DNA from: a bacterium
Lineage (GTDB): Bacteria > Zhuqueibacterota > Zhuqueibacteria > Residuimicrobiales > Oceaniaggregativiventaceae
Direction of reading: 5' to 3'
Length of the DNA: 64,000 nt
Assembly: GCA_029565675.1 (NCBI GenBank)
Contig: JAKQNP010000021.1
Location: forward strand, 97,630 to 161,629
Part shown: positions 1 to 64,000 of the stretch, piece by piece
Position numbering within the stretch: the stretch's first letter is position 1
Layout: each line of letters begins with the position of its first letter
Position numbers and translations under genes: made by a program
Notes under the pieces: generated by a model
What the model saw: the letters and a program-made list of their open reading frames with translations, nothing else
Databases searched by the model: none
What the model was told of the DNA's origin: nothing

Positions 1-8952: not shown

Positions 8953-10059
8953 TCAAGGTCGGCTAAGAGCCCTGAGCAGGTGGTGCAACACCATCCGGTT
9001 GTCCAGCGCCAGATAATGGGTTTCGCCGCCCATGCGGTAAAAACTCTTGAGAAAACGCAGATAATAGTCGGGCGAGGATTTCGGCGGTTCGCCCTGGCTC
9101 CAATCCCACACCGATTCCTGCAGATCGACCACCGCGATCAAATGACCGCTGATTTTCCTGCCGCTGTCGCCAGCCAAATTGTTGGCCAGAGAGAAGGATT
9201 TTTCAAAGACCTGCGGTGCCATGATCGCCGAGCCGATGGAAAGAAAAACTCCATCGGCCAATCCTCGAACCGACTGAGCAAAAATTCGAAAATCGACATA
9301 AGCTCCGCGGCCGAGCGCGGCGCCGTTGGCCAGCGGGTGGTTGTAGATGATGTCATAACCGATGCCGGGATGTACGGTGATCGGCACTCCGCAACGCACC
9401 GCATTGGCAAAGACTGAAGTCGCCTGGTGCGGATGCGCCAGGGGTTGAAAACCAGCCGGCAGGTTGAATCGCCTCAGGGTGTGGTAGAGTTCAGCCACAG
9501 CCGGCAAATCCTCGGTGTTGTCTGCTACGGCCTTGTGCAGACGCTCTTTGAGTTCATCGACAGTCGGCAGGTATAAACCCTGTTCGTGAATCAGGCGGCC
9601 GAGCGACTCGCCATAGCCCATGCCTTTTAGGGCTCCCACCTGCACCGCTAAATTGATCCAGCGACCGGTTTCATCCCAGGTGCCGAAACAGCCCCGCCCC
9701 GCGTTGGTCCGCACATCTTCTTCGCTCGCGCCTTGAAACGCAAATTCCCAGTCGTGTATCCCGCCGGCGCCGTTGGTCGCAACGTGGGTCAGCCAGCCTT
9801 GCTCCAGCAGCCGAATCACAAGAGGTGCAGCACCATTTTTGATCAGATGGGCGCCAAACGCCAGCATCACCGAAGAGCCCCGCTTGTGGGCACTGCGGAT
9901 GCGGTCGGCAATCCGCTGCACAATCTTTGCCGTCGATGCCGGCAGGTCGGGGGGGATGGTGTCCGGATCGATGGAGATATCGCGGATCCGGGTTTTGCTA
10001 TAGCGCTGGGCCAGTGGATAAACGCGGATTTCAGCTGGATCGATTTGCGGATAGGGCAT
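8953..10059 (-). CDS. deoxyhypusine-synthase-like family protein
   Basis: The VATNGAGGIHDWEFA segment resembles the DHS motif VTTAGGxEED. Rossmann-like. Assigned from memory of the family, not from a search. Confidence 0.4.
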   Translation of the reverse strand: MPYPQIDPAEIRVYPLAQRYSKTRIRDISIDPDTIPPDLPASTAKIVQRIADRIRSAHKRGSSVMLAFGAHLIKNGAAPLVIRLLEQGWLTHVATNGAGGIHDWEFAFQGASEEDVRTNAGRGCFGTWDETGRWINLAVQVGALKGMGYGESLGRLIHEQGLYLPTVDELKERLHKAVADNTEDLPAVAELYHTLRRFNLPAGFQPLAHPHQATSVFANAVRCGVPITVHPGIGYDIIYNHPLANGAALGRGAYVDFRIFAQSVRGLADGVFLSIGSAIMAPQVFEKSFSLANNLAGDSGRKISGHLIAVVDLQESVWDWSQGEPPKSSPDYYLRFLKSFYRMGGETHYLALDNRMVLHHLLRALSRP

Positions 10060-11335
10060 GGGATGAATCCTTTGAATTTATCGACTCATACACCGCCTGG
10101 CGGTTTTCCTCCGGCAGTTTGACTTCATTGAAAAAGGTCATGCCGATGAAACGGTCGTTTCTGGCAAAACACTCTTTCCCCCAGGCGATGATGTTTTTCA
10201 CGTACCTGGCGTCTTTGGGCGGCAGAGCATAGCCTTGCGGCATTTCCTTTCTGATGGTGGTGTGCAGGTAAAATTTCAGCGGTGCCAGATGGTCGATCAC
10301 TTTTTCCACCATCTCGGGCTCTTTGTCGCCGTTGCGGCCTTCGCAATAGGGCATGACGAAATCGCAGCCTACCTGCGCCAACAATTCGGTGCGGTGGCCG
10401 CGGAAGTTCTGATAATCGGCAATATCGAATTCCGAGGTCGGCAAACCGGTATAGAATCCGAACTCGAAATTGGGATTGATGCTTTTGATCAGCTTCTTGA
10501 GATCGATAAGGGTATCCCGCACGCGTGTGCTTTTCCAGAGGTGAAGCTCTTCGGGGCTGATGTTATCGCGGGTCTTGCCGGTATCCTGCAACAGCCGCTG
10601 TTGCGAGCTCCGACACCAGCAAGTATTTTCGGTATAGGAGGGGTGCTCGAGCACCAGACCGTCCAGGTCGCTATAGCGTTCCAGCACATCCCGGATTTTG
10701 TCGCGCATATATCGCTGTGCCGGTTCGCTGTCACAGCAGATGTGCAAGGTTTCGATGGCTTCGCGCTCCAGTGGATCAGCCGCCGGATCGATCTGGTGAA
10801 TAAAACCTCCCTGAGGCGGGGTCAGAAATTCCACGCCTGGATAGCCCCGGCGAATGCCGCGCATACCGAGATATTTGATTTCGATATAGATCTTGATGCC
10901 CAGGTGGTGAGCTTTTTTGATGATCTGTGAGAAAAACTCGGTTTCTTCGCAGCTGTTCAACGCCCTTGGGTCGATCTGCGGTTTAAGCAGCGGATTTCTC
11001 GCCGGCCACGCCAGCCCGTGATTTTCGGGAGAATAAGCGCCGTGGCTGGCCATCATGACGATCAGACGTGTCATGCCGTGCTGGTCCATTTCATCCAACA
11101 GCCGGCTGTAATAATCGTATCCCAGGCGGCGATCGCCGGTCTGGTAGGTCAGACAGGTTGTCCAACCGAAAACCATGTTGCGTTTCTTGTTTCTGCCATG
11201 ACAATGGGGCATGCCGATGCCCGCTGCCACAGAGGCCAACCCCATGCCTAAAAGCTGCAAAAAACGCCTTCTATCACTTTTCCTGTTGCTTGTGGTCATT
11301 TGAATCATCGCCCTGGTTTGGTCACAATCGTCCAC
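10031..11335 (-). CDS. Tat-signal secreted hypothetical protein, possibly a TIM-barrel glycosidase-like fold
   Basis: The twin-arginine signal SDRRRFLQLLGMGLASVAAG sits after an alternative start (MIQMTTSN...). No confident family assignment. Confidence 0.45.
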   Translation of the reverse strand: MDDCDQTRAMIQMTTSNRKSDRRRFLQLLGMGLASVAAGIGMPHCHGRNKKRNMVFGWTTCLTYQTGDRRLGYDYYSRLLDEMDQHGMTRLIVMMASHGAYSPENHGLAWPARNPLLKPQIDPRALNSCEETEFFSQIIKKAHHLGIKIYIEIKYLGMRGIRRGYPGVEFLTPPQGGFIHQIDPAADPLEREAIETLHICCDSEPAQRYMRDKIRDVLERYSDLDGLVLEHPSYTENTCWCRSSQQRLLQDTGKTRDNISPEELHLWKSTRVRDTLIDLKKLIKSINPNFEFGFYTGLPTSEFDIADYQNFRGHRTELLAQVGCDFVMPYCEGRNGDKEPEMVEKVIDHLAPLKFYLHTTIRKEMPQGYALPPKDARYVKNIIAWGKECFARNDRFIGMTFFNEVKLPEENRQAVYESINSKDSSHALSANRSS

Positions 11336-11853
11336 AGATGACGAAAAGTGGCGGATCTACCCCGAATGTGATTCTCGGGCGCTTCAATTGCGCCGAGTGA
11401 TCAACGCCATAATAGCCAATCGCGGCTTGAAAATCAAGAACCATTTCGATATTAGCGGCTCTTCTTATTCCGGGGAGATGCCCCTAGATGCCGATTTCTG
11501 AGGAACAAAATAAACTACCCAGATTCGGTGTCAACCGAATCAAAAATCATTCAATCACTTATTCCTTATGCGGTTGCACAAATGGCAGTTTCCACCCTCT
11601 GTGTATTGCTATCAGATTGATTTTCTGTGCGATTCGGTGCTGCGCACCGAATCCGGGAACTAATTGTAATTAACTTAAAAGATTAAGTTGGTTTGACTTC
11701 AACCACATGATGATTTTTATACTCGATTTCGGCCTGTACTTTTTATATGCGGCGTTGGCTGAAATCCATTCATCCTGTTGCATTTCGTCGCCTTTTTGTT
11801 TAAATTGACAATGCCGAGTTGAACGCAGAACCCAACCTGACGGAGGTTATGCC

Positions 11854-12147
11854 ATGGCATCGAAAAAAAGACCGCTGGCAGTCGTCGTGCTGTTGGCGCT
11901 GTTGGCTTTTCAGGGATTGAGCGGTGTATACGGGGGTGTGGGGTTGATTTTGGACCCCACGGGTGTATCGCTGCAGATTCCACAGGCCTGGCTCGAGGGA
12001 ACACCGTTTGCTGACTATTCGATCCCCGGATGGATCTTGTTGGTTGTGCTGGGCCTGTTGCCCCTTTTCGTTTTTTACCTTTTGCTCAACAGACGGCCTT
12101 CTTGCTGGTTTGCGACCGGTCTGGTCGGTGTGGCCCTGGTCATCTGA
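11854..12147 (+). pseudogene. small polytopic membrane protein interrupted by an in-frame TGA; the ORF continues to about 12300
   Basis: The reading frame ...TGLVGVALVI(TGA)IGVEILMIGYQAQPPLQLIYGTVGVVMLILLLLAS... continues as a TM helix across the stop. Putting Trp at the stop would give VIWIG. Confidence 0.4.
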
Positions 12148-12385
12148 ATCGGCGTCGAAATCTTGATGATCGGCTATCAGGCTCAACCGCCGCTGCAGCT
12201 GATCTATGGAACGGTTGGTGTGGTGATGCTGATTTTGCTTTTGTTGGCTTCCGTTAAAGGATATTGTTCGAACACGATCGCACAGGCTGAAACAGATCGA
12301 TCCTGATTGTGCCCGCCAACCCGGGAGTCAAAATGCAAAAACAGCTGACCATTTTCGCCTCTTTTGGGGATGGATAAGTGACTCG

Positions 12386-12757
12386 ATGCGCACTCATCTC
12401 TGTATTTTTCTCGCGCTCTCTTTTCAGGCTGTGGCTGTTTTTCTCATCGGCCATTTGCCGCTGTCGCCTGTGCTTTATTGTCTTCTGGCCGGGGCGATCG
12501 GTTTCGGATTCGGCGCCAATTTTGTCCTTTTTGCCAAGGAAACAGCGCATCTGTACGGAATCGGCAATATGGGCATGGTTTATTCCTACGTTTTTATGGG
12601 TTACGCCTTTGCCGGCATTCTGGGCCCGTTGACCGGGGGGCTGCTGTTTGATGCTCTCGGTGGTTATAGCGCCGCAGCTCTTTTGGCTGCGCTGACGAGC
12701 CTGGCCGGAGCTTTGGTCTCTATCAGGGAGAAACCAATCCCAAAAGGACTTTTATGA
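12386..12757 (+). pseudogene. MFS transporter C-terminal fragment (last ~4 TM helices only): a gene remnant
   Basis: GAIGFGFGANFVLFAKETAHLYG...GILGPLTGGLLFDALGGYSAAALLAALTSLAG is the C-terminal third of an OFA/MFS permease. No N-terminal 8 TMs are present in any upstream frame. Confidence 0.5.
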
Positions 12758-13920
12758 TGCATTCTCGAGCAGCGCGATTGGCCGCTGTCGCCCTCTTGTC
12801 ACTTTTGTTCTGCAACCTGGCGCACGGCCAGGATCGACCGCGCGCGCGGGATCTCGGAATTCGCGTCGGCACCTTTGACCCCGGTCAGCTTAATGCCATC
12901 ACCGATGTCGCTGGTGTCAGGGTAGGACACGCCACCCTCATTCGCGGCGATTCGGTGCGCACCGGCGTGACCGTCATCTTTCCCCATGCCGGGAATCTGT
13001 TCGAAAGCAGGGTGCCGGCAGCAGTGGCGGTCGGCAACGGTTTCGGCAAATTCATCGGCAGCAGCCAAATCCAGGAACTGGGCGAGTTGGAAACACCTAT
13101 CGCTCTCACCAATACCCTGTGTGTCTGGCGCGTGGCTGAAGTGTTGGCCTGCTGGATGCTGGACCAACACGGCATGGAAAATGTGCGGTCAATCAATCCT
13201 GTCGTCGCCGAGACCAACGATGGCTGGGCCCTCAATGCCATTCGATCCTTCCCTGTAACCCGCAGTGATGTCTTGCAGGCATTGACGGCAACAACCGATC
13301 AGAACGTCGCTGAAGGCGCAGTGGGTGCCGGCACCGGCACCGTGGCGTTTCAGTGGAAAGGCGGTATCGGCACGAGTTCGCGCGTCGATCCTGCCGGTCA
13401 GTGGACCGTAGGCGTATTGGTGCAATCGAATTTTGGCAGCTGGCAGGATCTGCTGATCGAAGGAGTGCCGGTGGGACGGGAACTCGGCCGAGGCGGCGTA
13501 CATCCGAATGCAGCCAGAGAGTCGGACGGCTCGATCATCGTCGTCGTGGCCACCGATGCACCGCTGTCAGATCGCAATCTGCGCCGTCTGGCTGCCCGCG
13601 CCCTGTTGGGGGTCGGGCGAACCGGCGGCTATGCAGCCAATGGTTCCGGCGACTATGCCATCGCTTTTTCCACCCATGCCGCTGTCCGCCGCACTGCCGT
13701 GCGGGGCGCAATGCCGGATACCCTGCGAACCGCAGAACTCGGCAATGCCAATCTGAACAAACTGTTCAACGCCACCGTCGACGCCACCGTCGAAGCGATC
13801 TACAATTCGTTGTTCCGCGCTCAGACTCTCTCCGGCGCCCATGCCACGGTGGAGGCGCTGCCGATCGAACAGGTGCAAAAGATCTTGCAGAACCATGGAG
13901 CAATTGAGCATTCGAGGTGA
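12754..13920 (+). CDS. secreted P1-family (DmpA/OAT, S58) L-aminopeptidase/D-Ala-esterase-like peptidase
   Basis: Signal peptide, then the DmpA-like fold motifs (GVRVGHATL..., VGAGTGTVAF, IVVVATDAPL). Confidence 0.75.
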   Translation: MMHSRAARLAAVALLSLLFCNLAHGQDRPRARDLGIRVGTFDPGQLNAITDVAGVRVGHATLIRGDSVRTGVTVIFPHAGNLFESRVPAAVAVGNGFGKFIGSSQIQELGELETPIALTNTLCVWRVAEVLACWMLDQHGMENVRSINPVVAETNDGWALNAIRSFPVTRSDVLQALTATTDQNVAEGAVGAGTGTVAFQWKGGIGTSSRVDPAGQWTVGVLVQSNFGSWQDLLIEGVPVGRELGRGGVHPNAARESDGSIIVVVATDAPLSDRNLRRLAARALLGVGRTGGYAANGSGDYAIAFSTHAAVRRTAVRGAMPDTLRTAELGNANLNKLFNATVDATVEAIYNSLFRAQTLSGAHATVEALPIEQVQKILQNHGAIEHSR

Positions 13921-13997
13921 CAACGGCAGCCGAGTTGTTCTGGACAACGGGCCACAAGCTGATCCCCTGCCCCCGCCTTGGATGAGATTGGAGGAGA

Positions 13998-15266
13998 ATG
14001 AAAGAGAAAATTTTGCAAGCGGCGGATTCGCCGCGGGAGTTGGAAGCGCTCTACCGAGCGCAGCCAAAAGAATTCAACCAGGCTTTCATGGCGGCTTATG
14101 CCGAGAGAAACGATTCTCTGGTTTTGCAGGCCTGGAAGGAACGATTGTTCTTATCTGCAACCGGTGCAATGAGCGAATCCTCGGGTGCTTCGCGTTGGCG
14201 GATTGGCGATATCAGCCTGGTCATTGTTTTATCGCTGATCGCCGGCACTCTGGCGAAACTGCCGCACTTCTTTTCGGCGGTTAATGAAAACTGGTTTTAT
14301 AGTCGCAACCTGGCGGGAATTGTCATCGGCGCTTTAATCGCCTACTTTTGTTTCCAAAGGCAGTGCGGCAAAAAAACAGCCGCCATTCTATCGATTCTGT
14401 TTTTCGGGGGCATGCTCTATTTGAACCTTTTGCCCGATAAATCCATCTCTCAGAGCATAGCGCTTGCCTGCCTGCACATGCCGGTCTTTTTTTGGGCCCT
14501 TTTGGGTGTTTCGTTTTTGGCAGGATCCTGGCAAAATTTGCCGGGCAGAATGGATTACGTGCGATACAACGGCGAAGTGGTGGTTTACAGCACCGTCATT
14601 TTGATCGGCGGAGTGGTGCTGACGGCCTTGACCCTCGGCCTCTTCGAGTTGATCGAGTTGAAAATTGAACAGTGGTATTTCAAAACCGTGGCGATCTACG
14701 GCGGCATCGCCGCGCCGATCGTCGCCACTCTGATCGGCGAGCGGATCGTCGGGACGCGTTTCAAGATCGCTCCGCTGCTCGCCAAAGTCTTTACGCCGCT
14801 TTTTCTCGTGATGGCCCTGGCTTATCTGGTTGCCATGGCAATCCAGCAAAAAAGCCCTTTCACGGATCGGGATTTTTTGATCGCTTTCAATGGACTGCTG
14901 CTGGTTGTCCTCGCCCTATGCGTTTTTTCGATTTCCGAACGCGGGACAACGGCTCGTTTCGCTGTTGCTGATTTCCTGAATATCGGATTGGTTCTGGTCA
15001 CGCTCATCATCGATCTCATCGCACTGGCGGCGATTCTTTTTCGTTTGACTTCATACGGCTACACACCCAATCGCCTGGCTGTGCTCGGCGCCAACCTGCT
15101 GGTCTTTTGTCATTTGGCTGGCATCCTCTACCTCTATGTGCGCTTTGTGGTCAAACGGCAATCCCTGACTTCGCTTGACCAGTGGATCGTTGGGTACCTC
15201 CCGGTTTATGTGATCTGGAGTGTTTTTGTGGCAGTGGCGTTTCCTCTGATTTTTTCATTCAAGTAA
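13998..15266 (+). CDS. polytopic inner-membrane protein of unknown function (about 10 TM)
   Basis: Hydrophobicity pattern only. Confidence 0.5.
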   Translation: MKEKILQAADSPRELEALYRAQPKEFNQAFMAAYAERNDSLVLQAWKERLFLSATGAMSESSGASRWRIGDISLVIVLSLIAGTLAKLPHFFSAVNENWFYSRNLAGIVIGALIAYFCFQRQCGKKTAAILSILFFGGMLYLNLLPDKSISQSIALACLHMPVFFWALLGVSFLAGSWQNLPGRMDYVRYNGEVVVYSTVILIGGVVLTALTLGLFELIELKIEQWYFKTVAIYGGIAAPIVATLIGERIVGTRFKIAPLLAKVFTPLFLVMALAYLVAMAIQQKSPFTDRDFLIAFNGLLLVVLALCVFSISERGTTARFAVADFLNIGLVLVTLIIDLIALAAILFRLTSYGYTPNRLAVLGANLLVFCHLAGILYLYVRFVVKRQSLTSLDQWIVGYLPVYVIWSVFVAVAFPLIFSFK

Positions 15267-15291
15267 ACAGACCGGCAAGAGCCGTGGTCGT

Positions 15292-18200
15292 CTAGTGCTC
15301 GCTGGGTATGGCTGTGGAGTGGATCGGTTGACCGGTCATCTCGGAAAGATAATCGATCAAACCGAGAAAAATTTTGTGCGCCAGATTACGGCGAAAGTCG
15401 GCGGAATTGAGTTTTTCCTCATCTTCGGCATGGCTCATGAACGCCTGTTCCACCAGCACAGCCGGACAGGTGGAGAGTCTGGTGACCAGATAATTGAACG
15501 ACCCGACCACACCGAATTCAGCCAGCGGCAGTTCGAGCAGACGATCGTAGATCGCATGGGCCAGAGGCGCCCAGAACGGATTGTGGTAGTAGGTGCTGGT
15601 TCCGGAAGCGCCGAGATAACCCCTTCCGGTGCCGGCGGCGTTGGCGTGGATGCTGATCAGCAAATCGGCCTCTTCTGCCACGGCAGTATCTTGTTTTTCC
15701 TGCAATCCCATGTCCACATCATGCTGTCGGATCTGGATGACTTGAATCCCGTGTTCCCGACAGATTTTTCCCAGTTCCTGCGCGACTTCCAGATTGATGG
15801 TTTTTTCCTCGAGTCCTGACAATCCGATGGCGCCGAGATTGCTGCCGCCGTGCCCTGCTTCGATGGCCACTTTGAGCCCGGCCGGCGACAACCCTTGGCC
15901 GTTTTTGTCCAGCCTGGGTGGGTAGCGCAGGCGCAGGCGCAAAAAGCCCTCTGCAGCTTCGATCGTATAGCCCCAAATTTTATCGGTTTTGAGGTTCACA
16001 TAGATAGTGTAGGTCTCCGGATCGGATTGTTCCCAGGTGATCCGATCGACCAGGCGAAGATTTTGGCGGTGCGTCAGCCAGGTGCTCAGAGTCTGTGCTC
16101 CAAACAGGCGGACGACAAGCCGTTTTTGCTCAGGTTCGGGGAAAATCGCATAGGGAATCGGCTTTTCATATGGAATAACCACCACGTCCTCGTCTTGACC
16201 GGGTGCCGCCTGAATGGAGCGGATAAAAGTGAACGGCTTTTCGCTGCCGTTCGGCAGAGCCTCGACATTTTGCGCGGACAGAAACGCTGAAAGGCTTTTG
16301 CCCAAACGGACGCGATAGAATTTGCCGAATCGGCCGTCGCTCTGCAGGATCACACCCGGTCCATATTCCGCCAAAATTGGCCCGCCCAGACGAATCATCC
16401 CCTGATTGTAGGTCAACGCGGTTTTGGCTGCCGTTGTGCGGAGCAGCGGAAAATAATCGGCCGTCTGAATGCGCACGATGCCCGGCACAACCGCCGATAT
16501 TTCAGCCTGTTGCGCTCCGGTCGCCGCTTGCAGGTGCACAACCGCATCCATATCCGCGTTCTGCGGCAGCGCGGCGGCCGGTAATTCGATCGAGTAGCGG
16601 CTAAAGTCGGATTCATCCTGGCGCTGCAAAGGGAAAAGCTGCCCGGCAGGCCGGATTTCAAGCCAGCCGGTCTGTCCTTGCGAACCGATCAGCGAAAAGG
16701 CGATTCGGTCCTCCGGCAAGAGCACCCGGCTCAATTTGGGTTCGATCGACAGCGTGTCGATCCATAACGGCAGCGGCGGGCGTGGCGGTGCGGGCGGCAG
16801 CAAGAAAATCTGTTTTTCATACATCTCTTTTGCTGAATCGGCAAATGTGCAGCAGCCCGTCACGCGGTTTATGCCCGGCTGCAGCGTGATCTCGTGAAAA
16901 AAAATGCCGGTTTGATATTGTTTGCAGGCAATGCCGTTTATGGCTGCTTCTGCCGGAAAGCTTGCCCTGAACAGGACCGGTATGCGCTCATGTCTGACGC
17001 TGTCCCCGGGACTGTCGCGCAATTCGATAAACGGTTCCGGGCGTTCGATTTGTCCCTCTTCAGTGATGCGGTAACGAAAGGGCAGCCGCCAGCGGTAATC
17101 GCGTTTTAGCCGCAGCCTGTCGTTGCCGGAGATGAGCTGCAGCGAATCGACCGTTCCCGGCAACACCACGCCAGCCCAACCATCGGCGTCTGCGATCTGG
17201 CAAAAACCGTTTATTTGCACAATTTGACCTCGCCTGGGCGTACCATCCGCTTGCAGCCACTGCAGGACCACTGCTCGCTCGGCACGGCCGCTTCGCCGCA
17301 AGCGCAATGGGCGATAGGGAAGAGGCGCGGCACCCGGTGCAGGTTCGGTTGCGCTCCATTCGCTGGCATTGGCGTCGATTCGCAGCAATCGCCCATGGGG
17401 ATGTCCTGGCTCTTTTGCTGTCGCTCGCGACTGATCGAGTGAAGGAGAAAAGTCGGCAAGCTCGAGAAAACCGATTGCCTGGATTGTATCAGAGTATGTT
17501 TGCCGAGCCAGGTCGTCGGCCGAAAAGACCAGTGCATCGAAAAGGGTTTGCCTTTCCTGGCGGGTGTAAGAGCTTTGCAGAGAAGGAGGATTGGTTTTTG
17601 CATTTGCAGCAAAGTTCGAACCTGGCAGTTGGCCGAAAAGCATCAAATCAGGGCGAATCACCAGTGATGCTGCGATGAGATCGTGGGCGCGCGCCAAGAG
17701 ATAGTCGCCGTCCACTTTGGCAAAAGTCCGGCCTGAGCAGGCCTCATCGGTTCGAGGCTGTCGGCGGTTTAAAGCATCACCGCCTCTCCCGCTTGCCGCA
17801 TGATCGGTACAGTCGAGAAACAGCCCATCCCATTCGACAGCCTGCAGCCATTTTTTCAATTCGCTTTTGTTCCGGCTGCTGAGTTCAGGCCAATCGGCGT
17901 TGAGATGCCGGCTCGCATCGATCGGGTGTCCGCCGGCTTGACCAGGCGCGTTTGCTGCAGATGCCTGGAGGTCAAGGCCGGCAAATACCGACAGGCCGAT
18001 TCGGTGCGCCTCTTGCACAGGTTGTTGAAGGCAAGCCGACAGGTCGACGGAGGAGGCTGCCGAACAGGGCAGCTCGAGCACCAAGACGTTGAAACCGCCA
18101 CGTCCACATCGATCGATGATCTCGTACAAGCGTTGTCGGGCGAGCTCGGCTTCCTGCAGGTGCCAGTCGGGCGCGGAGATGAGCACTCCACAGACATCAG

Positions 18201-18306
18201 CGGCCGGATTGGGCGGTTTTGGTGGTTCGGGGTGGGGCAAGTGTTGAACAGCGGCACAGCTGAGCCAAAAAATAGCGGCAGCAGACAAGAGCAGATGTTT
18301 TGCCAT
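15292..18306 (-). CDS. large lipoprotein with a C-terminal N-acetylmuramoyl-L-alanine amidase (Amidase_3) domain and an N-terminal glycosidase-like region
   Basis: Lipoprotein signal MAKHLLLSAAAIFWLSC (start at 18306). The C-terminus KVAIEAGHGGSN...ISIHANAAGTGRGYLGASGTSTYYH...AVLVEQAFMSH matches the AmiC/Amidase_3 zinc amidase. Confidence 0.65.
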   Translation of the reverse strand: MAKHLLLSAAAIFWLSCAAVQHLPHPEPPKPPNPAADVCGVLISAPDWHLQEAELARQRLYEIIDRCGRGGFNVLVLELPCSAASSVDLSACLQQPVQEAHRIGLSVFAGLDLQASAANAPGQAGGHPIDASRHLNADWPELSSRNKSELKKWLQAVEWDGLFLDCTDHAASGRGGDALNRRQPRTDEACSGRTFAKVDGDYLLARAHDLIAASLVIRPDLMLFGQLPGSNFAANAKTNPPSLQSSYTRQERQTLFDALVFSADDLARQTYSDTIQAIGFLELADFSPSLDQSRATAKEPGHPHGRLLRIDANASEWSATEPAPGAAPLPYRPLRLRRSGRAERAVVLQWLQADGTPRRGQIVQINGFCQIADADGWAGVVLPGTVDSLQLISGNDRLRLKRDYRWRLPFRYRITEEGQIERPEPFIELRDSPGDSVRHERIPVLFRASFPAEAAINGIACKQYQTGIFFHEITLQPGINRVTGCCTFADSAKEMYEKQIFLLPPAPPRPPLPLWIDTLSIEPKLSRVLLPEDRIAFSLIGSQGQTGWLEIRPAGQLFPLQRQDESDFSRYSIELPAAALPQNADMDAVVHLQAATGAQQAEISAVVPGIVRIQTADYFPLLRTTAAKTALTYNQGMIRLGGPILAEYGPGVILQSDGRFGKFYRVRLGKSLSAFLSAQNVEALPNGSEKPFTFIRSIQAAPGQDEDVVVIPYEKPIPYAIFPEPEQKRLVVRLFGAQTLSTWLTHRQNLRLVDRITWEQSDPETYTIYVNLKTDKIWGYTIEAAEGFLRLRLRYPPRLDKNGQGLSPAGLKVAIEAGHGGSNLGAIGLSGLEEKTINLEVAQELGKICREHGIQVIQIRQHDVDMGLQEKQDTAVAEEADLLISIHANAAGTGRGYLGASGTSTYYHNPFWAPLAHAIYDRLLELPLAEFGVVGSFNYLVTRLSTCPAVLVEQAFMSHAEDEEKLNSADFRRNLAHKIFLGLIDYLSEMTGQPIHSTAIPSEH

Positions 18307-18384
18307 ATCGATCTCCTTGGACAATTGTCGCGCTTCATTGTCTTCTTTAACGGCGGGAATAACCGCCTGGCTGGCTGAGTTGCA

Positions 18385-18879
18385 GTGGAAAAGAACTGTG
18401 CAAATCGAGAGTATGGAATGGTTCAACTAGACAAAAGCGCCGATCCATCGGTTCGGGCGACACACGAGCATGCCGGCGATGGGCCGATTCTATTCTTCGA
18501 TGGGATTTGTGTTTTGTGCAATTCGACGGTGGACGCCATTTTGCGTCTCGATTCCAAACAGATCTTTCGCTTCGCCGCATTGCAATCGCCGGCCGCCACA
18601 AGGCTTCTCGCGCCCTATTGCGATGATTTGGCCGCAGTCGACAGCGTGGTGCTGCTGGAAGATGGCCAGGTTTTTACCCGTTCTGAAGCCGTGCGCCGGA
18701 TCGCCCGTCGCCTCGCAGGTTTGTGGCCGGCGGTTTCCCTGCTGCTCAGGTTGATTCCTCGATCGTGCGGCGATCTCTTTTATGAATGGATCGCCGCCGG
18801 CCGCTATCGCCTGTTCGGCCGGCGCCAAAGCTGCCGCCTGCAAGATGACCGCTGGGCGGATCGCTTTATCATTGCCTGA
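18385..18879 (+). CDS. thiol-disulfide oxidoreductase DCC family (DUF393) protein
   Basis: FFDGICVLCNSTVDAILRLD carries the DxxCxxC motif of DCC proteins. Confidence 0.7.
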   Translation: MEKNCANREYGMVQLDKSADPSVRATHEHAGDGPILFFDGICVLCNSTVDAILRLDSKQIFRFAALQSPAATRLLAPYCDDLAAVDSVVLLEDGQVFTRSEAVRRIARRLAGLWPAVSLLLRLIPRSCGDLFYEWIAAGRYRLFGRRQSCRLQDDRWADRFIIA

Positions 18880-19855
18880 CTTCGTAAAACGTCAATACGG
18901 TGCGCCACTCGAGCGCATCTCCGGTTTTGACCTCAAAGCGGTGGGCGCTGTGGGGACCGAGCACTCGGTCGTTGCCAAGAATTTCCAGTTTTTGTGCCGG
19001 CAGAGTGTTGTGAACCTGCACACCGATGCCTGCCTGGGGATTTTCCAATTGAAAAATGACCTTGATCGATCGGTCAGAAGATTGATAGGCAACGGTTTCC
19101 ACCGTTTCTTTTTTCTGCACCGGTCTTTTTAGCAAAAAATCGTTGCTCAACAACTGCCAGGTCTCTGTGCTATCCTCGATTACAGGGATTTCTTTGGCCA
19201 GGCGCAGAATCAGGTTGGAATCGATCGGCTGGTGATCGATATTGAAGCGAAATGTACAGTTCAGGTCGCTCGTCAACAGAGTGCGGCCGACATTTTCCAG
19301 AATCGACTGAATTTCGACTGTGTTCGGGGGGAGCAAACGAATGCGTTTGCCGTAAAAGTAGCCGCTGTCCTTGCCGTACACCAGTGAATTTTCCACAATT
19401 GCCCAAGTCTGACCATTGGACATTTCCCACCTGGCTGGTTCTATGACTTTCGGCTCCTCCACGTCCTGGTATTGAATTTGGCCGATACCTGGCCGAACGC
19501 CGAAACCGGATTTTCCCTGCTCGTACGGGAAGAGCGCCAGCTCGCGGTTGAATTCGTTGAGAATGCCGATGCCGTGATCTGGATTGAGAGGATCGTGGTC
19601 ATCCGGCCATTCCGTAATAAACGTATGGCCTTTGTAGCTGATCTGAGCGATTTGATTGCCCCAATCATAGCGCGTGCCGCGATAATACCCGTTTTTGGCA
19701 TCCGGCTTAAAAAGAGTCAACTGCAAATCCCCGCTGCGCAATTCGATCTTGGGATATTTGTCTTCAAGATAATAACCATCCGGATTCTTGCGCTGGCATT
19801 GCAGAAAAAAGACCGCTGCCAAACACATGCTCAAGAGGAAAAAACCTTTTCTCAT
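18869..19855 (-). CDS. hypothetical lipoprotein
   Basis: The lipobox LQC follows an N-terminal signal. No family recognised. Confidence 0.45.
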   Translation of the reverse strand: MRKGFFLLSMCLAAVFFLQCQRKNPDGYYLEDKYPKIELRSGDLQLTLFKPDAKNGYYRGTRYDWGNQIAQISYKGHTFITEWPDDHDPLNPDHGIGILNEFNRELALFPYEQGKSGFGVRPGIGQIQYQDVEEPKVIEPARWEMSNGQTWAIVENSLVYGKDSGYFYGKRIRLLPPNTVEIQSILENVGRTLLTSDLNCTFRFNIDHQPIDSNLILRLAKEIPVIEDSTETWQLLSNDFLLKRPVQKKETVETVAYQSSDRSIKVIFQLENPQAGIGVQVHNTLPAQKLEILGNDRVLGPHSAHRFEVKTGDALEWRTVLTFYEVRQ

Positions 19856-20327
19856 TGTCCAGGTCCTGTTTTACGGTACAAGAGTTCATTCATCGATTAA
19901 TAAGGGTTTGTTTCAGGATTACGAATATAGAATTTATCCCCTTTCGATGCAAGCAGATTCGCCCGAATCTGCTGGCTTGTTGCACAACGCGGGCTGACGG
20001 CGTCGATTTGGTTGCCTTGCTGCTGTGCGCTGTTGTCTGCTTCTGCTCCGAAAACCGCTCGAAATGCCCAGTCTGTCGATGAAGCAGACAAATTGACAGA
20101 CTGCAGTCTGCAAAGTTGACATAATGACAGTCATGCGCCAATTATAAATAAACAGCATTAGAGCATAAATAACAATAAGATAGCTAATTCATCTTCAATT
20201 TGGCACGGCGTTTGTTACAGTTGAAGGCGAAAGCATAAAGTCGAAATTGCAAAAAAAAAGAGCATACACAAGCGGTTGGCCAAACCCCGGTACACCGCAA
20301 ACAGCAACCATAAAGGAGGAATAAACC

Positions 20328-20756
20328 ATGTTACTCGTTGATCCTTTTCGCGCTTTGGAAGTAGAACGCGAGTTTGATCGCGTGCAGCGGGAAATGAACC
20401 GCTTCCTGCGTGGCACACAGCCCGCGACAGCTTATCGCTATCCTGCAGTCAACATCTGGACTCGCGATGAAGACGCTCTGGTCACTGCTGAATTGCCCGG
20501 CTATTCCATCGATGATATGGAAATTTCGGTGCACAACAAATCGCTGACCATCAGCGGCAAGCGGCGTCCTGTTAAAGAGGAAAATGTCACCGTGCACCGA
20601 AACGAGAGGAAGCCCGATGAATTTCAGCGCACCGTTTTGATGCCCTTCGCTATCGATGCGGAAAAAGTCACGGCGCGTTATGAAAAGGGTATTCTGACGA
20701 TCACATTGCCGCGCCTTGAAGCGGACAAACCCAAAAAGATTGAAATTCGCGCTTAA
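20328..20756 (+). CDS. Hsp20/alpha-crystallin small heat-shock protein (copy 1)
   Basis: ACD domain motifs (AVNIWTRDEDALVTAELPG...; ...GILTITLPR). Confidence 0.85.
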   Translation: MLLVDPFRALEVEREFDRVQREMNRFLRGTQPATAYRYPAVNIWTRDEDALVTAELPGYSIDDMEISVHNKSLTISGKRRPVKEENVTVHRNERKPDEFQRTVLMPFAIDAEKVTARYEKGILTITLPRLEADKPKKIEIRA

Positions 20757-20801
20757 TCGAGAACAACTGAATCGTTGATCAATGATTGTGAGGTGATAAT
20801 C

Positions 20802-21206
20802 ATGGCCAATAAAGAAAAAAGCTTGCAGAAACGCGAGCCTGAAACCGTGAGCACAGTGGAACGAACCCGTTCGCAAAAGGTGTTCGTTCCGCTGGTGGAC
20901 ATCCGCGAAACCGACAACGCGATTGTTTTAACCGCCGACATGCCCGGTGTGGACGAAAAGTCGGTCGATATCACTCTGGAAAAGAATGTCTTGACCATTG
21001 ACGGCCGGGTAGATATGGTGACCCCGGATGGCCATCAGCTGAGCTATATGGAATATGAAACCGGTGATTTCCAGCGCGCTTTTACCCTTTCCGACGAAAT
21101 CAACCGTGAGGGGATCGAGGCGCAGGTCAAAGATGGGGTTTTGCAGGTGACTCTGCCCAAGGCCGAGCCGGCCAAGGCGCGTCGAATCGATATCAAAGTG
21201 GGTTAA
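20802..21206 (+). CDS. Hsp20/alpha-crystallin small heat-shock protein (copy 2)
   Basis: ACD domain (VDIRETDNAIVLTADMPGV...GVLQVTLPK). The start is at MANKEK. Confidence 0.85.
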   Translation: MANKEKSLQKREPETVSTVERTRSQKVFVPLVDIRETDNAIVLTADMPGVDEKSVDITLEKNVLTIDGRVDMVTPDGHQLSYMEYETGDFQRAFTLSDEINREGIEAQVKDGVLQVTLPKAEPAKARRIDIKVG

Positions 21207-21224
21207 ATCATAAGGAGGTGCAAA

Positions 21225-21722
21225 ATGCCGATTCGCGATTTAATTCCGAGTTGGCGGAATCGCAAGCCGGTCGCTGCAGAGCGACAGGAATCAAATCCCT
21301 TTATGCGCCTGCAGGCGGAAATCAATTCGATATTCAATTCGTTCTTTGATGATTTTGCTCTGCAACCATTTCAAGGCGAGACATCAGGTTTTACCCCTTG
21401 TACCGATATTCGCGAAACAGACAAGGAATATATTGTCGAATGCGAACTGCCGGGACTGGATGAAAAGGATGTCGAAATCGATTTAAATTCCGATGTTTTG
21501 ACTCTGCACGGTGAAAAAAAAGCCTTTAATGAGGAAAAACGCGGCGAATACCACTGCATCGAGCGCATGACCGGGCGTTTTGAACGCCATCTGCCATTGC
21601 CGGCGGATGTGGATAGAGAAAAGATTACCGCTGCTTTTAATAAGGGCGTTTTGCAGATTAGGCTGCCCAAGCAGGCGGATGTGCGAAGCGCCAGCAAACG
21701 AATTCTGATTCAGAACAAATAA
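21225..21722 (+). CDS. Hsp20/alpha-crystallin small heat-shock protein (copy 3)
   Basis: ACD domain (TDIRETDKEYIVECELPG...GVLQIRLPK). RBS AAGGAGG. Confidence 0.85.
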   Translation: MPIRDLIPSWRNRKPVAAERQESNPFMRLQAEINSIFNSFFDDFALQPFQGETSGFTPCTDIRETDKEYIVECELPGLDEKDVEIDLNSDVLTLHGEKKAFNEEKRGEYHCIERMTGRFERHLPLPADVDREKITAAFNKGVLQIRLPKQADVRSASKRILIQNK

Positions 21723-21728
21723 CCTCTT

Positions 21729-21770
21729 GGCCTTGTGCAGGGCTGTCGGTTCTGCACAAGGCCAATTTTG
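21729..21770 (+). terminator. Rho-independent terminator after the Hsp20 triplet
   Basis: A 12-bp perfect stem GGCCTTGTGCAG / CTGCACAAGGCC with an 11-nt loop, followed by AATTTTG. Confidence 0.6.
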
Positions 21771-21802
21771 CGCATCAGCCGCTTTTCCTTAAGCAAATTC
21801 CC

Positions 21803-21859
21803 TTGACAAAATACCCCGAATTGTCTACATTAAAACCTGCAAAACCTTTGATTTTGCAG
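21803..21859 (+). promoter_or_regulatory. Candidate sigma70 promoter (TTGACA-N17-TACATT) immediately followed by an 8-bp perfect inverted repeat CTGCAAAA-N7-TTTTGCAG, a putative operator of the BMC operon
   Basis: Read directly: TTGACA at 21803-21808, TACATT at 21826-21831, and the inverted repeat at 21837-21859. It lies about 210 bp upstream of the first BMC gene. Confidence 0.5.
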
Positions 21860-22069
21860 AATTCATCAACATCCCGCCTCAAGTCATGCATCATTCGAAT
21901 CGCCTGCAGGTTTGGTGCAGCGATCCCAACCGCTGACGAGACTGTTTGGATGTGATCGCCATCAGGTGCAAGATATCGCACCGGTTTTGCTGAGACTGCC
22001 AATTTGTTGTTTTGCTATGAATTCTGCTGGCAACAAGTTCGGGATTAAGATCAACCAAGGATTATAACC

Positions 22070-22387
22070 ATGGAATTGGCTAGGGTTGAGGGAACGATTG
22101 TTTCCACCATGAAATCTGAGCGGCTCAAAGGTCGCAAACTCACGCTGATCAATTTGGTCGGTCCGGATACTCAGCCGATCAATTCCTATCTCGTTGCCAT
22201 CGATCCTCTCGGGGCTGGGGTCGGCGAAATCGTCCTGGCGGTGCGGGGCAGTTCGGCGCGGCAGAGCGACGACCTTGCCACAGTTCCGACCGATACCAGC
22301 ATCGTCGCGATAGTCGATTCCGTCGAGCATTTGGGCAAAATGGTGTATCGCAAGGACCAGCCCAAAAAAACGAGGTCAGCCAGTTGA
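22070..22387 (+). CDS. BMC vertex protein (BMC-P, EutN/CcmL/PduN family), paralog 1
   Basis: MELARVEGTIVST...GRKLTLIN...VAIDPLGAGVGEIVLAVRGSSAR matches the EutN_CcmL fold. Confidence 0.85.
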   Translation: MELARVEGTIVSTMKSERLKGRKLTLINLVGPDTQPINSYLVAIDPLGAGVGEIVLAVRGSSARQSDDLATVPTDTSIVAIVDSVEHLGKMVYRKDQPKKTRSAS

Positions 22388-22650
22388 AGCTCGGACAGGT
22401 GGTCGGCACGGTATGGGCGACGGCCAAGGACCCCAAAATACGCTCGATCCGGCTCTGTCTGATGGTGCCGGTGGATGAAACGTTCCAGCCGATCAGCAAA
22501 CGGCCGCTGGTGGCTGCCGATCCGCTCAACACCCGCACCGGCGATGTGGTTTATTGGGTTGGCGGGGCGGAGGCGACCTTTGCGTTGGCCGACAGACAGA
22601 TTCCCAGCGATGTAACCATCGTCGGTCTGGTAGACCGAATCGATTTGTAG
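22384..22650 (+). CDS. BMC vertex protein (BMC-P), paralog 2
   Basis: TTG start. LGQVVGTVWAT...VAADPLNTRTGDVVYWVGGAEA. It overlaps paralog 1 by 4 bp. Confidence 0.8.
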   Translation: MKLGQVVGTVWATAKDPKIRSIRLCLMVPVDETFQPISKRPLVAADPLNTRTGDVVYWVGGAEATFALADRQIPSDVTIVGLVDRIDL

Positions 22651-22681
22651 AAACAGAACCATCTTCGATCGGCGGCTCTCT

Positions 22682-22966
22682 ATGATTCTGGCACGTGTCA
22701 TCGGCAGCTTGGTATCAACCGATAAACACAGCTGTTATGCAAACAAAAAGTTGATGTTGGTTCGCCCGATCGAACCCGGTGGTTCGTTTACCGGACCTGT
22801 TCAGGTTGCAGTGGACACGGTCAGTGCCGGAAAAGGCGATTGTGTGCTGGTCGCCAGCGAAGGACGGGCGGCGATGGAAATTCTCGGTTTTGATCGCCGC
22901 ATGCCGCTGCGCAGCGTGATTGTCGCTATTGTCGATCGCATCGATCACCCAAACGCCGCCAAATAG
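22682..22966 (+). CDS. BMC vertex protein (BMC-P), paralog 3
   Basis: MILARVIGSLVST...VAVDTVSAGKGDCVLVASEGRAAM. Confidence 0.8.
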   Translation: MILARVIGSLVSTDKHSCYANKKLMLVRPIEPGGSFTGPVQVAVDTVSAGKGDCVLVASEGRAAMEILGFDRRMPLRSVIVAIVDRIDHPNAAK

Positions 22967-22985
22967 GATACCGACAGCTGCTGAT

Positions 22986-23654
22986 ATGGATGCTTCTGAA
23001 CGCGAGAAATTGATCGAGTTAATCGTTGAACAAGTCCTGCGGCAATTGCAGCAAATCGACAGTCTGTCGATTTCTGCAGCAAGGCCAGCGGTCTCCTTGA
23101 ACAAACGATTGATCACCGAACAGGATGTAAAGGCTCTGGTTGCCGCCGGCAATCAAGAGGTGTTTATCGGCCCGCAAAGCCTGATCACACCATTGGCGCA
23201 GGATACCCTGCGCGCGCACCGAATCGTTGTGCAGCGCGGCTTGCCGCCCGGCTCCGCTCCCGCGGCCAAAGACAAGACTGTCGCGCTCTTGGCTGGCGAT
23301 GCAACGAGCGAGTTTCGCCGCGCGCTGGCGCAGATTCTTCAATCCAAGGGTTGCTGCGTGCAGCTGATCGAGGATCGTTTGCCCTCCTTTGCAGAGCGCG
23401 AGAAAAAAGTCCGCGAGCTGGCCCATCGGATTGCAGCCAACGAATTGCACAGTGCCGTGGTGTTGGATGGCAAGGTTTTTTGTCTCAATATCGCCGCCAA
23501 CCGCATCGAACGGGTGCGCGGCGCGATTTGCTGGGATGTATCGTCAACCCGATTGGCGCGCGACGGTTGCGGCGCCAATATTTTGTTCGTCAATGACCGT
23601 CTGATCGACCAAAGCACAATCGCCGAGATGGTACGCGTTTGGATACAGGATTAA
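22986..23654 (+). CDS. BMC-associated fusion protein: N-terminal amphipathic helix plus an EutQ-N-terminus-like segment, fused to an RpiB/LacA/LacB-family sugar-phosphate isomerase-like domain
   Basis: N-term EKLIELIVEQVLRQLQQ is encapsulation-peptide-like. LITEQDVKALVAAGNQEVFIGPQSLITPLAQDTL resembles the EutQ N-terminal region. The C-terminal half (LDGKVFCLNIAANRIERVRGAICWDVSSTRLARDGCGANILFVNDRLI) aligns to the RpiB motif GTGIGMSIAANKVxGIRAALC...HNDANVL. Confidence 0.55.
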   Translation: MDASEREKLIELIVEQVLRQLQQIDSLSISAARPAVSLNKRLITEQDVKALVAAGNQEVFIGPQSLITPLAQDTLRAHRIVVQRGLPPGSAPAAKDKTVALLAGDATSEFRRALAQILQSKGCCVQLIEDRLPSFAEREKKVRELAHRIAANELHSAVVLDGKVFCLNIAANRIERVRGAICWDVSSTRLARDGCGANILFVNDRLIDQSTIAEMVRVWIQD

Positions 23655-23683
23655 AAAGTCGCCGCCAGAGCTGTTGCGGATAG

Positions 23684-25027
23684 ATGGTCGGAACAGGATT
23701 GGAAATGAAGGAACTCGTCGAACAAGTGCGGGAGGCAGGAGTGGTCGGTTCCGGCGGCGCCGGATTCCCCACCCATGTCAAACTCGAAGCACAAGCAGAG
23801 TGGTATCTGGCTAACGGCGCCGAGTGCGAGCCCCTGATGCACAAGGACCGCGAGCTGATGGTCCACTTTGGCCGGGAAGTGGTCGACGGTTTGGAAAAGG
23901 CGGCTGATTGCGTTCAGGCACAAAAGACAGCGATCGGCATTAAATCCAAAAATCGCAACGCCATCGACGCAATTCAGGCGGCGATTCGCCGCGATTCCAT
24001 GCACGTGCACGAATTTGGCGACTTTTATCCGGCAGGCGACGAGTACGAACTTGTTTATGGCATCACCGGCCGACTGATTCCGCCGCAGGGTATCCCCCTG
24101 AATATCGGCGTGGTGGTCAACAACATCGAGACACTGGTCAATATTTCTCGTGCCGTTGCCGGCAAACCGGTCACCGACACGTTCATGACTCTGACCGGTC
24201 TGGTCAAGACCCCGCTCACCACCTGGTTACCGATCGGATTGTCGGTGCGTGAAGCTTTGCAGATCGCTGGTGGTCCGATGATCGATGATTTTGCGGTCAT
24301 GGAGAGCGGGCTGATGATGGGAAAATTGGTGCAGAATCTCGACCAGCCAATCACCAAGACCACCGGCGGGTTGATCGTCTTGCCGGCAGCTCACGATTTG
24401 ATCAAGCGCATCAGCCGGCCGACTGCAGCCCAGCACCGCATCGGCCATTCGGCTTGCGATCAATGCAGCTATTGCACCGAACTCTGCCCGCGCTACTTGC
24501 TCGGCTATGAGGTCAAGCCGCACCTGGTGATGCGCAGCCTTGGATTCACCCAGATGGGCAAGGAATTGTGGAATCAAAACGCTCTGCTCTGCTGTCAATG
24601 CGGCCTTTGTACTCTCTATGCCTGCCCCGAAGGGCTTTACCCGCGCGAGGCGTGTGTGCAGGGCATGAACGATTTGCGCAAGGCCGATAAGGGAAAGTGG
24701 ACTGGCAGCTGCGATATCCAGGTGCATCCGATGAAAAACTCGCGGCGGGTGCCGATTAAAATGTTGATGAACCGTCTGGGTGTCAGCCAATACGAATCGC
24801 ATGCCGAGTACCAGGAGATGCGCGTCGAGCCGGCGCGTGTGGTCATGCCGCTCAAACAGCATGTTGGTCAGGCAGCGGAACCGGTGGTCAAGGTCGGCGA
24901 AAGCGTTCGCCGCGACCAGCTGATCGCCGAGATACCAGATGGAAAACTGGGCGCCCGCGTGCACGCCAGTATCGACGGCAAGATCAGCGCGATCCAAAAT
25001 GAACGAATCACCATCGAACGAGGGTAG
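23684..25027 (+). CDS. PduS-like RnfC-family flavin/Fe-S electron-transfer protein
   Basis: GVVGSGGAGFPTHVKL (RnfC/NuoF-type NADH/FMN site) and two ferredoxin motifs (CDQCSYCTELCP; CCQCGLCTLYACP). The likely start is at MKELVEQV (23705). Confidence 0.8.
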   Translation: MVGTGLEMKELVEQVREAGVVGSGGAGFPTHVKLEAQAEWYLANGAECEPLMHKDRELMVHFGREVVDGLEKAADCVQAQKTAIGIKSKNRNAIDAIQAAIRRDSMHVHEFGDFYPAGDEYELVYGITGRLIPPQGIPLNIGVVVNNIETLVNISRAVAGKPVTDTFMTLTGLVKTPLTTWLPIGLSVREALQIAGGPMIDDFAVMESGLMMGKLVQNLDQPITKTTGGLIVLPAAHDLIKRISRPTAAQHRIGHSACDQCSYCTELCPRYLLGYEVKPHLVMRSLGFTQMGKELWNQNALLCCQCGLCTLYACPEGLYPREACVQGMNDLRKADKGKWTGSCDIQVHPMKNSRRVPIKMLMNRLGVSQYESHAEYQEMRVEPARVVMPLKQHVGQAAEPVVKVGESVRRDQLIAEIPDGKLGARVHASIDGKISAIQNERITIERG

Positions 25028-25032
25028 CGAGC

Positions 25033-25584
25033 ATGCAGATGCGCGCAGTGGGATTGATCGAATTGAACAGCATCGCTGCCGGTATCGACGTGGCGGATGC
25101 CATGCTGAAATCCGCGCAGGTGGAACTTGTGCTGGCGCGAACGATCTGCTCGGGCAAATATCTGGTGATCGTCGGCGGCGAAGTGGCGGCCGTGCGCGCC
25201 AGCGTTGATGCCGGTGCGCAGCGGTGGCCGGGCACGGTGATCGATTTGATGGTGATTCCCAATGTGCATCCTTCGATTTTTCCGGCCATCGCCGGATCCA
25301 ATACGATCGACAAACCGGGTTCTCTCGGGGTGATCGAGTCGTTCAGCGTCGGCTCGCTGATCGAGGCGGCTGACATTGCGGTCAAGACAGCGGCAATCGA
25401 AGTGATCGAAATCCGTCTGGCCATGGCTCTGGGCGGCAAGGCCTTTGTCACCCTGACCGGCGATGTCTCGGCCGTGCGAGCTGCTGTGGATGCCGGCGCC
25501 GCCCATGTGGCGCAAAAGGGTTTGCTGGTCAACAGCGTGGTGATCCCAGCCCCCAGCAAGCAGCTCTATAGAGATTATATTTAA
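25033..25584 (+). CDS. PduT-like tandem-domain BMC shell protein (BMC-T) with a conserved pore cysteine, a putative [4Fe-4S] site
   Basis: Two BMC (PF00936-like) repeats within 183 aa. It is near-collinear with Salmonella PduT (GLIELNSIAAGIDVADAMLKSA..., TICSGKY versus PduT TICPGKF). Confidence 0.85.
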   Translation: MQMRAVGLIELNSIAAGIDVADAMLKSAQVELVLARTICSGKYLVIVGGEVAAVRASVDAGAQRWPGTVIDLMVIPNVHPSIFPAIAGSNTIDKPGSLGVIESFSVGSLIEAADIAVKTAAIEVIEIRLAMALGGKAFVTLTGDVSAVRAAVDAGAAHVAQKGLLVNSVVIPAPSKQLYRDYI

Positions 25585-25660
25585 GCAGCCCGGTCTGCGA
25601 GACAGAAACGCACTCCTTTGTCGCCAGTGCGGCGAAGAGCAGTGAAGCAGGAGTATCTTC

Positions 25661-26329
25661 ATGTCCATTTCCAATGATGAACTCACCCGTAAGGTCGAAA
25701 CCATCGTCCGGCAGGTGATCGATTCGCTCTATCCTGCAACCAATGATTCGGCCATTCCTTTGGGCATTTCGGCGCGGCACCTGCACATCTGCCAGGAGGA
25801 TCTGGAAATTTTGTTCGGCAAAGGCGCGCAGTTGACCAAAATGCGCGATCTGAAACAACCGGGTGAATTCGCCGCCAACGAGACGGTCACCGTGGTCGGA
25901 CCGAACCGCAGGATGTTCGAAAAGGTGCGCATCCTCGGCCCTACCAGACCGCAGACTCAGGTCGAGATGGCCTATTCAGATGGCCGTTTCCTGGGCATCG
26001 AGTTGCCGCATCGAATTTCCGGCAACATCAAAGGCTCCGCGCCCATCACGCTGATCGGTCCGGAAGGTGTTTTGCGCCTTACAGAAGGTGCGATTCGGGC
26101 GATGCGCCACCTGCACTGCAGTCCGCAAGACGCCGCCCGTCTGGGCATCAGGGATGGGGAGGAGGTCAGTGTGCGCACCGAAGGGGAGAGCAGCGTCACC
26201 TTTAATCATGTGGTGGTGCGCATCAAGGACAAATTGAAACTCGAAATGCATGTGGATACCGACGAGGCCAATGCCGCCGGTTTGACTGCGGCCAATGCCT
26301 TTGGTTATCTGGTCAAGGAGCAAAAATAG
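25661..26329 (+). CDS. pduL: PduL-type phosphotransacylase (phosphate propanoyl/acyl-transferase)
   Basis: Two PTAC repeats (GISARHLHICQED...; CSPQDAARLGIRDGEEV). The N-terminal amphipathic helix LTRKVETIVRQVIDSL is a typical PduL encapsulation peptide. Confidence 0.85.
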   Translation: MSISNDELTRKVETIVRQVIDSLYPATNDSAIPLGISARHLHICQEDLEILFGKGAQLTKMRDLKQPGEFAANETVTVVGPNRRMFEKVRILGPTRPQTQVEMAYSDGRFLGIELPHRISGNIKGSAPITLIGPEGVLRLTEGAIRAMRHLHCSPQDAARLGIRDGEEVSVRTEGESSVTFNHVVVRIKDKLKLEMHVDTDEANAAGLTAANAFGYLVKEQK

Positions 26330-27751
26330 ATGGCAGATTTTGATCCAACCCTGGTCGCAGAAATCGTCAGGCGAGTGATAACCGAGCTGAACCACAGCAC
26401 TGGTGCAGCAGCCGGGACGACCGGGGTCACCAACGGCATATTTGCCACTGTGGATCAAGCCTTTGCCGCTGCGGAAAAGGCACAAAAGATCTGGCATGCG
26501 ATGCCGCGTGCCGATAAAGCGAAAGTCATCGCTGCCTTGCGCCAGACCATGCATGATCATGCGGAAGAATTTGCCCGCCGGGCGCAACAAGAAACCGGCA
26601 TGGGACGGGTCGAAGACAAGATCGCCAAACACCACAATGCCGCTGACGCCACACCGGGACTGGAAGACCTCGAGGTGCGTTCCTGGAGCGGTGACAAGGG
26701 TTTGGTGGTGGAAGAATACGCCCCTTATGGCGTCATCGCGGCGATCACCCCGTCGACCCATCCGATTCCGGTGCTCTTGAACAGCTCGATCATCATGATT
26801 GCGCCGGGCAACGCTGTCATTTTCAATGTTCATCCAGCGGCCAAAAATGTTTCCGCCTATGCGATGGAAATCTTTAACCGCACCATTGTCGACAACGGCG
26901 GCCCGGCCAACCTGATCTCCATGCTGCGGGAGCCGACCATGGAAGGGGCCAACGAGCTTTTCCATCATCCGCAGATCCGTCTGATCGCTGCCACCGGCGG
27001 TCCAGGCCTGGTCAAGGCGGCTTTTGCAGCCGGCAAAAAAGTGGTGGCGGCCGGACCGGGCAATCCACCGGTGGTGGTGGATGTGACTGCCGATCTCGAT
27101 CGCGCCGCCCGAGAGATAATCAAAGGCGCCTCTTTCGACAACAACATCCTTTGTATTGCGGAAAAAGAAGTGTTCGTCGTCGATGGCGTTTTCGACCGGT
27201 TTATGCAAGCCATGGCGAATGCCGGAGCGGTACGGCTGAACGCGGCGCAAATCGAAATGCTCACGGCCAAGGCGTTCGGCAAGAACGACAAGGGCCAGGT
27301 CTTTGTCAGCCGCGACTTGATCGGCAAAAACGCCAATGTCCTGGCTGCGATCGCCGGCCTGACGCTTCCCGACCAGGTGCGGATTCTGTATGGCGAAACC
27401 GACAAGAATCATCTCTTTGTGCAGGAAGAGCAAATGATGCCTTTCCTGCCCATCGTCCGCTGTCCATCAGTGGAACAGGCCATTGAATGGTCGGTGGAAG
27501 CCGAGCATGGCTTCGGTCATACGGCCATGATCTATTCCAATCATCTCGAAACCATCACCCGGTTTACCCGTGCGATCGATACCGATATCGTGGTGGTCAA
27601 TGGACCGAGTGGTGCAGGCAATGGCGGTTATTCTGGCGAAGGGTATTTTTCCCATACCATCGCCAGTCCCACGGGAGAGGGTATTTGCACGCCGCGCGAT
27701 TTCGCCCGGGTCCGCCGATTGGCGATCTATGAAAATTTACAGGTCGTCTGA
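26330..27751 (+). CDS. CoA-acylating aldehyde dehydrogenase (PduP/EutE-like) with an N-terminal encapsulation peptide
   Basis: AldDH fold with the catalytic Cys in ILCIAEKE. The N-terminus DPTLVAEIVRRVITEL is followed by a Gly/Ala/Thr-rich linker. Confidence 0.85.
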   Translation: MADFDPTLVAEIVRRVITELNHSTGAAAGTTGVTNGIFATVDQAFAAAEKAQKIWHAMPRADKAKVIAALRQTMHDHAEEFARRAQQETGMGRVEDKIAKHHNAADATPGLEDLEVRSWSGDKGLVVEEYAPYGVIAAITPSTHPIPVLLNSSIIMIAPGNAVIFNVHPAAKNVSAYAMEIFNRTIVDNGGPANLISMLREPTMEGANELFHHPQIRLIAATGGPGLVKAAFAAGKKVVAAGPGNPPVVVDVTADLDRAAREIIKGASFDNNILCIAEKEVFVVDGVFDRFMQAMANAGAVRLNAAQIEMLTAKAFGKNDKGQVFVSRDLIGKNANVLAAIAGLTLPDQVRILYGETDKNHLFVQEEQMMPFLPIVRCPSVEQAIEWSVEAEHGFGHTAMIYSNHLETITRFTRAIDTDIVVVNGPSGAGNGGYSGEGYFSHTIASPTGEGICTPRDFARVRRLAIYENLQVV

Positions 27752-27841
27752 TTGTCCGCTTGATAGGGCATTCAAACGAAAACAAGTTAAACCAAAGGAT
27801 AACCAACGGATCTTATTCCACAAATTGAGGAGAATTCAGTC

Positions 27842-28129
27842 ATGGCACAAGAAGCATTGGGCATGGTCGAAACCCGCGGTTTTATCGCGGCAATTGAAGC
27901 GGCTGATGCGATGGTCAAGGCGGCCAATGTCGAATTGGTCGGCAAGGCCCAGGTCGGGAGTGGTTTGGTTTCTATCATCGTTCGCGGCGATGTGGGTGCT
28001 GTGAAAGCAGCCACCGACGCCGGTGCAGCCGCTGCGGAAAAAGTGGGCGAGCTGGTTTCTGTCCATGTGATTCCCAGACCGCATGCCGATGTCGAAAAAT
28101 TGCTGCCTGCCAAAGGCGTCAAAGCGTAA
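27842..28129 (+). CDS. BMC-H hexamer shell protein (PduA/EutM-like)
   Basis: [31 protein letters not shown]...[17 protein letters not shown] is a canonical single BMC domain. Confidence 0.9.
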
Positions 28130-28141
28130 AGGAGTTGCGCG

Positions 28142-28924
28142 TTGCAAAAATCCCTATTTGCCTTGAAGCGCGATCTGGTCGAGGTAGGGCGACGCGTCTA
28201 CGACCATGGTTTTGTCGCGTCCAATGACGGCAACATCAGCGCCCGGGTCGATAACGACCGCGTTTTGATTACTCCGACCGGAGTGAGCAAAGGTTTTATG
28301 AAGCCGGAAGAGATGGTGCTGGTGGACATGGACGGCAAGGTTTTGTCCAACACAGGCAAACCTTCTTCTGAAGTGTTCATGCATCTGCGGATCTACAAGG
28401 ATCGCCCCGATGTCAACAGCGTCTGTCATGCCCATCCGCCTTATGCGACGGGTTATGCGGTGGCCGGTCTGGCGATGGATAAATGCGTTTTGCCCGAAGT
28501 CATCATCGTTCTCGGCGAAATCCCTCTGGTTGAATACGGTACTCCCGGCACCGAAGAGTTTTATACACCGGTGCTCAAGTATCTCAAAGATCACGACGCG
28601 TTTCTGTTGGCCAACCACGGAGCCCTGACCATCGGCAAAGACATTTACAATGCCTACTTCAAGATGGAGACCCTTGATCACGCGGCCAAAATTCAGTTCA
28701 TCGCCAAACAGCTTGGCCATCTCAACGTGCTCAAGAGCCAGGACGTGGACAAGCTGATGGAGATTCGCAAACGGGCCGGCATTGCCACCTCCTCGCCCTG
28801 TCTCAGCTGCGAGGAAGACGGTTCCTGTGACATCACCACCGCCTGGTCTGGACCGGAGAACCAACCGGACCGCGAACAGCTGGTGCGCCAGGTGACTGAA
28901 GCCGTGCTCCGCCAGTTGAAATAA
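28142..28924 (+). CDS. class II aldolase (L-fuculose/rhamnulose-1-phosphate aldolase family) with a ~45-aa C-terminal extension
   Basis: TTG start. SNDGNISARV...LITPTGV...HAHPPYATGYAV...LANHGALTIG is FucA-like, with the zinc His ligands present. The extension SSPCLSCEEDGSCDITT...REQLVRQVTEAVLRQLK ends in an amphipathic helix. Confidence 0.85.
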   Translation: MQKSLFALKRDLVEVGRRVYDHGFVASNDGNISARVDNDRVLITPTGVSKGFMKPEEMVLVDMDGKVLSNTGKPSSEVFMHLRIYKDRPDVNSVCHAHPPYATGYAVAGLAMDKCVLPEVIIVLGEIPLVEYGTPGTEEFYTPVLKYLKDHDAFLLANHGALTIGKDIYNAYFKMETLDHAAKIQFIAKQLGHLNVLKSQDVDKLMEIRKRAGIATSSPCLSCEEDGSCDITTAWSGPENQPDREQLVRQVTEAVLRQLK

Positions 28925-29070
28925 CACCACAGCCGGACAAACGAAGAGATCCGTTTCGTCCGGCTGTTTTACTGATCCCGCCCAATTGCCGTTTTGCCGC
29001 TCGAAACATCTTGACAGGCCGGCGGCGAACGCCGCATTACTTTGTCTGAAACCTTAAGAGGTTTGCTGCG

Positions 29071-30282
29071 ATGAAACGACCCTTGCACCCGCTCAGGATA
29101 ATCGTCTGCAATATCGGCTCCAGCAGTTTCAAATTCCAATTGCTCGACATGCCGGCGGAACGCCAGCTGGCGCGTGGCTACACCGAGCGCGTTGGCAGCG
29201 ACGATGCCATCATCACCTACTGGGTCGGCGATCGTCAAGTCCTGCAAACCCGAATTGCGGTGCCCAGCCATCGCCAGGCCGTTCAGCACGCCCTGACCTT
29301 TCTGACCGATCCCGAAATCGGTCTGCTCGACAATCTCGATGCCATCGACGGCATCGGATTCAAGACCATTCAGGCAGGCGACAAAAACGGCTCGGTCCTT
29401 CTGGATGACGCGGTTCTTCAGGCAATGGAGGATTACCGCGATCTGGCACCGGCCCACAATCCGCCTTATCTCACGGCTATCTATATGTTTCGCGAAATGC
29501 TGCCCAAAACACCGCTGGTGGGTGTGTTTGAACCGGGTTTTCACCTGAACATGCCCCTGCATGCCCGCGTTTACGGCACGCCCTATGAATGGATCGAAAA
29601 ATATGGGGTCAAGAAATACGGCTATCACGGTGCCTCGCACCGCTATGTCACTGCCGAAACCGTGCGCGTGCTCGGCTTACCGGCCGACAACCATCGCGTC
29701 ATCACCTGCCATCTGGGCGGGTCGTCGTCGCTTTGCGCCTACAAAAATGGCAAATCCATCGATACCTCCATGGGATTCACGCCGCAATCGGGATTGATCC
29801 AGGGCACCCGCATAGGCGACATGGATCCGTTTGTTCTGCCTTATATCATGGTGAAAAAGGGCATCACCCTGGAACAGGCGCTGGCCGAGTGTTCAAAAAG
29901 CGGCGGGCTCAAGGGTTTGTCCGGAATTTCAGCGGACATGCGCGAGATCAAGGAGGCGATCGCCCGGGGCGATGCGCGTGCCAAACTGGCTTGGGATAAG
30001 TTTATCTATGACATCAAACGCTACATTGGCGAGTATCTCGTTCTGCTCGAAGGGGTGGACGCCGTGACCTTTACCGGTGGCATCGGCGAAAACAATGCCG
30101 ATCTTCGCGAGGAGGTGCTGTCGGCACTGCGATTCCTCGGCCTTGAGTTGGACAAGGCGGCAAATGCGGCGCATGCACAATTGATCACCACCTCAAAGTC
30201 CAAAATCCGGGCGCTGGTGCTGAAAACCGATGAAGAGATCGTGGTGGCGCGCGAGACGGTTCGGGTCATGTCCGGCAGTTGA
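29071..30282 (+). CDS. ackA: acetate (acyl) kinase
   Basis: [16 protein letters not shown] (the ATP-binding N-terminus of AckA) and [10 protein letters not shown]. Confidence 0.9.
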
Positions 30283-30310
30283 GCGCCTGAACGATCAAAA
30301 CCAAGGAATA

Positions 30311-32131
30311 ATGATGATGAACAAGGAACAGGAATTCAAAAAAACGGCTTCGGTGCAACGCCTGGCAGGTACACTGCCAAAAATCGGTATCCGGCCGGTC
30401 ATCGACGGCCGTCGTCGCGGGGTGCGCGAATCGCTGGAAGATCAGACGATGGGCATGGCCAGGCGTGCCGCCGCTTTTCTCGAAAAGAATCTGCGCCATC
30501 CCAATGGTCTGCCGATTGAATGCGTGATTGCCGATACCTGCATCGGCGGTGTGGCGGAAGCGGCAGCAGCGGCAGATAAATTTGCCCGCACCGGTGTCGG
30601 CGTGTCGCTGACCGTCACTCCGTGCTGGTGCTACGGCACCGAAGTGATGGACGCCGACCCCCTGATTCCCAAGGCGGTGTGGGGATTCAATGGAACCGAG
30701 CGGCCCGGCGCTGTCTATCTGGCCGCCGCCCTGGCCGGCTATGCGCAAAAAGGGTTGCCCGCGTTCGGCATCTATGGCCGCGATGTGCAGGACGCTGGCG
30801 ACGATTCCATACCCGCCGATGTGGCGGAAAAATTGCTGCGTTTTGCCAAAGCCGCACTCGCCGTGGCGGAAATGCGCGGTAAATCCTATCTCTCCATGGG
30901 ATCGGTGTCCATGGGTATCGCCGGCTCGGTGGTGAACGACGATTTTTTTCACAGCTGGCTCGGCATGCGCAACGAGACCATCGATATGTCGGAATTCGTG
31001 CGCCGCTTTGAGGAAAAGATCTATGATCGCGAGGAATACGAGCGCGCTCTGACCTGGGTGAAAAAATATTGCCCCGAAGGGCCCGACCTCAATCCCGTTG
31101 ACCAGCAGAACTCGCGCCAACGCAAGGATTGGGAATGGGAAACCGTGGTCAAGATGACCCTCATCGCCCGCGATCTCATGGTCGGCAATCCGGTTTTGGC
31201 TGACCTCGGTTACGGCGAAGAAGCTCTGGGCCACAACGCTCTGCTCGCCGGATTCCAGGGCCAACGCCAGTGGACCGATCACTTTCCCAACGGCGATTTC
31301 ATGGAGGCGATTCTCAACTCCTCCTTTGATTGGAACGGCATACGCCAGCCCTATCTGGTGGCTACCGAAAACGACAGCCTGAACGGTACGGTCATGCTCT
31401 TTGGCCATCTGCTCACCGACACGGCGCAGGTCTTTGCCGACGTGCGCACCTATTGGAGCCCACAGGCGATCAAACGCGTCACCGGCAAAGCCGCTGCAGG
31501 CAAGGCGCAGGATGGCATCATCCATCTCATCAACTCGGGTTCAGCGGCGCTGGACGGCTGCGGCCGCCAGCAGCGCAACGGCCAACCGGCGATGAAACCC
31601 TTTTGGGATATCGAACCGCAAGAGGTCAAGGCTTGCCTCGAGGCCACCCGCTGGTGTCCGGCCAGTCTGGGCTATTTCCGCGGTGGCGGTTTTTCTTCCC
31701 AGTTCGTCACCGTCGGCGAGATGCCGGTGACCCTGTCGCGGCTCAATTTGGTCAAAGGCCTGGGCCCTGTGCTGCAGATCGCTGAAGGCTATACGGTCGA
31801 ATTGCCCGACGATATGCATCAGATTCTCAATCAGCGCACCGATCCCACCTGGCCCACCACCTGGTTTGCGCCGATTCTCACCGGAACCGGAGCGTTTTGC
31901 GACGTTTATTCTGTCATGGCCAACTGGGGCGCCAACCACGGTTCCCTCGGCTATGGCCATTTCGGCGACCGCCTGATTACCCTGGCCAGCCTGCTGCGCA
32001 TTCCCGTGTGTATGCACAACGTTGCCGAAGAACGGATCTATCGGCCGCATGCGTGGAGTGCCTTTGGCACCCAGGACCTGCAAGGTGCCGACTATCGCGC
32101 CTGTCAGGCCTATGGGCCGCTTTATGGTTGA
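30311..32131 (+). CDS. fucI: L-fucose isomerase
   Basis: Near-collinear with E. coli FucI ([24 protein letters not shown]..., [45 protein letters not shown]). The start is at the MMMNKEQ cluster (30311-30319). Confidence 0.9.
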
Positions 32132-32162
32132 GTGCAGAACACAACAGAACAATGGGAAAAAA

Positions 32163-33647
32163 ATGGCCGGAGTTAATTATCTCGCCTTTGATTTTGGCGC
32201 CACCAGCGGACGCACGATTCTGGGCACCCTTGGCGATAAACTTGAATTGCGCGAACTAACCCGCTTTCCCAATCGGCAGATCCGCGCCCTGGGAACAACC
32301 TATTGGGATTTTCTCGATCTCTTCGAGCAGATCAAGCAGGGCCTGGTCTGTGCCGCTGGTGAGGGCCGGGCGATCCGCGGCATCGCAGTCGATACCTGGG
32401 GCGTGGATTTCGGCCTGCTGGCAAGCGATGGAAGCCTGCTCGGCAACCCGGTTTCCTATCGCGATCCGCGCACCGATGGCATGATGGAAAAGGTTTTTGC
32501 CCGTATTGCGCGCGACCGGATCTATCGCCTGACCGGCATCCAATTCATGCAACTCAACACTCTCTATCAGCTTTTTGCGCTGGCGCAAAGCCGCTCGCCG
32601 CAACTCGAGGCGGCCGAGACGCTGCTGTTTATGCCAGACCTGTTCAACTATTTTCTCACCGGCGAAAAGCGCACCGAGTACACCATCGCATCCACTTCCC
32701 AGCTGCTGAATGCGCAAAAGCGCAGCTGGGAAAGAGAAATTCTGACCGCGCTCGATGTGCCGCACTCGATCCTCACACCCATCGTGCGGCCGGGAACCGT
32801 GGTCGGGCCGCTGCTGGACGATCTCGCCAAAGAGACCGGTCTGGGCAGAGTGGAGGTCATCGCCGGCGCCGCTCATGATACCGCCGCAGCGGTGGCCGCC
32901 ACGCCGATGCAATCGCCCGGTGCCGCCTATCTCAGCTCCGGCACCTGGTCGCTCCTCGGCGTCGAAGCCGCCGAACCAGTGATCACCGTTGAGTCCCTGC
33001 ATCGCAATTTCACCAACGAAGGCGGAGTCAACGGCACCGTTCGATTTCTCCGCAATGCCATGGGTATGTGGCTGCTGGAAGGGTGCAAGAGCAGCTGGGA
33101 ACGGCAGGGCGGAAAATATTCCTATCCCGAACTGGTGGCTCTGGCCGAAAAAGCCGAACCGTTTCGCAGCATCGTCGACCCGGATGCGGATCTCTTTATC
33201 CATCCGGAGGAGATGCCGGCGGCGATCGATGAGTTCTGCCGCCGTACCGGTCAGCCGGTACCGGACAGCATCGGCGCCTTTGTGCGCTGTGTGTTCGAGA
33301 GCCTTGCCCTGAAATACCGCTTTATCGTCGAGGGAATCGAGGCCATGCGGCCAATACCCATCGATGTCCTGCACATCGTCGGCGGTGGTTCGCAGAATGA
33401 ATTGCTCAACCGCTTTACCGCCGATGCTCTGGGCATTCCGGTGGTTGCCGGACCTATCGAAGCCACAGCCATCGGCAACATCATGGTGCAGGCTGTGGCC
33501 ACCGGCCAGCTCGCCTCGATCGCCGAAGGCCGGGAGCTGGTGGCACGATCGTTCCCTATGAAGACGGTAGAATCCCGCGACACCGCGCAGTGGGAAGAGC
33601 AGTACCAGCGCATCCGTCCGATGTTTGTGCAGGGATTGGAGGGATAA
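32163..33647 (+). CDS. rhaB: rhamnulokinase-like FGGY-family sugar kinase
   Basis: LAFDFGATSGR, IAVDTWGVDFGLL, VSYRDPRTDG, GIQFMQLNTLYQLFAL, YLSSGTWSLLG and HIVGGGSQN follow E. coli RhaB closely. The start is at MAGVNYL. Confidence 0.85.
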   Translation: MAGVNYLAFDFGATSGRTILGTLGDKLELRELTRFPNRQIRALGTTYWDFLDLFEQIKQGLVCAAGEGRAIRGIAVDTWGVDFGLLASDGSLLGNPVSYRDPRTDGMMEKVFARIARDRIYRLTGIQFMQLNTLYQLFALAQSRSPQLEAAETLLFMPDLFNYFLTGEKRTEYTIASTSQLLNAQKRSWEREILTALDVPHSILTPIVRPGTVVGPLLDDLAKETGLGRVEVIAGAAHDTAAAVAATPMQSPGAAYLSSGTWSLLGVEAAEPVITVESLHRNFTNEGGVNGTVRFLRNAMGMWLLEGCKSSWERQGGKYSYPELVALAEKAEPFRSIVDPDADLFIHPEEMPAAIDEFCRRTGQPVPDSIGAFVRCVFESLALKYRFIVEGIEAMRPIPIDVLHIVGGGSQNELLNRFTADALGIPVVAGPIEATAIGNIMVQAVATGQLASIAEGRELVARSFPMKTVESRDTAQWEEQYQRIRPMFVQGLEG

Positions 33648-33649
33648 AA

Positions 33650-33745
33650 TACGTGTTAACGTGCTAACGTGCTAACGTGCTAACGTGTTAACATGCTAAC
33701 GTGTTAACGTGTTAAAGTGCTAACGTGTGAACGTGCGAACGTCCT
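33650..33745 (+). repeat. tandem octamer repeat (ACGTGYTA)x~12 in the 3' UTR of the BMC operon
   Basis: Units read directly: acgtgtta acgtgcta acgtgcta acgtgcta acgtgtta acatgcta acgtgtta acgtgtta aagtgcta acgtgtga acgtgcga acgtcctg. Confidence 0.8.
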
Positions 33746-33749
33746 GATG

Positions 33750-33785
33750 CAGCTGTCGTCCACCAATTGAGCGACAGCTTTTTTT
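33750..33785 (+). terminator. Rho-independent terminator of the BMC/fucose operon
   Basis: Stem AGCTGTCG / CGACAGCT with a 13-nt loop, followed by a T7 run. Confidence 0.7.
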
Positions 33786-33972
33786 ATTGCCACGTCCTTC
33801 AAGTCGTGGGATTTGGAAGACTGGCCCCCCTTTTGTTTCAGGAGGTTTTAGCCCCCGTATTTGCAGAGTAAAACGCTGCAGCCGCGGCCAATCGTTGTTG
33901 AAAAAGCTCTCCGTCGCGTCGAGGGAGAGTCCGCACGGTTGACCGGCGGCTCAAGAGAAAACGAGTTCGAAG

Positions 33973-34368
33973 ATGGAGCAAAAACAAGTAAATCAACCGC
34001 TAAAGGTTTTTTTTATCTTCATTGGCAGCCTGTGTGTGGCGTTGGGTGTGGTTGGGATGTTCTTGCCGGTTTTGCCAACAACGCCGTTTCTTCTTCTGGC
34101 TGCTTTTTGTTATGCCCGCAGCTCAGAGCGGTTCTATCGCTGGCTGTTAAACAATCGATGGTTTGGAGAATACATCAAAAACTATCGCGAAGGCAAAGGA
34201 ATACCCATTCAGCAAAAGATATTCACCCTGCTGCTGCTGTGGCTGACGATTGGATCCACAGTAGTTCTGGCGATTTCACAAGTTTGGCAGCGATTGTTTC
34301 TATTTGCAATAGCCCTGGGGGTTACGATTCACCTGCTAACGATTAGGACAGATCGGCCGGGTCGCTGA
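33973..34368 (+). CDS. DUF454 (YbaN-like) small inner-membrane protein
   Basis: FLPVLPTTPFLLLAAFCYARSSERFYRWLLN is the YbaN family signature. Confidence 0.65.
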   Translation: MEQKQVNQPLKVFFIFIGSLCVALGVVGMFLPVLPTTPFLLLAAFCYARSSERFYRWLLNNRWFGEYIKNYREGKGIPIQQKIFTLLLLWLTIGSTVVLAISQVWQRLFLFAIALGVTIHLLTIRTDRPGR

Positions 34369-34556
34369 TCTTCCAAGGTTCACAACCAGTCATTCTGCTT
34401 TTATAGAGAATCCCACCGAACAGCGAGAGCACATGCGGAATCGTTGCGGAGTTGAATTGGGAAATGTGCTTGCTTTGCATCGAGTTCGGGACTATTTTAA
34501 TGGAGAAAGGTAAATTGTTTTGAGATTCGAGTCGTGATGTTTTTGTCCGAGAACTG

Positions 34557-35855
34557 ATGGATGTGTTGATGGAAGAAACCAACTTGCCCAGAGATGAGCT
34601 GCATCGGCTCAAAATTGCGGTCGAAGAGCTCAGCATCCTCAACGATCTGGCGGTCGCCGCCGGCAGCACACTGGAAGAGGAAAAAATGCTCGACATCATC
34701 GTGCACAAGAGCATCAAGGCTTTGCATGCCGAGCAGGGCGCCATCCAACTGATCACCGAACAGGCCGACTCTCCCCTCAGGACTCTGATACGGGAGTTGG
34801 ATTCGAGCAGCCGAATTTTAGACTATAAAGTGGGCATCAACATCACCGGCTGGGTGCTCAAATACCAAAAGCCGTTGGTCATTGCCGATCTCGCGACCGA
34901 CACCCGTTTTCTGACGACAGAACAGGAGCGTTCAGAAATCCATTCGCTTCTCTGCGTGCCCATCCGCCATCGCGACCAGCTTTTAGGAGTGCTGATGGTG
35001 GTCAACCGCAAGGGCAGTGAGGCTTTTAGCGAAGATGACCAGCGTTTGCTCTCGATCATCGCTTCTCAATCCGGTCAACTCATCCACAATATGAAATTGC
35101 AGCAATCGGAGCTGGAAGAACGGCGACTCAAACAAGAATTGGAGTTGGCGCACAAGATCCAGCAAAAGCTCTTGCCAAAAGAAGATCCGACCTGCAGATT
35201 GTTTGAAGTCGCCGCTTGTTATGAACCGGCCGAAGCCGTAGCGGGTGACTATTACGATTATTTTTACCGCGATGAACAATTGAGTGGAATTGTCATTGCG
35301 GATGTCTCCGGGCATGGCACTTCGGCGGCGATGGTGATGACTCTGGTCAAGGGTATTCTCTGTTCTGTGACACAAAAAAATCAGTCGCCCGCCCAAATCC
35401 TTACAGAAGTCAATGCAATTCTTTGCAAAATACTGCCCCGTCAGATGTTCGTCACCATGATCTTCATACAGCTCGATCCCAGCCATAAACGTTTGCGTTT
35501 TGCCAGCGCCGGCCATACGCCGTTGGTTTTCTATCAAAACCAGAGCAATTCTTGCCAGATGATGGAATGCCGAGCGACGGCTCTGGGCCTCAAATCCGAG
35601 GTTCAATATGAAGAAAAAGAGCTGGCTGTTGCGTCGGGTGATTTCATCTTCGCTTATACCGATGGCGTAACAGAGGCGGCTGACGCAGAACACCAGCTGT
35701 TCGGTGAAGAAAGGCTTATTCACTCGGTGTGCGCCTCCTGTGCCGAAAGCGCATCGGATATCATTTGTCGTGTGCGCCAGGATGTGCGTGATTTCCTCGG
35801 CCATACCTTGCATGAAGATGATATCGCCATGATCGGCATCAAAATAAAACCTTGA
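34557..35855 (+). CDS. GAF-domain PP2C-type (SpoIIE/RsbU-like) serine/threonine phosphatase
   Basis: GAF region (INITGWVLKYQKPLVIADL...), then PP2C motifs (VAGDYYDYF, IADVSGHG, ASAGH, TDGVTEA). Confidence 0.75.
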   Translation: MDVLMEETNLPRDELHRLKIAVEELSILNDLAVAAGSTLEEEKMLDIIVHKSIKALHAEQGAIQLITEQADSPLRTLIRELDSSSRILDYKVGINITGWVLKYQKPLVIADLATDTRFLTTEQERSEIHSLLCVPIRHRDQLLGVLMVVNRKGSEAFSEDDQRLLSIIASQSGQLIHNMKLQQSELEERRLKQELELAHKIQQKLLPKEDPTCRLFEVAACYEPAEAVAGDYYDYFYRDEQLSGIVIADVSGHGTSAAMVMTLVKGILCSVTQKNQSPAQILTEVNAILCKILPRQMFVTMIFIQLDPSHKRLRFASAGHTPLVFYQNQSNSCQMMECRATALGLKSEVQYEEKELAVASGDFIFAYTDGVTEAADAEHQLFGEERLIHSVCASCAESASDIICRVRQDVRDFLGHTLHEDDIAMIGIKIKP

Positions 35856-35964
35856 CCACCAAAGCCAGTCAGAAATCCCGCACAAAGGATCGGAACCGAT
35901 TGATTCTCCATGGATAAGAAAATAAGGGTTGCGAAAGTTGCCTTTTTAATCCAGGGAAAACAGA

Positions 35965-36792
35965 ATGATCGGTCGAACCATTTCCCATTATCAAATCCTC
36001 GCCAAACTCGGCGAAGGCGGCATGGGGATTGTGTATCAAGCCGAGGACCTCAAACTCAAGCGCCCCGTTGCGTTGAAATTTTTACCGCCTGCCTTGACGG
36101 CTGACTCCGAGACCAAAAAACGATTCATACATGAAGCCCGAACCGCCTCCTCGTTGCAGCACAGCAATATCTGTACAATCCATGATATCGACGAAACCGA
36201 CGACGGACAGGTGTTTATCGTCATGGATTGCTATCAAGGCATGACCTTAAAAGAACGACTCGCACAGGGTAGCATGCCGACCGAAGAGGTTGTTCGCATC
36301 GCCGTGCAAATCGCTGCAGGTCTTGCGGAGGCACATGAAAAGGGAATCGTGCATCGCGACATCAAACCGGCCAATATCATGATCACGGACGCAGGTGTTG
36401 TCAAGATTCTGGATTTTGGACTCTCCAAGCTCGCAGGACACCCGGGCATTACGCGAACCGGGACAACCATCGGCACGCCGGCCTATATGGCGCCTGAGCA
36501 AGCACAGGGCAAAGAATCTGACTGCCGAACAGACATCTGGTCTTTCGGCGTCGTTTTGTTCGAAATGCTCAGCGGCCGACAGCCTTTTGCAGCCGAATAC
36601 GATCAGGCCGTTCTCTTTTCAATCGTCAATGAAGAACCCGCAGAGATCGGCAATTTTCGTGCGGATATTCCAGAGCACCTCATCGCTCTCTGCAAACAGT
36701 GCCTGGAAAAGGACAAATCGCCCCCAATCCATGGTGAAAGTGCTGGAATGGCTGAAAACAAGAGAGTCGCGATCCACGAAAAATGTGTTTAG
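35965..36792 (+). CDS. Hanks-type Ser/Thr protein kinase, catalytic domain portion; the gene appears frameshifted at a C5 run (36721-36725)
   Basis: YQILAKLGEGGMGIVYQAED...ALKFL; HRDIKPANIM; DFGLSK; GTPAYMAPE. The frame ends 23 codons after CLEKDKSP. Confidence 0.8.
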   Translation: MIGRTISHYQILAKLGEGGMGIVYQAEDLKLKRPVALKFLPPALTADSETKKRFIHEARTASSLQHSNICTIHDIDETDDGQVFIVMDCYQGMTLKERLAQGSMPTEEVVRIAVQIAAGLAEAHEKGIVHRDIKPANIMITDAGVVKILDFGLSKLAGHPGITRTGTTIGTPAYMAPEQAQGKESDCRTDIWSFGVVLFEMLSGRQPFAAEYDQAVLFSIVNEEPAEIGNFRADIPEHLIALCKQCLEKDKSPPIHGESAGMAENKRVAIHEKCV

Positions 36793-38368
36793 CACGCCGA
36801 ATCGATGGAAAATTTCCAAGATTTCAATGATCTTTTCCCTGGTCTTATTGATTTTGGTATCCGGATGGCATATCGGTACTCGTTTTCTGCGTTCCGGCCG
36901 CTCTGCAAACCAGAGCGTGCGCATTGCAGTCCTGCCTTTTCAAAACCAGACTGGGGACAAAGCGAGCGATTTGCCGATCCTCATTCAGTCGGTAATCGTT
37001 GGCGAATTGCTGGGTGTAGATGAACTAAAAATAATCGACCCTTACAGCCTGAACACGATGATCGAAAGTTCTTTCGCCGGTTTTGAGTTGAAGAGAGAAA
37101 CGCCGTTTTTTCACGCGCTGCGCAATCTTGAAATTGCTTTTATCATCAATGGCGCCATCGTTAAAACCGGAGACCAGTATTTGATTCAATCGAGTATAAC
37201 CAATCTCTTGAATTCGGAAATCATCTTTACAAACAGCATCGCGATAGAAAATGAAGATGTCCTTCCGATTCTTCGAAATCTGGCGCAAAAAATATTATAT
37301 TGTTTTCAGATCAAAATCTTGGCCTATGATCAGGAGAAGGACCTGAGACCCTGGCTGAAAACCGATTCACAGAATCTTTCTGCCATTCGAGCTTTTATTC
37401 AGGCCAGTCGGTATAACTATCAAAGAGAATCCGAACTTGCTGAACGATACCTCCGTCAAGCCATCGAACTCGATTCCGCTTTTATCTCGCCGCGAATTTG
37501 GCTTATCTCCAAGTTGGTCGAGAAGGACGATCTCACGGAAGCTTCCTTACACTATCGGCAGCTTGTTGCCCTTCAGCTGCGAGCCAGTCCTTTCGAACAG
37601 GTAATGATCGATTGGGCAGGCGCCTGTATCGAACAAGATAGTGCTAAGCAGGCGCGCTATTTAGCCCTGGCTCTGGATTATTCGCCCCATAACGATATTT
37701 TGCTTTTTTCGCTGGCCCGACTGCGCTACATCATGGGCGATAATCAGGAAAGCATTGAGGCCTTGAACGATCTGATTAAATTGAAAACCAAATTTTCTCC
37801 GACCTATTACCTGTTGGGAGCGAATTACTTTCAGCTTGAAAGGTATAAAGATGCCCGGGAAACGCTGGAAGGAGCGCTGGTGTACAAACCTGTTGAACCC
37901 TTGATCTATAGTTTGTTGGCCAGATTGAGCATCTTCGACGGCGATACTGCCAAAGCCCTGTACTATGAAAAACTGTATTTGAACCGTATCAGCGAACAAA
38001 GAATGCCCCTGAGCAAGGCCTATGAAAATCTCGCCCTGCAAAACCATGCCCATGATCGGTATGATGCGGCGATTGGCTATTTCCGTTTGGCCATTGCAGC
38101 AGATGAGAATCGTGCAGAATATCACAAAGGATTGGCGGACGTTTTGTTCGAGAAGGGATTGGCGGATTCAGCGGCAGGCGAATACAGAACGGCTCTGAGG
38201 CTCGATCCGAACGACGCCGATTCGCATTATAGACTTGGCCGGATTTTTCAACAAAAAAATACAGCCGATCTGGCCATCAGCCATTATCGTGCTTATCTGC
38301 AACTGGATTCATCGAGCACAAAGTCGACGATGGTCAGAAAGTTTTTAAAGCAATTGCAGCCCGACTAG
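36719..38368 (+). CDS. C-terminal portion of the same Ser/Thr kinase gene (juxtamembrane segment, TM helix, IAVLPF-motif TolB-like region and TPR repeats), in the +1 frame relative to the kinase domain
   Basis: ...VKVLEWLKTRE...ISMIFSLVLLILVSGW (TM), IAVLPFQNQTGD, then multiple TPR-like repeats (AIGYFRLAIAADENRAEYHKGLADVLFEKG...). Confidence 0.7.
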   Translation, partial: RPQSMVKVLEWLKTRESRSTKNVFSTPNRWKISKISMIFSLVLLILVSGWHIGTRFLRSGRSANQSVRIAVLPFQNQTGDKASDLPILIQSVIVGELLGVDELKIIDPYSLNTMIESSFAGFELKRETPFFHALRNLEIAFIINGAIVKTGDQYLIQSSITNLLNSEIIFTNSIAIENEDVLPILRNLAQKILYCFQIKILAYDQEKDLRPWLKTDSQNLSAIRAFIQASRYNYQRESELAERYLRQAIELDSAFISPRIWLISKLVEKDDLTEASLHYRQLVALQLRASPFEQVMIDWAGACIEQDSAKQARYLALALDYSPHNDILLFSLARLRYIMGDNQESIEALNDLIKLKTKFSPTYYLLGANYFQLERYKDARETLEGALVYKPVEPLIYSLLARLSIFDGDTAKALYYEKLYLNRISEQRMPLSKAYENLALQNHAHDRYDAAIGYFRLAIAADENRAEYHKGLADVLFEKGLADSAAGEYRTALRLDPNDADSHYRLGRIFQQKNTADLAISHYRAYLQLDSSSTKSTMVRKFLKQLQPD

Positions 38369-38400
38369 GTCTTCGTCTGTCACCAACCCGGGAGGAAAAA

Positions 38401-38826
38401 ATGAAACGGGAGAAAAAATCGCAAAACAAAAGAGTCGGTATCAAAGATGTTTATGTTCTCGCTTGTACCGACAGGAAATTTCTCAAAGCGCTGTTAAAAA
38501 ATGCGGACAAAGCTCTCGATGCGTACAAGATCAAGCTGAGCAAATCGGCTCGACAGGAGCTGGTCACCATGCTCGATGCTCAACTGGACATCAAAGGCAG
38601 GGATCTTGTGAGTTATCTGAATAAATTTTACTCCAGCGCCCATAAAGGCATCAGACTGCCGCCGCCTCCTCCGCCGCCGTGGGAGGTTATCGTACCGCCG
38701 GGAAAAAGGTCGTGGGACGAATTGACAGAACTCATCCGAGTTGAAAATCGCAAATTGCTGCAAGAGCTGATGGAGAAATTGCCTGGTGGCGCAGAAAAAC
38801 CCGAGGAGCCTGGTGAAATCGGTTGA
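38401..38826 (+). CDS. hypothetical small protein with a polyproline tract
   Basis: ORF with a plausible RBS. Contains RLPPPPPPPWEVIVPPGKR. No family recognised. Confidence 0.4.
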   Translation: MKREKKSQNKRVGIKDVYVLACTDRKFLKALLKNADKALDAYKIKLSKSARQELVTMLDAQLDIKGRDLVSYLNKFYSSAHKGIRLPPPPPPPWEVIVPPGKRSWDELTELIRVENRKLLQELMEKLPGGAEKPEEPGEIG

Positions 38827-39796
38827 TTCCAAAATCAATATCCGCCTGCAGACATTGATTCGATCATGGCCGCAAACCCTTGCCGGAGATTTCAGCGACT
38901 ATTGCTTAAGGCTGCACAGAGCTGATGCCTGTCAAGCAGAATCATCTGCGACCGGATGCTCCTATCCCTATTGGATCCTGTTGCCTCTTTGGTTGGAAAG
39001 CAAATATCAGGCAGCCCCCCAAAAGAGCGCCGAAACCTTTTTCGCCGATGTGTTGTGGGCGGAATATTGCCTTTTTCTTTCGCTGCGCCTTCAGGATGAT
39101 ATTTTTGACCTGCAGACAGATAAATTCTCGCTTCTTTTTGCCGCCAACCTGGTTTTTCTGGAAGCAGAGGATGTGCTTTCGCGATATTTCGATTGCTCCA
39201 GTGAATTTTTGACAACATTTCGCCAGTGTCAGCGACAAAGTTTGTGTGCCATTGCAGAAAATGCGAATCTGCACCAGTCTCTGCAAAGATCCCCCGGCAA
39301 GCTGCTGGCCGGCTATGCCAAAGTCGCCTCGATTTTCGACATCGGCTTGGCCGCAATTTGCATTTTCTGCGAACGGCAAGATGATTTGCCTCACCTGATC
39401 AAATTTTCCGCGTCGATGGCCATTGCCGGTCAGATCATCGATGACCTTGAAGATATCGAGGAGGATCTGATTGGCGGAAAATACAATTATGCGGTTCAAC
39501 GGCTGCTGCGGCAGTGCGTTATAAACACAATTGAGCCAGAGACTATTTTAGCGATTGTTGGCAAAGAAATGCTCCTGTCGGAAGGCCTCAGCGCCTTGTG
39601 CGGAGAAATTCGCCGACATCTCACGCTCGCCGAGAAAGCCATCAAGCCGCTCGGTCTGCCGGAAGCGGTTCGCATGGTGCAATGGTATAAAATGGGTATG
39701 GATCAGATGCAAGAACGATTGCTTATCGGTCGCGTCGACTGGATTTTTAAAAAATATGGAATCAATTGCCGAACAAATATCCGCATATTGAATTGA
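38786..39796 (+). CDS. divergent squalene/phytoene-synthase-like (SQS_PSY, class I isoprenoid synthase fold) protein
   Basis: GTG start. First Asp-rich motif LRLQDDIFDLQTD. Second motif AGQIIDDLEDIEEDLIGGKYNY resembles the SQS/PSY AFQLTNIxRDVxEDxxxGRxYLP motif. Assigned by eye. Confidence 0.45.
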   Translation: MAQKNPRSLVKSVDSKINIRLQTLIRSWPQTLAGDFSDYCLRLHRADACQAESSATGCSYPYWILLPLWLESKYQAAPQKSAETFFADVLWAEYCLFLSLRLQDDIFDLQTDKFSLLFAANLVFLEAEDVLSRYFDCSSEFLTTFRQCQRQSLCAIAENANLHQSLQRSPGKLLAGYAKVASIFDIGLAAICIFCERQDDLPHLIKFSASMAIAGQIIDDLEDIEEDLIGGKYNYAVQRLLRQCVINTIEPETILAIVGKEMLLSEGLSALCGEIRRHLTLAEKAIKPLGLPEAVRMVQWYKMGMDQMQERLLIGRVDWIFKKYGINCRTNIRILN

Positions 39797-40104
39797 ATCG
39801 GATACGAAAATACATTGCCGAAAATCCCTTGCATTGGGATTCGGACAAAAGACGACGATAAAAATGCACTACAACCAGATGATCGCACTGGATCCCCGAT
39901 TCGCCGAGGCGTGGGCCTATCTATCAATCGCCCACCATGATCTCTATTGGGCATTTGATCGGCCTGCGGAATTACCGCTTGTAATAGAAGCTGCGAAAAA
40001 GGCTCAGGAGGCTTTTTCACAATCGCATAAAGAAAAAACGATTGAATGTTTTTAGATTCGGTTACCACCAAATCCGGGTTAGAGCCTTGTAGGAGGATCA
40101 TGCA

Positions 40105-40635
40105 ATGAAAAAATTCAACCACTTCTTTTTCAGTGCTTTATTGCTCAGCATAATTGCACTTCATGCCCAGGAGAAAAATTTTACTTTTCGCATACCGGTT
40201 GAACTTTACTCGATCCCGGCAGATATCAAGTCTTTCAGTGTAAATGTTGAAATTTATGACCGTGAATTCAATGCAGAGGGTTATCCTATACCGGGATCAC
40301 TAATCGGTTATGGGAATCCAGGCCTAATTCCGATTGTGGATGGCGAATATGTTGACACGGTCGTCGTAAGCTTCAATGAAGGACTCAGAAAAGATCCGGC
40401 AAAAGCTGTTTTTTGGAGTGTGGTTCTTACCTTGTTTGGGCCGCCAGGATACCAGGGTGGGGTTTTTAATGCAATGGGCCCTGATACACCCTATCCGTAT
40501 GACCCAACGAAACCGCTTGTCTACGCTCTGACTGGTTATATTGCCCAAACTGCACAATCTCAGCAATCCCCTAAGAAAATAGATTATCCCCTGGAGTACC
40601 TCAGAGAGCAGGCACCCAACATTCTCAGAAAGTAG
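40105..40635 (+). CDS. secreted hypothetical protein in a low-GC island
   Basis: Signal peptide MKKFNHFFFSALLLSIIALHA. No family recognised. Confidence 0.45.
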   Translation: MKKFNHFFFSALLLSIIALHAQEKNFTFRIPVELYSIPADIKSFSVNVEIYDREFNAEGYPIPGSLIGYGNPGLIPIVDGEYVDTVVVSFNEGLRKDPAKAVFWSVVLTLFGPPGYQGGVFNAMGPDTPYPYDPTKPLVYALTGYIAQTAQSQQSPKKIDYPLEYLREQAPNILRK

Positions 40636-40757
40636 GTGCGATCAACGGTGTCCTGGCATCAGTCGGGGCACTAAAAAGGTGCAATCAAAAAGCAGGAGTC
40701 CAGGCCGTCAAGACCACCTTGGGACCGAGAACCGGCACAAAATAGGTTCGGCAGTGG

Positions 40758-41168
40758 CTATTCTTGCGGTTGATGCAGCTCGACCAACAGATAATGCTGA
40801 TAGCGGTTAAAATCGTCGTCCAATGTAAAGATCGGCAGGTGATGGCGAGCGGCCACGGCGCAGATGAGAAAATTGGTGTTCGATCCCTGAATTCTGTTGC
40901 GGCGACAGAGAATAAAGAATTCCGCCGCTTTTTCATAGTCGTTCGTGCCGATCGGCAAATCCGGAAACGGCTCTAGATAGAGGCGCAGTTTTTCGAATTG
41001 CGCATCGAATCGGATTCCCGACAACAGCTCCTGGCGAACAGGGCCGATCATCTGCACCCACCCCTTGTCGATGAGTCGTCCCAGTTCCTCGGTGACCTTG
41101 GGCTCTCCTTCGGTTCCGGTTCGGCGCAATGCCAGCAACCACACCGATGTATCGACGAGAACTTTCAT
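40758..41168 (-). CDS. vapC: type II toxin VapC (PIN-domain ribonuclease)
   Basis: MKVLVDTSVWLLAL...; acidic PIN residues. It overlaps the upstream antitoxin by 4 bp. Confidence 0.8.
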   Translation of the reverse strand: MKVLVDTSVWLLALRRTGTEGEPKVTEELGRLIDKGWVQMIGPVRQELLSGIRFDAQFEKLRLYLEPFPDLPIGTNDYEKAAEFFILCRRNRIQGSNTNFLICAVAARHHLPIFTLDDDFNRYQHYLLVELHQPQE

Positions 41169-41365
41169 TCTCTTGCCCGCTGCTTTTTATAGTCGGTTTC
41201 GGAATCATAGACAATGGATCCGAACAACTCCTTGATTCTAAGCTGTTCGCGTCTTTGTATATACTCGACCAGCGCTTCGGTTACGGCCGCTTTTTTCGTC
41301 CGGTGTTTGCCGATGGCTCGCGCTTTTTCGATCAGCTTGTCATCTAAAGCCAGATTGGTGGGCAT
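41165..41365 (-). CDS. vapB: type II antitoxin VapB-like
   Basis: A 66-aa protein directly upstream of, and overlapping, vapC. Confidence 0.65.
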   Translation of the reverse strand: MPTNLALDDKLIEKARAIGKHRTKKAAVTEALVEYIQRREQLRIKELFGSIVYDSETDYKKQRARE

Positions 41366-41639
41366 CCCGGGCCTCCGTTTTATTGGATGTCTTTACACAT
41401 TAATTTACACAAGATCGGGCTTGGATGCAAGGAGGATTTTTTTGCGATATGCCTGCCGATTTGTTCTGAATAAAATGGTCAACTTTCTACAGGTTTTACG
41501 GGCTGATCCATACGAGTCATCCTGTTGGATTGAGTCAGGCTTGCTGAGGGGAGGGGAAGAATCGGAGTTTCATATTGTGTTTATAGAGTGTGGAATTTGC
41601 CTTCCCGCACCATCTGTCTGGTTATTCTGTGGCATATTT

Positions 41640-43169
41640 CTATTCGCCAAACCGGAAAGCAAATACATCCGCCTCCCGCAGTATCAGGTGCAGGCGCACC
41701 GGTTTGCCCTGTAGCGAACTCAGATCGCTCGATTCGTTCCAGCAGACCGTGTACGCCAGATTATCTCCAAAGATCGGTTCACATGCCTCGAGCTCGAAAC
41801 CAGGGATAGCTTGTCCGTCCGCTTTCAGCAATTCGACCCGAATTTCGCCTGCGGCCGAAGTGGCGAAATTCAGCTCGAGCCGGTTGCCGCCAAAGAGCAG
41901 GGGTTTGGAGATCCACTCGCCTCCCTCAGCCGGTGCATAGAGAGAAGCGAATCCGTCCAGGCGCAGGGTATAGCGCCGCAGCCGCGACCAGTCGCCGGTG
42001 AAATAGCTCTCGGTGGCATAGAGGGAGAGCTCGCGCGGTTGGTCATCGAAAGCGGATTCGGTCTCGACTGCGTGCCAGGCAATATAGTTGTCGCCATACG
42101 CCCAATTGTGCCGGGTCCGCAAGCCGGGTCGGAGAAACCCCTCATTCCAGCGAAAAAAACGGCGGCCGTCGCGGCTGCTGATGAGCAGGGCATCGGTCAC
42201 CGCCGAGCCATAGCGCACCTGGCCTTTGGCGCGGTCGCGGCGCAACTCGAGAGAAGGCAGGGCATCGGTGGCGCGAATCCAGCCCCGATCGCAGTAACGC
42301 GCCGGAAATCCGATCAGCAGATGCGGAGCGCGGTCATAGGGACGGATTTGATTGGTGTAGAATTGCTCGCGGGCATTGGGGCCGCGCATTCCAAAATCGA
42401 CCAACCCCTGCTTTTCCCAGTGCACAAAATCTTGCGATACCGCCCGGGCGATATTCCGAATCTCGTTCACTGTTTTGCGGTAGTAGAGCACATACTGCTG
42501 TTCAACTTGTGACCAGAAGGCGGTGTTTTGGGTGTCAAAGACCCAGCCGTTTTCGCGGATGATAAAATCGTCCTGCACGAGATGCCAGTGAATGGCGTCG
42601 GCCGACACGAAACCGTACAAGCCCGTGCTGTCCTCCTCGAGACCGCGGACGAATCCCACGGCTTTGTAGCGCTGTTCCGGCAGGGCGGCCGGATTGCGAT
42701 CGATAAAAGGGGAAAAATCGTGGCAGCCGTGGCCCTGCACCTGGTCGAAGAGGATATTGTTGTGCGTCGAGCCGGCGAACTCCACCAGACCGAGATCGGG
42801 CTTGATCCAGTGAATGCCGTCCCGGCTTTCGGCATAGCAGATCACCACCGGATTGCTCACATCGCCTCCTCGAGCGATATTCCAGGCCTTGTAGGTCATG
42901 CGGTAGAGGCTGTCGTCTTGAAAGACCGTGTGGTAGCCGCAGGCATTGCCCTCCCAGGGCGCATCGTGCAGCAACGCAATCTCTTGCCGAACCGGGTGAT
43001 GCAGACGCAGTTCCGCTCGACCGATCAGCGTATCGGTCAGCGCCAGGTCGATAAACAGTTCGCGGCGATCGCCGACTGAAATGGCCTGCGGTTCGGCAGC
43101 CGGCAAGCTGTTCATCTGGATTCCAACCCAGACGACGAAAACAAAGGCCAATCTGGCTATTTTGGTCAT
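41640..43169 (-). CDS. secreted beta-propeller glycoside-hydrolase-like protein (GH43/GH32/GH130-like superfamily)
   Basis: Signal peptide MTKIARLAFVFVVWVG. Motifs ICYAESRDGIHWIKP and VSQDFVHWEK are typical of five-bladed propeller GHs. The family assignment is uncertain. Confidence 0.45.
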   Translation of the reverse strand: MTKIARLAFVFVVWVGIQMNSLPAAEPQAISVGDRRELFIDLALTDTLIGRAELRLHHPVRQEIALLHDAPWEGNACGYHTVFQDDSLYRMTYKAWNIARGGDVSNPVVICYAESRDGIHWIKPDLGLVEFAGSTHNNILFDQVQGHGCHDFSPFIDRNPAALPEQRYKAVGFVRGLEEDSTGLYGFVSADAIHWHLVQDDFIIRENGWVFDTQNTAFWSQVEQQYVLYYRKTVNEIRNIARAVSQDFVHWEKQGLVDFGMRGPNAREQFYTNQIRPYDRAPHLLIGFPARYCDRGWIRATDALPSLELRRDRAKGQVRYGSAVTDALLISSRDGRRFFRWNEGFLRPGLRTRHNWAYGDNYIAWHAVETESAFDDQPRELSLYATESYFTGDWSRLRRYTLRLDGFASLYAPAEGGEWISKPLLFGGNRLELNFATSAAGEIRVELLKADGQAIPGFELEACEPIFGDNLAYTVCWNESSDLSSLQGKPVRLHLILREADVFAFRFGE

Positions 43170-43749
43170 TGAATTCACTCCTATTGAATGCAAAGCAATT
43201 TTCGCAAAGGAACGCCGGGGAAAATAACCAGAAAAAACGTTCTTTTCAACCCCCTTTGTGTACAAAACCGAGTATTGTGACAAGAACAACTCTCGATGGC
43301 CGGCACCTGCGCGATACGGTAATTTAATTTCTATAAAGCCGACAGCTTGATCAAATTGCGATATTTGGGTACTCCAAAAGGGGAGAGCAGCTGATCAATG
43401 TTGTGGCAAAAGGGATACAAATTCCTTAAATTGGACTGCTCTCGCGGTGCCAGAACGAACCACAGGGATCAATCTGCTTGCTAAAGATGGCTGTTTTCAG
43501 GGCTTATCGCAGCACTGATCCAAACAACGGTTGGCGTCGGTCTGCACCTTGATTTTCAGGTCATCGATCATGGATCGCTGTTTTTGCCAACGAAAGAGGG
43601 CAACTTTCAGGCATCGTTTTTCAACCCAGAGAAGGAGCACAACACCATCCCATTCTGGCCGAATGATCGCTCGCTTCTTGCAGATGGAGTGCAGGAGAGC
43701 TGCCTTTGATTTTATGCCATGCGGAAAACCATAATCCAGGAGGAACAGC

Positions 43750-46533
43750 ATGCCGTTCAAGGTTCTGATCGTTTCGTTAATCCTTTTCTTGTTCCCGCTG
43801 ATCGTCTATGCCAGATCTGTAAATATCCCCCTGCCCGAGCATCCGCGTCCGGATTTTATGCGGCAGCAGTGGCTCAATCTCAACGGCGAGTGGTCGTTTC
43901 GCTTCGACCTCGCCGATGCGGGGGAGAAAGAAAAGTGGTTTTTGCACGGCGAATCGTTTGCGGACAGGATCACCGTTCCCTTTTCCTGGGGGGCTCCGCT
44001 TTCCGGCATCGAAGACAAAGCGGATATCGGCTGGTACTCGCGGCCAATCGAAATCCCCAAAACCTGGCTGGCGCAGCGGGTGTTTCTCGTCATCGGCGCC
44101 TGCGATTGGCGCACCTCCGCCTGGCTGGACGGCACTTCGCTGGGAACCCATCAGGGCGGGTATACACCGTTCGAGTTCGAATTGACCGAGCATCTTGTCG
44201 CCGGCAAAACCCAGAATCTGGTGCTGCGAGTCGATGACACACCGCATGAGTTCAAACTGGAGGGCAAACAGGGATACGGTCCCGCCCGCGGCATCTGGCA
44301 GACCGCCTACCTGGAAGCGCGCGCAAATACAGCCCTGAAAACGGTTCATATCACTCCGGATATCGACAACGAACGGGCGCTGGTCGATTTGACTCTGCTC
44401 GAACCCGCGGTTTCGACCTGCATTGCCGAGATCGTTTTCCTGAACAGCGAGCTCAAAGGCCGCAGCTTTGCCACCCGCATCCGGGCCGGCCAACAGGCGG
44501 CATCTCTGGAAATCCCCATCCCCAATCCGCATTTGTGGTCTTTGCACGATCCCTTTCTTTACGACCTTCAGGTACGCCTCAAGGCAACCGACAGCGCCGT
44601 CGATTGCGTGCAGACCTATTTCGGGATGCGGAAAATTTCCGTGCAAAAACCGTTGGGGCTCGATTACACCTATGTGGCCTTGAACAACGAGCCGATCTAC
44701 CTGCAGATGACTCTGGATCAGGCATACCATCCGCAGGGATTCTATACCTTTCCATCCGATGAGTTCATGCGCGACGAGATCCTGCGCTCGCTGAAAATCG
44801 GGCTCAACTGCATGCGGATTCACGTCAAAATCGGCATTCCGCGCAAACTGTACTGGGCCGATAAACTCGGTTTGTTGATCATGGCCGATGTGCCCAACAG
44901 TTGGGGTGTGCCGGATGAAAAAATGCGGGCTGAGAGCGAGTACGCCATGCAACAGATGATCACACGGGATTATAACCACCCGTCGATCTTTTCCTGGGTG
45001 CTGTTCAACGAGACCTGGGGTTTGCAGGACAAGGACAAGATCTATCGACCCGAGATTCAACAGTGGGTAGCCGCTAGGGTTGCCGCAGCCAAAGCCATGG
45101 ACCCTTCTCGGCTGGTGGAAGACAACTCACCCTGTCAGGAAGACCACGTGGTCACCGATCTGAACACCTGGCATGCCTATTTGCCGGGCTATGCCTGGAA
45201 AGAGCATCTCGATCAGGTGGTGGCCAAAACCTACAGCGGGTCGCCATGGAATTTTACCGTGGGTTACAGCCAGGGAAGTCAACCCAATCTCAACAGCGAA
45301 TGCGGCAATGTCTGGGGCTATACGGGAAGCACCGGCGATGTGGATTGGTCGTGGGATTATCACCTGATGATCAACGAGTTTCGTCGCCATCCGCAAATCG
45401 GCGGTTGGCTCTATACCGAGCACCACGATGTCATCAACGAATGGAATGGCTATTACCGCTACGACCGTTCGGAAAAAGAGACTGGTTTGCAGGAACTGGT
45501 CGATGGGATGAGCCTCAAAGACCTGCACAGCCCGGTCTATATCGCCTCGGAGCGGCAGCTGTGCAAAACCGTTGCCGTCGGCGAAACCATCGCGGTTCCG
45601 CTTTTTCTGTCAGTGATGACGGGTCGGGATTTTGGCGAAAATCTGTTTCTCGAGATGGTACTGTACGGCTGGGATGATCTGGCTGAATTTTACCGCTTTT
45701 CGAGCAAAAAAATTACCCTTCCTTATCAGCCCTGGATGCAAAAAGAGCTGGATCCGGTTGCTCTCGAAATGCCGTTCGTGCAGGGATTAGCGATTTTGGC
45801 CATGCGGGTTTCTGACGCCGCCGGCACGGTGCTGCACCGCAACTTCACTTCGTATCGAATCATCGATACCGGTTCTGCCTCGCCTGCGGGGCAGGGTACA
45901 GCGGCAGCAACCCGTCATCTGCTGCGCATCGATCCGGCATCTTTTCGCTCATCCGCCTGGTCGCTCAAACAATGGACTATATTCGACGGCCACAAGATCA
46001 ACGGCGCCGGTCACGGTTATTTCGAATATGCGGTCGAATTGCCGCAAGAGATCGATATGGACGCCATCGAAACGGTCGTGTTCCGCGCCGAATTGTCTGC
46101 CAAACAGCTTTTCGGCAAAGACAAGGATATTGCCGATAAACCTCAGGACGGCAGTTACATGCGCGGCAAGGGCTATCACGATCCGGGCGCCAATTCAAAT
46201 GCCTATCCGATGACCGATGCGACCCGCTACCCAAGCCGGGTGCGCATTCGGGTCAATGGTCAGGCCGTCGATCTCTTTGACTTGCCCGATGATCCGGCCG
46301 ATCATCGCGGCATCCTCTCATGGCACGCGCAAAAACAGGATCGCACCCTGAATGAGGCCGGCTCATACGGCTATCTGATTTCCTGTCCTATCGATAAAAA
46401 ACTGATTCAAGATCGCACGGTGATCATCCGCCTCGAAGCAGACGAAGCGATGCCGGGCGGCCTGGCGATTTACGGCAAATCGTTTGGCCGTTATCCGCTG
46501 GATCCCACGCTGGTGATCAAGACCAAACCGTGA
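43750..46533 (+). CDS. glycoside hydrolase family 2 (beta-galactosidase/beta-glucuronidase-like) enzyme, secreted
   Basis: Signal peptide, the GH2 sugar-binding N-domain (IGWYSRPIEIP), and the TIM-barrel motif NHPSIFSWVLFNETWG. Confidence 0.8.
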   Translation: MPFKVLIVSLILFLFPLIVYARSVNIPLPEHPRPDFMRQQWLNLNGEWSFRFDLADAGEKEKWFLHGESFADRITVPFSWGAPLSGIEDKADIGWYSRPIEIPKTWLAQRVFLVIGACDWRTSAWLDGTSLGTHQGGYTPFEFELTEHLVAGKTQNLVLRVDDTPHEFKLEGKQGYGPARGIWQTAYLEARANTALKTVHITPDIDNERALVDLTLLEPAVSTCIAEIVFLNSELKGRSFATRIRAGQQAASLEIPIPNPHLWSLHDPFLYDLQVRLKATDSAVDCVQTYFGMRKISVQKPLGLDYTYVALNNEPIYLQMTLDQAYHPQGFYTFPSDEFMRDEILRSLKIGLNCMRIHVKIGIPRKLYWADKLGLLIMADVPNSWGVPDEKMRAESEYAMQQMITRDYNHPSIFSWVLFNETWGLQDKDKIYRPEIQQWVAARVAAAKAMDPSRLVEDNSPCQEDHVVTDLNTWHAYLPGYAWKEHLDQVVAKTYSGSPWNFTVGYSQGSQPNLNSECGNVWGYTGSTGDVDWSWDYHLMINEFRRHPQIGGWLYTEHHDVINEWNGYYRYDRSEKETGLQELVDGMSLKDLHSPVYIASERQLCKTVAVGETIAVPLFLSVMTGRDFGENLFLEMVLYGWDDLAEFYRFSSKKITLPYQPWMQKELDPVALEMPFVQGLAILAMRVSDAAGTVLHRNFTSYRIIDTGSASPAGQGTAAATRHLLRIDPASFRSSAWSLKQWTIFDGHKINGAGHGYFEYAVELPQEIDMDAIETVVFRAELSAKQLFGKDKDIADKPQDGSYMRGKGYHDPGANSNAYPMTDATRYPSRVRIRVNGQAVDLFDLPDDPADHRGILSWHAQKQDRTLNEAGSYGYLISCPIDKKLIQDRTVIIRLEADEAMPGGLAIYGKSFGRYPLDPTLVIKTKP

Positions 46534-46543
46534 CCAATAAAAG

Positions 46544-46573
46544 ATCCGGATTCGGTGCAAGCCGAATCCGGAT
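46544..46573. repeat. GATTCGG...CCGAATC hairpin repeat (12-bp stem ATCCGGATTCGG / CCGAATCCGGAT) between convergent genes
   Basis: Read directly. It is a member of the hairpin family also seen at 11519-11542, 11631-11653 and 52432-52455. Confidence 0.6.
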
Positions 46574-46643
46574 CAACGGATCATCCGCGGTATGCCCGGT
46601 TATCCTGCTGGATTCGTGTCTGTTTTTCTCTGGAGAAATTTTT

Positions 46644-48029
46644 CTATTTGATCAAAACGCATTTGATCGTCTTTTGCTCGCGGGGTGAAATCAACCGAAC
46701 GAAATAATTTCCGGATGGAAGGCTATCCGCATTCCAGACGATGGTATGCTCGCCGGCCGATTTCCATTCATCGAGCAAGGTCGTCATGAGCTGTCCGGTG
46801 ATGTCGTATACCGCCAACACCATGTGCGCATCCTGGCTCAGGGTATAGGTGAGCGTCGTTGCCGCGTTAAAGGGGTTGGGATAATTTTGGTGCAGCCGAA
46901 AGCCGCTTGCCTGTCCGGTCGGCTGTTGTGCGATTATCGCCGGCGATGTTTCCAGGGGATAAAAGGTATAGGCAATGCCGCCTTTCTCGAACCACGAACG
47001 AGACAGGCTTGCCTTGTTGAAGATATAAGCGTAACCATTGGATTTGGCCGGATCGTGCACGATGGGACGGCCGTCTTCGGTAAAACCGGCCAGCATTATC
47101 AGATGACCGGAGTAAAGAGGCAAGCCGACCGACATGGCGATGCGGCCGCCGGCGGCCAACACCGCGCGAGCCTGGCTCCAGCTGCGGTAGCGGGTGACCG
47201 CGCCGTCGAGGCCGTATTCATGCGCATTTTGCACCACCCGCGGCCACATGCCAAAGATTTTCCAATAGGGGTCATAGGTGTCGCGGGCAAACTGCACCGG
47301 TTCCACGGCGATGTCGTAGCTGCGCAGAATCATGGATACGCTGGTCGGCGAACAGATGCTGGAACCGATCTCCGGGTCGAGGCTGTACTGATGATAGAAT
47401 GTGGTGGGGATAAAGATTGCTTCCGGCTTGTCGGCGACCAGGGCATCGATGTCTACCGCGGCCGTGGTGCGCGAATCGCTGGCAAAAAACGAGAGTTTGC
47501 TGACTGCGGGCGAGACCGCAGCGGCGGTGTTGCGGGTTATATAGATGCGGAACTGAAATCGGGTCTGCGGCGAATTGAGCAGCACATAATCATAATCGAT
47601 TTCGCCTCCTTCATAGCGGGTCAGGCCGTAGGAAGACCAGATGTGGTCTTTCCAATAACCGGCGGTCAGCCACGGCGACCAGCCGTCGCCAATGCCAAAG
47701 CGCATCTGCACGACAAAGCCATTGACCACTCCCGACGCCGTGCCGTTCCACGACGGCAAGCCCTGGTCGAACGGGTAGGGGGTTGTCTGGGACTTCAGGG
47801 TGACCAGACCGGAAACCTTGCCGTCTGCCAGCATCAGGCTTTTGCCATCATCCGAAACGCGGACGCCGTCATTGATTTCGATATCGGCGACCAGATCCTC
47901 ATCTTGCCAAACAAAGTGCTGGTCCGGATAGGGTTGCGCAAAAAGCAGTGCGGAAAGAACGAACAGCGAGAAGATGATCATGGCCGGGTTGATTGTTGCA
48001 CTTTTTGTGCTGGGCTGAATCTTTGTCAT
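46644..48029 (-). CDS. C39-like peptidase-domain protein with a type IX secretion system (Por) C-terminal sorting domain
   Basis: Cys/His pair (ICSPTSVSMIL ... SGHLIMLAGF) in a Peptidase_C39_2-like core. The C-terminus NYPNPFNAATTLTYTL...YFVRL matches the T9SS CTD. Confidence 0.6.
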   Translation of the reverse strand: MTKIQPSTKSATINPAMIIFSLFVLSALLFAQPYPDQHFVWQDEDLVADIEINDGVRVSDDGKSLMLADGKVSGLVTLKSQTTPYPFDQGLPSWNGTASGVVNGFVVQMRFGIGDGWSPWLTAGYWKDHIWSSYGLTRYEGGEIDYDYVLLNSPQTRFQFRIYITRNTAAAVSPAVSKLSFFASDSRTTAAVDIDALVADKPEAIFIPTTFYHQYSLDPEIGSSICSPTSVSMILRSYDIAVEPVQFARDTYDPYWKIFGMWPRVVQNAHEYGLDGAVTRYRSWSQARAVLAAGGRIAMSVGLPLYSGHLIMLAGFTEDGRPIVHDPAKSNGYAYIFNKASLSRSWFEKGGIAYTFYPLETSPAIIAQQPTGQASGFRLHQNYPNPFNAATTLTYTLSQDAHMVLAVYDITGQLMTTLLDEWKSAGEHTIVWNADSLPSGNYFVRLISPREQKTIKCVLIK

Positions 48030-48047
48030 GTTGTCTTTTCCTTTCTA

Positions 48048-51000
48048 TCACCTCTTTGCGCTCAGCTGCTGATACAGAACCGGTGTCACAATCAGGGTCA
48101 GAAGGGTGGAGAAGAGCAGTCCGCCGATGACAGCCCATCCCATGGGTGCCCACAGGGTGCCGCCGCCGAGAGTCAGCGGCAAGAGCCCGCCGATAGTGGT
48201 GGCCGTGGTCAGGAGAATCGGGGTCAGTCTCGTTTGCGCCGCCTCAACGATCGCCGGCTCGAGTTCCAATCCTTGCCGCCGCAACTGATTCGAATAATCG
48301 ACCAGAATGATCGAATTGTTGACCACGATCCCCGCCAGACTGATCACGCCGACAAACGCAGAAAATGAAAAATCATAGCCGGTCACCAGCAACGCGACAA
48401 TCGAGCCGATTGCGGCCAGAGGGATGGTGGAAAAGACCACCAGAGGCTGCAAATAAGAGCGAAACTGCAGCACCAGAACGGCGAAAATCATCAACAGGGC
48501 GAGCAGGATCGCGTGCAGCATGCCGCCAAAGGATTCCTGCCGGCTTTCCATTTCGCCTCCCACCTGGAATCGATAATCCGGCGGCCAGCTCATAGCGTCG
48601 AGCCGGGCGATGATGCGGCGGGTCAGGCGATCGACAGAGAACCCTCTTTCCACATCTGCGGTCACCACGGCGCTGCGTTTCAGATCGTGATGGCTGATTT
48701 CCAGGGGACCGGGGGAAAGCTCGACGCTTGCCAGCTGGGTCAGGGGCACCAGAGCGCCGGTTTGCGCCATGACTTGCACCGTGCTGAGGTCTTCCAACTC
48801 GGCTTTGCCGGCCATGGGCAGGCGAACGACGATGTCGTGCGATTCGCCTTCGCTGTCGCGGAATGTGGTGATCGGCAAACCCGTCAGCGCGGCGCGCACG
48901 GTCAAATGGACATCCGCCAGCCTGACTCCCAGCATCGCCGCAGCCTCGCGGTTGAGGCGGATTCTCAGGTCAGTTTTGTTGCTGCTCAGAGTGTTTTCGA
49001 TATTGACGGTGCCCAATTCGCTGCTGATGGCGTTTTCCACCCGGCGGCTCAGCTCCTGCAAGCGAGCCAGATTTTCCCCGATCACCCGGATAGCGATCGG
49101 TGCTTCGACCGGTGGACCCTGCTCCAATTCCCTGATTTTGATCTTTGCGCCCGGGGTATGGGCAAAGTGTTCGCGGAGGTCGGCGATCAGCCGGCGCATG
49201 TTCTTGCGATCGAAACGGTCGAGTTCGACAAAAATCTGCGCCACATGGCTTTTTTGTCTTTCCGAGATGACATTGTAATAGAGACGCGGATTGCCGTGAC
49301 CGACATTGGTTGCCAGAGTTTTCAATTCCGGTCGTTCGAGCAGAAAAGCCTCCACCTCGCGCGTCACCGCATCGGTGCGGGCCAGTGCCGTGCCCTGTGG
49401 CAATGCGATATCGATAAAGAACATCGGTTTTTCCGCTTTCGGGAAAAAGCTGAAGCCGACCAGCTGAAAAAGTGCGGCGCTGATGCAGAGAGCCAACAGC
49501 GCCAACAGCAGCACCCGGCGCGGATGGCGCAGGGCTCGCTGCAAAATACGGGCATAAGGACCCTGGCTGAATCGATCGATCGCTTGCTGCGCAGGAGTGA
49601 TCTGGTGGATGGCGCGGTCATTCAGCAGGCGACCGGCGAGAAACGGCGTTAGGGTCAGGGAAATCAACAACGACGCGATCAGGGTATACACCACAATCAC
49701 AGGCATGCTGCGGATAAAGTCGCCTGTCATGTCGCCGATCAGCATCAAGGGGATAAAGGCCAGCACGGTGGTGGCCGTCGAGCTGGTTACCGCCCAACCG
49801 ATCTGGGTCGTACCCTGGATGGCGGCTTGATAGGAGTCGAGTCCCTGCCGCCGGTGCCGAACCGTATTTTCGATAACCACGATGGCGTTGTCGACCAGCA
49901 AGCCCAGAGCGATGACGAGCCCGGCGATGGTCATTTGCTGCAGGCCAAAGCCGCTCAAATCGACCAGACCGATGGCGATCGCAATAGCAATCGGAACAGC
50001 CAACATGACGATGACAGCGGCGCGAACTCCGATTGCTGCGAACATCAACAAGCCGACCAGCAGCACACCTTGCAGCAAATTGATAAAGAAGCCGTTCAGG
50101 CGGTCAGCCACGCTGCGCGATTGGTCGAAGGCGATCTGCAGGTCGATGTCGTGCGGCAGCGTGGTTCGAAAGTCGTCCACCAGGGGACGAATTTGGTCAA
50201 AAACTGCAAAGATGTTGCTTGCCGGCTTTTGGCTGACGGTGAGATAGATGCAGCGTTTGCCGTTGAAGCGGGCCAGATACTCGACGTCTTCGGTGCGCCA
50301 TTCCACATCGGCGATCTCTTCCAGAGCAGTTACTCCTTGCGGACCGGCCATCACGGCGGCGCGGCGGATTTCCGCAAGCGAAGCAAAGGCGCCGTCGGTC
50401 TTGATCGACAGCCGTTTGCTGCCGATTTCCACTGCACCGCCGGGCACGTCGCTGTTGCCGTCCTGAATTGCGGCGATCACCTGCTGCAGGCTGAGGCCGC
50501 GACCGGCCAGTTGCGCCAAATCGAGGGAAATCCGCACCTCCTGTGCCGGCAAGGCGTGTATTTCGACTTTGTTGACGCCGCTGCTTTTTTCCAGTCGATC
50601 TTGCAACCGTTCGCTTTCTTGCTCCAGCTGACGGTACGGCGCGGTTTCGGACACCAGCGCCAGCTGCAGAATGCTGACGTCGACGATGCTCCATTTAACC
50701 GTTTCCAGCGACAGCAAGTCTTGCGGCAGCTCGCCGCGGATGGTGTTGATCTCCTGCACCACACGGTCATATTTTTCCTGCGCATCGCTGCCGACTTGAA
50801 ACTCGATGTGAATGGTGGCCAGCCCATCCGATGCCAGGGAGGTGATCAGTTTGATGTCGTCCAGAGTGTTGAGCGCTTTTTCGATTGGATCGACAAACAA
50901 GCGCTCCATGTCTTGCGGCGAGCCACCCGGATAGAGCACCACCACGATCGAGCCCGGCGGTTGCACCAGGGGGTCTTCGGTTTTCGGCATGGTCAAAAAG

Positions 51001-51083
51001 GCCACGAATCCATTGGCCACCAGCAGTACGAGCAGGATCAGGGTGAACTGATGGTTGTCGATGGCCAGCTTGGCTACTTTCAT
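48048..51083 (-). CDS. RND efflux transporter permease (AcrB/HAE1-like)
   Basis: About 1010 aa with a 12-TM layout and large periplasmic loops. The start is at MKVAKLAID. It overlaps the MFP gene by 4 bp (ATGA). Confidence 0.85.
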   Translation of the reverse strand: MKVAKLAIDNHQFTLILLVLLVANGFVAFLTMPKTEDPLVQPPGSIVVVLYPGGSPQDMERLFVDPIEKALNTLDDIKLITSLASDGLATIHIEFQVGSDAQEKYDRVVQEINTIRGELPQDLLSLETVKWSIVDVSILQLALVSETAPYRQLEQESERLQDRLEKSSGVNKVEIHALPAQEVRISLDLAQLAGRGLSLQQVIAAIQDGNSDVPGGAVEIGSKRLSIKTDGAFASLAEIRRAAVMAGPQGVTALEEIADVEWRTEDVEYLARFNGKRCIYLTVSQKPASNIFAVFDQIRPLVDDFRTTLPHDIDLQIAFDQSRSVADRLNGFFINLLQGVLLVGLLMFAAIGVRAAVIVMLAVPIAIAIAIGLVDLSGFGLQQMTIAGLVIALGLLVDNAIVVIENTVRHRRQGLDSYQAAIQGTTQIGWAVTSSTATTVLAFIPLMLIGDMTGDFIRSMPVIVVYTLIASLLISLTLTPFLAGRLLNDRAIHQITPAQQAIDRFSQGPYARILQRALRHPRRVLLLALLALCISAALFQLVGFSFFPKAEKPMFFIDIALPQGTALARTDAVTREVEAFLLERPELKTLATNVGHGNPRLYYNVISERQKSHVAQIFVELDRFDRKNMRRLIADLREHFAHTPGAKIKIRELEQGPPVEAPIAIRVIGENLARLQELSRRVENAISSELGTVNIENTLSSNKTDLRIRLNREAAAMLGVRLADVHLTVRAALTGLPITTFRDSEGESHDIVVRLPMAGKAELEDLSTVQVMAQTGALVPLTQLASVELSPGPLEISHHDLKRSAVVTADVERGFSVDRLTRRIIARLDAMSWPPDYRFQVGGEMESRQESFGGMLHAILLALLMIFAVLVLQFRSYLQPLVVFSTIPLAAIGSIVALLVTGYDFSFSAFVGVISLAGIVVNNSIILVDYSNQLRRQGLELEPAIVEAAQTRLTPILLTTATTIGGLLPLTLGGGTLWAPMGWAVIGGLLFSTLLTLIVTPVLYQQLSAKR

Positions 51084-52132
51084 GGTTGTGCGCCTTTCGG
51101 CGGTGCAGCGATCTCGACCGGCGTGCCGTCGACGAGGTAAGCTGATCCTTCGGTGACGACCTGCTGCAGATTGGGTGGGCAGTGCCCGAGCGCGATCCAC
51201 CCATCGCGAATAAAGGCGATTTCTATTGGCACTTTAACCGCCGTGTTGCTGTCGCTGACGGTAAAGACAAAGCCGTTGTTGCCGTCAGCGTCGACCAGAG
51301 CGTTAAAGGGCACAATCGGATAGAGCTCTGTCGCCGCCGGATACAGGGTTGCCCGGACTGTAAAACCGCTCTTGAACCGCCCATCGCCATCGTGCAATGT
51401 GCATTTCAGACGAAAGGTTCCTGAATAGGGATCGGCGCTGCCGGCGATTTCGACAACCCGGGCGCTGAATTTGCGTTCAGGCAGGGCGTCGACCACCAGG
51501 GAGGCGGAATCGCCGATCTGCAGGCGCACGATCTCGCGCGCCGCCACACGCAGCTGCGCAGTCCACTTTTGGTCCGACGAGCCGAAGAGAAGGATCGGTT
51601 GTCCGGCAGCCACCAGCTCGTCCTTTTCTGCCAGCCGCCGCAGCACACTGCCTGCCATGGGCGCGCGGATTTCTGCATGTTTCTGATTGAACAAGGCGAT
51701 ATCGAGCTGGGCGCGGGCGATCTCCAGAGCCGTCTGCGAATTCTGATACAGTTCGAGAGTCACGGCGCTGTCGGCATACAACCTGGCCATTCTGCTGGAA
51801 TCGCGCTGCGCTTTGTCAAAGGCGATCTGCGCCTGCCGCACCTGGGCGTCGATTTCCGCGCTTTTGAGGCTTGCAAGGCGCTGCTCAGATCGGACCGTCA
51901 TGCCTTCGCGCACGTCGATTGCCTCGATGTAACCGGGGATCTTGAACGACAATCTGACTTCTGCCTCGGCAGCCAGCGTTCCGCTTGCCTGGACCGGTTG
52001 GTTCCAGCGCTTGTGCACCACCGTCGCCGTCCTGACCGCAGTGATTGCCTCGGTGCGGTCAGGTGTTTGGGCACGGTGGCAGCTGGACAGCCCTGCGAAC
52101 AAAAGCGTGAGGACGATTGCATATCTGTTCAT
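51080..52132 (-). CDS. RND efflux periplasmic adaptor (membrane fusion protein), lipoprotein
   Basis: Lipobox LSSC; coiled-coil and beta-barrel MFP layout. Confidence 0.8.
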   Translation of the reverse strand: MNRYAIVLTLLFAGLSSCHRAQTPDRTEAITAVRTATVVHKRWNQPVQASGTLAAEAEVRLSFKIPGYIEAIDVREGMTVRSEQRLASLKSAEIDAQVRQAQIAFDKAQRDSSRMARLYADSAVTLELYQNSQTALEIARAQLDIALFNQKHAEIRAPMAGSVLRRLAEKDELVAAGQPILLFGSSDQKWTAQLRVAAREIVRLQIGDSASLVVDALPERKFSARVVEIAGSADPYSGTFRLKCTLHDGDGRFKSGFTVRATLYPAATELYPIVPFNALVDADGNNGFVFTVSDSNTAVKVPIEIAFIRDGWIALGHCPPNLQQVVTEGSAYLVDGTPVEIAAPPKGAQP

Positions 52133-52671
52133 TTGGTACTCCGGTAACTGCAGCCATACAACCGCGGCTCTGTTGGACGATGGCCGGTGGGCTGCTGTCG
52201 CCTTGCTTGTTCACAACACGCCGGACACCAGGTGTTGCAGCGTCAGCAAGACGATTTTATCGCCTTTTGGCTGCGAATCGACAGACCGAACGTTGGCCTA
52301 TCTTGTGATGGCATGCGGTCGGGTTTCCGTCGCAAAAAGAAACGGCCTCAACCAACCCTGCAAAAATCAAGTGAAACAGGGGCAAACAAAAACATAGGAA
52401 ATTCAGCGCAATAGCACAAGCAAAAATAAGACCCAGATTCGGTGTAAACCGAATCCGAGCAATAAAAGGTTTTGCTAAAATGGCACAATAAAGTATATTG
52501 AAACGTTGGATCCTGGCCGACTGCGGCAGCACGATTCCAGACTCGGCCTCCAGCAAAGCGCGGCGGTTGCCTCGATGGCGATGCGCCAGTGCACCTTTTT
52601 TTTAAACTGCACCTGTTGCGATTCGGCCCGCGCCGGATCCGGGTCAGACAATCGAAGGAGGAAAGAATAAC

Positions 52672-53109
52672 ATGGAACTGTTTTCGCCGCCGATTCTCTG
52701 GTTTGTAATCGGCCTGGTCTGTCTGTTGCTGGAATTCATTTTGCCGGGAATCGTGATCGTCTTTTTTGGTATCGGCGCCTGGATCGTGGCTTTGTTGCTG
52801 CTTCTGTTGCCCATGCCAATCGAATATCAATTGCTGATTTTCATCTCCAGTTCCCTTTTTCTGTTGATGGCGCTGCGGCGCAATCTGCAGAAATGGTTTT
52901 TCAAGGAAAATGCGGACGATCTCCTCACGATGCAGGAATATGTCGGCGAAAAAGCGATCGTGGTGGAGGCGATTGCCGGCAAAATGCCGGGCAAAGTGGA
53001 ATTGCATGGCACGCGTTGGGAGGCCGAAGCGGAATGCGAAATCGCAGTCGGCACTCCGGTCATCGTGCGCGGTAAAAAGAACCTCACTCTGTTGGTTGAA
53101 CCCCTTTAA
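52672..53109 (+). CDS. NfeD-family membrane protein (partner of SPFH/stomatin)
   Basis: N-terminal TM helices plus a C-terminal OB-fold (VGEKAIVVEAIAGKMPGKVELHGTRWEAEAE). Confidence 0.7.
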   Translation: MELFSPPILWFVIGLVCLLLEFILPGIVIVFFGIGAWIVALLLLLLPMPIEYQLLIFISSSLFLLMALRRNLQKWFFKENADDLLTMQEYVGEKAIVVEAIAGKMPGKVELHGTRWEAEAECEIAVGTPVIVRGKKNLTLLVEPL

Positions 53110-53119
53110 GGAGGCGGCT

Positions 53120-54052
53120 ATGAGTTTTTTTACAGTCATTCTCATCGGATTGATCTTTTTTGCCCTGGTTGCTTTTTTTAAAACCATTGTCATTGTGCCG
53201 CAAAAGTCGGCTTTTATCGTCGAACGTCTGGGCAAATATGCCGGCACCATGGAAGCGGGATTTCATATTCTCATTCCTTTTATGGACCGGGTGGCATATC
53301 GCCATACGCTGAAAGAACAGGCTTTGGACGTGACGCCGCAGACCTGTATCACCAAGGACAACATTTCGGTTCAGGTCGACGGCATCCTCTACCTGCAGGT
53401 GGTGGATGCGCGCAAGGCATCCTACGGCATCAACGACTACCAGTTTGCCTCCGCGCAGTTGGCGCAGACGACCATGCGCAGCGTGATCGGCACCATGGAA
53501 CTCGATCGGACCTTTGAAGAACGACAGACCATCAATGCGGCGATTGTCGATGCCGTTGATAAAGCGTCGGATCCCTGGGGGGTAAAAGTGACGCGTTACG
53601 AGATCAAGAACATCGAACCGCCGGTGAGCATCAAGGACGCCATGGAAAAGCAGATGCGCGCGGAACGGGAAAAGCGCGCCCTGATCGCCCAGTCCGAAGG
53701 CGACAAACAGGCCAAGATCAACCGCGCCGAAGGGGAAAAGCAGGAAGCGATCAAAAAGTCGGAAGGCGAGATGCAACGCCGCATCAACGAGGCGGAAGGC
53801 CGGGGGCGGGAGATCGAGCGGGTTGCTGAAGCGACCAGCGCCGGCTTGATACGCATCGCCGAGGCGATCAACAAAGAGGGCGGCCTCAACGCGGTCAATC
53901 TGCGCATTGCCGAGCAATACATCAGCGAATTCGGCAATCTGGCCAAGACCAACAACTCGCTGATCGTGCCGACCAATTTTGCCGATATCGCCGGCCTGAT
54001 TGCCAGCGCCATGACCGTGGTCAAAGACCAAAAAGCGGGCAAGAAGAGCTGA
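53120..54052 (+). CDS. SPFH/band-7 (stomatin/slipin-like) protein
   Basis: RBS AAGGAGG. An N-terminal TM helix, then the SPFH domain (SAFIVERLGKYAGTMEAGFHILIPFMDRV...), then a Glu/Ala/Lys-rich coiled coil. Confidence 0.85.
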   Translation: MSFFTVILIGLIFFALVAFFKTIVIVPQKSAFIVERLGKYAGTMEAGFHILIPFMDRVAYRHTLKEQALDVTPQTCITKDNISVQVDGILYLQVVDARKASYGINDYQFASAQLAQTTMRSVIGTMELDRTFEERQTINAAIVDAVDKASDPWGVKVTRYEIKNIEPPVSIKDAMEKQMRAEREKRALIAQSEGDKQAKINRAEGEKQEAIKKSEGEMQRRINEAEGRGREIERVAEATSAGLIRIAEAINKEGGLNAVNLRIAEQYISEFGNLAKTNNSLIVPTNFADIAGLIASAMTVVKDQKAGKKS

Positions 54053-54266
54053 ACCTGATCATCTGTTTTAAATAAATTATGAACCACGAAGGGCGCGAAG
54101 GACACGAACCTGGATTCGGTGCGCAGCACGGTTATTTTACTATTCGCATTATAAATAGGCCAATTTTCTATTTAGTTCGCCTCCGGCTCTGCCTTGCGCT
54201 CCGGTTTTGACAGTTCTTGCGAATCGGCGGCGAATTGGGTCTTTATGGGATCGAGCATTTTCGCAG

Positions 54267-54836
54267 GCGCAAGGCAGGATCCTCCGGCGGCTCCGCGCGT
54301 CTCCTCGGCCGCAAGAGAAGCGGCCTGCGGGGTCGCGCTCCGCAGGATTTTATGAGGCGGATTGTGCGAGTTGGGTTGTTTCGTATGTGTCGTTTGGTTA
54401 CAGGGTAGTTGGCGCTATTGATTATGCGCAAATCACGGTTTTCGTTTCGCCGGGTTCTCTTGGCGATTCTGTACAGGCGCCCCAGCGGGGTGCGATATTT
54501 CTAGCCCGGGGCGCAGCCCCGGGAATCGGCATTATTTCCGCCACCGCGGGGCTTGTCCCCGCGGAGCGATGATTCTTAGCCAGATCCGAGCCCCTTCCCG
54601 CCCCTTTTTGCTAGGGGTGGTGGGGCATCATTTAATTGGCTTTCAATCACCATCCTGCAGGGACAAGCCCTGCGGTGATGGGGATTTGGCGGTGCTGCGA
54701 TCTGGCTGTCAATCCTCATCCCACGGGGGCAAGCCCCGTGGGATGAAGCGAGAATCCTCCTAAAATCCTGCGAAGCGCGATCGCCGAGTCCGCCGCTTTT
54801 GCGGGCGAGGCAGCGCGCGGAGCCCGCGGAGGATCC
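54267..54836. mobile_element. 570-bp noncoding MITE-like element: ~85-90-nt imperfect terminal inverted repeats (54267-54357 vs 54756-54836, about 80-85% complementary) enclosing several GC-rich hairpins (stems around CTTG/CAAG loops). No ORF with coding character.
   Basis: The reverse complement of the right arm (ggatcctccgcgggctccgcgcg...cgcaggattttaggagg) aligns to the left arm (ggatcctccggcggctccgcgcg...cgcaggattttatgagg). Internal hairpins are at about 54505-54523, 54543-54569, 54651-54677 and 54719-54743. Confidence 0.5.
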
Positions 54837-55180
54837 CGGCCCCGCGACGCAAACAATCAAAAGAGAACGATCTGAATCATTTCCCGCAATTCCTGGTCAC
54901 GGAACAGAAGCGGGGCCGGAGCCGGAGCGGCCCCACAAAAGCAAATGCTGATACATCAAACAGCGTACAATCGTTTGCATCAAAATTACCACTCTCGAGA
55001 AATCGCGCGAAGCGGCACAAAATAAAAACACTCGAGTATCAGGTGTCAGATTTTTCAACACGACGCCCACCATTGTTATTTTCGCCTTGATTTAAGCTTA
55101 TAAAATGTTTTATTGAAAGAATATGATTTTGAAGACCAATGAGCAGATTTCACCAGATGGATTGGAAGAAAGGGTCGGAT

Positions 55181-56791
55181 ATGAACAAGCGAGTTCCAGC
55201 GATGTTCGGCATACTGATGCTCAGCTGTTTCACGACAGGTTGGGCTTGTACCAATTTTCTTATCAGCAAAGGCGCAAGCGCGGACGGTTCGACGTTTATC
55301 TCCTACACCGCGGATTCGCATGTTCTGTTCGGAGAGCTCTATTATTTCCCGGCAGCGGAATATCCCGAAGGAGCGATGCTGGATGTTTATGAATGGGACA
55401 GCGGCAAATATCTCGGCAAGATCCCGCAGGTGCGCAAAACCTATTCGGTCGTCGGCAACATGAATGAACATCAGGTTTCGATCGGCGAAACGACCTTCGG
55501 CGGCCGCCCGGAATGCCAGGGCGGCAAGGGAGAGATGGATTACGGCAGCCTGATGTATATCGCTTTGCAGCGCGCCAGAACCGCCCGCGAGGCGATCCGC
55601 ATTATGGGTGAGCTGGTGCAGAAACACGGCTATGTCAGCAGCGGCGAGTCCATTTCAGTGGCCGATGCGAACGAGGTCTGGATTTTGGAGATGATCGGCA
55701 AGGGTCCGGAGGAGAGCGGCGCAGTGTGGGTGGCGCGGCGGGTGCCGGACGGTATGATCTGCGCGCATGCCAACCAATCCCGCATCCGCCAATTTCCGCT
55801 GGATGATCCGGAGAACTGTCTCTATTCAGCGGATGTGATCGAATTTGCCCGCAAAAGGGGCTTTTTCAGCGGCAAGGATAGCGATTTCAGCTTTGCCGAC
55901 ACCTATGCGCCGGCCGATTTTGGCGCGTTGCGCTTTTGTGAAGCGCGGGTTTGGAGCATGTTCCGCCGCGCCGCTCCTTCGATGAAATTTGATCTCGACT
56001 ATGTCCGCGGCGACGCGAAGGCAGAACCGCTGCCGCTGTGGATCAAACCGGAGCGCAAATTAACCCTGCAGGATGTCGTCGCTTTTATGCGCGACCATTT
56101 CGAAGATTCCGAATTCGATCTGCACGACGGCATCGGCGCCGGGCCGTATAAATTGCCCTACCGCTGGCGGCCGCTGACATGGAAAGTCGACAGCACCGAA
56201 TATTGCCACGAGCGTTCCACCTCCACCCAGCAAACCGGTTTCTCTTTTGTGTCGCAGATGCGCTCTGCGCTGCCCGATCCAATCGGTGGGGTTTTGTGGT
56301 TCGGCGTCGACGATACCCACAGCACCGTCTATGTGCCGATGTATTGCGGCATGCAAAAAGTGCCGAAACCCTATGCGGTTGGAACAGCCGACTTTTGGCA
56401 TTTTTCCTGGGAATCGGCTTTTCACATCTTTAATTTTGTCGCCAATACCGCTTACTCGCGCTATCAGGACATGATCCGCGACATTCAGATTGTCCAGCAA
56501 GAGCTCGAAGGCGGCTTTTTCGCTCGACAGACGGAAATCGAGGCTGCCGCCCTGGCCCTATATCGCCAATCCCCTCAGCTGGCGCGCGATTATCTGGGCA
56601 CCTATTCAGTGGAACAGGGAGAAAAAACCGTTGAGCGCTGGCGGCGTCTGGGCGAGTTTTTGTTGCTCAAATATATGGACGGCAATGTCAAGGATTTTAC
56701 CACCCGCGAGGTCACCCATCCCGGCTATCCAGAATGGTTCTATCGCAAGATCGTTGAGGAGAGCGGCGATCGCTACCGGGTGATCGAATAA
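55181..56791 (+). CDS. C69-family dipeptidase (secreted; N-terminal Cys nucleophile)
   Basis: A signal peptide ending ...FTTGWA, then CTNFLI. Peptidase C69 (PepD-like) layout. Confidence 0.75.
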   Translation: MNKRVPAMFGILMLSCFTTGWACTNFLISKGASADGSTFISYTADSHVLFGELYYFPAAEYPEGAMLDVYEWDSGKYLGKIPQVRKTYSVVGNMNEHQVSIGETTFGGRPECQGGKGEMDYGSLMYIALQRARTAREAIRIMGELVQKHGYVSSGESISVADANEVWILEMIGKGPEESGAVWVARRVPDGMICAHANQSRIRQFPLDDPENCLYSADVIEFARKRGFFSGKDSDFSFADTYAPADFGALRFCEARVWSMFRRAAPSMKFDLDYVRGDAKAEPLPLWIKPERKLTLQDVVAFMRDHFEDSEFDLHDGIGAGPYKLPYRWRPLTWKVDSTEYCHERSTSTQQTGFSFVSQMRSALPDPIGGVLWFGVDDTHSTVYVPMYCGMQKVPKPYAVGTADFWHFSWESAFHIFNFVANTAYSRYQDMIRDIQIVQQELEGGFFARQTEIEAAALALYRQSPQLARDYLGTYSVEQGEKTVERWRRLGEFLLLKYMDGNVKDFTTREVTHPGYPEWFYRKIVEESGDRYRVIE

Positions 56792-56833
56792 GCGAGCACA
56801 AATCGAATTCGACGAGGTGCAGGAGATCGAAAC

Positions 56834-57733
56834 ATGCGATGGCAGGCAGCTGCGGTTCTTGGGGTGTTGCTGGCGACAACCTTCAGCGCCACCGCCCGCG
56901 AATACAGAGTCTATTTTCTCGGTGGTCAGTCCAATATGGAGGGTTACGGCAAGTTCCAGGATTTGCCGGCCGATCTGCAACAGGTGCAGGAAAACGTGTG
57001 GATTTTTCACGGCAACACCGCTCTCGATGATCAGCCAGGCGGCGGGGCAGGGATTTGGGCGCCTCTGCAGCCCGGCCACGGCGCCGGATTCGCTTTTCAA
57101 GAAGGCCGGAACCTTTATTCAGAACGCTTTGGCATCGAATTGAGCTTTGCCAAACGGTTGCAGGAATTGCAGCCGGCAGAAGGCATCGCGTTGATCAAAT
57201 ACGCCCGCGGCGGCTCTTCCATCGCCATCGCCGCCGCCCGCCAGTTCGGCTGCTGGGATGCCGATTACCGCGACAGCACCGCTGTCAACCAATATGACCA
57301 CTTTCTCGCGACGGTGCGGCAGGCTTTTGCGATCCGCGATATCGACGGCGACGGCCAGGAGGATACGCTGGTTCCCGCCGGAATCGTGTGGATGCAGGGT
57401 GAAAGCGACGCCGACGTCGACCGGGAGGTGGCCTTTGCCTATCGTGACAATCTCAAAAGATTGATGGATCTGATCCGCGCCGCCTTGCGGGTCGATGATC
57501 TGCCGGTGGTGATCGGCCGGATCTCCGATTCGGGACGGGATACGGATGGCAGGGTTTGGAACTATGGCGAGATTGTGCGGCATGTGCAGGCGGAATTTGT
57601 CGAGCGGGATCCGGCAGCCGCTCTGGTCACCGAGACAGACGCCTATGGCTATTCAGACAAATGGCATTACGACAGCGCGGGCTTTATCGATCTGGGCAAA
57701 CGGTTTGCCGAAGCCGTTTTTCGATTGCATTAG
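56834..57733 (+). CDS. SGNH-hydrolase, sialate O-acetylesterase-like (DUF303/SASA) carbohydrate esterase, secreted
   Basis: Signal peptide; the GQSNMEG motif near the N-terminus; DxxH at the C-terminus (WHYDSAG). Confidence 0.75.
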   Translation: MRWQAAAVLGVLLATTFSATAREYRVYFLGGQSNMEGYGKFQDLPADLQQVQENVWIFHGNTALDDQPGGGAGIWAPLQPGHGAGFAFQEGRNLYSERFGIELSFAKRLQELQPAEGIALIKYARGGSSIAIAAARQFGCWDADYRDSTAVNQYDHFLATVRQAFAIRDIDGDGQEDTLVPAGIVWMQGESDADVDREVAFAYRDNLKRLMDLIRAALRVDDLPVVIGRISDSGRDTDGRVWNYGEIVRHVQAEFVERDPAAALVTETDAYGYSDKWHYDSAGFIDLGKRFAEAVFRLH

Positions 57734-58157
57734 GCAGAACAACCAGGATGAAGAAGCCTTTATCGTCGCGCTTTCGGCTCGCCTGCAAGCGGAACGAGAT
57801 GCTTATTCGAAGTAGCGATCTTTCCGATTCCGCGTTTCATCTTTGCCGGCTGATCCGGCTTTGCCGGAAAAGGTGATGAACGACTGCAATTTTTTGCCAC
57901 AACTATCTGCAATTTCTCAGAAACTTTTTTCTTCCGGTTTCGTACGTGCATTTAGATGCTTCTCGATCATTGGGTGAAGCAGGCAAAGCACTTGCCGTTC
58001 CGGACAGTACAACCAAACTCGAACCACAACCGGAAAAACTGACGGCCAGGCAACCCTGAACCAGCTTCACAGCCAGAGCATTTGGAGGGGAGCACTTATT
58101 GGTTGAATTGGATTCGATTGATCGATCATTCTGATTTCGACGGGGAGAGAGCAGAGA

Positions 58158-60017
58158 ATGAGACGCTGGGGTGGACTCTTTTTGATTTTTCTGGCGTTTG
58201 GATGTCAGAAAAAAACCGTGGTGCGCACCATCGATGAGTTGCCGCTGTTCCATTATCCTGTGCAGGCATCGGTGGCGGAGTGGGTTGCGAACGACACTTT
58301 GTTCATGCAATTGGCCAAACAGGTCAAAATTGATCAAGAGAAGATTCTGCGCCATTACCAAATCGAGGATTCGAGCGCGCAGAAACGGATTTACTATACC
58401 CTGTTGAACGTCGCGATGCTGGAAAAGGATCACGATCGAGTGCTCTCTTTGATCGAAAAACTGCGTTCCATCGAAAAAAAACCAGCCGACCGCATGGTTA
58501 CCGGCTTGATCCTTGAGAGCATGACGCGCGCGAAAATTGCCGCCGGCGAGACGGGCGATTATCGGGAGCAGTTCCGCCGAATTTTGACCGAACAAACCGA
58601 TTCCTTGCCGTGGACGGTGGTGCATAGACAAATCATCGCGCTTAAGGGAAGACTCGAGCTTTGGAACGCCAATCTGCTTTCCGGTACCTATGAAAGCCAG
58701 ATTCAACCTTCAGTTGACAAGACCGGCGAACTGAGCGGCGAACAGGCCGCGATCCTGGTCAGTCTCAAAGTCTATTTGCAGGAGCTCGCCCCGCTGCAGG
58801 ACGATGCGATCGCGGTCCTGGAACCTCTGATCCAATCGCATGCCTCGGACAAGCCGGATATTTGGAAAGAGCGCAGTATCGCCCTGAGCGAAAAGGATGA
58901 AGCGCAACCGATCGTCATCGGTATCTGGGATACAGGCGTTGATGCGAGTGTCTTTCCCAAACGCATGTTCATCAATCGCCGCGAAAGGGCCGATGGGCTG
59001 GACAATGACGGCAACGGATTCGTCGACGATATTCACGGAATCGCCTACAACCTGCAGGAAGACAAAAGCACGGATCTGCTGTTGCCGATTTCCTCGGAAC
59101 AACGGAAAAAATTGCCGCTGATCAAGCAGGATGTCAAGGGTCTGCTCGATCTGCTCGCCGGGATCGACAGCCCGCAGAGTTCCCAACTGAAAAAGAAGAT
59201 CGCCGAACTGCAAAAGCACGAGGTGCAGGTTTTTCAGGAAGAAACCAATCTGTTCGCCTTATATGTGCACGGCACGCACGTGGCCGGTATCGCCGTCAAA
59301 GACAACCCGTTTGCCCGCATTCTCATCGCGCGCGTCAGCTTTGACTATCACACGATCCAACAGCCGTTTTCAATCGAATTGGCGCAAACTTCGGCGCGAA
59401 ATTATTGCGAGACCGTGCGCTATTTCCAGCTGAACGGCGTGCGGGTGGTCAATGTAAGCTGGGGACTGTCGTTCTCCGAAATCGAAAGGAATCTGGAATC
59501 GAATGGAATCGGCGGCAGCCAGCAGGAACGGCGCGAACTGGCCAGGAAAATCTTTGCCGTCTATCGGGATGGACTCTATCAGGCGTTGCAAAGTGCTCCG
59601 GAGATTCTTTTCCTCACCGCTGCCGGCAATACCAACAGCGACGTCGCCTTTGATGAATTCATCCCCTCGGCTTTTGATCTGCCCAATCTGTTGACGGTGG
59701 CGGCTGTCGATCAGGCCGGCGAACCAACTTCTTTCACCAGTTTCGGCAAAAGCGTCGATCTCTACGCCAATGGCTTTGAGATCGAAAGCACCATCCCCGG
59801 CGGCGATGTCCTGGTTTTTTCCGGCACATCGATGGCTGCGCCCCAAGTGACCAATCTGGCTGCCAAATTGCTGGCCCTCGACCCGGCCCTGACCACCGCC
59901 GATTTGCTTTCCCTGATCCTTACCGGCGCCGATCAGAAAAATGGCGGCAAGGTGCCGCTTATCAACCCTGCCGAATCGTACCGCCTGTTAAAAGAAGAAC
60001 TTGCTGGCGAAAGATGA
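58158..60017 (+). CDS. S8-family subtilisin-like serine peptidase, lipoprotein with a ~250-aa N-terminal extension
   Basis: Lipobox LAFGC; the catalytic triad contexts GIWDTGVD, HGTHVAGIA and GTSMAAPQV. Confidence 0.85.
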   Translation: MRRWGGLFLIFLAFGCQKKTVVRTIDELPLFHYPVQASVAEWVANDTLFMQLAKQVKIDQEKILRHYQIEDSSAQKRIYYTLLNVAMLEKDHDRVLSLIEKLRSIEKKPADRMVTGLILESMTRAKIAAGETGDYREQFRRILTEQTDSLPWTVVHRQIIALKGRLELWNANLLSGTYESQIQPSVDKTGELSGEQAAILVSLKVYLQELAPLQDDAIAVLEPLIQSHASDKPDIWKERSIALSEKDEAQPIVIGIWDTGVDASVFPKRMFINRRERADGLDNDGNGFVDDIHGIAYNLQEDKSTDLLLPISSEQRKKLPLIKQDVKGLLDLLAGIDSPQSSQLKKKIAELQKHEVQVFQEETNLFALYVHGTHVAGIAVKDNPFARILIARVSFDYHTIQQPFSIELAQTSARNYCETVRYFQLNGVRVVNVSWGLSFSEIERNLESNGIGGSQQERRELARKIFAVYRDGLYQALQSAPEILFLTAAGNTNSDVAFDEFIPSAFDLPNLLTVAAVDQAGEPTSFTSFGKSVDLYANGFEIESTIPGGDVLVFSGTSMAAPQVTNLAAKLLALDPALTTADLLSLILTGADQKNGGKVPLINPAESYRLLKEELAGER

Positions 60018-60073
60018 GAAAACAGCGGCTGCTAGGGTGAATAAAACGGTGTAGCAAAAGGTTCAAATCGAAA

Positions 60074-60100
60074 GAGAGGTATTTGAAAACTCTCTTTTTT
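60074..60100 (+). terminator. Rho-independent terminator after the S8 peptidase gene
   Basis: AGAGAG-gtatttgaaaa-CTCTCT, followed by a T8 run. Confidence 0.65.
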
Positions 60101-60109
60101 TATCCCGAA

Positions 60110-60140
60110 TTAAACAATTGTTTAAAACAAGTGTTTAAAT
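60110..60140 (+). promoter_or_regulatory. Two adjacent palindromes (TTAAACAATTGTTTAA; TTAAAACAAGTGTTTAAA) directly upstream of a tetR-family gene, which are candidate TetR operators
   Basis: Read directly at 60110-60125 and 60122-60139, about 25 bp upstream of the start codon. Confidence 0.5.
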
Positions 60141-60162
60141 CCACAATCGAATCGAGGCTGTA

Positions 60163-60786
60163 ATGGATGCGCAAAGAGATGCGGTGCGATCTCGTCTGGT
60201 AATCGCTGCGATTGAATGTCTGGAAAAGGAGGGGATGCACGGCGTCAGGGTGCGCTCGATCGCACGGCAGGCCGGCGTCAATGCCGCCGCCATCAACTAT
60301 TATTTTGGCAACAAAGAGACTTTAATCGGTCTTGCCCTGGAGCAAGCCTTGCAAGAAGCCTTTATCAACAACTCGCGCCAATGTTTTGAACAGATGGGTC
60401 TTGCACCTCTTCCGGCGTTGCGCCGATATTGCCTGGATACCCTGGAAGGCGGCTTGCGCCACCCCCGTCTGACCAAAGCCTTTTTTTCCGGAAGCGGCAT
60501 AAACGAAGCGAAGCAGATTTCCATGACCCGGCGCTTTCAAACGTTGATCGACTATCTGCAAAAGCACCTGCATCCGGTTGTCGCAGCAAAGGATCGTGCG
60601 GATATGCCTCTCAGACTCATGCAACTGCTCGGTGTCGTGATCTTTGCCGCCATCGATGGCGCTCTGGTGCGCGCAACAACAGGCATCGACCTCTCAAACG
60701 ATGACCAGCGGCAACGCTACATCGATCTTCTGCTGGCCCGATTTTTTCCGTCGCAGAACATTGGTGAAAAAGGTGAAAACCGATGA
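60163..60786 (+). CDS. TetR/AcrR-family transcriptional regulator
   Basis: The N-terminal HTH SIARQAGVNAAAINYYFGNKETL. Confidence 0.85.
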   Translation: MDAQRDAVRSRLVIAAIECLEKEGMHGVRVRSIARQAGVNAAAINYYFGNKETLIGLALEQALQEAFINNSRQCFEQMGLAPLPALRRYCLDTLEGGLRHPRLTKAFFSGSGINEAKQISMTRRFQTLIDYLQKHLHPVVAAKDRADMPLRLMQLLGVVIFAAIDGALVRATTGIDLSNDDQRQRYIDLLLARFFPSQNIGEKGENR

Positions 60787-63101
60787 AAATCTGCAAATTG
60801 AAAGGCACGGTTTGGTGCTGCTTTTTCATCGCCCTGGTTTTGTTCTCCGGCAACTGCATGGCCGATGCCGAGCCGACAGGAACGATCGAGGGTCGGGTCG
60901 TTGAGGCAGAGAGCCAAACGCCCTTGCCGGGCACCAATGTTCTGGTGCTGGGAACGCCCCTGGGTGCAGCGACAGATGCAGACGGGCGATTCAGGATTGC
61001 CAGGGTACCGGTGGGCAATTGGGTGTTGCGTTTCGATTATATCGGGTACGGTTCGCTGAGCAAACCGGACATCATCGTGCGGCCGCAACGCATCACTTCC
61101 GTGCGGGTGGAGTTGCAGTCGGCCATTCTCGATGGCGAAACCGTTCGCGTGCGGGCGGGCTATTTTCCTGCAGATGCAGGCGAACAACTCAGCGCTGTGC
61201 GCTTTAGCGCCGAGGAAGTTCGGCGCGCCCCTGGCTCGGCCGGCGATGTGAGCCGGATCATGATGAGTCTGCCGGGTGTGGCCAAGATTAACGACCAAAG
61301 CAACAGCCTGATCGTGCGCGGCGGCAGTCCGATCGAAAATGTTTTTTTTCTCGACTATATCGAGATTTCCAATATCAACCATTTTCCTGTGCAGGGATCT
61401 TCGGGTGGTCCGATTGGAATCCTCAATGTCGATTTCATCGACGGTGTGCGTTTTCATACCGGCGGATTTTCCGCTCTATGGGGCGACAAGCTCTCATCGG
61501 TTATGGAACTCTATCTGCGCGAAGGCAATCGCAGCGAGTTCGACGGTCAGGTCGATCTGAATTTTGCCGGGTTTGGCGGGGTGATCGAAGGTCCCTGGGC
61601 GAACGGCAAAGGTTCACTCCTCCTATCCTTGCGACGCAGTTATCTCGATTGGTTGGTCCAAATCATCGATATGGGCACCTCCATTGCACCGCGCTATGGC
61701 GATGCACAGGGCAAAGCCGTCTTTGATTTGCATCCGAATCATCAACTCGCTGCGCTTTTCGTCGTCAGCGATGAACACAACTCGCCCGATCGTCGCACCG
61801 CCCTGGAAAATGATATGGTCTATTACGGTGTGCAGAACAACCTTCGCTATACAGCCGGGGTGAATTGGCGGGCTTTGTGGACTCGAAAGGCATTTTCGCA
61901 GACGTCGCTCTCGTTTTCCAGCAACCGATTTAATGAAGACTTTTATACCGCCAGCACCACCTCGCCGATCAGCCGGAACCGCACGGTTGAGCGCAGCGCA
62001 CAGCTGCGGCAGACAACTCACCTCCGGCTGCATGACCATTTTTCCTTGGATCTCGGCTTCGATGTCAAGGCCATTGCCGATGATTGCGATCAGACCCTCT
62101 TCGATTCGATCGATATCCTGGGACAGCCGGTTGCAGCCTTGAGCTTTTCCCCCGCGATACGGGAAAGTAAACTCGGTGTTTTCCTGAATTCATCCTGGCG
62201 CTTTGCCGATGCCTGGACGCTGGAATTTGGCGTGCGCACCGATCATTTCAGCGCAACGAAGCGGACTCTTTTGGCACCGCGCGGCGCGCTGAATTGGCAG
62301 GTGGGTCCGCGGACATCCTTAAGTCTGGCGGCAGGGATCTATCACCAGACATTGCCCGGAATCTTGTTCTACCAGTCGCAGGCGTTCCGTTTGCTGCGCG
62401 ATCCCCGCTCCAGGCATTTGGTTGTGGGAATTACCCACTTGCTGACCGAGAGCACGCAGCTGACGGTCGAGGCGTATGACAAACAATACGACCGTTTCCC
62501 GCTCGATCCAACTCAGCCGGGTTTGTTCGTGATCGATGAGATTGTATACGATTATGGCTTTTTCCTGAGTCACCATCAGTTGCTCGACAGCGGCCGCGCT
62601 GACGCCTGCGGAATCGAAATCATGGTGCAGAAAAAACTCGCCCGGAACATCTATGGTTTGGCCGGCGCGTCGATTTCGCGCAGCCGCTACCGCGGCTTGG
62701 ATGGGATGTGGCGGCCCAGAGTCTTTGACAATCGGTTCAACTTTAGCGTTGAAGGCGGTTACAAGCCCGGCAACCGCTGGGAGTTCAGCGCGCGCTGGAT
62801 CATGGCCGGCGGCAGTCCCTATACGCCCTTTGATCTGCAGGCCAGTGCTGCGCGGCAGCGAGCCGTTTTGGATGAACAGCGCATCAACCAGGCGCGCTAT
62901 CCCGATTACCATTCGCTGAATGTCCGTGCCGATCGGCGCTTTCCTTTCAAGAGCTCCAATCTGGTGATCTATCTCAGCATCTGGAATGTCTATCAGCGCA
63001 AAAATGTGGCGGGCTATTTCTGGAATCCGAATCAGAACCGCATCGAACCGCTCTACCAGTGGTCGATGATGCCGATCTTCGGCCTGGAATATGAATTTTG
63101 A
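60783..63101 (+). CDS. TonB-dependent outer-membrane receptor with an N-terminal carboxypeptidase-regulatory-like domain
   Basis: Signal peptide, a CarbopepD_reg-like domain (GTIEGRVVEAESQTPLPGTNVLV...DGRFRI), a plug-like region, and a long beta-barrel ending in an aromatic residue (...LEYEF). It overlaps tetR by 4 bp. Confidence 0.75.
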   Translation: MKICKLKGTVWCCFFIALVLFSGNCMADAEPTGTIEGRVVEAESQTPLPGTNVLVLGTPLGAATDADGRFRIARVPVGNWVLRFDYIGYGSLSKPDIIVRPQRITSVRVELQSAILDGETVRVRAGYFPADAGEQLSAVRFSAEEVRRAPGSAGDVSRIMMSLPGVAKINDQSNSLIVRGGSPIENVFFLDYIEISNINHFPVQGSSGGPIGILNVDFIDGVRFHTGGFSALWGDKLSSVMELYLREGNRSEFDGQVDLNFAGFGGVIEGPWANGKGSLLLSLRRSYLDWLVQIIDMGTSIAPRYGDAQGKAVFDLHPNHQLAALFVVSDEHNSPDRRTALENDMVYYGVQNNLRYTAGVNWRALWTRKAFSQTSLSFSSNRFNEDFYTASTTSPISRNRTVERSAQLRQTTHLRLHDHFSLDLGFDVKAIADDCDQTLFDSIDILGQPVAALSFSPAIRESKLGVFLNSSWRFADAWTLEFGVRTDHFSATKRTLLAPRGALNWQVGPRTSLSLAAGIYHQTLPGILFYQSQAFRLLRDPRSRHLVVGITHLLTESTQLTVEAYDKQYDRFPLDPTQPGLFVIDEIVYDYGFFLSHHQLLDSGRADACGIEIMVQKKLARNIYGLAGASISRSRYRGLDGMWRPRVFDNRFNFSVEGGYKPGNRWEFSARWIMAGGSPYTPFDLQASAARQRAVLDEQRINQARYPDYHSLNVRADRRFPFKSSNLVIYLSIWNVYQRKNVAGYFWNPNQNRIEPLYQWSMMPIFGLEYEF

Positions 63102-63280
63102 ACCGTGCACCATTTCGCGCTGCGCGTTTCGTCTTGCCAATTGCCGCTGCCTTTGGCGGGCAATCCACGCGGCACCACCAAGGCCATTTGCATGCCGGGT
63201 TAACGGCTGCAAAGATCGAATTTTAGCAAAATTGCACTGGAAATCTTGCCGCAGATTGGGTATATTGTTGCGACATTCAG

Positions 63281-63961
63281 ATGCTCAGGAGCGGCGGTAT
63301 GGTTCAGACAGCGGTTTTGTTCGACAACGACGGTGTTTTGGTCGATTCGGAAATCCTTTTTTTTCGCGCCAGCCGGGAAATCCTGGCGGAAATCGGTCTG
63401 GATCTTTCGCTCGAAATCTATCGGCAGATTACCCTGGTTGAGGGCGGCAGTTCGATCGAGCTGGCGAACCAAAAGGGACTCGATCGTCAGGCCATCGAAG
63501 CGTTGCGGCAAAAGCGCAACCGCGTCTATGAACATTTGCTGGTTTCCGAGATGCGGATTTGCGACGGCGTTGAAGAGACCTTGCACACCCTGCATGGCCG
63601 TGTGCGCATGGGTGTGGTGAGCAGCACCTCCCGCAGCCATTTCGACTTGATCCATGCGCAGACCGGTCTGCGGCGCTATTTCGATTTTGTGCTGACGCGA
63701 GAGAACTATGAACGCCTCAAGCCCGATCCGGATCCCTATTTGACGGCAGTGCAGCGCTATGGTCTGGATTCCGGTTCCTGCTGGGTGGTCGAGGATACCG
63801 AGCGCGGGCTAAAGTCGGCGCAGGCCGCCGGACTTCCCTGTCTGGTGGTGCCGACCGATCTGAACCGCGGATCCGCTTTCAGCGGCGCCTATCGCGTTTT
63901 GTCGTCCATTCGTGAAATCCTGCCAATCGTTTTGCCGCCGGAACAAAGTTCACACAACTAA
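63281..63961 (+). CDS. HAD-superfamily hydrolase (HAD-IA, beta-phosphoglucomutase-like)
   Basis: AVLFDNDGVLVDSE (motif I); VVSSTSR (motif II); a C-terminal VVEDTERGLKSAQAAG (motif III/IV). Confidence 0.75.
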   Translation: MLRSGGMVQTAVLFDNDGVLVDSEILFFRASREILAEIGLDLSLEIYRQITLVEGGSSIELANQKGLDRQAIEALRQKRNRVYEHLLVSEMRICDGVEETLHTLHGRVRMGVVSSTSRSHFDLIHAQTGLRRYFDFVLTRENYERLKPDPDPYLTAVQRYGLDSGSCWVVEDTERGLKSAQAAGLPCLVVPTDLNRGSAFSGAYRVLSSIREILPIVLPPEQSSHN

Positions 63962-64000
63962 GGGATATCCATGGAAAAGCGGAGATTCGGTCGATCCGAT

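Follow-up and report, generated by a model that had tools for sequence, protein, structure and literature searches.

A conserved shell gene set of three BMC-P paralogs and one BMC-H in an operon for a likely lactaldehyde-processing metabolosome

The window, a 64-kb stretch of bacterial DNA, contains a 13-gene operon in which shell protein genes of a microcompartment are interspersed with enzyme genes. The features of the operon and of the region just upstream are as follows.

21803-21831, + strand: promoter-like TTGACA-17-TACATT (consensus scan, 10/12 matches)
21836-21860, + strand: perfect palindrome CTGCAAAA-N9-TTTTGCAG, 3' of the promoter-like site
22070..22387, + strand: P1, BMC-P of the canonical vertex-pentamer type, 105 aa (PF03319, 93.8 bits)
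22384..22650, + strand: P2, BMC-P of a divergent "special" lineage, 88 aa (PF03319, 77.2 bits)
22682..22966, + strand: P3, BMC-P of a second divergent "special" lineage, 94 aa (PF03319, 79.5 bits)
22986..23654, + strand: RpiB/LacAB-like protein, 222 aa (PF02502, 48.5 bits)
23684..25027, + strand: PduS/RnfC-like flavin and Fe-S oxidoreductase, 447 aa (PF01512, PF13534 and PF13375)
25033..25584, + strand: PduT-type tandem BMC-T with pore Cys39, 183 aa (two PF00936 domains)
25661..26329, + strand: PduL-type phosphotransacylase with an N-terminal helix resembling an encapsulation peptide (EP) (PF06130, 238.7 bits)
26330..27751, + strand: CoA-acylating aldehyde dehydrogenase (AldDh), 473 aa (PF00171; NF011927, 584 bits)
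27842..28129, + strand: single BMC-H, PduA-like, 95 aa (PF00936, 101 bits)
28142..28924, + strand: class II aldolase of the fuculose/rhamnulose-1-phosphate type (PF00596, 183.7 bits)
29071..30282, + strand: acetate/propionate kinase (PF00871, 381 bits)
30314..32131, + strand: L-fucose isomerase, 605 aa (PF07881, PF07882 and PF02952; start coordinate from the metagenome gene calls)
32163..33647, + strand: FGGY kinase, rhamnulokinase-like, 494 aa (PF00370 and PF02782)

The promoter-like site and the palindrome (21803..21860) may possibly be the promoter and operator of the operon, judging only from their position upstream of the first gene; the number of promoter-like sites in the scan was no higher than in shuffled sequence. 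Neither Rfam matches nor tRNA genes were found anywhere in the window. A functional link between an upstream Hsp20 triplet and the BMC was considered and rejected, because the triplet is absent from the related loci described below.

The shell genes listed in the initial annotation, namely three EutN-family BMC-P genes plus a single gene each for BMC-H and BMC-T within 22070-28129, were all recovered by Pfam with correct coordinates. The PF03319 (EutN_CcmL) profile was matched by three ORFs with scores far above the cut-off of 25 bits, each spanning profile positions 1-83 of 83, which places all three in the BMC-P family. PF00936 was found as two domains in 25033-25584 (158.8 bits in total) and as one domain in 27842-28129. 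Because the scores are strong at these coordinates, the matches are not due to chance. A tblastn search of the five shell proteins against the whole 64-kb window yielded no further copy. When every window ORF of 45 aa or longer was searched iteratively with BMC/EutN HMMs, nothing beyond the same five genes was recovered. The check was extended on the metagenome contig, adding ~6 kb ahead of the window and ~9 kb beyond it (~80 kb contiguous overall), and gene calls combined with Pfam identified no other PF00936 or PF03319 gene at record positions 91.9-171.3 kb. Extra BMC-H genes just outside the window, which the initial annotation had named as the observation that would speak against its inventory, are thus absent from these flanks.

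Related loci were drawn from an AldDh-based metagenome scan and HMM maps, and ten of them carry a complete operon and an AldDh with at least 60% identity to that of the window. Exactly three BMC-P genes and one BMC-H gene are present in all ten, which also share the gene order P-P-P-[RpiB]-[PduS-T]-PduL-AldDh-H-Aldo-Ack. The PduS/PduT pair is found in five of these relatives and is missing from the other five, where the only shell genes are one for BMC-H and three for BMC-P. Among the genome-derived relatives that were recovered, the closest is a fragment of an Acidobacteriota MAG (L061), the AldDh of which is 62% identical. No extra BMC-H gene was detected within 10 kb on each side of the operon in four relatives (L099, L104, L105 and L108); the same result was obtained for a fifth (L107), covered for 10 kb on the upstream side and 6.6 kb on the downstream side. 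Since the 3:1 set occurs in all ten relatives, it is not an oddity of this genome, and the inventory, which had been regarded as unusual, is instead the conserved norm of such loci. BMC-P genes are found "most commonly singly or as three paralogs" (Sutter et al. 2021, PMC8217296), PVM loci contain more P than H genes (Axen 2014), the shell genes of Haliangium ochraceum comprise 1 H, 3 T and 3 P (Axen 2014), and ACI loci combine one BMC-H with a BMC-P triplet (Sutter et al. 2021). The gene set has thus already been catalogued for such loci, so that the original observation is correct but ordinary.

The ~80 kb without a further shell gene and the presence of exactly one BMC-H in each of the ten complete operons argue against an incomplete inventory, in which additional BMC-H or other shell genes would reside in satellite loci and the shell would be built from several hexamer paralogs. 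Such an arrangement is not without precedent: satellite loci are common in BMC systems (Sutter et al. 2021), some MIC4 and ACI genomes carry satellite shell genes, the BMC-P genes of Melioribacter roseus are spread over five loci, a satellite locus holds one MIC4 BMC-T gene in Ignavibacteriae, and the inventory covers only those ~80 kb of the genome. Systems with a single BMC-H do assemble, however; H. ochraceum has one BMC-H genome-wide, and the main loci of RMM1 and ACI each have one. We therefore consider an incomplete inventory rather unlikely.

The three BMC-P proteins had been described as divergent, and a pairwise comparison bore this out (30-37% identity). Among PDB entries, P1 scores highest against 5v74, a shell pentamer from H. 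ochraceum (69.9 bits), whereas P2 reaches only 39 bits against any solved BMC-P and P3 only 42.8 bits against its best match; P1 is therefore the paralog nearest to solved vertex pentamers. The P1 profile is also the best profile for 56 of the 59 BMC-P proteins of single-pentamer loci, and P1 would serve as the canonical vertex cap. P2 is characterised by the signature GKVWAT...GDLVxWVxGxEAT...IPSD and by the loss of the GAG and GSSAR motifs, and P3 by the signature KHxxY...VLVASEGRAA...RxPxRS, with RxPxR replacing VPTD and a one-residue insertion.

Orthologs of each paralog are found, with the order kept, in every related locus at 46-69% identity (46-66% for P2 and 50-68% for P3), and the mean identity is 58-65% inside each paralog group and 30-38% across groups, defining three orthogroups. 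The BMC-P proteins of distant triplet loci sort 27/24/27 into the P1, P2 and P3 types, and distant loci with the PVM order possess one gene of each type. Judging from these sequence relationships, P1, P2 and P3 are ancient paralogs. A recent local tandem duplication leaving redundant or decaying copies, which might be suspected from three adjacent genes of similar length, is refuted by the divergence of the paralogs, their orthology and the distant triplets; all three reading frames are also intact and have strong Pfam scores, and we give this explanation practically no credence.

The occurrence of three distinct paralog lineages in one locus corresponds to the published BMC-P triplet, which consists of a canonical clade member and one member from each of two "special" clades (grey and orange), these two being found together in every case (Sutter et al. 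2021). Assigned by orthogroup and not by placement on the published tree, P2 and P3 can be equated with the two "special" lineages. Triplicated pentamers had been cited as a reported hallmark of PVM loci; the triplet is documented for PVM but is not specific to it, as Sutter et al. (2021, PMC8217296) also list it for ACI, HO, SPU, FRAG and several of the MIC and MUF types.

The most likely role of P2 and P3 would be that of alternative or mixed caps at the vertices. Each consists of one full-length PF03319 domain (77-80 bits, cut-off 25) and no extra domain. In the window, where the TTG start of P2 overlaps the P1 stop by 4 nt, and in the relatives alike, their genes overlap with P1 or lie close to it, which fits co-assembly as pentamers. 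These features weigh against the possibility that P2 and P3 are not ordinary caps but act in cargo or shell nucleation, as mixed, vertex-tuning pentamers or in a non-pentameric assembly. Another role of this kind would account for the retention of three BMC-P genes in a shell with only 12 vertices, and several properties are in line with it: P2 and P3 are each marked by a distinct invariant signature and lack canonical motifs, both lineages are conserved across distant BMC types, and neither protein had a close relative of solved structure in the PDB comparison. We regard this alternative as possible at low confidence, and a function beyond simple vertex caps in mixed or specialised assemblies for shell nucleation, cargo attachment or vertex gating as slightly more doubtful still. 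Literature searches found no functional studies of the triplet paralogs (PvmK/PvmM and Hoch_4425/4426).

The single BMC-H matches PduA (PDB 3ngk) with 135 bits and carries K26, the pore motif G-S40-G, and R79 in PRPH, motifs that its family members have conserved; a single "basal" hexamer of this PduA-like type would tile the shell facets. The best 80 genome-contig matches to the BMC-H protein are mostly from Firmicutes. The BMC-H gene, which follows a 90-nt gap, has the best Shine-Dalgarno match of the operon (GAGGAG), and P3 has no recognisable ribosome-binding site. These translation signals do not favour interpreting the 3:1 pentamer:hexamer gene ratio, as the initial annotation had suggested, as a sign of unusually small shells, here taken to mean a low T number. 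The recombinant H. ochraceum shell (1 H, 3 T and 3 P genes) is indeed small and uniform, reportedly ~40 nm in size, and simple shell gene sets have been discussed in the literature as natural minimal shells; but gene copy number does not set protein stoichiometry, and at least four enzymes would have to be accommodated as cargo, making unusually small shells very unlikely.

PduT-type BMC-T proteins are defined by a pore cysteine (Cys38 of PduT) that ligates a 4Fe-4S cluster and by an adjacent PduS partner. The BMC-T of the window has this composition, with tandem PF00936 domains in ~180 aa, a conserved pore Cys and an adjacent PduS-like gene, directly 3' of which it is located. Over its full length it is closest to PDB entry 3nwg (178.9 bits), the next-best matches being the PduT entries 3n79 (156 bits) and 3pac, and it scored 122 bits against TIGR02526 (eut_PduT), under the curated equivalog cut-off of 250. 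Cys39, in the motif "TICSGKY", aligns with the Cys of 3nwg and is kept in 8/8 family members. The PduS-like protein, for which an alternative start exists at 23705, scored 248 bits against TIGR01945 (rnfC). From the alignment and conservation of Cys39 and the adjoining PduS-like gene, the BMC-T is predicted to bind an Fe-S cluster at this pore residue. The cluster would probably pass electrons out of the shell, so that NAD+ would be regenerated without an alcohol dehydrogenase. Because the relatives without PduS/PduT also have no alcohol dehydrogenase nearby, the proposed NAD+ recycling is not general in the family. The PduT-like trimer would be an optional accessory shell tile that arrives together with PduS.

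The class II aldolase is the signature enzyme of the locus. The FGGY kinase scored 509 bits against TIGR02627 (rhamnulokinase; cut-off 528). The RpiB-like protein, which over residues 18-82 resembles the C-terminal part of TIGR02536 ("eut_hyp"), has other residues in place of RpiB's catalytic Cys, Thr and His, and is probably a non-catalytic cargo or scaffold. Amphipathic EP-like N-termini were identified in PduL (residues 7-21) and AldDh (residues 9-23), an amphipathic EP-like C-terminus in the aldolase (residues 246-260), and an N-terminal EP-like helix in the RpiB-like protein, where it has the highest amphipathic moment of the protein. Encapsulation peptides are amphipathic helices of ~15-20 aa at a protein terminus, separated from the catalytic domain. 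In each of the four proteins, no other 15-mer is as amphipathic as the candidate (moments of 2.06-2.30); on this basis, the aldolase, AldDh, PduL and the RpiB-like protein are probably encapsulated.

In the proposed pathway, the fucose isomerase and the FGGY kinase would act in the cytosol, the aldolase would release DHAP and lactaldehyde, the CoA-acylating aldehyde dehydrogenase would turn lactaldehyde into lactyl-CoA, and PduL and acetate kinase would then give lactate and ATP. As to pathway context, the operon of one relative (L108) is flanked by FucU, LutABC-like genes, a Zn-ADH and an AKR. The 13-gene operon is thus likely to encode a lactaldehyde-processing (L-fucose/L-rhamnose) metabolosome of the MIC4 class, its shell set of three BMC-P with a single BMC-H and a single BMC-T being the normal one for the family.

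According to Sutter et al. (2021, Nat Commun 12:3809, Supplementary Data 2), MIC4 loci combine the enzymes AldDh, PduL, acetate kinase and a class II aldolase with PduS/PduT, a BMC-P triplet and a variable BMC-H set, which in some members is one standard BMC-H; their hosts include the FCB-group phyla Ignavibacteriae, KSB1, Calditrichaeota and Bacteroidetes (Sutter et al. 2021). In the published tree of BMC AldDh proteins, MIC4 falls together with MUF2 and MUF3; its shell proteins are assigned to colour clades such as H_fuchsia. In the window, AldDh, PTAC (PduL), the PF00596 aldolase and the PF00871 acetate kinase are contiguous, and they are accompanied by the BMC-P triplet, PduS/PduT with the pore Cys, and a BMC-H with K26 and PRPH. 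Judged by the genes it contains, the locus matches the MIC4 type, in which AldDh has an N-terminal EP (a candidate EP in the window) and a PduS homolog likewise stands beside a PduT-type BMC-T with a pore cysteine. It differs in adding the apparently non-catalytic RpiB-like protein with its candidate EP, which is absent from the published MIC4 description, and in including a fucose isomerase and a rhamnulokinase-like kinase; half of its close relatives, moreover, are without PduS/PduT.

The locus is related to PVM loci but is not one of them: in the order of its genes, in having a single BMC-H and in the PduS/PduT pair it agrees with MIC4 as described. PVM loci (Planctomyces limnophilus and others) have two BMC-H genes plus three for BMC-P, and no PduS/PduT. 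Their gene order, attributed to Erbilgin in 2014, is reportedly PTAC-H-H-Ack-P-AldDh-P-P-aldolase. Scanned loci with the near-PVM order PduL-H-H-Ack-H-P-AldDh-P-P-Aldo have AldDh proteins that are 43-50% identical to that of the window. PVM hosts are restricted to Planctomycetes and Verrucomicrobia (Sutter et al. 2021), whereas the host of the window has proteins tailed with T9SS sorting domains, which are typical of the FCB group. The ACI loci of Acidobacteria share a main-locus shell set of one standard BMC-H with an adjacent BMC-P triplet and a PF00596 aldolase with a C-terminal EP (a candidate EP in the window), but their AldDh is in a satellite locus, and they have a hydroxyacid dehydrogenase and a main locus without the PTAC/Ack/PduS/PduT block. 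The H. ochraceum (HO) system is similar in having only one BMC-H gene alongside three for BMC-P, and its recombinant shell proteins form stable and homogeneous shells. It differs in its three BMC-T, some of them of double-stacking type, and in the distribution of its shell genes over several loci.

Neither this type of locus nor the BMC-P triplet nor a pentamer-rich inventory is new to the catalogues, and the find carries little weight as a discovery. What it adds is a fucose/rhamnose microcompartment in an uncultivated bacterium from anaerobic digesters, probably a member of the FCB group. The family offers a very small shell set for reconstitution, in which a PduA-like hexamer is combined with three pentamers and, optionally, a PduT tile; if P2 and P3 are not simple caps, it would be the simplest natural system for testing their role.

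The BMC operon consists of 13 compactly arrayed genes on the + strand (22070-33647), separated by intergenic gaps of mostly 0-31 nt (extremes, -4 and 146 nt). Gene identities were assigned with Pfam and NCBIfam as follows.

22070-22387, +, P1, EutN/CcmL pentamer (BMC-P)
22384-22650, +, P2, EutN/CcmL pentamer (BMC-P)
22682-22966, +, P3, EutN/CcmL pentamer (BMC-P)
22986-23654, +, RpiB/LacAB-like gene
23684-25027, +, PduS/RnfC-like flavin and Fe-S protein
25033-25584, +, tandem-domain BMC-T
25661-26329, +, PduL
26330-27751, +, CoA-acylating aldehyde dehydrogenase (AldDh)
27842-28129, +, BMC-H, one copy
28142-28924, +, class II aldolase
29071-30282, +, acetate kinase
30314-32131, +, L-fucose isomerase
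32163-33647, +, rhamnulokinase-like FGGY kinase

Because every shell-domain match exceeded its Pfam threshold by a wide margin, the gene inventory (three BMC-P, one BMC-H and one Fe-S-type BMC-T) and the coordinates in the initial annotation are correct. No further copy of the five shell proteins was detected in the 64-kb window by tblastn, and iterated searches with BMC and EutN profiles derived from 166 sequences (165 loci and the window itself) matched the same five genes and no other ORFs of the window. The Pfam-annotated gene calls of the 171-kb contig contained no other PF00936 or PF03319 genes at record positions 91.9-171.3 kb, with Pfam run separately over the stretch without contig gene calls. 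Thus, a region of ~80 kb contains just three genes for BMC-P and a single gene each for BMC-H and BMC-T. The operon recurs on contigs of several anaerobic-digester metagenomes, with proteins 98-100% identical, and at least five NCBI MAGs carry its proteins, under the accessions HOX86699-HOX86709, HPG46101-HPG46111, HPM98268-HPM98271, HNR68855-HNR68865 (on a 446-kb contig) and HNT66617-HNT66627.

An AldDh-based scan of metagenome contigs identified 80 related loci, whose shell genes and enzymes were mapped with profiles.

Shell gene inventories of related loci (P, BMC-P; H, BMC-H; T, BMC-T).
AldDh at least 60% identical, operon complete (n = 10): 3 P and 1 H in all; T in 5, none in 5
AldDh of 43-50% identity, contig of 14 kb or longer (n = 15): 3 P plus 3 H in 11 (T in 6, no T in 5); 4 without shell genes
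Genome loci with the nearest BMC-H homologs among the matches listed, at least 18 kb, mostly Firmicutes (n = 41): mostly 1 P, 3-5 H and 1 T

The gene order is P-P-P-[RpiB-like]-[PduS-T]-PduL-AldDh-H-aldolase-Ack in the first group and PduL-H-H-Ack-H-P-AldDh-P-P-aldolase in the second, the latter resembling that of PVM loci. Among long members of the first group, four (L099, L104, L105 and L108) had no second BMC-H within 10 kb on each side, and a fifth (L107) had none across 10 kb upstream plus 6.6 kb downstream. In close relatives without PduS/PduT, the entire shell gene set is made up of a single BMC-H gene and three for BMC-P. Half of the close relatives, among them L097, L100, L105 and L107, have neither PduS/PduT nor a nearby alcohol dehydrogenase. 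In four loci on Candidatus Poribacteria chromosomes (L049, L050, L051 and L064), a lone BMC-H with 71-73% identity to that of the window lies beside PduL, with no BMC-P within 10 kb; these may be satellite-type loci.

The three pentamers share 30-37% pairwise identity, and their initial description as divergent holds. Orthologs of P1, P2 and P3 are present in every close relative at 46-69% identity and in conserved order, and in the orthogroup alignment mean identity is 58-65% within the groups vs 30-38% between them. Each group has an invariant signature: GAGxGE...GSSARQ...VPTD, the canonical motifs, in P1; GKVWAT...GDLVxWVxGxEAT...IPSD in P2; and KHxxY...VLVASEGRAA...RxPxRS in P3. P1 matches the Haliangium ochraceum shell pentamer 5v74 with 70 bits, and the best matches of P2 and P3 to solved BMC-P structures reach only 39 and 43 bits, respectively. 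According to the orthogroup profiles, 56 of the 59 pentamers of single-pentamer loci are of the P1 type, and those of distant triplet loci divide 27/24/27 into the P1, P2 and P3 types. The orthogroup identities and this division indicate that the triplication is ancient and common to several BMC types. Recent duplication of the pentamer genes is excluded by their low mutual identity, by the orthologs in every close relative and by the types shared with distant loci. Judged by sequence, P1-P3 match the published 'BMC-P triplet', which comprises one canonical-clade member together with a grey-clade and an orange-clade member (Sutter et al. 2021). P1 and P2 overlap by 4 nt at their stop and start, respectively, and pentamer genes are likewise joined by 4-nt overlaps in L099 and L107; such tight packing fits co-expression. 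A non-vertex role of P2 and P3 is possible and is already a recognised question, and our literature search found no later functional study of the triplet paralogs. The alternative reading of the 3:1 ratio, as a sign of small shells, has no support.

The BMC-H is PduA-like (135 bits to 3ngk) and contains K26 and, within a PRPH motif, R79, along with a G-S40-G motif at the pore, all kept throughout the family save in one frameshifted copy (L086). In PduA, the edge contacts involve K26 and R79, and the pore is lined by S40. The window BMC-H is a 'basal', standard-interface hexamer. Its gene follows a 90-nt gap and has the best Shine-Dalgarno match of the operon (GAGGAG), and the sites of the pentamer genes are weak or absent, which tentatively suggests that the hexamer protein can be abundant though its gene is single. 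The BMC-T aligns over its full length with 3nwg and PduT. Its pore cysteine is matched when aligned to 3nwg and is kept in 8/8 relatives, from which we infer Fe-S binding.

In four operon proteins, a 15-mer at one terminus is the most amphipathic of the whole protein (moment, 2.06-2.30): at the aldolase C-terminus and at the N-termini of AldDh, PduL and the RpiB-like protein. These helices are read as candidate encapsulation peptides; the amphipathicity scan showed no comparable terminal helix in the fucose isomerase, FGGY kinase, acetate kinase or PduS. The proposed pathway is modelled on the PVM organelle reportedly described by Erbilgin et al. 2014. Fucose or rhamnose would be isomerised and then phosphorylated in the cytosol; inside the shell, the aldolase would yield DHAP and lactaldehyde, AldDh would form lactyl-CoA, and PduL and the kinase would generate lactate and ATP. 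The assignment is supported by the surroundings of the related L108 operon, which is flanked by FucU, LutABC-like genes, Zn-ADH and AKR. For PduS/PduT, electron export through the pore has been proposed. NAD+ would most plausibly be regenerated via PduS and the PduT Fe-S pore, a route favoured because no Fe- or Zn-dependent alcohol dehydrogenase is present among the Pfam-annotated genes of the ~80-kb region; the nearest oxidoreductases, a GFO/IDH/MocA protein and an aldo/keto reductase, both lie outside the operon. This route is uncertain, since relatives lacking PduS/T have no substitute gene for NAD+ regeneration nearby. EUT2B and EUT2D loci likewise contain a PduS/PduT pair without an alcohol dehydrogenase (Sutter et al. 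2021).

The RpiB/LacAB-like protein (22986-23654) has three parts: the N-terminal amphipathic helix, which is encapsulation-peptide-like; a middle domain matching the C-terminus of TIGR02536 ('eut_hyp'); and an RpiB domain with Asp, Lys and Gly in place of the catalytic Cys, Thr and His of Thermotoga maritima RpiB (1o1x). The protein probably serves as cargo or scaffold without catalytic activity. L094, L108 and L150 contain orthologs, and L099 has the middle domain alone (6683-7015).

A host in the FCB group/superphylum is suggested by T9SS C-terminal sorting domains (Por_Secre_tail; 46644-48029 in the window, 15665-17767 and 19914-21284 in L169) and by a TonB-dependent receptor with CarboxypepD_reg (60783-63101). 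Directly upstream of the operon, Hsp20 (small heat-shock protein) genes form a tandem array of three (20328-21722) with a hairpin-like sequence at the end; none of the related loci adjoins an Hsp20 gene, and this adjacency looks specific to the window's organism. The segment 21803-21860 contains a match to a sigma-70-like promoter (TTGACA-17-TACATT) and, immediately after it, a perfect palindrome, CTGCAAAA-N9-TTTTGCAG, which may be an operator, and an untranslated leader of ~210 nt separates the palindrome from P1. The operon contains no regulator gene, and Rfam gave no match. The genes directly downstream (34557-38368) encode a phosphatase of the GAF-SpoIIE (PP2C) type, a Ser/Thr protein kinase and a large TPR protein, an arrangement kept on all metagenome copies of the contig; a regulatory link to the operon is possible.

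MIC4, a type of 15 loci from Ignavibacteriae, KSB1, Calditrichaeota, Bacteroidetes, Actinobacteria and Firmicutes, comprises AldDh with an N-terminal EP, PTAC, PF00596 aldolase and PF00871 acetate kinase, along with a BMC-P triplet and PduS plus a BMC-T of the PduT type that contains the pore cysteine (Sutter et al. 2021). The window locus has all of these content features but also carries the RpiB-like gene, which is absent from the published description; by gene content, it is MIC4-like and PVM-related. The initial annotation rightly regarded the pentamer-to-hexamer ratio as a departure from the commonest design, as the 41 listed genome loci illustrate, but triplicated pentamers, though documented for PVM loci, are not specific to them: the triplet spans BMC types, and PVM proper, with two BMC-H, no PduS/T, another gene order and other phyla, is excluded. 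The general shell-gene pattern is already known: an excess of pentamer over hexamer genes appears in Axen et al., ACI main loci contain one BMC-H and a BMC-P triplet, and such simple natural shell sets are listed in a 2024 review. In the window's locus family, BMC-T, together with PduS, is an optional extra and not a core tile, and three BMC-P to one BMC-H is the conserved design of the lineage, typical for its family.

Follow-up and report, generated by a model that had tools for sequence, protein, structure and literature searches.

We identified, in a window of 64 kb (the whole stretch of DNA that was analysed), what its sequence indicates to be a genuine pair of a PduS-like flavoprotein (MNdh) and a PduT-like shell protein (BMC-T^SE) in a fucose-degrading BMC with no alcohol dehydrogenase nearby. 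We consider it likely that this pair is the NADH-oxidising electron-export route of a fucose/rhamnose metabolosome of the MIC4 type. The pair is an ordinary instance of a known system, because both the pairing and its proposed role in NAD+ recycling were already published in 2024. The type of locus had also been catalogued before, as "SPU-like" in 2014 and as MIC4 in 2021.

The operon and its BMC class

The MNdh and BMC-T^SE genes both lie inside a BMC operon of about 12 genes on the + strand (22070-33647; Table 1). The order is three BMC-P, RpiB-like protein, MNdh, BMC-T^SE, PduL, AldDH, BMC-H, class II aldolase, acetate kinase, L-fucose isomerase and a rhamnulokinase-like kinase, and a synteny comparison found it kept as a whole in KSB1, Calditrichota and Acidobacteriota genomes. 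Only 5 bases separate the MNdh gene from the BMC-T^SE gene on the same strand. MNdh followed by BMC-T is the order in 20/20 related loci, and an AldDH co-occurs in the operon (26330-27751).

Table 1. Genes of the BMC operon, with positions in the window
Feature	Position	Strand	Evidence
BMC-P (EutN/CcmL) vertex protein 1, 105 aa	22070..22387	+	PF03319 E=9.6e-27
BMC-P vertex protein 2, 88 aa	22384..22650	+	PF03319 E=1.4e-21
BMC-P vertex protein 3, 94 aa	22682..22966	+	PF03319 E=2.6e-22
RpiB-like protein, 222 aa, N-terminal encapsulation peptide EKLIELIVEQVLRQL	22986..23654	+	PF02502 48.5 bits, partial match
MNdh (PduS homolog), NADH/FMN domain, SLBB, two [4Fe-4S] motifs, C-terminal RnfC_N	23684..25027	+	Pfam, NCBIfam, PDB, PduS alignment
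BMC-T^SE (PduT-type tandem BMC shell protein), 183 aa, pore Cys39 in ICSGKY, edge lysines K26/K118	25033..25584	+	PF00936, PDB, PduT alignment
PduL-type phosphotransacylase, N-terminal encapsulation peptide ELTRKVETIVRQVIDSL	25661..26329	+	PF06130 E=4.4e-71; NF011652 243 bits, above cut-off
CoA-acylating AldDH (EutE/PduP family), N-terminal encapsulation peptide TLVAEIVRRVITEL	26330..27751	+	NF011927 584 bits, cut-off 403
BMC-H hexamer shell protein, 95 aa	27842..28129	+	PF00936 E=3.5e-29
Class II (FucA/RhaD-like) aldolase, C-terminal encapsulation peptide EQLVRQVTEAVLRQLK	28142..28924	+	PF00596 E=4.2e-54
Acetate/propionate-family kinase (acyl-phosphate to acid + ATP)	29071..30282	+	PF00871 E=5e-114; TIGR00016 377 bits, above cut-off
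L-fucose isomerase	30311..32131	+	NF008220 1080 bits, cut-off 775, equivalog-level
FGGY kinase, nearest rhamnulokinase (presumed fuculo/rhamnulokinase)	32163..33647	+	TIGR02627 509 bits, under cut-off 528

The class II aldolase is the signature enzyme of the locus. It is 29% identical to E. coli FucA, and the HxH pair and the Glu that align with FucA are presumably the Zn-His/Glu site. The acylating AldDH, which the sequence-only reading had recognised, is the source of lumenal NADH. Together with this N-terminally tagged AldDh the locus contains a PduL PTAC, a PF00596 aldolase, a PF00871 acetate kinase and a BMC-P triplet. It thus belongs to the fucose/rhamnose-type metabolosomes of the MIC4 class, formerly "SPU-like", whose members include KSB1, Calditrichaeota and Ignavibacteria among others (Sutter et al. 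2021; Axen et al. 2014). The fucose/rhamnose assignment is supported by the L-fucose isomerase and by related loci, which carry RhaA and, in one case, LutABC (lactate-utilisation complex).

Other BMC classes were rejected. An SPU BMC in the sense of Sutter et al. (2021) has DERA as its signature enzyme; membership is rejected because no DeoC/DERA aldolase (PF01791) is found in the scanned window ORFs of at least 100 aa, which contain no more than a degenerate PF02502 domain. Of the earlier description as an aldolase-type, sugar-phosphate BMC, the first term is therefore kept, and the second has to be read as the fuculose/rhamnulose-1-phosphate aldolase type, not the DERA (SPU) type. In PVM BMCs (Planctomycetes/Verrucomicrobia; fucose/rhamnose) the main loci encode an Ldh/Mdh-family dehydrogenase, the proposed NAD+ regenerator, whereas no such family occurs in the window. 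Moreover, PVM BMCs usually carry MNdh/BMC-T^SE in satellite loci only (18/20 occurrences), and here the pair is within the main operon. The PDU/EUT signature enzymes (PduCDE diol dehydratase, EutBC ethanolamine ammonia-lyase) are absent from the window and from the related loci.

The encapsulation peptides of AldDH, PduL, the aldolase and the RpiB-like protein are amphipathic and resemble one another, with a pattern close to (L/I)VxxIVxxV(L/I)xxL. A regular-expression scan of six frames caught those of the RpiB-like protein and AldDH, and those of PduL and the aldolase were read from the termini. The start of the RpiB-like protein (22986) matches public gene calls. In alignment the protein has Asp/Lys/Gly/Cys where RpiB has its catalytic Cys/Thr/His/Asn, and it is probably a pseudoenzyme or a scaffold.

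The flavoprotein MNdh

The MNdh ORF codes for 447 aa. The true start is probably M8 at 23705, as in most orthologs and in 3/4 public gene calls, which would give 440 aa. Pfam places Complex1_51K at residues 15-155 (E=1.9e-42), SLBB at 169-201 (1.2e-5; 25.4 bits, slightly below the 27-bit gathering cut-off), the 4Fe-4S dicluster at 257-318 (Fer4_17, 2.6e-15) and RnfC_N at the C-terminus, 382-442 (3e-15), i.e. in the four-domain order of MNdh. The protein exceeds the cut-off of NCBIfam rnfC (248 bits), matches RnfC in PDB entry 7ZC6 (E=3e-52), and is 43% identical to Salmonella PduS from end to end. The four comparisons agree on a PduS-like protein with an RnfC-type NADH/FMN site, as had been proposed from the sequence alone.

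The FMN/NADH motifs GGAGFP, AECEP and YPAGDE are invariant across MNdh, Salmonella PduS and the orthologs, and align with RnfC 7ZC6. Two Fe-S motifs of the form CxxCxxCxxxCP had been announced. The first is exact (Cys258/261/264/268), but the second is one residue longer (Cys303/306/309/314, CxxCxxCxxxxCP), with the same spacing as in Salmonella PduS (CSECNVCESVACP). All eight Fe-S cysteines are invariant relative to PduS, so that the alignment proposed earlier as a check finds every cluster ligand conserved; they are present in 20/21 orthologs, the exception being a frameshifted copy.

The position of RnfC_N distinguishes this protein from RnfC itself. RnfC 7ZC6 has in common with it the NADH/FMN domain and two [4Fe-4S] clusters, but RnfC_N is N-terminal in RnfC and C-terminal in MNdh: RnfC residues 30-82 pair with query residues 383-436. 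The partner also differs, a membrane complex for RnfC and a shell protein here, and no other rnf genes are present beside the window MNdh. This C-terminal permutation separates MNdh from both RnfC and NuoF (PMC11626177).

The shell protein and its pore loop

BMC-T^SE has two PF00936 domains (E=3.3e-47). It aligns gaplessly with the PduT-type BMC-T structures 3NWG, 3PAC and 3N79 (E=8e-52 to 9e-45; 41-45% identity), which indicates the single-layer PduT type, and scores 122 bits with NCBIfam eut_PduT, under the equivalog cut-off of 250. Over its full length it is 41% identical to Salmonella PduT, and the edge lysines involved in shell tiling are conserved. The pore cysteine previously read in TICSGKY is borne out by this alignment, in which Cys39 stands opposite the cluster ligand Cys38 of PduT (TICPGKF). 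It is kept in 18/18 syntenic orthologs and in 119/120 database homologs scanned; in the remaining one an N-terminal extension shifts the motif beyond the scanned range.

The loop itself reads C-S-G-K, whereas BMC-T^SE adjoining MNdh are reported to have C-P-(G/S)-K universally (PMC11626177). Among the 120 closest homologs CSGK occurs 107 times, CAGK 12 times and CPGK 0 times. The proline is not a ligand. Because Cys, Gly and Lys are retained, we treat C-S-G-K as an apparently clade-specific variant and no ground for exclusion from BMC-T^SE. More speculatively, the replacement of the pore proline throughout the clade of BMC-T^SE attached to this MIC4-type operon might alter how the pore cluster is ligated, its geometry or its potential, and, separately, the tagged RpiB-like protein may be a dedicated scaffold and not an enzyme; we regard these ideas as quite doubtful. 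Were the former true, the altered cluster might suit a different external acceptor in anaerobes.

Search for an alcohol dehydrogenase, a B12 enzyme and an acceptor

The sequence-only reading had found neither an alcohol dehydrogenase nor a B12 enzyme in the locus, and the wider searches agree with it on both points. A Pfam search over practically all ORFs of 100 aa or more in the 64 kb found no alcohol/lactate dehydrogenase or SDR family. With E. coli FucO as tblastn query there was nothing in the window and nothing within ~10 kb in 20 syntenic loci. No dehydrogenase was found by Pfam in 10 operon-adjacent ORFs checked singly, nor in the ~10 kb around this operon in a complete Acidobacteriota genome (CP070717.1). 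Among 94 unassigned neighbouring ORFs of the related loci no dehydrogenase family recurs; this concerns the 25 most recurrent families, and a singleton dehydrogenase could escape it.

An alcohol dehydrogenase or lactaldehyde reductase, possibly tagged, could nevertheless be encoded elsewhere, because it is 64 kb of the genome that is covered here. It would then be the main NAD+ recycler, with the MNdh pair auxiliary or condition-dependent, as in the two-system PDU. Components of BMCs are often in satellite loci. Most MNdh loci (1,725) encode the pair and an alcohol dehydrogenase together, and knock-outs of Salmonella pduS, pduT and pduQ are each mild in phenotype (PMC11626177). The searches above speak against such a main recycler, as does the tag scan, in which no further encapsulation-peptide-like helix was found in plausible window ORFs, the other matches being membrane segments and antisense only. 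We find this alternative rather unlikely.

The original assignment of PduS was as a cobalamin reductase, and the 43% identity to the Salmonella protein annotated in this way could suggest that the flavoprotein serves a B12-dependent enzyme. No B12-dependent or glycyl-radical enzyme was found in the scanned ORFs of at least 100 aa of the window, and neither the window nor the syntenic loci contain a diol dehydratase, an ethanolamine ammonia-lyase, an adenosyltransferase or a B12-binding domain. In addition, the locus has a class II aldolase, a metal-dependent enzyme, as its signature, and the literature now sees B12 reduction as at most indirect (PMC11626177). We reject this role, which is hardly credible where no B12 enzyme was found in the window or the syntenic loci.

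A search of the window for a candidate external electron acceptor (ferredoxin, flavodoxin) gave none. Upstream there is only a DCC1-like thiol oxidoreductase.

Proposed pathway and electron export

We propose that in the cytoplasm L-fucose isomerase and the FGGY kinase would produce L-fuculose-1-phosphate. In the shell the tagged class II aldolase would split it into DHAP and L-lactaldehyde, the presumed aldehyde substrate, which the tagged acylating AldDH would convert to lactyl-CoA with reduction of NAD+. The tagged PduL would recycle CoA and form lactyl-phosphate, from which acetate kinase would then generate lactate and ATP. MNdh would dock to the BMC-T trimer from the lumenal side and reoxidise the trapped NADH at a bound FMN. 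Electrons would travel outwards along its two predicted [4Fe-4S] clusters and reach a third one, which the three Cys39 would hold at the pore of the trimer, before going on to a putative cytoplasmic acceptor. Under such a scheme an alcohol by-product would be unnecessary.

The exit of electrons from lumenal NADH through the PduS-like protein and the Fe-S pore had been put forward before this analysis. Its premises are confirmed here and it is the same as the published MNdh/BMC-T^SE model of NADH oxidation and electron exit via the Fe-S pore (Sutter et al. 2024, PNAS; PMC11626177), so that for the window locus it is supported, as a prediction from sequence. The pair occurs in 2,172 loci, adjacent in 97% of them, and the model rests partly on the 361 pair-bearing loci without an alcohol dehydrogenase (PMC11626177). 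In vitro it is supported by NADH oxidation, EPR, voltammetry and footprinting with the Clostridium botulinum GRM1 pair (kcat ~20 per second, reduction of the BMC-T cluster seen by EPR, potentials of -0.35 to -0.15 V), with O2 as an artificial acceptor and in a BMC type that differs from the window locus (PMC11626177). The electron-export model had previously been applied to sugar-phosphate BMCs (PMC11585597; PMC12747264).

Other redox roles would be shell sensing or gating, Fe-S supply or repair, O2 scavenging, or direct reduction of the aldehyde as a surrogate of alcohol dehydrogenase (Axen 2014). Earlier papers proposed such ideas for PduT and PduS, and the complex does reduce O2 in vitro (PMC11626177). 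But the window encodes no further encapsulated enzyme of the Fe-S or O2-sensitive radical kind, and MNdh's strict co-occurrence with AldDH, together with the straight geometry from FMN through both clusters to the pore, favours NADH-driven export (PMC11626177). These roles appear very improbable to us.

What makes electron export matter for BMC biology and for engineering is the idea that a protein shell can serve as a redox-separating membrane and send electrons out along an Fe-S "wire", with no substrate wasted as alcohol. The window locus opens no new question; it adds a clean natural example, with the pair in a main fucose-type operon and no alcohol dehydrogenase nearby, and a minor variant of the pore loop.

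Comparison with known systems

Salmonella PDU has the identical gene order pduS-pduT and the identical spacing of the second cluster motif, CxxCxxCxxxxCP. It is nevertheless B12-dependent, encodes the alcohol dehydrogenase PduQ and has the pore motif CPGK, none of which applies to the window locus.

The module of the C. botulinum type has the same four-domain permuted flavoprotein with eight Fe-S cysteines and the same FMN/NADH motifs, and an immediately adjacent PduT-type BMC-T with the pore Cys. It likewise co-occurs with an acylating AldDH, and a B12 enzyme is absent. The two differ in that the window holds an aldolase BMC from another phylum with a C-S-G-K pore, whereas the C. botulinum GRM1 BMC is glycyl-radical with C-P-(G/S)-K. 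The window locus falls into the class represented by the 361 published loci that lack an alcohol dehydrogenase.

The MIC4 loci of the 2021 catalogue (Sutter et al. 2021), known from Latescibacteria as "SPU-like" (Axen et al. 2014), are of the same type as the present one. Nothing substantial differs between them and the window locus, which adds fucI and the FGGY kinase directly downstream.

The PduS-like flavoprotein and its shell protein partner

The sequence-only reading had proposed that a PduS-like flavoprotein and a PduT-like shell protein reoxidise NADH and export the electrons from the microcompartment. Both genes are real, their ORFs being separated by a 5-base gap on the same strand. 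PduS homologs have been renamed "metabolosome NADH dehydrogenase", MNdh (Sutter et al. 2024, PMC11626177), and this name is used here; BMC-T is the PduT-type tandem shell protein.

Positions of features in the window
Feature	Position	Strand	Remark
Hsp20 genes (three, tandem)	20328-21722	+	
RpiB-like protein, encapsulation-tagged	22986-23654	+	orthologs L001, L002, L004, L005, L012
MNdh	23684-25027	+	447 aa ORF
BMC-T	25033-25584	+	183 aa ORF
ICSGKY codons, BMC-T pore loop	25147-25158		
Ser/Thr kinase	35965-36792	+	
TPR protein	36395-38368	+	

For MNdh, Pfam finds Complex1_51K (E=1.9e-42), Fer4_17 (2.6e-15), RnfC_N (3e-15; C-terminal, residues 382-442) and, slightly below the gathering cut-off, SLBB (1.2e-5); the NCBIfam rnfC model reaches its cut-off (248 bits). 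The match to the RnfC structure 7ZC6 (E=3e-52) is split in two, RnfC 30-82 aligning with MNdh 383-436 and RnfC 117-417 with MNdh 5-317, which directly shows the circular permutation of MNdh. With the annotated Salmonella pdu operon as reference, MNdh and PduS share 43% identity over their full length, with no change in the FMN/NADH-site motifs GGAGFP, AECEP and YPAGDE or in either cysteine motif; the PduS-like identity is thus borne out. Two CxxCxxCxxxCP motifs had been read. The first has this form (C258-C268) but the second is one residue longer (CxxCxxCxxxxCP, C303-C314; same spacing in Salmonella PduS), so that the reading was right in substance only. The eight cysteines are kept in 20 of 21 orthologs, the odd one being a frameshifted copy. 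The true start of MNdh is probably Met8 (23705), which is where the orthologs start; of the public gene calls, three have 440 aa and one has 447 aa.

BMC-T has two BMC domains (Pfam, E=3.3e-47), aligns without gaps with the solved PduT-type trimers 3NWG, 3PAC and 3N79 (E=8e-52 to 9e-45) and is 41% identical to Salmonella PduT. The latter alignment retains the shell-edge lysines K26 and K118 and places Cys39 of TICSGKY at the position of the cluster ligand Cys38 in TICPGKF, as claimed for the pore cysteine. The pore loop reads C-S-G-K instead of C-P-(G/S)-K, here and in all 18 syntenic orthologs; of the 120 nearest homologs in the database (P0001-P0120), 107 have CSGK, 12 have CAGK and none has CPGK. 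These data contradict, for this BMC-T clade, the description of C-P-(G/S)-K as universal (PMC11626177).

Gene content of the operon

The pair is part of a tightly packed cluster of genes that all run in the same direction (22070 to 33647), in the order three BMC-P, RpiB-like protein, MNdh, BMC-T, PduL, acylating aldehyde dehydrogenase (AldDH; NF011927, 584 bits), BMC-H, class II aldolase, acetate/propionate-family kinase, L-fucose isomerase (equivalog match, 1080 bits) and FGGY kinase (nearest to rhamnulokinase). Identity between the aldolase and E. coli FucA is 29%, and an HxH pair and a Glu align in the two, presumably the Zn-His/Glu site. Similar amphipathic encapsulation peptides are found on the RpiB-like protein, AldDH and PduL (N-terminal) and on the aldolase (C-terminal), none on MNdh, the kinases or the isomerase.

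A Pfam scan of all remaining ORFs of 100 aa or more in the window found no alcohol, lactate, malate or short-chain dehydrogenase, and no B12-dependent enzyme, glycyl-radical enzyme or DeoC aldolase, in agreement with the earlier view of a locus with an AldDH but neither alcohol dehydrogenase nor B12 enzyme. A cobalamin-reductase role of MNdh has no support here. The sole other NAD(P) oxidoreductase in the window is a truncated GFO/IDH/MocA gene at its edge, ~20 kb off.

In the RpiB-like protein the catalytic Cys/Thr/His/Asn of RpiB are replaced by Asp/Lys/Gly/Cys. Its orthologs are only 24-32% identical (neighbouring genes 55-85%), and it is truncated or missing in several related loci. These features suggest a pseudoenzyme/scaffold or a decaying enzyme. 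Behind the encapsulation peptide (KRLITEQDV...SLITPLAQDTLRAHRI), its N-terminal half (~23052-23300) has a match (E=3.9e-8) to TIGR02536 "eut_hyp", in the C-terminal part of that model. The matching region, a stand-alone ~120 aa protein without RpiB domain in two related loci (L011:5294-5662 and L020:1333-1707), may be a BMC-associated module.

The Hsp20 genes lie directly upstream of the operon (gap ~350 bp), preceded by genes for a DCC1-like thiol oxidoreductase and a secreted hypothetical protein; this arrangement is kept in a related locus (L001:6548-8136). Downstream, the kinase and TPR genes overlap in different frames where the near-identical contig L024 has one 802-aa kinase-TPR gene, which suggests that the window carries a frameshift (pseudogene or assembly error).

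Related loci

A genome scan gave 20 loci with MNdh 58-67% identical, from MAGs labelled candidate division KSB1, Calditrichota, "uncultured Cytophagia" and others. BMC-T directly follows MNdh in all 20, and most keep the whole operon order. Many public assemblies (GCA_035342275.1, GCA_046128295.1, JGI 3300009782 and ENA ERZ27257428 among them) contain the identical BMC-T protein with the same neighbourhood, and in CP070717.1, a complete Acidobacteriota genome, the same operon follows a DeoR regulator. On a 3.6-Mb contig (L027, ENA ERZ21869602) MNdh and BMC-T form an isolated two-gene satellite, with no further BMC gene within 10 kb; its neighbours are a large PAS sensor and glycoside hydrolases (GH123, rhamnosidase).

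The principal rival to electron export is the less probable reading that NAD+ is recycled by a dehydrogenase encoded elsewhere in the genome, the MNdh/BMC-T pair being auxiliary. Around the related loci, tblastn with E. coli FucO found no FucO-like gene in any of the 20 (~10 kb flanks), and Pfam showed no dehydrogenase among 10 operon-adjacent ORFs and no recurring dehydrogenase family among 94 unassigned neighbouring ORFs (25 most recurrent families listed).

RhaA stands in place of FucI in three related loci and LutABC adjoins the aldolase in one, which fits 6-deoxyhexose input and lactate output. L004, L005 and L012 form a rhamnose-type sub-variant, with RhaA upstream and no AldDH between PduL and BMC-H; LutABC (lactate utilisation) follows the aldolase in L012. 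They retain MNdh and BMC-T although no AldDH is seen within ~10 kb.

Proposed mechanism and comparison with known systems

The locus most likely encodes a fucose metabolosome with electron export through MNdh/BMC-T. In the cytoplasm, FucI and kinase would yield fuculose-1-phosphate, from which the encapsulated aldolase would release lactaldehyde. AldDH would convert this to lactyl-CoA and NADH, and PduL and kinase would give lactate and ATP. MNdh docked on BMC-T would oxidise the NADH, electrons passing from FMN through two clusters and the Cys39 pore cluster to an acceptor. The sequences themselves show the gene identities, the cluster ligands, the adjacency of the pair, the tags and the lack of an alcohol dehydrogenase nearby; we infer the binding of cofactors, the docking, the direction in which electrons flow and the acceptor from homology and cited work.

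The electron-export proposal is probably the correct interpretation, and equals the published MNdh/BMC-T^SE model (PMC11626177). There MNdh occurs in 2,172 of >7,000 BMC loci, including many B12-independent types (among them PVM, SPU and MIC); 97% of its genes adjoin a pore-Cys BMC-T, and an alcohol dehydrogenase is absent from 361 loci that have the pair. For a C. botulinum pair that study reports NADH oxidation, redox potentials, EPR evidence of BMC-T cluster reduction, and a complex mapped by X-ray footprinting. Later work applied the model to sugar-phosphate BMCs (PMC11585597) and archaeal microcompartments (PMC12747264); PduS in B12-independent loci had been flagged as a puzzle by Axen et al.

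A strict SPU BMC was rejected for the window locus, because DERA is absent. Main loci of the PVM type carry an Ldh/Mdh-type dehydrogenase, in contrast to the window locus. The locus type is already catalogued, first as "SPU-like" (Axen et al. 2014): MIC4 in Sutter et al. 2021 has AldDh, PTAC, PF00596 aldolase, PF00871 kinase and PduT-type BMC-T, and members including KSB1, Calditrichaeota and Ignavibacteria. The CSGK pore loop and the loss of RpiB catalytic residues are minor differences; mechanism and locus class are both already in the literature, and the locus is no new kind of system.

Follow-up and report, generated by a model that had tools for sequence, protein, structure and literature searches.

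Short non-coding repeats are known in bacteria in several forms with which the locus described here can be compared. STRRs number about 100 per genome, while the REPs of enterobacteria are imperfect palindromes of about 35 bp mobilised by RAYT transposases. In filamentous cyanobacteria the STRRs are short tandem units capable of forming hairpins, for which a stabilisation of transcripts has been proposed (PMC2670836). The hmw promoters of Haemophilus influenzae have between them a 7-bp repeat, (ATCTTTC)n, the length of which tunes transcription and leads to phase variation (PMC8262952). Geobacter metallireducens exhibits dispersed sites of three to five tandem 7-8-bp units, often paired on opposite strands, which have been proposed as sites of regulators (PMC2700814). 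Two plasmid systems use arrays of comparable size for protein binding. On plasmid TP228, the RHH protein ParG binds the parH/OF arrays (centromere and operator); parH, about 100 bp long, has 12 degenerate boxes spaced by 8 bp, of which 11 are direct and one is inverted, with one RHH dimer on each box (PMC3130281). Omega of pSM19035 binds 7-bp heptads, 7 to 10 of them in a contiguous row and either direct or inverted (PMC9499535).

The array that we analyse here is located in a 64-kb stretch of bacterial DNA (hereafter the window), directly downstream of the last gene of a BMC operon. Positions of the features and the alleles of the array are collected in Table 1.

Table 1. The octanucleotide array, its neighbouring features and its three alleles
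Feature	Coordinates in the window	Strand	Size	Basis or occurrence
Rhamnulokinase-type FGGY sugar kinase, last operon gene	32163..33647	+	494 aa	Pfam FGGY_N, FGGY_C
Octanucleotide tandem array	33651..33746	.	12 units	TRF, motif counts, alleles of 11, 12 and 17 units
Operon intrinsic terminator	33751..33786	+		Stem AGCUGUCG(U)/(.)CGACAGCU, internal 2-bp extension, then U7 run
DUF454/YbaN family protein, next downstream gene	33973..34368	+		Pfam DUF454; named YbaN family protein
Allele A			12 units, 96 bp	Window, L085, L087, L088, L089
Allele B			11 units	L086, L091; one CTA unit fewer; ACATGCTA reads ACGTGCTA
Allele C			17 units, 136 bp	L117, L118; unit order differs in the 5' and middle part

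The BMC fucose/rhamnose operon occupies positions 22920-33647. Pfam assigns the genes 5' of the array, in order, to an RpiB-like protein, an RnfC/Nuo51-like protein, a tandem BMC-domain shell protein, PduL, an aldehyde dehydrogenase, a class II aldolase, an acetate kinase, an L-fucose isomerase and the FGGY kinase. We take this gene set to be a fucose/rhamnose microcompartment of the kind first described in Planctomycetes. The host itself is probably an FCB-group organism and not a planctomycete, as suggested by proteins with the T9SS Por_Secre_tail domain encoded near the BMC operon on two flanking loci (L128, L130) and by the nearest kinase homologues in the protein database, which are from Aminicenantes, KSB1 and Calditrichota. 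The kinase, annotated in the source as rhamnulokinase, has an identical gene call of 494 aa in independent assemblies. Besides this kinase, the Pfam-annotated neighbours of the array are the YbaN/DUF454 gene, a GAF-SpoIIE phosphatase and a Ser/Thr kinase.

The array begins 3 nt after the TAA stop codon of the kinase gene at 33645-33647 (context ...GGA GGG ATAA AAT) and ends 5 nt before the hairpin of the terminator. This hairpin (33751-33779) exhibits an RNA folding energy of -14.7 kcal/mol (z = -4.0, with 0 of 200 shuffles as good), and remains intact when the whole region is folded. A simple terminator scan missed it, probably as its loop was counted as 13 nt, above the limit of 8 in the scan. 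No sigma-70-like promoter was found in 32500-35000. With the stop codon on its 5' side and a strong intrinsic terminator on its 3' side, the array should be present on the operon transcript, in a 3' untranslated stretch. The initial annotation had placed the repeat after a rhaB-like stop codon and before the terminator of a BMC operon, and both the Pfam assignments and the terminator fold agree with this. The repeat of a phase-variable contingency locus is found inside a coding sequence or a promoter, and that of hmw between promoters. In contrast, the array in the window is 3' of a stop codon and 5' of a terminator, with no apparent expression switch.

Read directly from the sequence, the array comprises 12 in-register units of 8 bases (96 bp). 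It had been annotated at 33650-33745; the array is real, while its true start and end are at 33651 and 33746. The order of units from 5' to 3' is ACGTGTTA, ACGTGCTA (three times), ACGTGTTA, ACATGCTA, ACGTGTTA (twice), AAGTGCTA, ACGTGTGA, ACGTGCGA and ACGTCCTG. Units 1 to 5 thus end in TTA, CTA, CTA, CTA and TTA, and units 7 and 8 both in TTA. The initial annotation was right about twelve copies in register; its description of C/T at position 6 as the sole variation did not hold, five of the twelve units being degenerate with changes beyond that position. The 5' and middle part of the array is homogeneous and its 3' end degenerate (TGA, CGA, CCTG). The consensus ACGTGYTA amounts to a core AACGTG followed by two variable bases. 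Variation is focused on unit positions 6 and 7, positions 1, 2, 4 and 8 being nearly fixed. The same pattern of variable and nearly fixed positions is common to the three alleles and to the arrays of other phyla described below, once the cores used for ascertainment are excluded.

Such short head-to-tail copies, in register and above chance expectation, are the mark of a VNTR or simple sequence repeat. The sole substantial tandem array that TRF reports in the 64 kb is at 33651-33742 (period 8, 11.5 copies, 85% matches, 0% indels, score 121). All seven exact copies of ACGTGYTA in the window are inside the array, against an expectation of 1.03 +/- 1.02 for the whole window. A 16-mer double unit with up to three mismatches gives 11 matches, again all inside the array (0.40 expected). 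Beyond the array, TAACGTG occurs twice, the expectation being 2.67. Stop codons in all six frames rule out a coding potential of the array, and a Rho-utilisation site is ruled out by its composition, which is neither C-rich nor G-poor.

Using the YbaN/DUF454 protein as an anchor, we retrieved the locus by exact-sequence look-up on 23 contigs from ENA, NCBI, JGI and Logan assemblies, and a kinase variant of 99% identity led to two further assemblies. Every YbaN-anchored contig spanning the site carries the array. A collapsed or chimeric repeat, which the initial annotation had left as an option, can be practically dismissed because independent assemblies reproduce the array. The identical 12-unit sequence is present in ENA, NCBI, JGI and Logan assemblies from different samples, the 11- and 17-unit alleles are each found in at least two assemblies, and the internal unit variants make the assembly path unique. 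Moreover, at 88-136 bp the arrays fall below the value of 141 that the k141 names of the ENA contigs suggest. On the side of an artefact, two short-k Logan contigs (L090, L092) end within the array, which is evidently hard for some assemblers; breaks of this sort are to be expected from short-k assembly.

The comparison of copy number across related assemblies, which had been proposed as a check, yields 11, 12 and 17 units. The differences between the three alleles consist of whole units and lie within the homogeneous part of the array, the last three units and the terminator, hairpin and T-run alike, being identical in all of them. Alleles A and C are found among the sister assemblies ERZ27257428, ERZ27257434 and ERZ27257442. 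The flanks of the three alleles exhibit 99.0-99.3% identity between strains. Copy number therefore differs between close strains with conserved flanks, and the array is a genuine hypervariable VNTR, as foreseen by the proposal of a candidate variable-number (slipped-strand) locus. In this respect it resembles the VNTR loci of MLVA and the hmw loci, which likewise exhibit intergenic units of 7-8 bp in 10 to more than 20 copies with whole-unit differences between close strains.

The alleles also differ at the point where the kinase stop codon meets the array. This junction reads ...TTGGAGGGATAAAAT-ACGTG in the window (33640-33651) and ...TTGGGGGGGTAAAA-ACGTG in L117 (2676-2688), where the terminal residues LEG* become LGG* and the array is displaced by 1 nt. 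Variation thus extends to the array border, where it is elevated.

A further difference between strains is seen at about 36705-36715, inside 35965-38368, where the 5-bp sequence CAAAT occurs once in the window strain and in L085 and twice in L086. The two-copy version encodes the Ser/Thr kinase and TPR parts as a single protein of 802 aa, whereas the one-copy version yields two reading frames, a kinase of 275 aa and a TPR ORF that overlaps it. The difference represents a frameshift specific to the strain or else a second polymorphism caused by slippage.

We consider that the locus is best explained as an ordinary slippage-driven VNTR, akin to a minisatellite and STRR-like in form, that is tolerated in the 3' UTR and has no specific role in the BMC operon, a reading to which we assign a probability of roughly 0.6. 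The existence of the array, its position, its non-coding nature, its polymorphism in copy number and its absence from the retrieved kinase loci of other organisms are direct observations, whereas slippage as the cause and the lack of a function are inferred. According to this explanation, the array would change its length by gain or loss of whole 8-bp units in its homogeneous 5' and middle part, through replication slippage or unequal recombination between near-identical units. The partial self-complementarity of the unit possibly aids these changes, and the degenerate 3' units would remain fixed. The site would tolerate the array because neither the coding sequence nor the terminator is interrupted. 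A sequence-specific role in the BMC operon would be lacking; at most, the array would provide generic, imperfect G-U-rich hairpins at the 3' end of the mRNA. The presence of one or two CAAAT copies inside a kinase gene in the same set of strains supports the slippage explanation. Against it, the combination of varying positions 6 and 7 with nearly fixed positions 1, 2, 4 and 8 has the look of a binding unit composed of a core and a spacer, although slippage, by spreading a few variant units, could give rise to a similar pattern.

On the sequences compared, the array does not belong to the conserved parts of the BMC operon, because no kinase locus at 62% identity or below has one. Among 24 metagenome relatives of the kinase (41-56% identity), 21 loci include downstream sequence, and none of the 21 exhibits a tandem array after the kinase. 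The locus of a 61% homologue (L119) likewise has no array after the kinase. In the protein database, no relative of the kinase falls between the cluster of the own species (99%) and 62% identity. Within the source genome, neither a second array of period 7 or 8 nor an excess of the motif was found in about 81 kb (the 64-kb window and about 17 kb at its ends), and no conserved flanking module was found around the array. Like the STRRs, the array consists of short tandem units (7 bp there, 8 bp here) in non-coding DNA, intergenic or within an operon, and is capable of forming hairpins. Unlike the STRRs, it has another unit length and sequence and a non-cyanobacterial, FCB-like host. STRR-like dispersal would entail many arrays in the same genome, of which about 81 kb yielded this single one. 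REP/BIME elements of enterobacteria are similarly non-coding, located after stop codons or between operon genes, transcribed, hairpin-forming and sometimes mosaic. Unlike these palindromes with their hundreds of copies, the array is made of tandem octamers, is single in about 81 kb, and is accompanied by no evident palindrome or RAYT-type enzyme.

Arrays with the same core are found in other genomes. We scanned one genome per GTDB species (185,579 genomes, 596 Gb) for three consecutive units, and obtained 82 loci (L001-L082) with the same unit type, AACGTG plus two variable bases, in about 45 genomes of at least eight phyla. About 27 of these loci belong to one Abditibacteriales MAG (SKYG70), and five or six to each of two Acidobacteriota MAGs. 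Several Chloroflexota and Bacteroidota genomes exhibit two or three loci each. Single loci are found in Myxococcales, Latescibacterota, a CPR bacterium, a Planctomycetota MAG and others. In all, nine genomes of four phyla carry arrays at multiple loci. Cultured isolates are among the carriers, including Niastella soli MAH-29 and Flavilitoribacter nigricans DSM 23189. The arrays have 3 to 22 units of the types ACGTGCYA, ACGTGTTA, ACGTTCCA or ACCTGCCA, and are almost always intergenic. The initial annotation had regarded the occurrence of the same array at many unrelated loci as evidence against a special character of the repeat; this occurrence is seen across other genomes (82 loci) and is not seen within the approximately 81 kb examined here. 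A literature search with the exact repeat sequences returned no relevant paper, and octanucleotide, heptanucleotide and '8 bp' are not among the terms of a large survey of short tandem repeats.

The loci bearing these arrays are also rich in other arrays of the same periods. In 524 kb of L001-L084, TRF (at least three copies) finds 143 arrays of period 8 and 26 of period 7, of which about 37 have unrelated units. Other periods, including 3, 6 and 9-15, are rare in the loci of the array-bearing genomes. Neither the control loci nor the window, beyond its own array, exhibits such accompanying arrays. That nearly all additional arrays with unrelated units have a period of 7 or 8 is not predicted by pure slippage, and speaks against the tolerated VNTR, as does the recurrence of same-core arrays in many phyla with nine multi-locus genomes.

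Random sequence predicts about one match in 596 Gb, while octamer tandem arrays of any unit have some background rate. A control with scrambled octamers in a viral collection gave low counts: two loci for the real unit, representing one array found twice, against 1, 7 and 0 for the scrambled units. The scramble giving seven loci (ATGCGYTA) turned out to be related to the array family, so that the control is partly confounded. With its low counts and this confounding, the viral control does not demonstrate a preference for ACGTGYTA over other octamers. The nine multi-locus genomes and the non-uniform conservation of unit positions hint at something more than chance, and neither is proof of it.

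The orientation of the arrays relative to genes bears on a role at the RNA level. For 87 arrays in other genomes, we took stop-to-stop frames of 180 codons or more to represent genes. Where the neighbours are co-directional, the ACGTG strand is sense in 17 cases and antisense in 17; a further 11 arrays are flanked by convergent genes and 4 by divergent genes, and 3 fall inside frames. A first, cruder set of ORFs, in which the arrays themselves supply stop codons, gives a similar picture (19 sense, 22 antisense). This lack of strand bias argues against a strand-specific RNA motif. The initial annotation had suggested that the transcribed repeat could be a platform for binding of a protein or an sRNA. 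More generally, as in REP/BIME elements and as proposed for cyanobacterial STRRs, hairpins or a periodic ACGUG motif in the 3' UTR might block 3'-to-5' decay or bind such partners. The position of the array between the stop codon and the terminator, which should place it on the transcript, is in keeping with such an element. Units of the TTA type are self-complementary through G-U pairs, and are predicted to fold into a 15-bp hairpin that leaves the terminator hairpin undisturbed. STRR arrays, moreover, have been proposed to raise the stability of transcripts (PMC2670836). However, the RNA fold of the array is no better than that of dinucleotide shuffles (z = -1.2 for allele A and -1.4 for allele C), and the DNA fold is weaker and equally indistinguishable from shuffles (z = -1.9 and -0.9). 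With RNA and DNA, both strands and two alleles considered, no array fold beats the shuffles, the terminator alone being significant. An Rfam search of the region at E-values up to 10 and of the whole window at the gathering threshold gave no hit above threshold and only sub-threshold noise from miRNA models. A structured or curated RNA element would be expected to match an Rfam model or to have a conserved fold that beats shuffles; the array exhibits neither. It is also absent from the retrieved kinase loci of other organisms, and its copy number and unit order vary between near-identical strains. With no Rfam match, no fold beyond shuffle level, no conservation, no stable copy number and no strand preference, the binding platform on RNA is not supported, and we regard any RNA-level function in the 3' UTR as quite improbable.

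The same features can be read at the level of DNA. The array might be a docking platform for a small RHH-like dimeric protein that binds cooperatively, with one dimer per 8-bp unit, reading AACGTG and leaving two bases as a spacer. By analogy with the plasmid systems, the geometry is suggestive: 12 units in 96 bp match the parH and Omega arrays (about 100 bp, about 12 short degenerate boxes at 7-8-bp spacing), and, as in RHH-bound arrays, at least four contiguous 7-8-bp boxes with a conserved core (here positions 1-5 and 8) and a variable spacer (positions 6-7) are present. The arrays elsewhere occur in either orientation, in places as head-to-head inverted pairs, with no strand bias relative to genes and with periods almost solely of 7 and 8, all of which would suit a protein bound to DNA. 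The differences are nevertheless considerable. The parH and Omega arrays are on plasmids, beside the genes of their binding proteins and overlapping promoters, and their units (ACTC or WATCACW) are unrelated to AACGTG. The array in the window is chromosomal, inside a transcription unit upstream of a terminator rather than at a promoter, and no RHH (cognate or other), ParA or ParB-type partition protein is found among its Pfam-annotated neighbours. Its copy number is free to range from 11 to 17, no second site occurs in about 81 kb, and no binding protein is identified for any AACGTG-type array. The scrambled-unit control, finally, provides no evidence of a favoured unit. We thus hold a docking function of the array to be quite improbable.

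Alternatively, the array could be one copy of a sequence-specific dispersed family, STRR-like or BIME-like, that was seeded or propagated through horizontal transfer or some dedicated mechanism and did not arise by local slippage. The 82 loci in about 45 genomes, with their concentration in the single Abditibacteriales MAG, are in favour of such a family. So are the inclusion of some arrays in larger conserved mosaics (Niastella soli L055 and the Acidobacteriota flanks described below) and the richness of array-bearing genomes in 7- and 8-bp arrays. As with STRRs, the ACGTG-type arrays of other genomes are dispersed at many loci alongside heptamer arrays. In the host of the window, however, a single array in about 81 kb lacks a conserved flanking module; scrambled octamers give viral counts similar to that of the real unit (1, 7 and 0 against 2); and in a search of 596 Gb any octamer array would be expected to recur to some extent. 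We know of no enzyme associated with such a family. The membership of the window array in a family of this kind is unlikely in our view.

A broader proposal is that the ACGTG-core octamer arrays and the 7- and 8-bp arrays of other units found beside them make up one cross-phylum class of chromosomal elements. The class would comprise arrays of Chloroflexota, Abditibacteriota, Acidobacteriota, Bacteroidota and the FCB-like host of the window, and its members would be bound along their length by a small protein that attaches to DNA cooperatively, with one dimer per 7-8 bp, as a chromosomal counterpart of the parH and Omega arrays. The window array would then be one site of the class, its copy number tuning occupancy. 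This proposal, drawn by analogy, is very unlikely as matters stand. AACGTG-NN arrays, nearly always with periods of 7 or 8 bp, fill intergenic DNA in several unrelated phyla, some as long inverted pairs or mosaics. If the unit specificity holds against proper controls, the unexplained STRR phenomenon of cyanobacteria would extend to much of the bacterial tree and indicate a common cause, either a binding protein or a mechanism generating repeats, which can be tested in cultured isolates.

For the BMC operon itself, the array matters little: the pathway has not conserved it, and it is probably neutral. With its alleles of 11, 12 and 17 units it can readily serve to tell strains of this uncultured digester bacterium apart, and its site is a warning, as short-k assemblies break there.

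Several of the arrays in other genomes exhibit an organization of their own. In the Abditibacteriales MAG SKYG70, most arrays form head-to-head pairs, (CGTTGGCA)n followed by (AACGTGCC)n, which amount to long palindromes; examples are found in L018 (1713-3041), L038 (6832-7064) and L051 (2026-2195 and 3481-3642). Up to six arrays are present in one 4-kb contig of this MAG. The inverted pairs resemble the paired sites of Geobacter metallireducens, from which they differ in that the latter have only 3-5 units with the genome-specific consensus GTTGCTYN / TCTCCGTS.

In Niastella soli MAH-29 (L055), a mosaic intergenic element occurs three times within 8 kb (2556-2815, 3288-3523 and 6781-7077). 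It starts with a heptamer array (GACGGCA or ATGGGCA, 9-15 copies), followed by a conserved linker with a small GC hairpin, an octamer array of the CTCAATAA or CAATAACT type, a second conserved linker ...CTGGTCAACTGATCAAC, and finally the array of AACGTGTN, the AACGTG type. Conserved flanks are also seen around the arrays of L012, L031 and L061, and of L050, L065 (both arrays), L078 and L079, in two Acidobacteriota MAGs; examples are ...GGAAGYMAGAAG[array]ACGTTTATTTATGATACAAAATTGGAAAAT and [array]AAAGCCTTCG...GGATRAATGG. These flanks suggest larger dispersed elements common to the two MAGs.

At L071 (1757-1870, minus strand), an array of seven units occupies the loop of a perfect 14-bp inverted repeat (AATCAGAGCAGTTG ... 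CAACTGCTCTGATT). In L026, from a Chloroflexaceae MAG, a heptamer array (GTGAAAC)n abuts an octamer array (GTGCTAAC)n at about 4659-4716. The (GTGAAAC)n and GTGNNAAC units presumably resemble parS half-sites. Two IMG/VR contigs (L083, L084) exhibit a 10-unit ACGTGTTA array that begins right at a TAA stop codon, with a GC segment resembling a hairpin and a T-run after it, a placement like that of the array in the window.

Follow-up and report, generated by a model that had tools for sequence, protein, structure and literature searches.

Genes and features of the locus

In the window (the whole stretch of 64,000 nucleotides that was analysed), two overlapping genes, called here X and Q, lie behind a kinase gene and a phosphatase gene. 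The features to which we refer below are the following:

34557..35855, + strand: GAF-SpoIIE/PP2C phosphatase (Pfam SpoIIE 2.9e-47 and GAF)
35965..38368, + strand: receptor-type Hanks Ser/Thr kinase (Pfam Pkinase 1.5e-53, TPR families)
36714..36718, + strand: site of a 5-nt deletion in the kinase gene, a single CAAAT as against CAAATCAAAT in contig L004, which is ~99 % identical (DNA alignment)
38401..38826, + strand: gene X, 141-aa predicted precursor peptide, with a GGAGG ribosome-binding site upstream
38443..38586, + strand: predicted NHLP-type leader of X (residues 15-62, KDVYVLACTDRKFLKALLKNADKALDAYKIKLSK...), with a sub-threshold match to NCBIfam NF038399
38656..38682, + strand: X core motif LPPPPPPPW, with W94 at 38680-38682
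38683..38826, + strand: clade-specific C-terminal extension of X, 47 residues past W94, its end overlapping the Q start
38786..39796, + strand: gene Q, 336-aa GTG ORF, PalQ-like enzyme with a predicted trans-isoprenyl-diphosphate-synthase fold
39095..39109, + strand: first Asp-rich motif of Q, DDIFD (D104, D105, D108; FARM), corresponding to PalQ D89, D90, D93
39431..39487, + strand: second Asp-rich region of Q, QIIDDLEDIEEDLIGGKYN, in which Q216, D219, D223 and N234 correspond to PalQ Q197, D200, D204 and N215

Both the 141-aa ORF with its heptaproline tract and the overlapping GTG ORF, described earlier in a sequence-only reading of this DNA, exist. Counted from GTG 38786, Q overlaps X by 41 nt. 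An alternative GTG at 38813 is preceded by GAGGAG 4 nt upstream and matches the start of a 50 % identical Q homologue at locus L006, which has the same 14-nt overlap onto the X stop. On this basis, the true start of Q is probably GTG 38813 and its product a 327-aa protein.

The other neighbours in the window are a gene for a 176-aa protein without Pfam matches and a VapBC pair. GC content over about 33.7-41.7 kb is 48.7 %, compared to 55.4 % elsewhere in the window, and GC3 is 0.52-0.60 against 0.69-0.70 in the neighbouring sugar genes. Shorter GC troughs of a similar kind are seen at 6-7, 11-12 and 19-22 kb. No tRNA gene was found by a tRNA scan of the window, which leaves no integration-site evidence there, and the ORFs inspected within the lower-GC stretch and next to it included no integrase. 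The low GC that the sequence-only reading had stressed is therefore real but moderate, and the horizontal acquisition it had proposed is, for all these reasons, only weakly suggested. A promoter/terminator scan of 34.3-40.8 kb gave nothing above shuffled expectation.

Fold and catalytic motifs of Q

The Q family has no Pfam or NCBIfam model. It is sizeable: a search of 1.84 billion cluster representatives gave 233 matches with E <= 1e-30 as the limit, a figure that rose to 1044 with E <= 1e-3. When searched alone against PDB sequences, the 336-aa protein gave no matches, and a profile built from six sequences returned only noise. The structural model derived from the same number of sequences was mediocre (pLDDT 70) and was replaced by an AlphaFold2 model based on a 124-sequence alignment (pLDDT 92.3), in which an all-alpha trans-isoprenyl-diphosphate-synthase fold was found. 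According to this prediction Q has the class-I isoprenoid-synthase fold, as the sequence-only reading had expected.

The two Asp-rich motifs that it had also pointed out are the most conserved features of the family. Among the 124 homologues, D104, D108, D220, D223 and D227 are invariant, and D105 (123/124), D219 (123/124), Q216 (120/124) and N234 (117/124) nearly so. This level of conservation, like that of the Pro-rich-Trp motif of X described below, indicates that these motifs did not arise by chance. Absence of the fold, or Asp-rich motifs not kept in homologues, had been named beforehand as observations that would contradict the assignment; the fold is predicted and the motifs are conserved. 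Conserved basic positions in the 124 relatives are limited to R101 and R/K232, and the family lacks the RRG that canonical synthases have after DDxxD, with its basic residues for diphosphate/IPP binding. The window protein carries L142 at a position occupied by W in 104 of the 124 relatives and also in the L004 allele.

PalQ as the closest characterised relative of Q

PalQ of Paenibacillus alvei is a peptide tryptophan prenyltransferase acting on a ribosomal peptide (Miyata, Ito & Fujinami 2023, PMC10853753). We recovered it by way of the PalX sequence given in the supplement of PMC10853753, which led to P. alvei contig AMBZ01000001 (L020:3994-4932). Comparison of the Q family profile with PalQ using hhalign gave a probability of 97.7 % (E 2.1e-12, 202 columns), and the window protein matched PalQ directly by BLASTP (E 2e-7). 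In hmmsearch with the Q profile, PalQ scored 59.6 bits over profile positions 10-305 of 318, while the best of 177,635 PDB sequences reached 24.9 bits at the same Z. By sequence, PalQ is the closest characterised relative; ComQ, StheQ and ChrPC were compared by description only. Identity between Q and PalQ is only about 20-25 %.

Both proteins carry the LLPxW, [IL]QDDxxD and QxxDDxxDxxxDLxxGxYN motifs, and Pfam gives no match for either of them. The second Asp-rich region of Q aligns with 'LQMNDDWADWQTDLQDGSYN' of PalQ, the corresponding residues having been mapped through the HMM alignment. The Gln that precedes this motif is not diagnostic, since canonical synthases also have it (FQxxDDxxD in profile-search alignments). 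As in ComQ and StheQ, the first Asp-rich motif is conserved. ComQ and StheQ differ in the second, for which published descriptions give a pseudo-SARM (NDxxx), without metal in the StheQ structures, in contrast to the full, invariant DDxxDxxxD of Q.

All trans-IDS-like peptide prenyltransferases characterised so far act on Trp (PMC13290415). Taken together with the similarity to PalQ, this leads us to predict that Q is a peptide tryptophan prenyltransferase.

The sequence-only reading had instead placed Q among the head-to-head synthases of the SQS/PSY/HpnD type. Squalene and phytoene synthases (PF00494) do belong to the same isoprenoid-synthase superfamily and have two acidic motifs. That assignment was not borne out: the window protein has no Pfam match to SQS_PSY PF00494, enzymes of this type are not among the top structural matches to the Q model, and the closest characterised relative is PalQ. 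CrtM appeared in the Q profile search at E 0.064. More broadly, Q could be a small-molecule isoprenoid enzyme, be it a terpene synthase, a polyprenyl diphosphate synthase that has diverged or a head-to-head synthase similar to SQS/PSY; X would in that case be either a small protein unrelated to it or a partner with a regulatory role. The fold and both Asp-rich motifs are indeed those of enzymes using isoprenoid diphosphates, and sub-threshold matches to PF00348 (27/124) and PF00494 (26/124, best 1.3e-5) occur in the family. The second motif of Q, DxxEDLxxG[KR]xN, also has what we take to be a resemblance to the PSY motif. The window protein itself stays below threshold with PF00348 polyprenyl_synt (12.9 bits, cut-off 27). 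With Ord1 (9v4g) and the canonical trans-isoprenyl diphosphate synthases of PF00348, such as octaprenyl diphosphate synthase 3tc1, Q shares only 11-16 % identity; the canonical enzymes also differ by their RRG, and Q is paired with a peptide gene. We consider a small-molecule enzyme very unlikely. As stated in the sequence-only reading, no carotenoid genes are found nearby, and no hopanoid genes either.

X as a predicted precursor peptide

The product of gene X contains no signal peptide or hydrophobic segment, as judged by a hydropathy scan. Its N-terminal part resembles NHLP leaders. The window protein matches NF038399 (NHLP clan) at 16.6 bits, E 0.0064, below the cut-off of 40; among 17 homologues, eight match this model (best E 7.8e-12) and four match TIGR03793 leader_NHLP. 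Comparison of the X family profile with the PalX family alignment and leader by hhalign gave a probability of 87.8 % (E 3.3e-6). PalX is likewise composed of an NHLP-type leader and a C-terminal core with a conserved Trp.

Apart from Met1, the alignment of the 17 homologues has a single invariant residue, W94, and the Pro-rich-Trp motif is kept in the X proteins of all related loci. Of the 17 proteins, 14 have their final Trp 1-4 residues before the C-terminus, a position like that in ComX, StheX and PalX. On the basis of these features, X most likely consists of an NHLP-type leader and, after it, a Pro-rich core, and is the predicted substrate of Q, with W94 as the predicted prenyl acceptor.

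The window protein continues for 47 residues after W94. This extension is conserved at the protein level at loci L005 and L006, is shorter at L002 and is missing in most other lineages; extensions of different kinds exist at L027, L028 and L036. The extension of the window clade is helical, that of L028 rich in Lys. PalQ tolerates no residues beyond the Trp (PMC10853753), whereas ComQ and ChrPC accept an internal Trp (PMC13290415). Either the extension of X would be removed beforehand or the window Q would take an internal Trp, as ComQ and ChrPC do.

A second variable feature is the Gly-Gly motif. It is found before the core in X proteins of other lineages (L008, L011, L014, L015, L017, L019), and many lineages have Gly-Gly 5-15 residues ahead of a short Trp core at the C-terminus, as in RGG|PPPWPTD and TGG|KGVWA. 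No Gly-Gly precedes the PPPPPPPW core in the X proteins of the window, L006 or L002.

A receptor kinase gene precedes the X-Q pair

Related loci were collected with a 17-sequence Q alignment, and their neighbourhoods were surveyed, as the sequence-only reading had proposed. An X homologue was directly upstream of Q at all 17 distinct loci first examined and came before it at 27 of the 29 independent metagenome loci. A gene for a Ser/Thr kinase of ~800 aa with a single membrane passage is located directly upstream of X at 32 of the 34 loci with enough upstream sequence. The loci span at least five phyla and come from MAGs of Bacteroidota/Cytophagia, Chlorobiaceae, Ignavibacteria, Acidobacteriota, KSB1 and Chromatiales. 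Because the X-Q pair is nearly always found behind a membrane receptor kinase, a lipid-peptide signalling system is suggested. The standalone terpenoid or lipid-modifying module envisaged by the sequence-only reading is at odds with this arrangement and with the predicted NHLP-type precursor and its invariant Trp.

The kinase consists of an N-terminal kinase domain, one TM helix (about residues 285-305 of the intact protein, the only hydrophobic stretch in the hydropathy scan) and an extracytoplasmic TolB_N-like and TPR region. In the window, the gene is split between two frames, 35965-36792 and 36395-38368. Using the intact 802-aa kinase of L004 as query (tblastn), residues 1-252 are found in frame 1 and residues 251-802 in frame 2; L025 also has an intact 802-aa kinase in a single frame. 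The frameshift results from the 5-nt deletion, which means that the sensing arm may be inactive in this genome or the assembly may be wrong. Differences between the window and L004 are too few to judge relaxed selection, both in Q (8 synonymous, 10 non-synonymous) and in the C-terminal part of the kinase (13 synonymous, 9 non-synonymous).

Homologues of the phosphatase adjoin the cassette in four independent lineages (window/L004/L025, L011, L018, L027). The phosphatase may assist the kinase as an accessory component but does not belong to every cassette. All-against-all clustering of the neighbouring ORFs of 48 loci yielded no further conserved gene. In particular, no conserved protease, exporter or additional tailoring enzyme was found near the cassette, and for this reason secretion of X is not supported by genomic context. 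The clustered loci also show no conserved HisKA/HATPase kinase or response regulator around the cassette, that is, no ComP or ComA.

The surroundings in the window invite another reading, that of an anti-phage defence or toxin-like island module in which the kinase is the effector and X and Q are accessory. The kinase domain matches the PADLOC PD-T4-6 and mad6 kinase models (E 6e-88), the genes lie in the lower-GC stretch with a VapBC pair adjoining, and at L006 the cassette sits within a row of kinase paralogues. The PADLOC matches are, however, confined to the generic kinase domain (residues about 1-275), and no PADLOC model matches X, Q, the phosphatase or the 176-aa protein. Conservation of the 176-aa gene and of VapBC is limited to near-identical contigs and does not extend to other lineages, and the extracytoplasmic TPR domain gives the kinase a receptor architecture. 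We regard a defence function as very improbable.

Comparison with known prenylated-peptide systems

A sensor kinase gene adjoins the peptide-enzyme pair in the PalX/PalQ, ComX/ComQ and kinase-X-Q loci alike. The PalP-PalX-PalQ system differs from the present one in several respects. Its kinase is a HisKA/HATPase histidine kinase and not a Hanks Ser/Thr kinase with a TPR ectodomain. Its order is Q-X with a convergent kinase, while kinase, X and Q lie here on one strand. Its Trp is strictly C-terminal, compared to a Trp usually 1-4 residues from the end here (47 in the window clade) and set in a Pro-rich core. Finally, its hosts are Paenibacillaceae or Clostridium, as opposed to the Gram-negative phyla found here. 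In the ComQ/ComX and StheQ/StheX systems, too, the enzyme has a trans-IDS fold and its target is a Trp close to the C-terminus of a small peptide encoded next to it, which it prenylates; in ComQXPA the pair is tied to a membrane sensor kinase. Unlike ComX, the X precursor has a predicted NHLP-type leader.

A model for the kinase-X-Q cassette

From these comparisons we think it probable that X and Q work as a pair in the prenylation of a ribosomal peptide, in the manner of PalX/PalQ (ComX/ComQ). Their product is most likely a ligand or a membrane-tethered partner of the upstream kinase. X would be made as an NHLP-type leader with the Pro-rich core LPPPPPPPW. Q would bind an allylic prenyl diphosphate (C5-C20) via Mg2+ at its DDxxD motifs and would attach its prenyl moiety to the indole of W94, the invariant Trp. 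If ComX and PalX are a guide, prenylation might take place at C3 with closure of a pyrroloindoline ring. Modified X, with whatever processing and export this may involve, would then act as ligand, or as membrane-tethered partner, of the Ser/Thr kinase with its outward-facing TPR domain. The three genes would in this way constitute a ComQXP-like signalling cassette with a Hanks kinase in place of the histidine kinase.

The same chemistry may serve a different end. Q could prenylate W94 to give an intracellular lipid-anchored adaptor or regulator that stays at the membrane beside the kinase, as in eukaryotic protein prenylation, or a lipopeptide natural product that is merely regulated by the kinase. 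Such a non-secreted product would fit with the missing signal peptide of X, the missing conserved exporter or leader protease beside the cassette and the lack of a Gly-Gly cleavage motif in the window clade; the long extensions after the Trp in several lineages, the window included, also resemble parts of a protein more than pheromone cores. It fits less well with the Gly-Gly and short Trp core of many lineages, which are characteristic of NHLP leaders that are cleaved and of peptides the size of ComX, or with the large extracytoplasmic TPR domain of the kinase, and the exporters and proteases of ComX are likewise encoded outside its operon. We regard a product without a role as secreted signal as unlikely.

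More specific than the prenylation pair itself, and put forward tentatively since we hold it to be rather doubtful, is the proposal of a Gram-negative pheromone system. In it, the TPR ectodomain of the kinase would detect a Trp-prenylated Pro-rich peptide on the outside of the cell, following the quorum-sensing logic of ComQXP. Its carriers would be Bacteroidota/Chlorobi/Ignavibacteria, Acidobacteriota, KSB1 and some Gammaproteobacteria. To our knowledge, the pairing of prenylated-peptide quorum sensing with a eukaryote-like Ser/Thr kinase has not been described, and the literature searched contained no description of a cassette of NHLP peptide, prenyltransferase and Ser/Thr kinase.

Significance

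The enzymes of isoprenoid-synthase fold that are known to prenylate Trp in peptides are limited to ComQ of Bacillus and its relatives, PalQ of Paenibacillaceae, ChrPC and, as a very recent addition, StheQ of Chloroflexi; the ComQ-like systems in the literature found are only from Firmicutes and, since 2026, from Chloroflexi. The Q family would represent a sizeable uncharacterised sister family in environmental Gram-negative phyla, in soil and sediment bacteria. If this is true, the range of ribosomal-peptide lipidation would be considerably wider, and the family would supply enzymes that may take Pro-flanked or internal Trp and would be handy for peptide lipidation. The bacterial receptor Ser/Thr kinases that are still orphans, a large group, would gain a testable candidate ligand, and lipid-peptide cell-cell signalling beyond Gram-positives would become directly testable.

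A lower-GC stretch with two overlapping genes

The sequence-only reading had pointed to a Pro-rich small protein (X) followed by an isoprenoid-synthase-like gene (Q). Both open reading frames and the motifs quoted for them were found where it had placed them:

38401-38826, + strand: X, 141 aa, ATG start
38656-38682, + strand: LPPPPPPPW in X
38786-39796, + strand: Q, longest ORF, 336 aa (used for residue numbering), GTG start
39095-39109, + strand: DDIFD, first Asp motif of Q
39431-39487, + strand: QIIDDLEDIEEDLIGGKYN, second Asp region of Q

A GGAGG lies immediately 5′ of the X ATG. Using GTG 38786, X and Q overlap by 41 nt. A second in-frame GTG is found at 38813, with GAGGAG 4 nt 5′ of it. 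It is the counterpart of the start in the homologue of L006 (a Cytophagia MAG locus; 50 % identical), which has the same 14-nt overlap with X. Since this spacing and the L006 start and overlap agree, 38813 is probably the true start of Q and 38786 is 27 nt too early. Seven consecutive Pro codons (38659-38679, + strand) precede the codon of Trp 94 of X (W94). Polyproline tracts are known to cause ribosome stalling that EF-P has to relieve; since the Q start overlaps the X end, one might speculate that expression of both genes is EF-P-dependent.

The GC content is 48.7 % over about 33.7-41.7 kb compared to 55.4 % in the remaining window, and GC3 of this stretch is below that of the adjoining fucose-utilisation genes. 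The low-GC island proposed earlier is therefore real in composition. Its horizontal acquisition is only weakly suggested, because shorter troughs of similar depth occur at 6-7, 11-12 and 19-22 kb, a tRNA scan found no tRNA gene within the 64-kb window and the ORFs examined include no integrase.

To the left lies a sugar-utilisation block of 57-60 % GC (28142-33647; class II aldolase, acetate kinase, L-fucose isomerase, FGGY kinase). At the right edge, a VapB (PF09957)/VapC-PIN (PF01850) toxin-antitoxin pair (40758-41365, − strand) is kept only in near-identical contigs and is outside the cassette formed by the kinase gene, X and Q. Also restricted to near-identical contigs is a 176-aa protein downstream of Q (40105-40635, + strand), with no match in Pfam, NCBIfam or PADLOC. 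Its N-terminus, MKKFNHFFFSALLLSIIALHAQE, resembles a signal peptide; a 19-residue hydropathy scan gave no strongly hydrophobic stretch.

Q family and predicted fold

Q scored 12.9 bits against PF00348 (cut-off 27), did not match PF00494 and gave nothing meaningful in NCBIfam. A word-indexed search through 5.8 billion proteins yielded five relatives. When 1.84 billion cluster representatives were searched exhaustively with a profile, 1044 matched at E <= 1e-3 (233 of them at E <= 1e-30), nearly all of 300-330 aa. An alignment of 124 of these (A3) was used for conservation and for the structure model. D104, D108, D220, D223 and D227 are invariant in A3, so that the Asp motifs are indeed conserved in homologues; D105, D219, Q216, W63, P67, Q93, N234, R101 and a few others are conserved in at least 90 %. 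R101 and R/K232 are the only conserved basic positions. Q was rejected as a typical chain-elongating synthase because its Pfam score is too low and its family shows no conserved RRG behind the first motif.

The AlphaFold2 model of Q built with A3 is all-alpha (pLDDT 92.3, pTM 0.91) and predicts an isoprenoid-synthase fold. No squalene or phytoene synthase is present among the 60 structural matches listed for this model, and Foldseek concurs. The fold part of the earlier SQS/PSY/HpnD-like assignment thus stands, and its head-to-head part is not supported, given this ranking and the missing PF00494 match. The idea that Q is a small-molecule isoprenoid enzyme of any kind, SQS/PSY-like included, draws on the same fold; we disfavour it because of the structure ranking, the failed Pfam thresholds, the missing conserved basic residues and the obligate peptide partner X.

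X resembles a precursor peptide with an invariant Trp

In four independent contigs with Q homologues, an ORF of 101-142 aa lies directly 5′; all of these ORFs are helical in the N-terminal part and contain PPPxPPPPW. We aligned 17 X proteins, one per distinct locus (17 loci from MAGs and metagenomes). W94 is the sole invariant residue apart from the initiator Met. Of the 17 proteins, 14 have the last Trp at a distance of 1-4 residues from the C-terminal end (for example ...GGPPPWPTD, ...TPPPPPWVC, ...GGKGVWA, ...PPNPWQA), a placement far beyond chance, since Trp makes up only about 1-2 % of residues in most of them. The N-terminal consensus V..A..D..F...L..[ND]P..AL...G..LS is a nitrile-hydratase-type leader pattern. 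NCBIfam NF038399 (NHLP clan) is matched by 8/17 (best E 7.8e-12) and TIGR03793 by 4/17; window X matches NF038399 weakly, below cut-off (E 0.0064).

The 17-protein profile found a homologue 5′ of Q in 27 of 29 further metagenome loci, none of which had been used in building it. Two of these 27 terminate exactly in Trp (L042 ...LGFLPW, L043 ...PPPPPTW). An extension after the Trp is found in the window clade (window, L005/L006, L002) and in L027, L028 and L036; in window X it comprises 47 residues and is conserved at the protein level in L006. A Gly-Gly lies 5-15 residues before the conserved Trp at L008, L011, L014, L015, L017/L050 and L019 (for example RGG|PPPWPTD and TGG|KGVWA), and cleavage there would give ComX-sized peptides of 5-17 residues. 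X of the window clade has the long C-terminal extension in place of this Gly-Gly.

Relation to PalQ/PalX

The X/Q combination has its published counterpart in Paenibacillus alvei. There, PalX is a peptide of the NHLP type whose conserved C-terminal Trp the isoprenoid-synthase-fold enzyme PalQ prenylates at indole C3 to give a pyrroloindoline; the NHLP domain boosts the reaction, and the histidine kinase PalP belongs to the pal cluster (PMC10853753). The PalX sequence in the supplement of that paper led us to its contig and to PalQ (L020:3994-4932). PalQ has no Pfam match, as is the case for Q. The A3 profile matched PalQ by hhalign with a probability of 97.7 % (E 2.1e-12, 202 columns), and window Q alone by BLASTP at E 2e-7 (25 % identity over 181 residues). 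In hmmsearch at a database size equal to that of the PDB search, PalQ scored 59.6 bits against the Q profile with nearly the whole profile covered, compared to 24.9 bits, in a local match, for a polyprenyl synthase, the best of 177,635 PDB sequences. The residues to which the PalQ study drew attention map one-to-one:

PalQ D89, D93: Q D104, D108
PalQ Q197: Q Q216
PalQ D200, D204: Q D219, D223

Both proteins share the skeleton QxxDDxxDxxxDLxxGxYN, with an LLPxW motif N-terminal to it. The X family profile matched the PalX family alignment in the leader (87.8 %, E 3.3e-6).

A predicted receptor kinase precedes X and Q

35965-36792, + strand: 5′ part of the kinase gene (Pfam Pkinase, E 1.5e-53)
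36395-38368, + strand: 3′ part, TPR repeats (Pfam)
34557-35855, + strand: GAF-SpoIIE/PP2C phosphatase

The first two are halves of one gene: L004 and L025 (metagenome contigs, about 99 % identical) carry one intact 802-aa kinase, and in the window one copy of a tandem CAAAT-CAAAT is missing at 36714-36718, a 5-nt deletion that shifts the frame of the kinase gene (35965-38368). In the intact protein the kinase domain is followed by one hydrophobic helix (about residues 285-305) and by a TolB_N-like domain plus TPR repeats, which together span about 500 residues; such an order is the predicted layout of a single-pass receptor kinase. The deletion may be genuine (inactivating, or prone to slippage), with the cassette perhaps undergoing decay in this strain; alternatively, the deletion may come from an error in the assembly or may vary within the population. 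Window Q differs from the 97 % identical L004 allele by ten residues; residue 142 (39209-39211) is Leu in the window and Trp in that allele and in 104/124 relatives. Substitutions are so few that synonymous/non-synonymous counts are uninformative.

Among the 34 loci whose upstream side is covered for about 650 nt or more, a kinase homologue ends 330-710 nt 5′ of Q in 30, the gap being the space that X occupies, and about 1.2-1.3 kb 5′ in L011 and L042 (32/34 in total). Source MAGs are labelled Cytophagia, Bacteroidota, Chlorobiaceae, Ignavibacteria, Vicinamibacteria/Acidobacteriota, KSB1 and Chromatiales. In L005 and L014 a kinase gene also lies downstream of Q. In L006 (500-12993) the cassette lies within an array of five Ser/Thr kinase paralogues, which have their kinase domain in common and differ in their C-terminal domains (PD40/WD40 beta-propeller, TPR twice, FGE-sulfatase with alpha/beta-hydrolase, one cut at the locus end); X and Q follow only one (3168-5579) of the two TPR-type kinases.

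When the ORFs around the cassette in 48 loci were clustered all against all, no further conserved partner emerged except, in part, a phosphatase, nor did any conserved protease, exporter or further tailoring enzyme. The phosphatase adjoins the cassette in four independent lineages, the window included (L011:373-2112, with an additional cNMP-binding domain; L018 ~6966-7493; L027). In the L008/L009/L030/L032 group a protein with a STAS domain is encoded downstream. Both neighbours give a hint of a connection with partner-switching or phospho-signalling. That the cassette is a defence system, a reading drawn from generic kinase-domain matches only, seems to us very improbable.

Proposed mechanism

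X would be translated as leader plus core. Q would bind the leader and the Pro-rich core, ionise a prenyl diphosphate held via Mg2+ at the Asp motifs and alkylate W94, and the lipidated peptide would act on the upstream-encoded kinase, in parallel to ComX-ComP and PalX-PalP. Taken jointly, these steps are the most likely mechanism, and we hold them to be somewhat probable. The analysis itself shows the fold, the homology, the conserved motifs, the type of leader, the invariant Trp and the synteny; the prenyl transfer with its regiochemistry and chain length, the removal of the leader, the export of the peptide and the activation of the kinase are inferred.

Four points fit less well. PalQ requires a terminal Trp, whereas 47 more residues follow W94 in window X; the Gly-Gly of other lineages is absent from the window clade; no exporter is linked to the cassette; and the second Asp motif is strictly invariant in the Q family, whereas PalQ can do without it and ComQ and StheQ have it in degenerate form. 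These points leave room for a less probable alternative, in which prenylated X would stay with the cell, anchored in the membrane as a partner of the kinase.

According to a 2026 review (PMC13290415), every characterised trans-IDS-like peptide prenyltransferase (ComQ, ChrPC-P, PalQ) acts on Trp. ComQ-like pairs are also described from Chloroflexi in a 2026 preprint (StheQ and StheX, the latter with Trp as the second residue from its C-terminus), and published PalQ cluster members come only from Paenibacillaceae, Cohnella, Geobacillus and Clostridium. Our literature search found no paper on the Q family or on a cassette that combines a prenyltransferase with an NHLP peptide and a Ser/Thr kinase. 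Compared to PalQ/PalX and ComQ/ComX, the predicted chemistry and the two-gene logic would be alike, whereas Q forms a deeply diverged clade with an intact second motif, X cores are Pro-rich, a Hanks-type receptor kinase replaces the histidine kinase and the hosts are Gram-negative environmental phyla.

Follow-up and report, generated by a model that had tools for sequence, protein, structure and literature searches.

The BOX elements of Streptococcus pneumoniae and S. suis are modular repeats of the form boxA-boxB(n)-boxC, in which the terminal modules pair with each other and the internal module forms a variable tandem array and folds independently (PMC3049150). They have strain-variable module numbers, are strongly base-paired and encode no transposase; S. 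suis variants carry large terminal modules (115-133 nt), and a pneumococcal genome holds more than 100 copies (PMC3049150). In REP/RAYT systems, short imperfect palindromes headed by GT(A/G)G usually occur in more than 100 copies per genome, and inverted REPs lie on either side of the rayt gene (PMC2817692, PMC3333891, PMC3337134). For MITEs, the listed features include inverted repeats, absence of coding capacity, dispersed copies and base-paired structure (PMC3049150). Judged by architecture, the BOX element is the closest analogue of the repeat described here, which we regard as a new BOX/BIME/MITE-like modular foldback repeat family and not as a unique RNA gene.

The window (the whole stretch of DNA analysed, 64,000 nt) contains an intergenic region of 1,086 nt between an SPFH/Band_7 gene (53120-54052), itself preceded by an NfeD gene, and a C69 dipeptidase gene (55139-56791). 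A sequence-only reading of this region had proposed a 570-bp noncoding unit at 54267-54836 with reverse-complementary ends of ~85 nt (80-85% paired), either a MITE-like insertion or a large structured RNA. The ends hold up well: a repeat search returned two arms of 81 nt (54277-54357 and 54756-54836), 80% complementary and 398 nt apart, both of which start with GGATCCTCCG and end with CGCAGGATTTTA(T/G)GAGG, as had been described. This arm pair is the longest inverted repeat in the window and the only long one (self-BLAST E 9e-14). Moreover, a 580-nt stretch folds much more stably than its dinucleotide shuffles on both strands (z -13.9 and -14.7).

The extent of the unit has to be redrawn. Homology to other copies spans ~54165 to ~55013 (the tail module is annotated to ~55019) and so continues outside both 81-nt arms; thus the arms are not the termini of the repeated unit. 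Inverted symmetry reaches ~190 nt per side, with weak outer parts: an HMM of the right arm, spacer and H hairpin matches 54356-54165 on the minus strand (E 2.7e-14), while the outer parts of the inverted halves align only ~3 sd above shuffles. A larger non-coding repeat of ~0.85 kb, made of hairpin modules, has the 570-bp palindrome as its core. In our judgement the feature is probably a complete copy (~54165-55013) of a low-copy, modular, palindrome-rich intergenic repeat family of hairpin-forming non-coding DNA. Its modules are as follows.

54165-54276, plus strand: left flank (LF), the left inverted repeat's outer half, which is diverged; a T-rich run, then CGCCTCCGGCTCTGCC.
54277-54357, plus strand: L-arm, the 81-nt left arm, L-type subtype.
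54358-54541, plus strand: optional interior module, rich in G+T, that holds the hairpins 54477-54493 and 54505-54523.
54542-54582, minus strand: u1, a 41-nt hairpin unit, inverted; stem CCGCGGGG, loop CTTGT on the plus strand.
54590-54628, plus strand: central hairpin, placed where the u1/u2 pairing has its apex, with the core CCGCCCC-TTTTTGCT-AGGGGTGG (54598-54620).
54637-54702, plus strand: u2, a hairpin unit (54637-54677) plus linker, 66-nt period.
54703-54755, plus strand: u3, the third hairpin unit (54703-54743) plus a short linker to the R-arm.
54756-54836, plus strand: R-arm, the 81-nt right arm, R-type subtype.
54837-54911, plus strand: spacer between the R-arm and the H hairpin.
54912-54934, plus strand: H hairpin, GGGGCCGGAGCCGGAGCGGCCCC, followed by an A-run.
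54935-55019, plus strand: tail module, AAAAGCAAATG...AATCGTTTGCATCAAAATTA...GAAATCGCGCGAAGCGGC; its last part is what remains of the outer end of another R-arm.

The modules are arranged as nested palindromes. LF is the inverted counterpart of the right-hand spacer and H hairpin; the arms are inverted relative to each other, and each is itself a local hairpin (in the L-arm, GGCCGC-AAGAGAA-GCGGCC, accompanied by a stem at 54324-54346). The three related internal hairpins in alternating orientation noticed earlier correspond to u1 (minus) and to u2 and u3 (plus, 66-nt period), and together with the hairpins at 54477-54493, 54505-54523 and 54598-54620 they bear out the count of at least four GC-rich internal hairpins; the further hairpin seen beyond the right arm is H. 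The u units are flanked by TGGCTnnnAATC and have loops ACAAG or GCAAG (CTTGT in the inverted u1). u1 is able to pair with either u2 or u3, and u3 contains a 13-bp perfect stem at 54716-54746.

Like BOX, the element is a composite non-coding intergenic repeat whose terminal modules pair (the arms do so in both complete copies), whose internal tandem module folds separately and has little contact with the other modules (the u hairpin is self-contained, and u2 occurs 1 to 4 times at the 66-nt period), and whose module number varies among strains; it is likewise strongly base-paired and encodes no transposase. On the other hand, the sequences are unrelated, the window element is 4-8 times larger, GC-rich and built of nested palindromes with ~190-nt inverted ends, only a handful of copies of its family were recovered, and the host belongs to a different, uncultured lineage.

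The element has no coding capacity and contains no credible ORF, as the sequence-only reading had held. Pfam matches none of its longest ORFs; two of them would be frameshifted by a 1-nt insertion that a second strain has at 54741, and in a 121-aa ORF of the element four of the five strain SNPs fall at first codon positions. These three observations together support the non-coding status, and the frameshifting indel led us to reject a small-protein reading. Many assemblies from anaerobic digesters contain the locus: L084, L085 and L090 (GCA_035389605.1) match the intergenic region at 100% identity, and the second strain (L088, L089, L099) matches it at 97.8%.

Other copies in the organism, for which the sequence-only reading had suggested a search, are present at several loci, so that its refuting case of no further copy does not hold. 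The translated stop-free minus-strand frame through the element (54579-54896), used as query against a 1.8-billion-protein representative library, returned four spurious ORF products (P0135-P0138), each lying on a related element elsewhere; the plus-frame ORF 54159-54569 as a protein query found no related element. About four independent loci were recovered, plus local duplicates, with ~200 kb of the organism's genome covered and one copy in 64 kb; this low copy number is a lower bound, as the search route sees only copies where a gene caller called an ORF. BLAST identity of the other copies to the window element is 73-92%. The loci are: i) L100, an ENA digester contig, where the copy adjoins GNAT and galactokinase genes; ii) L101/L102, JGI contigs, where a copy lies between an HlyIII gene and the first of two RayT-like ORFs, with a CsgG/FlgO gene and a type III-B CRISPR-Cas locus also in the vicinity; iii) L104/L103 and L105 (the latter GCA_046128295.1, a 933-kb contig), where two copies (c1 and c2) flank a 149-aa nucleotidyltransferase-like ORF. 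We rejected this 149-aa ORF as a transposase: it has weak DUF6036/DUF2204 nucleotidyltransferase matches, and it looks toxin-antitoxin-like. The SPFH neighbourhood shared with L105 is coincidental, the Band_7 genes by the L105 copy being 20-22% identical to the window SPFH gene.

In an alignment of seven copies, the modules are common to the copies and their order is conserved. The complete copies are those of the window, L104c1 and L105c1, the last two without the interior module; L104c2 and L105c2 are truncated, ending inside u3 and lacking the R-arm; L100 lacks LF and the L-arm and has four tandem u2 units in place of the single one of the window; and L101 holds solo modules, L101a comprising R-arm, spacer and H and L101b the R-arm only. 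By alignment and an interior HMM, the interior module is missing from L104c1, L105c1 and L105c2 and is present in L104c2, where it is longer. Conservation differs from module to module. Window positions 54165-54381 are 87% identical to copy 1 of L104 and L105, and the LF HMM matches in six copies. The R-arm, which is also found alone at other loci, is 92% identical to L101 10103-10190. The spacer is kept in L104c1 and L105c1 and has a different sequence of the same length in L101a. H is common to L100, L101a, L104c1 (twice), L105c1 (one GCCGGA unit fewer) and the regions upstream of the RayT-like genes. The tail HMM matches L104 and L100, and the central hairpin shows little sequence conservation among copies.

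Wider searches added no copies. Within the 64-kb window, BLAST and HMM searches found no further copy or module match. Eighty genome loci with C69 peptidase homologues (68% identity or less) carried no related element; two long inverted repeats among them (L035, L023) are unrelated in sequence. The closest dipeptidase outside the species is only ~70% identical, so no syntenic relative is available for comparison. Scanning metagenome contigs with the arm-end pattern GGATCCTCCGN{50,72}GCAGGATTTTA returned only the same locus (L099) and five chance matches, the two-arm-end pattern being too strict because other copies differ at the arm tips. No element was found in five viral-contig scans or in distant BLAST against plasmids and phages.

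The copy-bearing loci come from the same organism or a very close one. Their tetranucleotide correlation with the window is 0.978 (L105), 0.960 (L100) and 0.957 (L104), as compared with 0.978 between the window's own halves and 0.86 or less for unrelated loci. The value for L101 is lower (0.85); its RayT-like protein (HOX84361, HPG46042, HPM97864) and the window peptidase (HOX86729, HPG46082, HPM98291) have accessions from the same three MAG series. As far as seen, the family is confined to one uncultured anaerobic-digester bacterium with T9SS-type genes.

L-type and R-type arms form separate subtypes, each of them maintained from one locus to another, and the same holds for the subtypes u1, u2 and u3. 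Since the two arm types are separately conserved, the imperfect palindrome predates dispersal and the composite spread as a unit. Between strains with flanks 96-99% identical, entire modules are gained or lost: of L104 and L105 (flanks 98.8% identical), only L104 has the 253-nt interior in copy 2, H differs by one GCCGGA unit, L104c1 has a duplicated partial R-arm, spacer and H, and the region upstream of a RayT-like gene holds arm b in L101 versus spacer and H in L106. A strain-hypervariable patch (an SNP cluster at 54934-54994) overlaps the tail module.

Part of the MITE-like description stands, namely that the element is repeated, with copies at other loci. A canonical MITE would be a deletion derivative of a DDE-transposase IS, mobilised in trans via its long terminal inverted repeats, and several features of the element would fit: its inverted repeats are long and imperfect, it codes for nothing, its copies are several and dispersed, and its predicted structure is strongly base-paired. 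As a short, non-coding, multi-copy repeat of ~0.8 kb it lies at the upper end of MITE sizes. With bacterial MITEs such as Correia elements, ERIC and Nezha it shares inverted repeats, the lack of an ORF, dispersed copies, a foldable transcript or single strand, and intergenic positions next to genes; unlike them, it lacks target-site duplications, fixed termini and an identifiable parent IS, and it is much larger, mosaic and truncation-prone. No direct repeats flank 54277/54836, 54267/54846 or ~54163/54948 in the window, that is, neither the 81-nt arms nor the extended ~190-nt repeats, and the check for target-site duplications suggested earlier also came up empty at the boundaries of L104c1 and L105c1. 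Homology continues past the arms and the module at which a copy ends is not always the same, so that no fixed termini or target motif can be defined across the recovered copies. Transposition is therefore only one possible route of spread, ectopic recombination and segmental duplication being others. Furthermore, the window and ~130 kb of same-organism loci (genome fragments only) contain no DDE transposase, intact transposase or IS with matching ends. The element is also GC-rich, whereas MITEs are typically AT-rich, and its copies are mosaic, truncated and few, which modular repeats of the BOX/BIME type fit better. We therefore consider a canonical MITE unlikely.

Single-strand folding appears to be constrained, as several lines of comparison suggest: i) in the u-unit hairpin 99.2% of cells are paired across 16 units, three of the eight pairs show changes on both sides (G-C to A-U switches), and none of 500 shuffles reaches the observed covariation score; ii) in the local arm hairpin three pairs are changed on both sides (e.g. 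GGCCGC..GCGGCC in L-type versus GTCCGC..GCGGAC in R-type), and the R-arm form GTCCGC...GCGGAC is perfect in strain 2 and all other copies; iii) a strain-2 SNP at 54805 misfits the long helix and completes the local arm stem; iv) both diverged complete copies are predicted to fold, as single-stranded DNA, into the same nested foldback. The long helix between the arms is less clear: between the window and L104c1 it shows 2 compensatory changes (54344/54769 and 54346/54767), 6 that preserve wobble pairs and 7 that break pairing, and most mismatches are common to both copies and not repaired.

Such covariation is equally expected of hairpin-forming DNA repeats and of RNA, and the alternative that the copies are large structured RNAs with a long closing helix, be they multi-copy sRNA genes or UTR elements regulating in cis, whose folded transcript is required for function, has to be weighed at this point. 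The fold is very stable on both strands (z about -14), and compensatory changes occur in the local hairpins and in part of the long helix. On the plus strand, the strain-2 SNPs at 54491 (in an interior hairpin) and 54656 convert G-T to G-C; the u2 and u3 stems hold 4 G-T wobbles against 1 A-C, only a slight G-T excess in local stems; and most copies are co-oriented with a neighbouring gene. In the 81-nt helix, however, G-T and A-C mismatches are balanced, with no clear strand asymmetry and 10 mismatches of other types, and the unrepaired L/R mismatches just described argue the same way. Conservation of the hairpin unit, loop included, extends to both orientations, contrary to what is expected of a strand-specific RNA motif. 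With balanced mismatches and conservation in both orientations, nothing assigns the folding constraint to RNA over DNA. One-armed copies (L100, L104c2, L105c2) and solo arms (L101a, L101b) persist, copies can do without the entire interior module, the number of one unit ranges from 1 to 4, and homologues were found in one organism only. Comparison with Rfam, as the sequence-only reading had recommended, yielded no family: Rfam 15 gave 0 matches over the window at gathering thresholds and, over 53900-55300 at permissive thresholds, chance-level matches only (scores up to 20 bits, E 0.36 or higher); a search for tRNA and tmRNA genes was negative. The RNA alternative thus gains little, and we give it a low probability.

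The same conservation of palindromes irrespective of orientation would also suit a host-domesticated DNA-level site (for nucleoid-protein or gyrase binding, or a cruciform) kept for chromosome structuring and not for selfish spread. Palindromic units in alternating orientation are found in BIMEs as well (PMC2817692), and the copies here are old and diverged, still structured. We nevertheless regard such a role as highly improbable: the copies are too few for a genome-wide structural function, many truncations and strain-level module losses suggest weak constraint, and the sequence implies no binding protein.

Hairpin-forming repeat DNA of the kind preferred here raises the question of the mobiliser, and L101 carries two RayT-like genes. 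For the first (ORF 9449-9769, 106 aa), 971 homologues were found, many of them annotated as 'REP element-mobilizing transposase RayT', and NCBIfam gives a weak match to REP_Tyr_transpos; its full-length homologues (~180 aa) belong to PF01797. The second (11076-11575) is a stop-containing pseudogene in L101 and a 121-aa ORF in other strains, so both are truncated or pseudogenised (106-121 aa versus ~180 aa). In L101 each lies just downstream of an R-arm copy, and a GTAG-headed palindrome, GTAGGGCGACGAGCCTCGTCGCCCT(G/A)C, precedes each. H precedes the first gene in L101 and the second only in L106; upstream of the second, L101 has arm b without H and L106 has spacer and H without arm b. Neither gene has a partner repeat downstream, and next to them the arm is distal and H proximal, the reverse of the arrangement expected of a simple RayT-deleted derivative. 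None of the hairpins of the element (u1-u3, the arm hairpins, H) has a GT(A/G)G head, and the GTAG-headed palindrome has no intergenic copy in the 64-kb window, being seen only beside the RayT-like genes.

The resemblance to REP/BIME/REPIN systems (PMC2817692, PMC3333891, PMC3116915, PMC3337134) is accordingly partial. Shared with them are extragenic hairpin palindromes in alternating orientation (with regular spacing, as in BIMEs), mosaic arrays, complementary mutations that preserve the palindromes, the absence of target-site duplications, and RayT-type genes in the same genome that adjoin family modules and have a GTAG-headed palindrome upstream. Unlike them, the modules of the window element lack the GT(A/G)G head, its units are longer (41-81 nt) with arms 398 nt apart in place of a compact REP doublet, the copy density seen is far below the typical one (the 64-kb window has a single copy, and the other same-organism flanks have none beyond the loci reached via spurious ORFs), and the RayT-like genes, besides being truncated, do not have repeats on both sides.

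Among the explicit mobiliser candidates, a Y1 enzyme of RayT type is the most likely one, and its link to the element is circumstantial, because the hairpins have no GT(A/G)G head, the copy number looks low, the genes are truncated and the module order is contrary. Transposases of the IS200-like Y1 HUH class leave no target-site duplication. That such an enzyme, of RayT type, mobilised the element in trans on single-stranded DNA is a possibility we hold only tentatively, and mere clustering of repeats explains the association equally well.

On the preferred reading, a modular family of hairpin-forming non-coding DNA, the window copy would form a nested foldback in which LF and the L-arm pair with the R-arm, spacer and H, u1 pairs with u2, and u3 remains a free hairpin. 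A composite with distinct L-type and R-type arms was copied to several loci as a unit; the copies have since diverged to 73-92% identity and are being remodelled by tandem slippage of the 66-nt unit, by module deletion and duplication, and by exchange between copies, with compensatory substitutions maintaining the stems. Propagation and maintenance may depend on single-strand folding. At the window locus the role of the element is probably passive only: if transcribed, it would fold into a highly stable block of hairpins separating the NfeD-SPFH operon from the C69 dipeptidase gene. Roles as insulator, 3'-end stabiliser or attenuator have been described for REP/BIME, BOX and ERIC repeats, and by analogy a local effect of one of these kinds is likely here.

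A bolder interpretation is that the element represents a class of large (~0.8 kb) nested foldbacks mobilised as single-stranded DNA by RayT/IS200-type Y1 transposases (a 'giant, modular REPIN'), or else a multi-copy large structured RNA with a cellular role. We think it improbable and keep it because the stems covary, solo modules lie directly upstream of RayT-like relics, and no target-site duplication is seen; if the single-stranded foldback version were true, it would be a previously undescribed class in a non-proteobacterial, uncultured lineage. Short of that, what is new is an interspersed-repeat family, hitherto undescribed, of an uncultured anaerobic-digester bacterium; there is no sign of a new mechanism, and BOX/BIME-style modular hairpin repeats with adjoining RayT-like relics occur in this lineage.

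Three further candidates were rejected: an integron attC site (the arm ends lack GTTRRRY cores, and no integrase is encoded nearby), a CRISPR array or remnant (the 66-nt units of L100 repeat in full, 'spacer' part included) and an invertible promoter (no exact inverted stretch longer than 12 nt and no invertase nearby).

The element also has practical consequences. Contigs of five independent assemblies end inside it (at 54332, 54811, 54904-54906 and ~54934), and it therefore likely fragments MAGs of the organism. It gives rise to spurious gene calls, namely the four database "proteins" and a miscalled ORF over the RayT pseudogene. Since its module content differs between strains, it could serve as a strain marker.

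Five independent assemblies (Logan: L001, L082, L083, L087 and L093; JGI: L086 and L092) have contigs that terminate within the element, a modular foldback hairpin repeat lying between the SPFH and C69 dipeptidase genes (window ~54165-55013); the breaks are at window 54332, 54811, 54904-54906 and ~54934. Thus the element fragments the assemblies of this organism.

A hypervariable patch was present directly after the H hairpin of the element (window 54934-54994): nine of the 24 intergenic strain differences were packed into these 60 nt, in contrast to the genes flanking the intergenic region, which were 99.5-99.9% identical between strains. A strain-level indel was also found further along the window:
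window 57734-58157, versus L082 2831-5265 and L089 4199-6461: interval separating the SASA esterase gene from the S8 peptidase gene
In some strains this interval was ~2 kb longer and carried three small genes (encoding 112, 98 and 128 aa), all missing from the window; the products of two of them are zinc-ribbon proteins.

At L104/L105, other loci of the same or a very close organism, two copies of the element flank an ORF that adjoins the truncated end of one of them (copy 2):
L104 1279-1864 / L105 10802-11251: 149-aa ORF with weak matches to DUF6036/DUF2204 nucleotidyltransferases
Given these matches and an overlapping 67-aa ORF upstream, the two ORFs may constitute a toxin-antitoxin-like pair.

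The L101 locus, which carries two solo copies of the right arm of the element (arms a and b), also contains the following (L106 being the same locus in another strain):
L101 9449-9769 (-) and 11076-11575 (-); L106 2922-3287: two RayT-like (IS200-type Y1 transposase) genes, truncated or pseudogenised
L101 13923-20279: type III-B (Cmr) CRISPR-Cas cluster (Cas6, RAMPs, Cas10/Cmr2, Cmr3)
The two RayT-like genes flank an HlyIII gene, and a perfect palindrome with a GTAG head, GTAGGGCGACGAGCCTCGTCGCCCT(G/A)C, lies upstream of each; the second copy was overlooked by the gene caller, which instead placed an ORF of 160 aa (11033-11515) on the opposite strand. The CRISPR-Cas cluster lies ~2 kb from arm b (11836-11898), the nearer solo arm, and ~4 kb from arm a, and its region is lower in G+C (49% vs 55%).

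Besides the element, a second, small repeat was observed, with the hairpin CCGGATTCGGTGC-GCA-GCACCGAATCCGG:
window 11635-11656 (-) and 54110-54131 (+); L101 9300-9327; L105 ~9700-9745: copies of the small hairpin
Its motif occurs twice in the window, a recurrence seen in none of 100 shuffles, and the L101 copy has ~55 nt of flanking sequence in common, ending AAAATCAATCTGAT. Because the copy at 54110 retains just half of the stem and is followed by a T-run, it may act as the SPFH terminator.

An inverted repeat directly upstream of a C69 dipeptidase gene was also present in an unrelated Bacteroidales MAG (UBA5197), with no sequence similarity to the element:
L035 9547-9618 / 9767-9839: inverted repeat, 76 nt, 79% complementary
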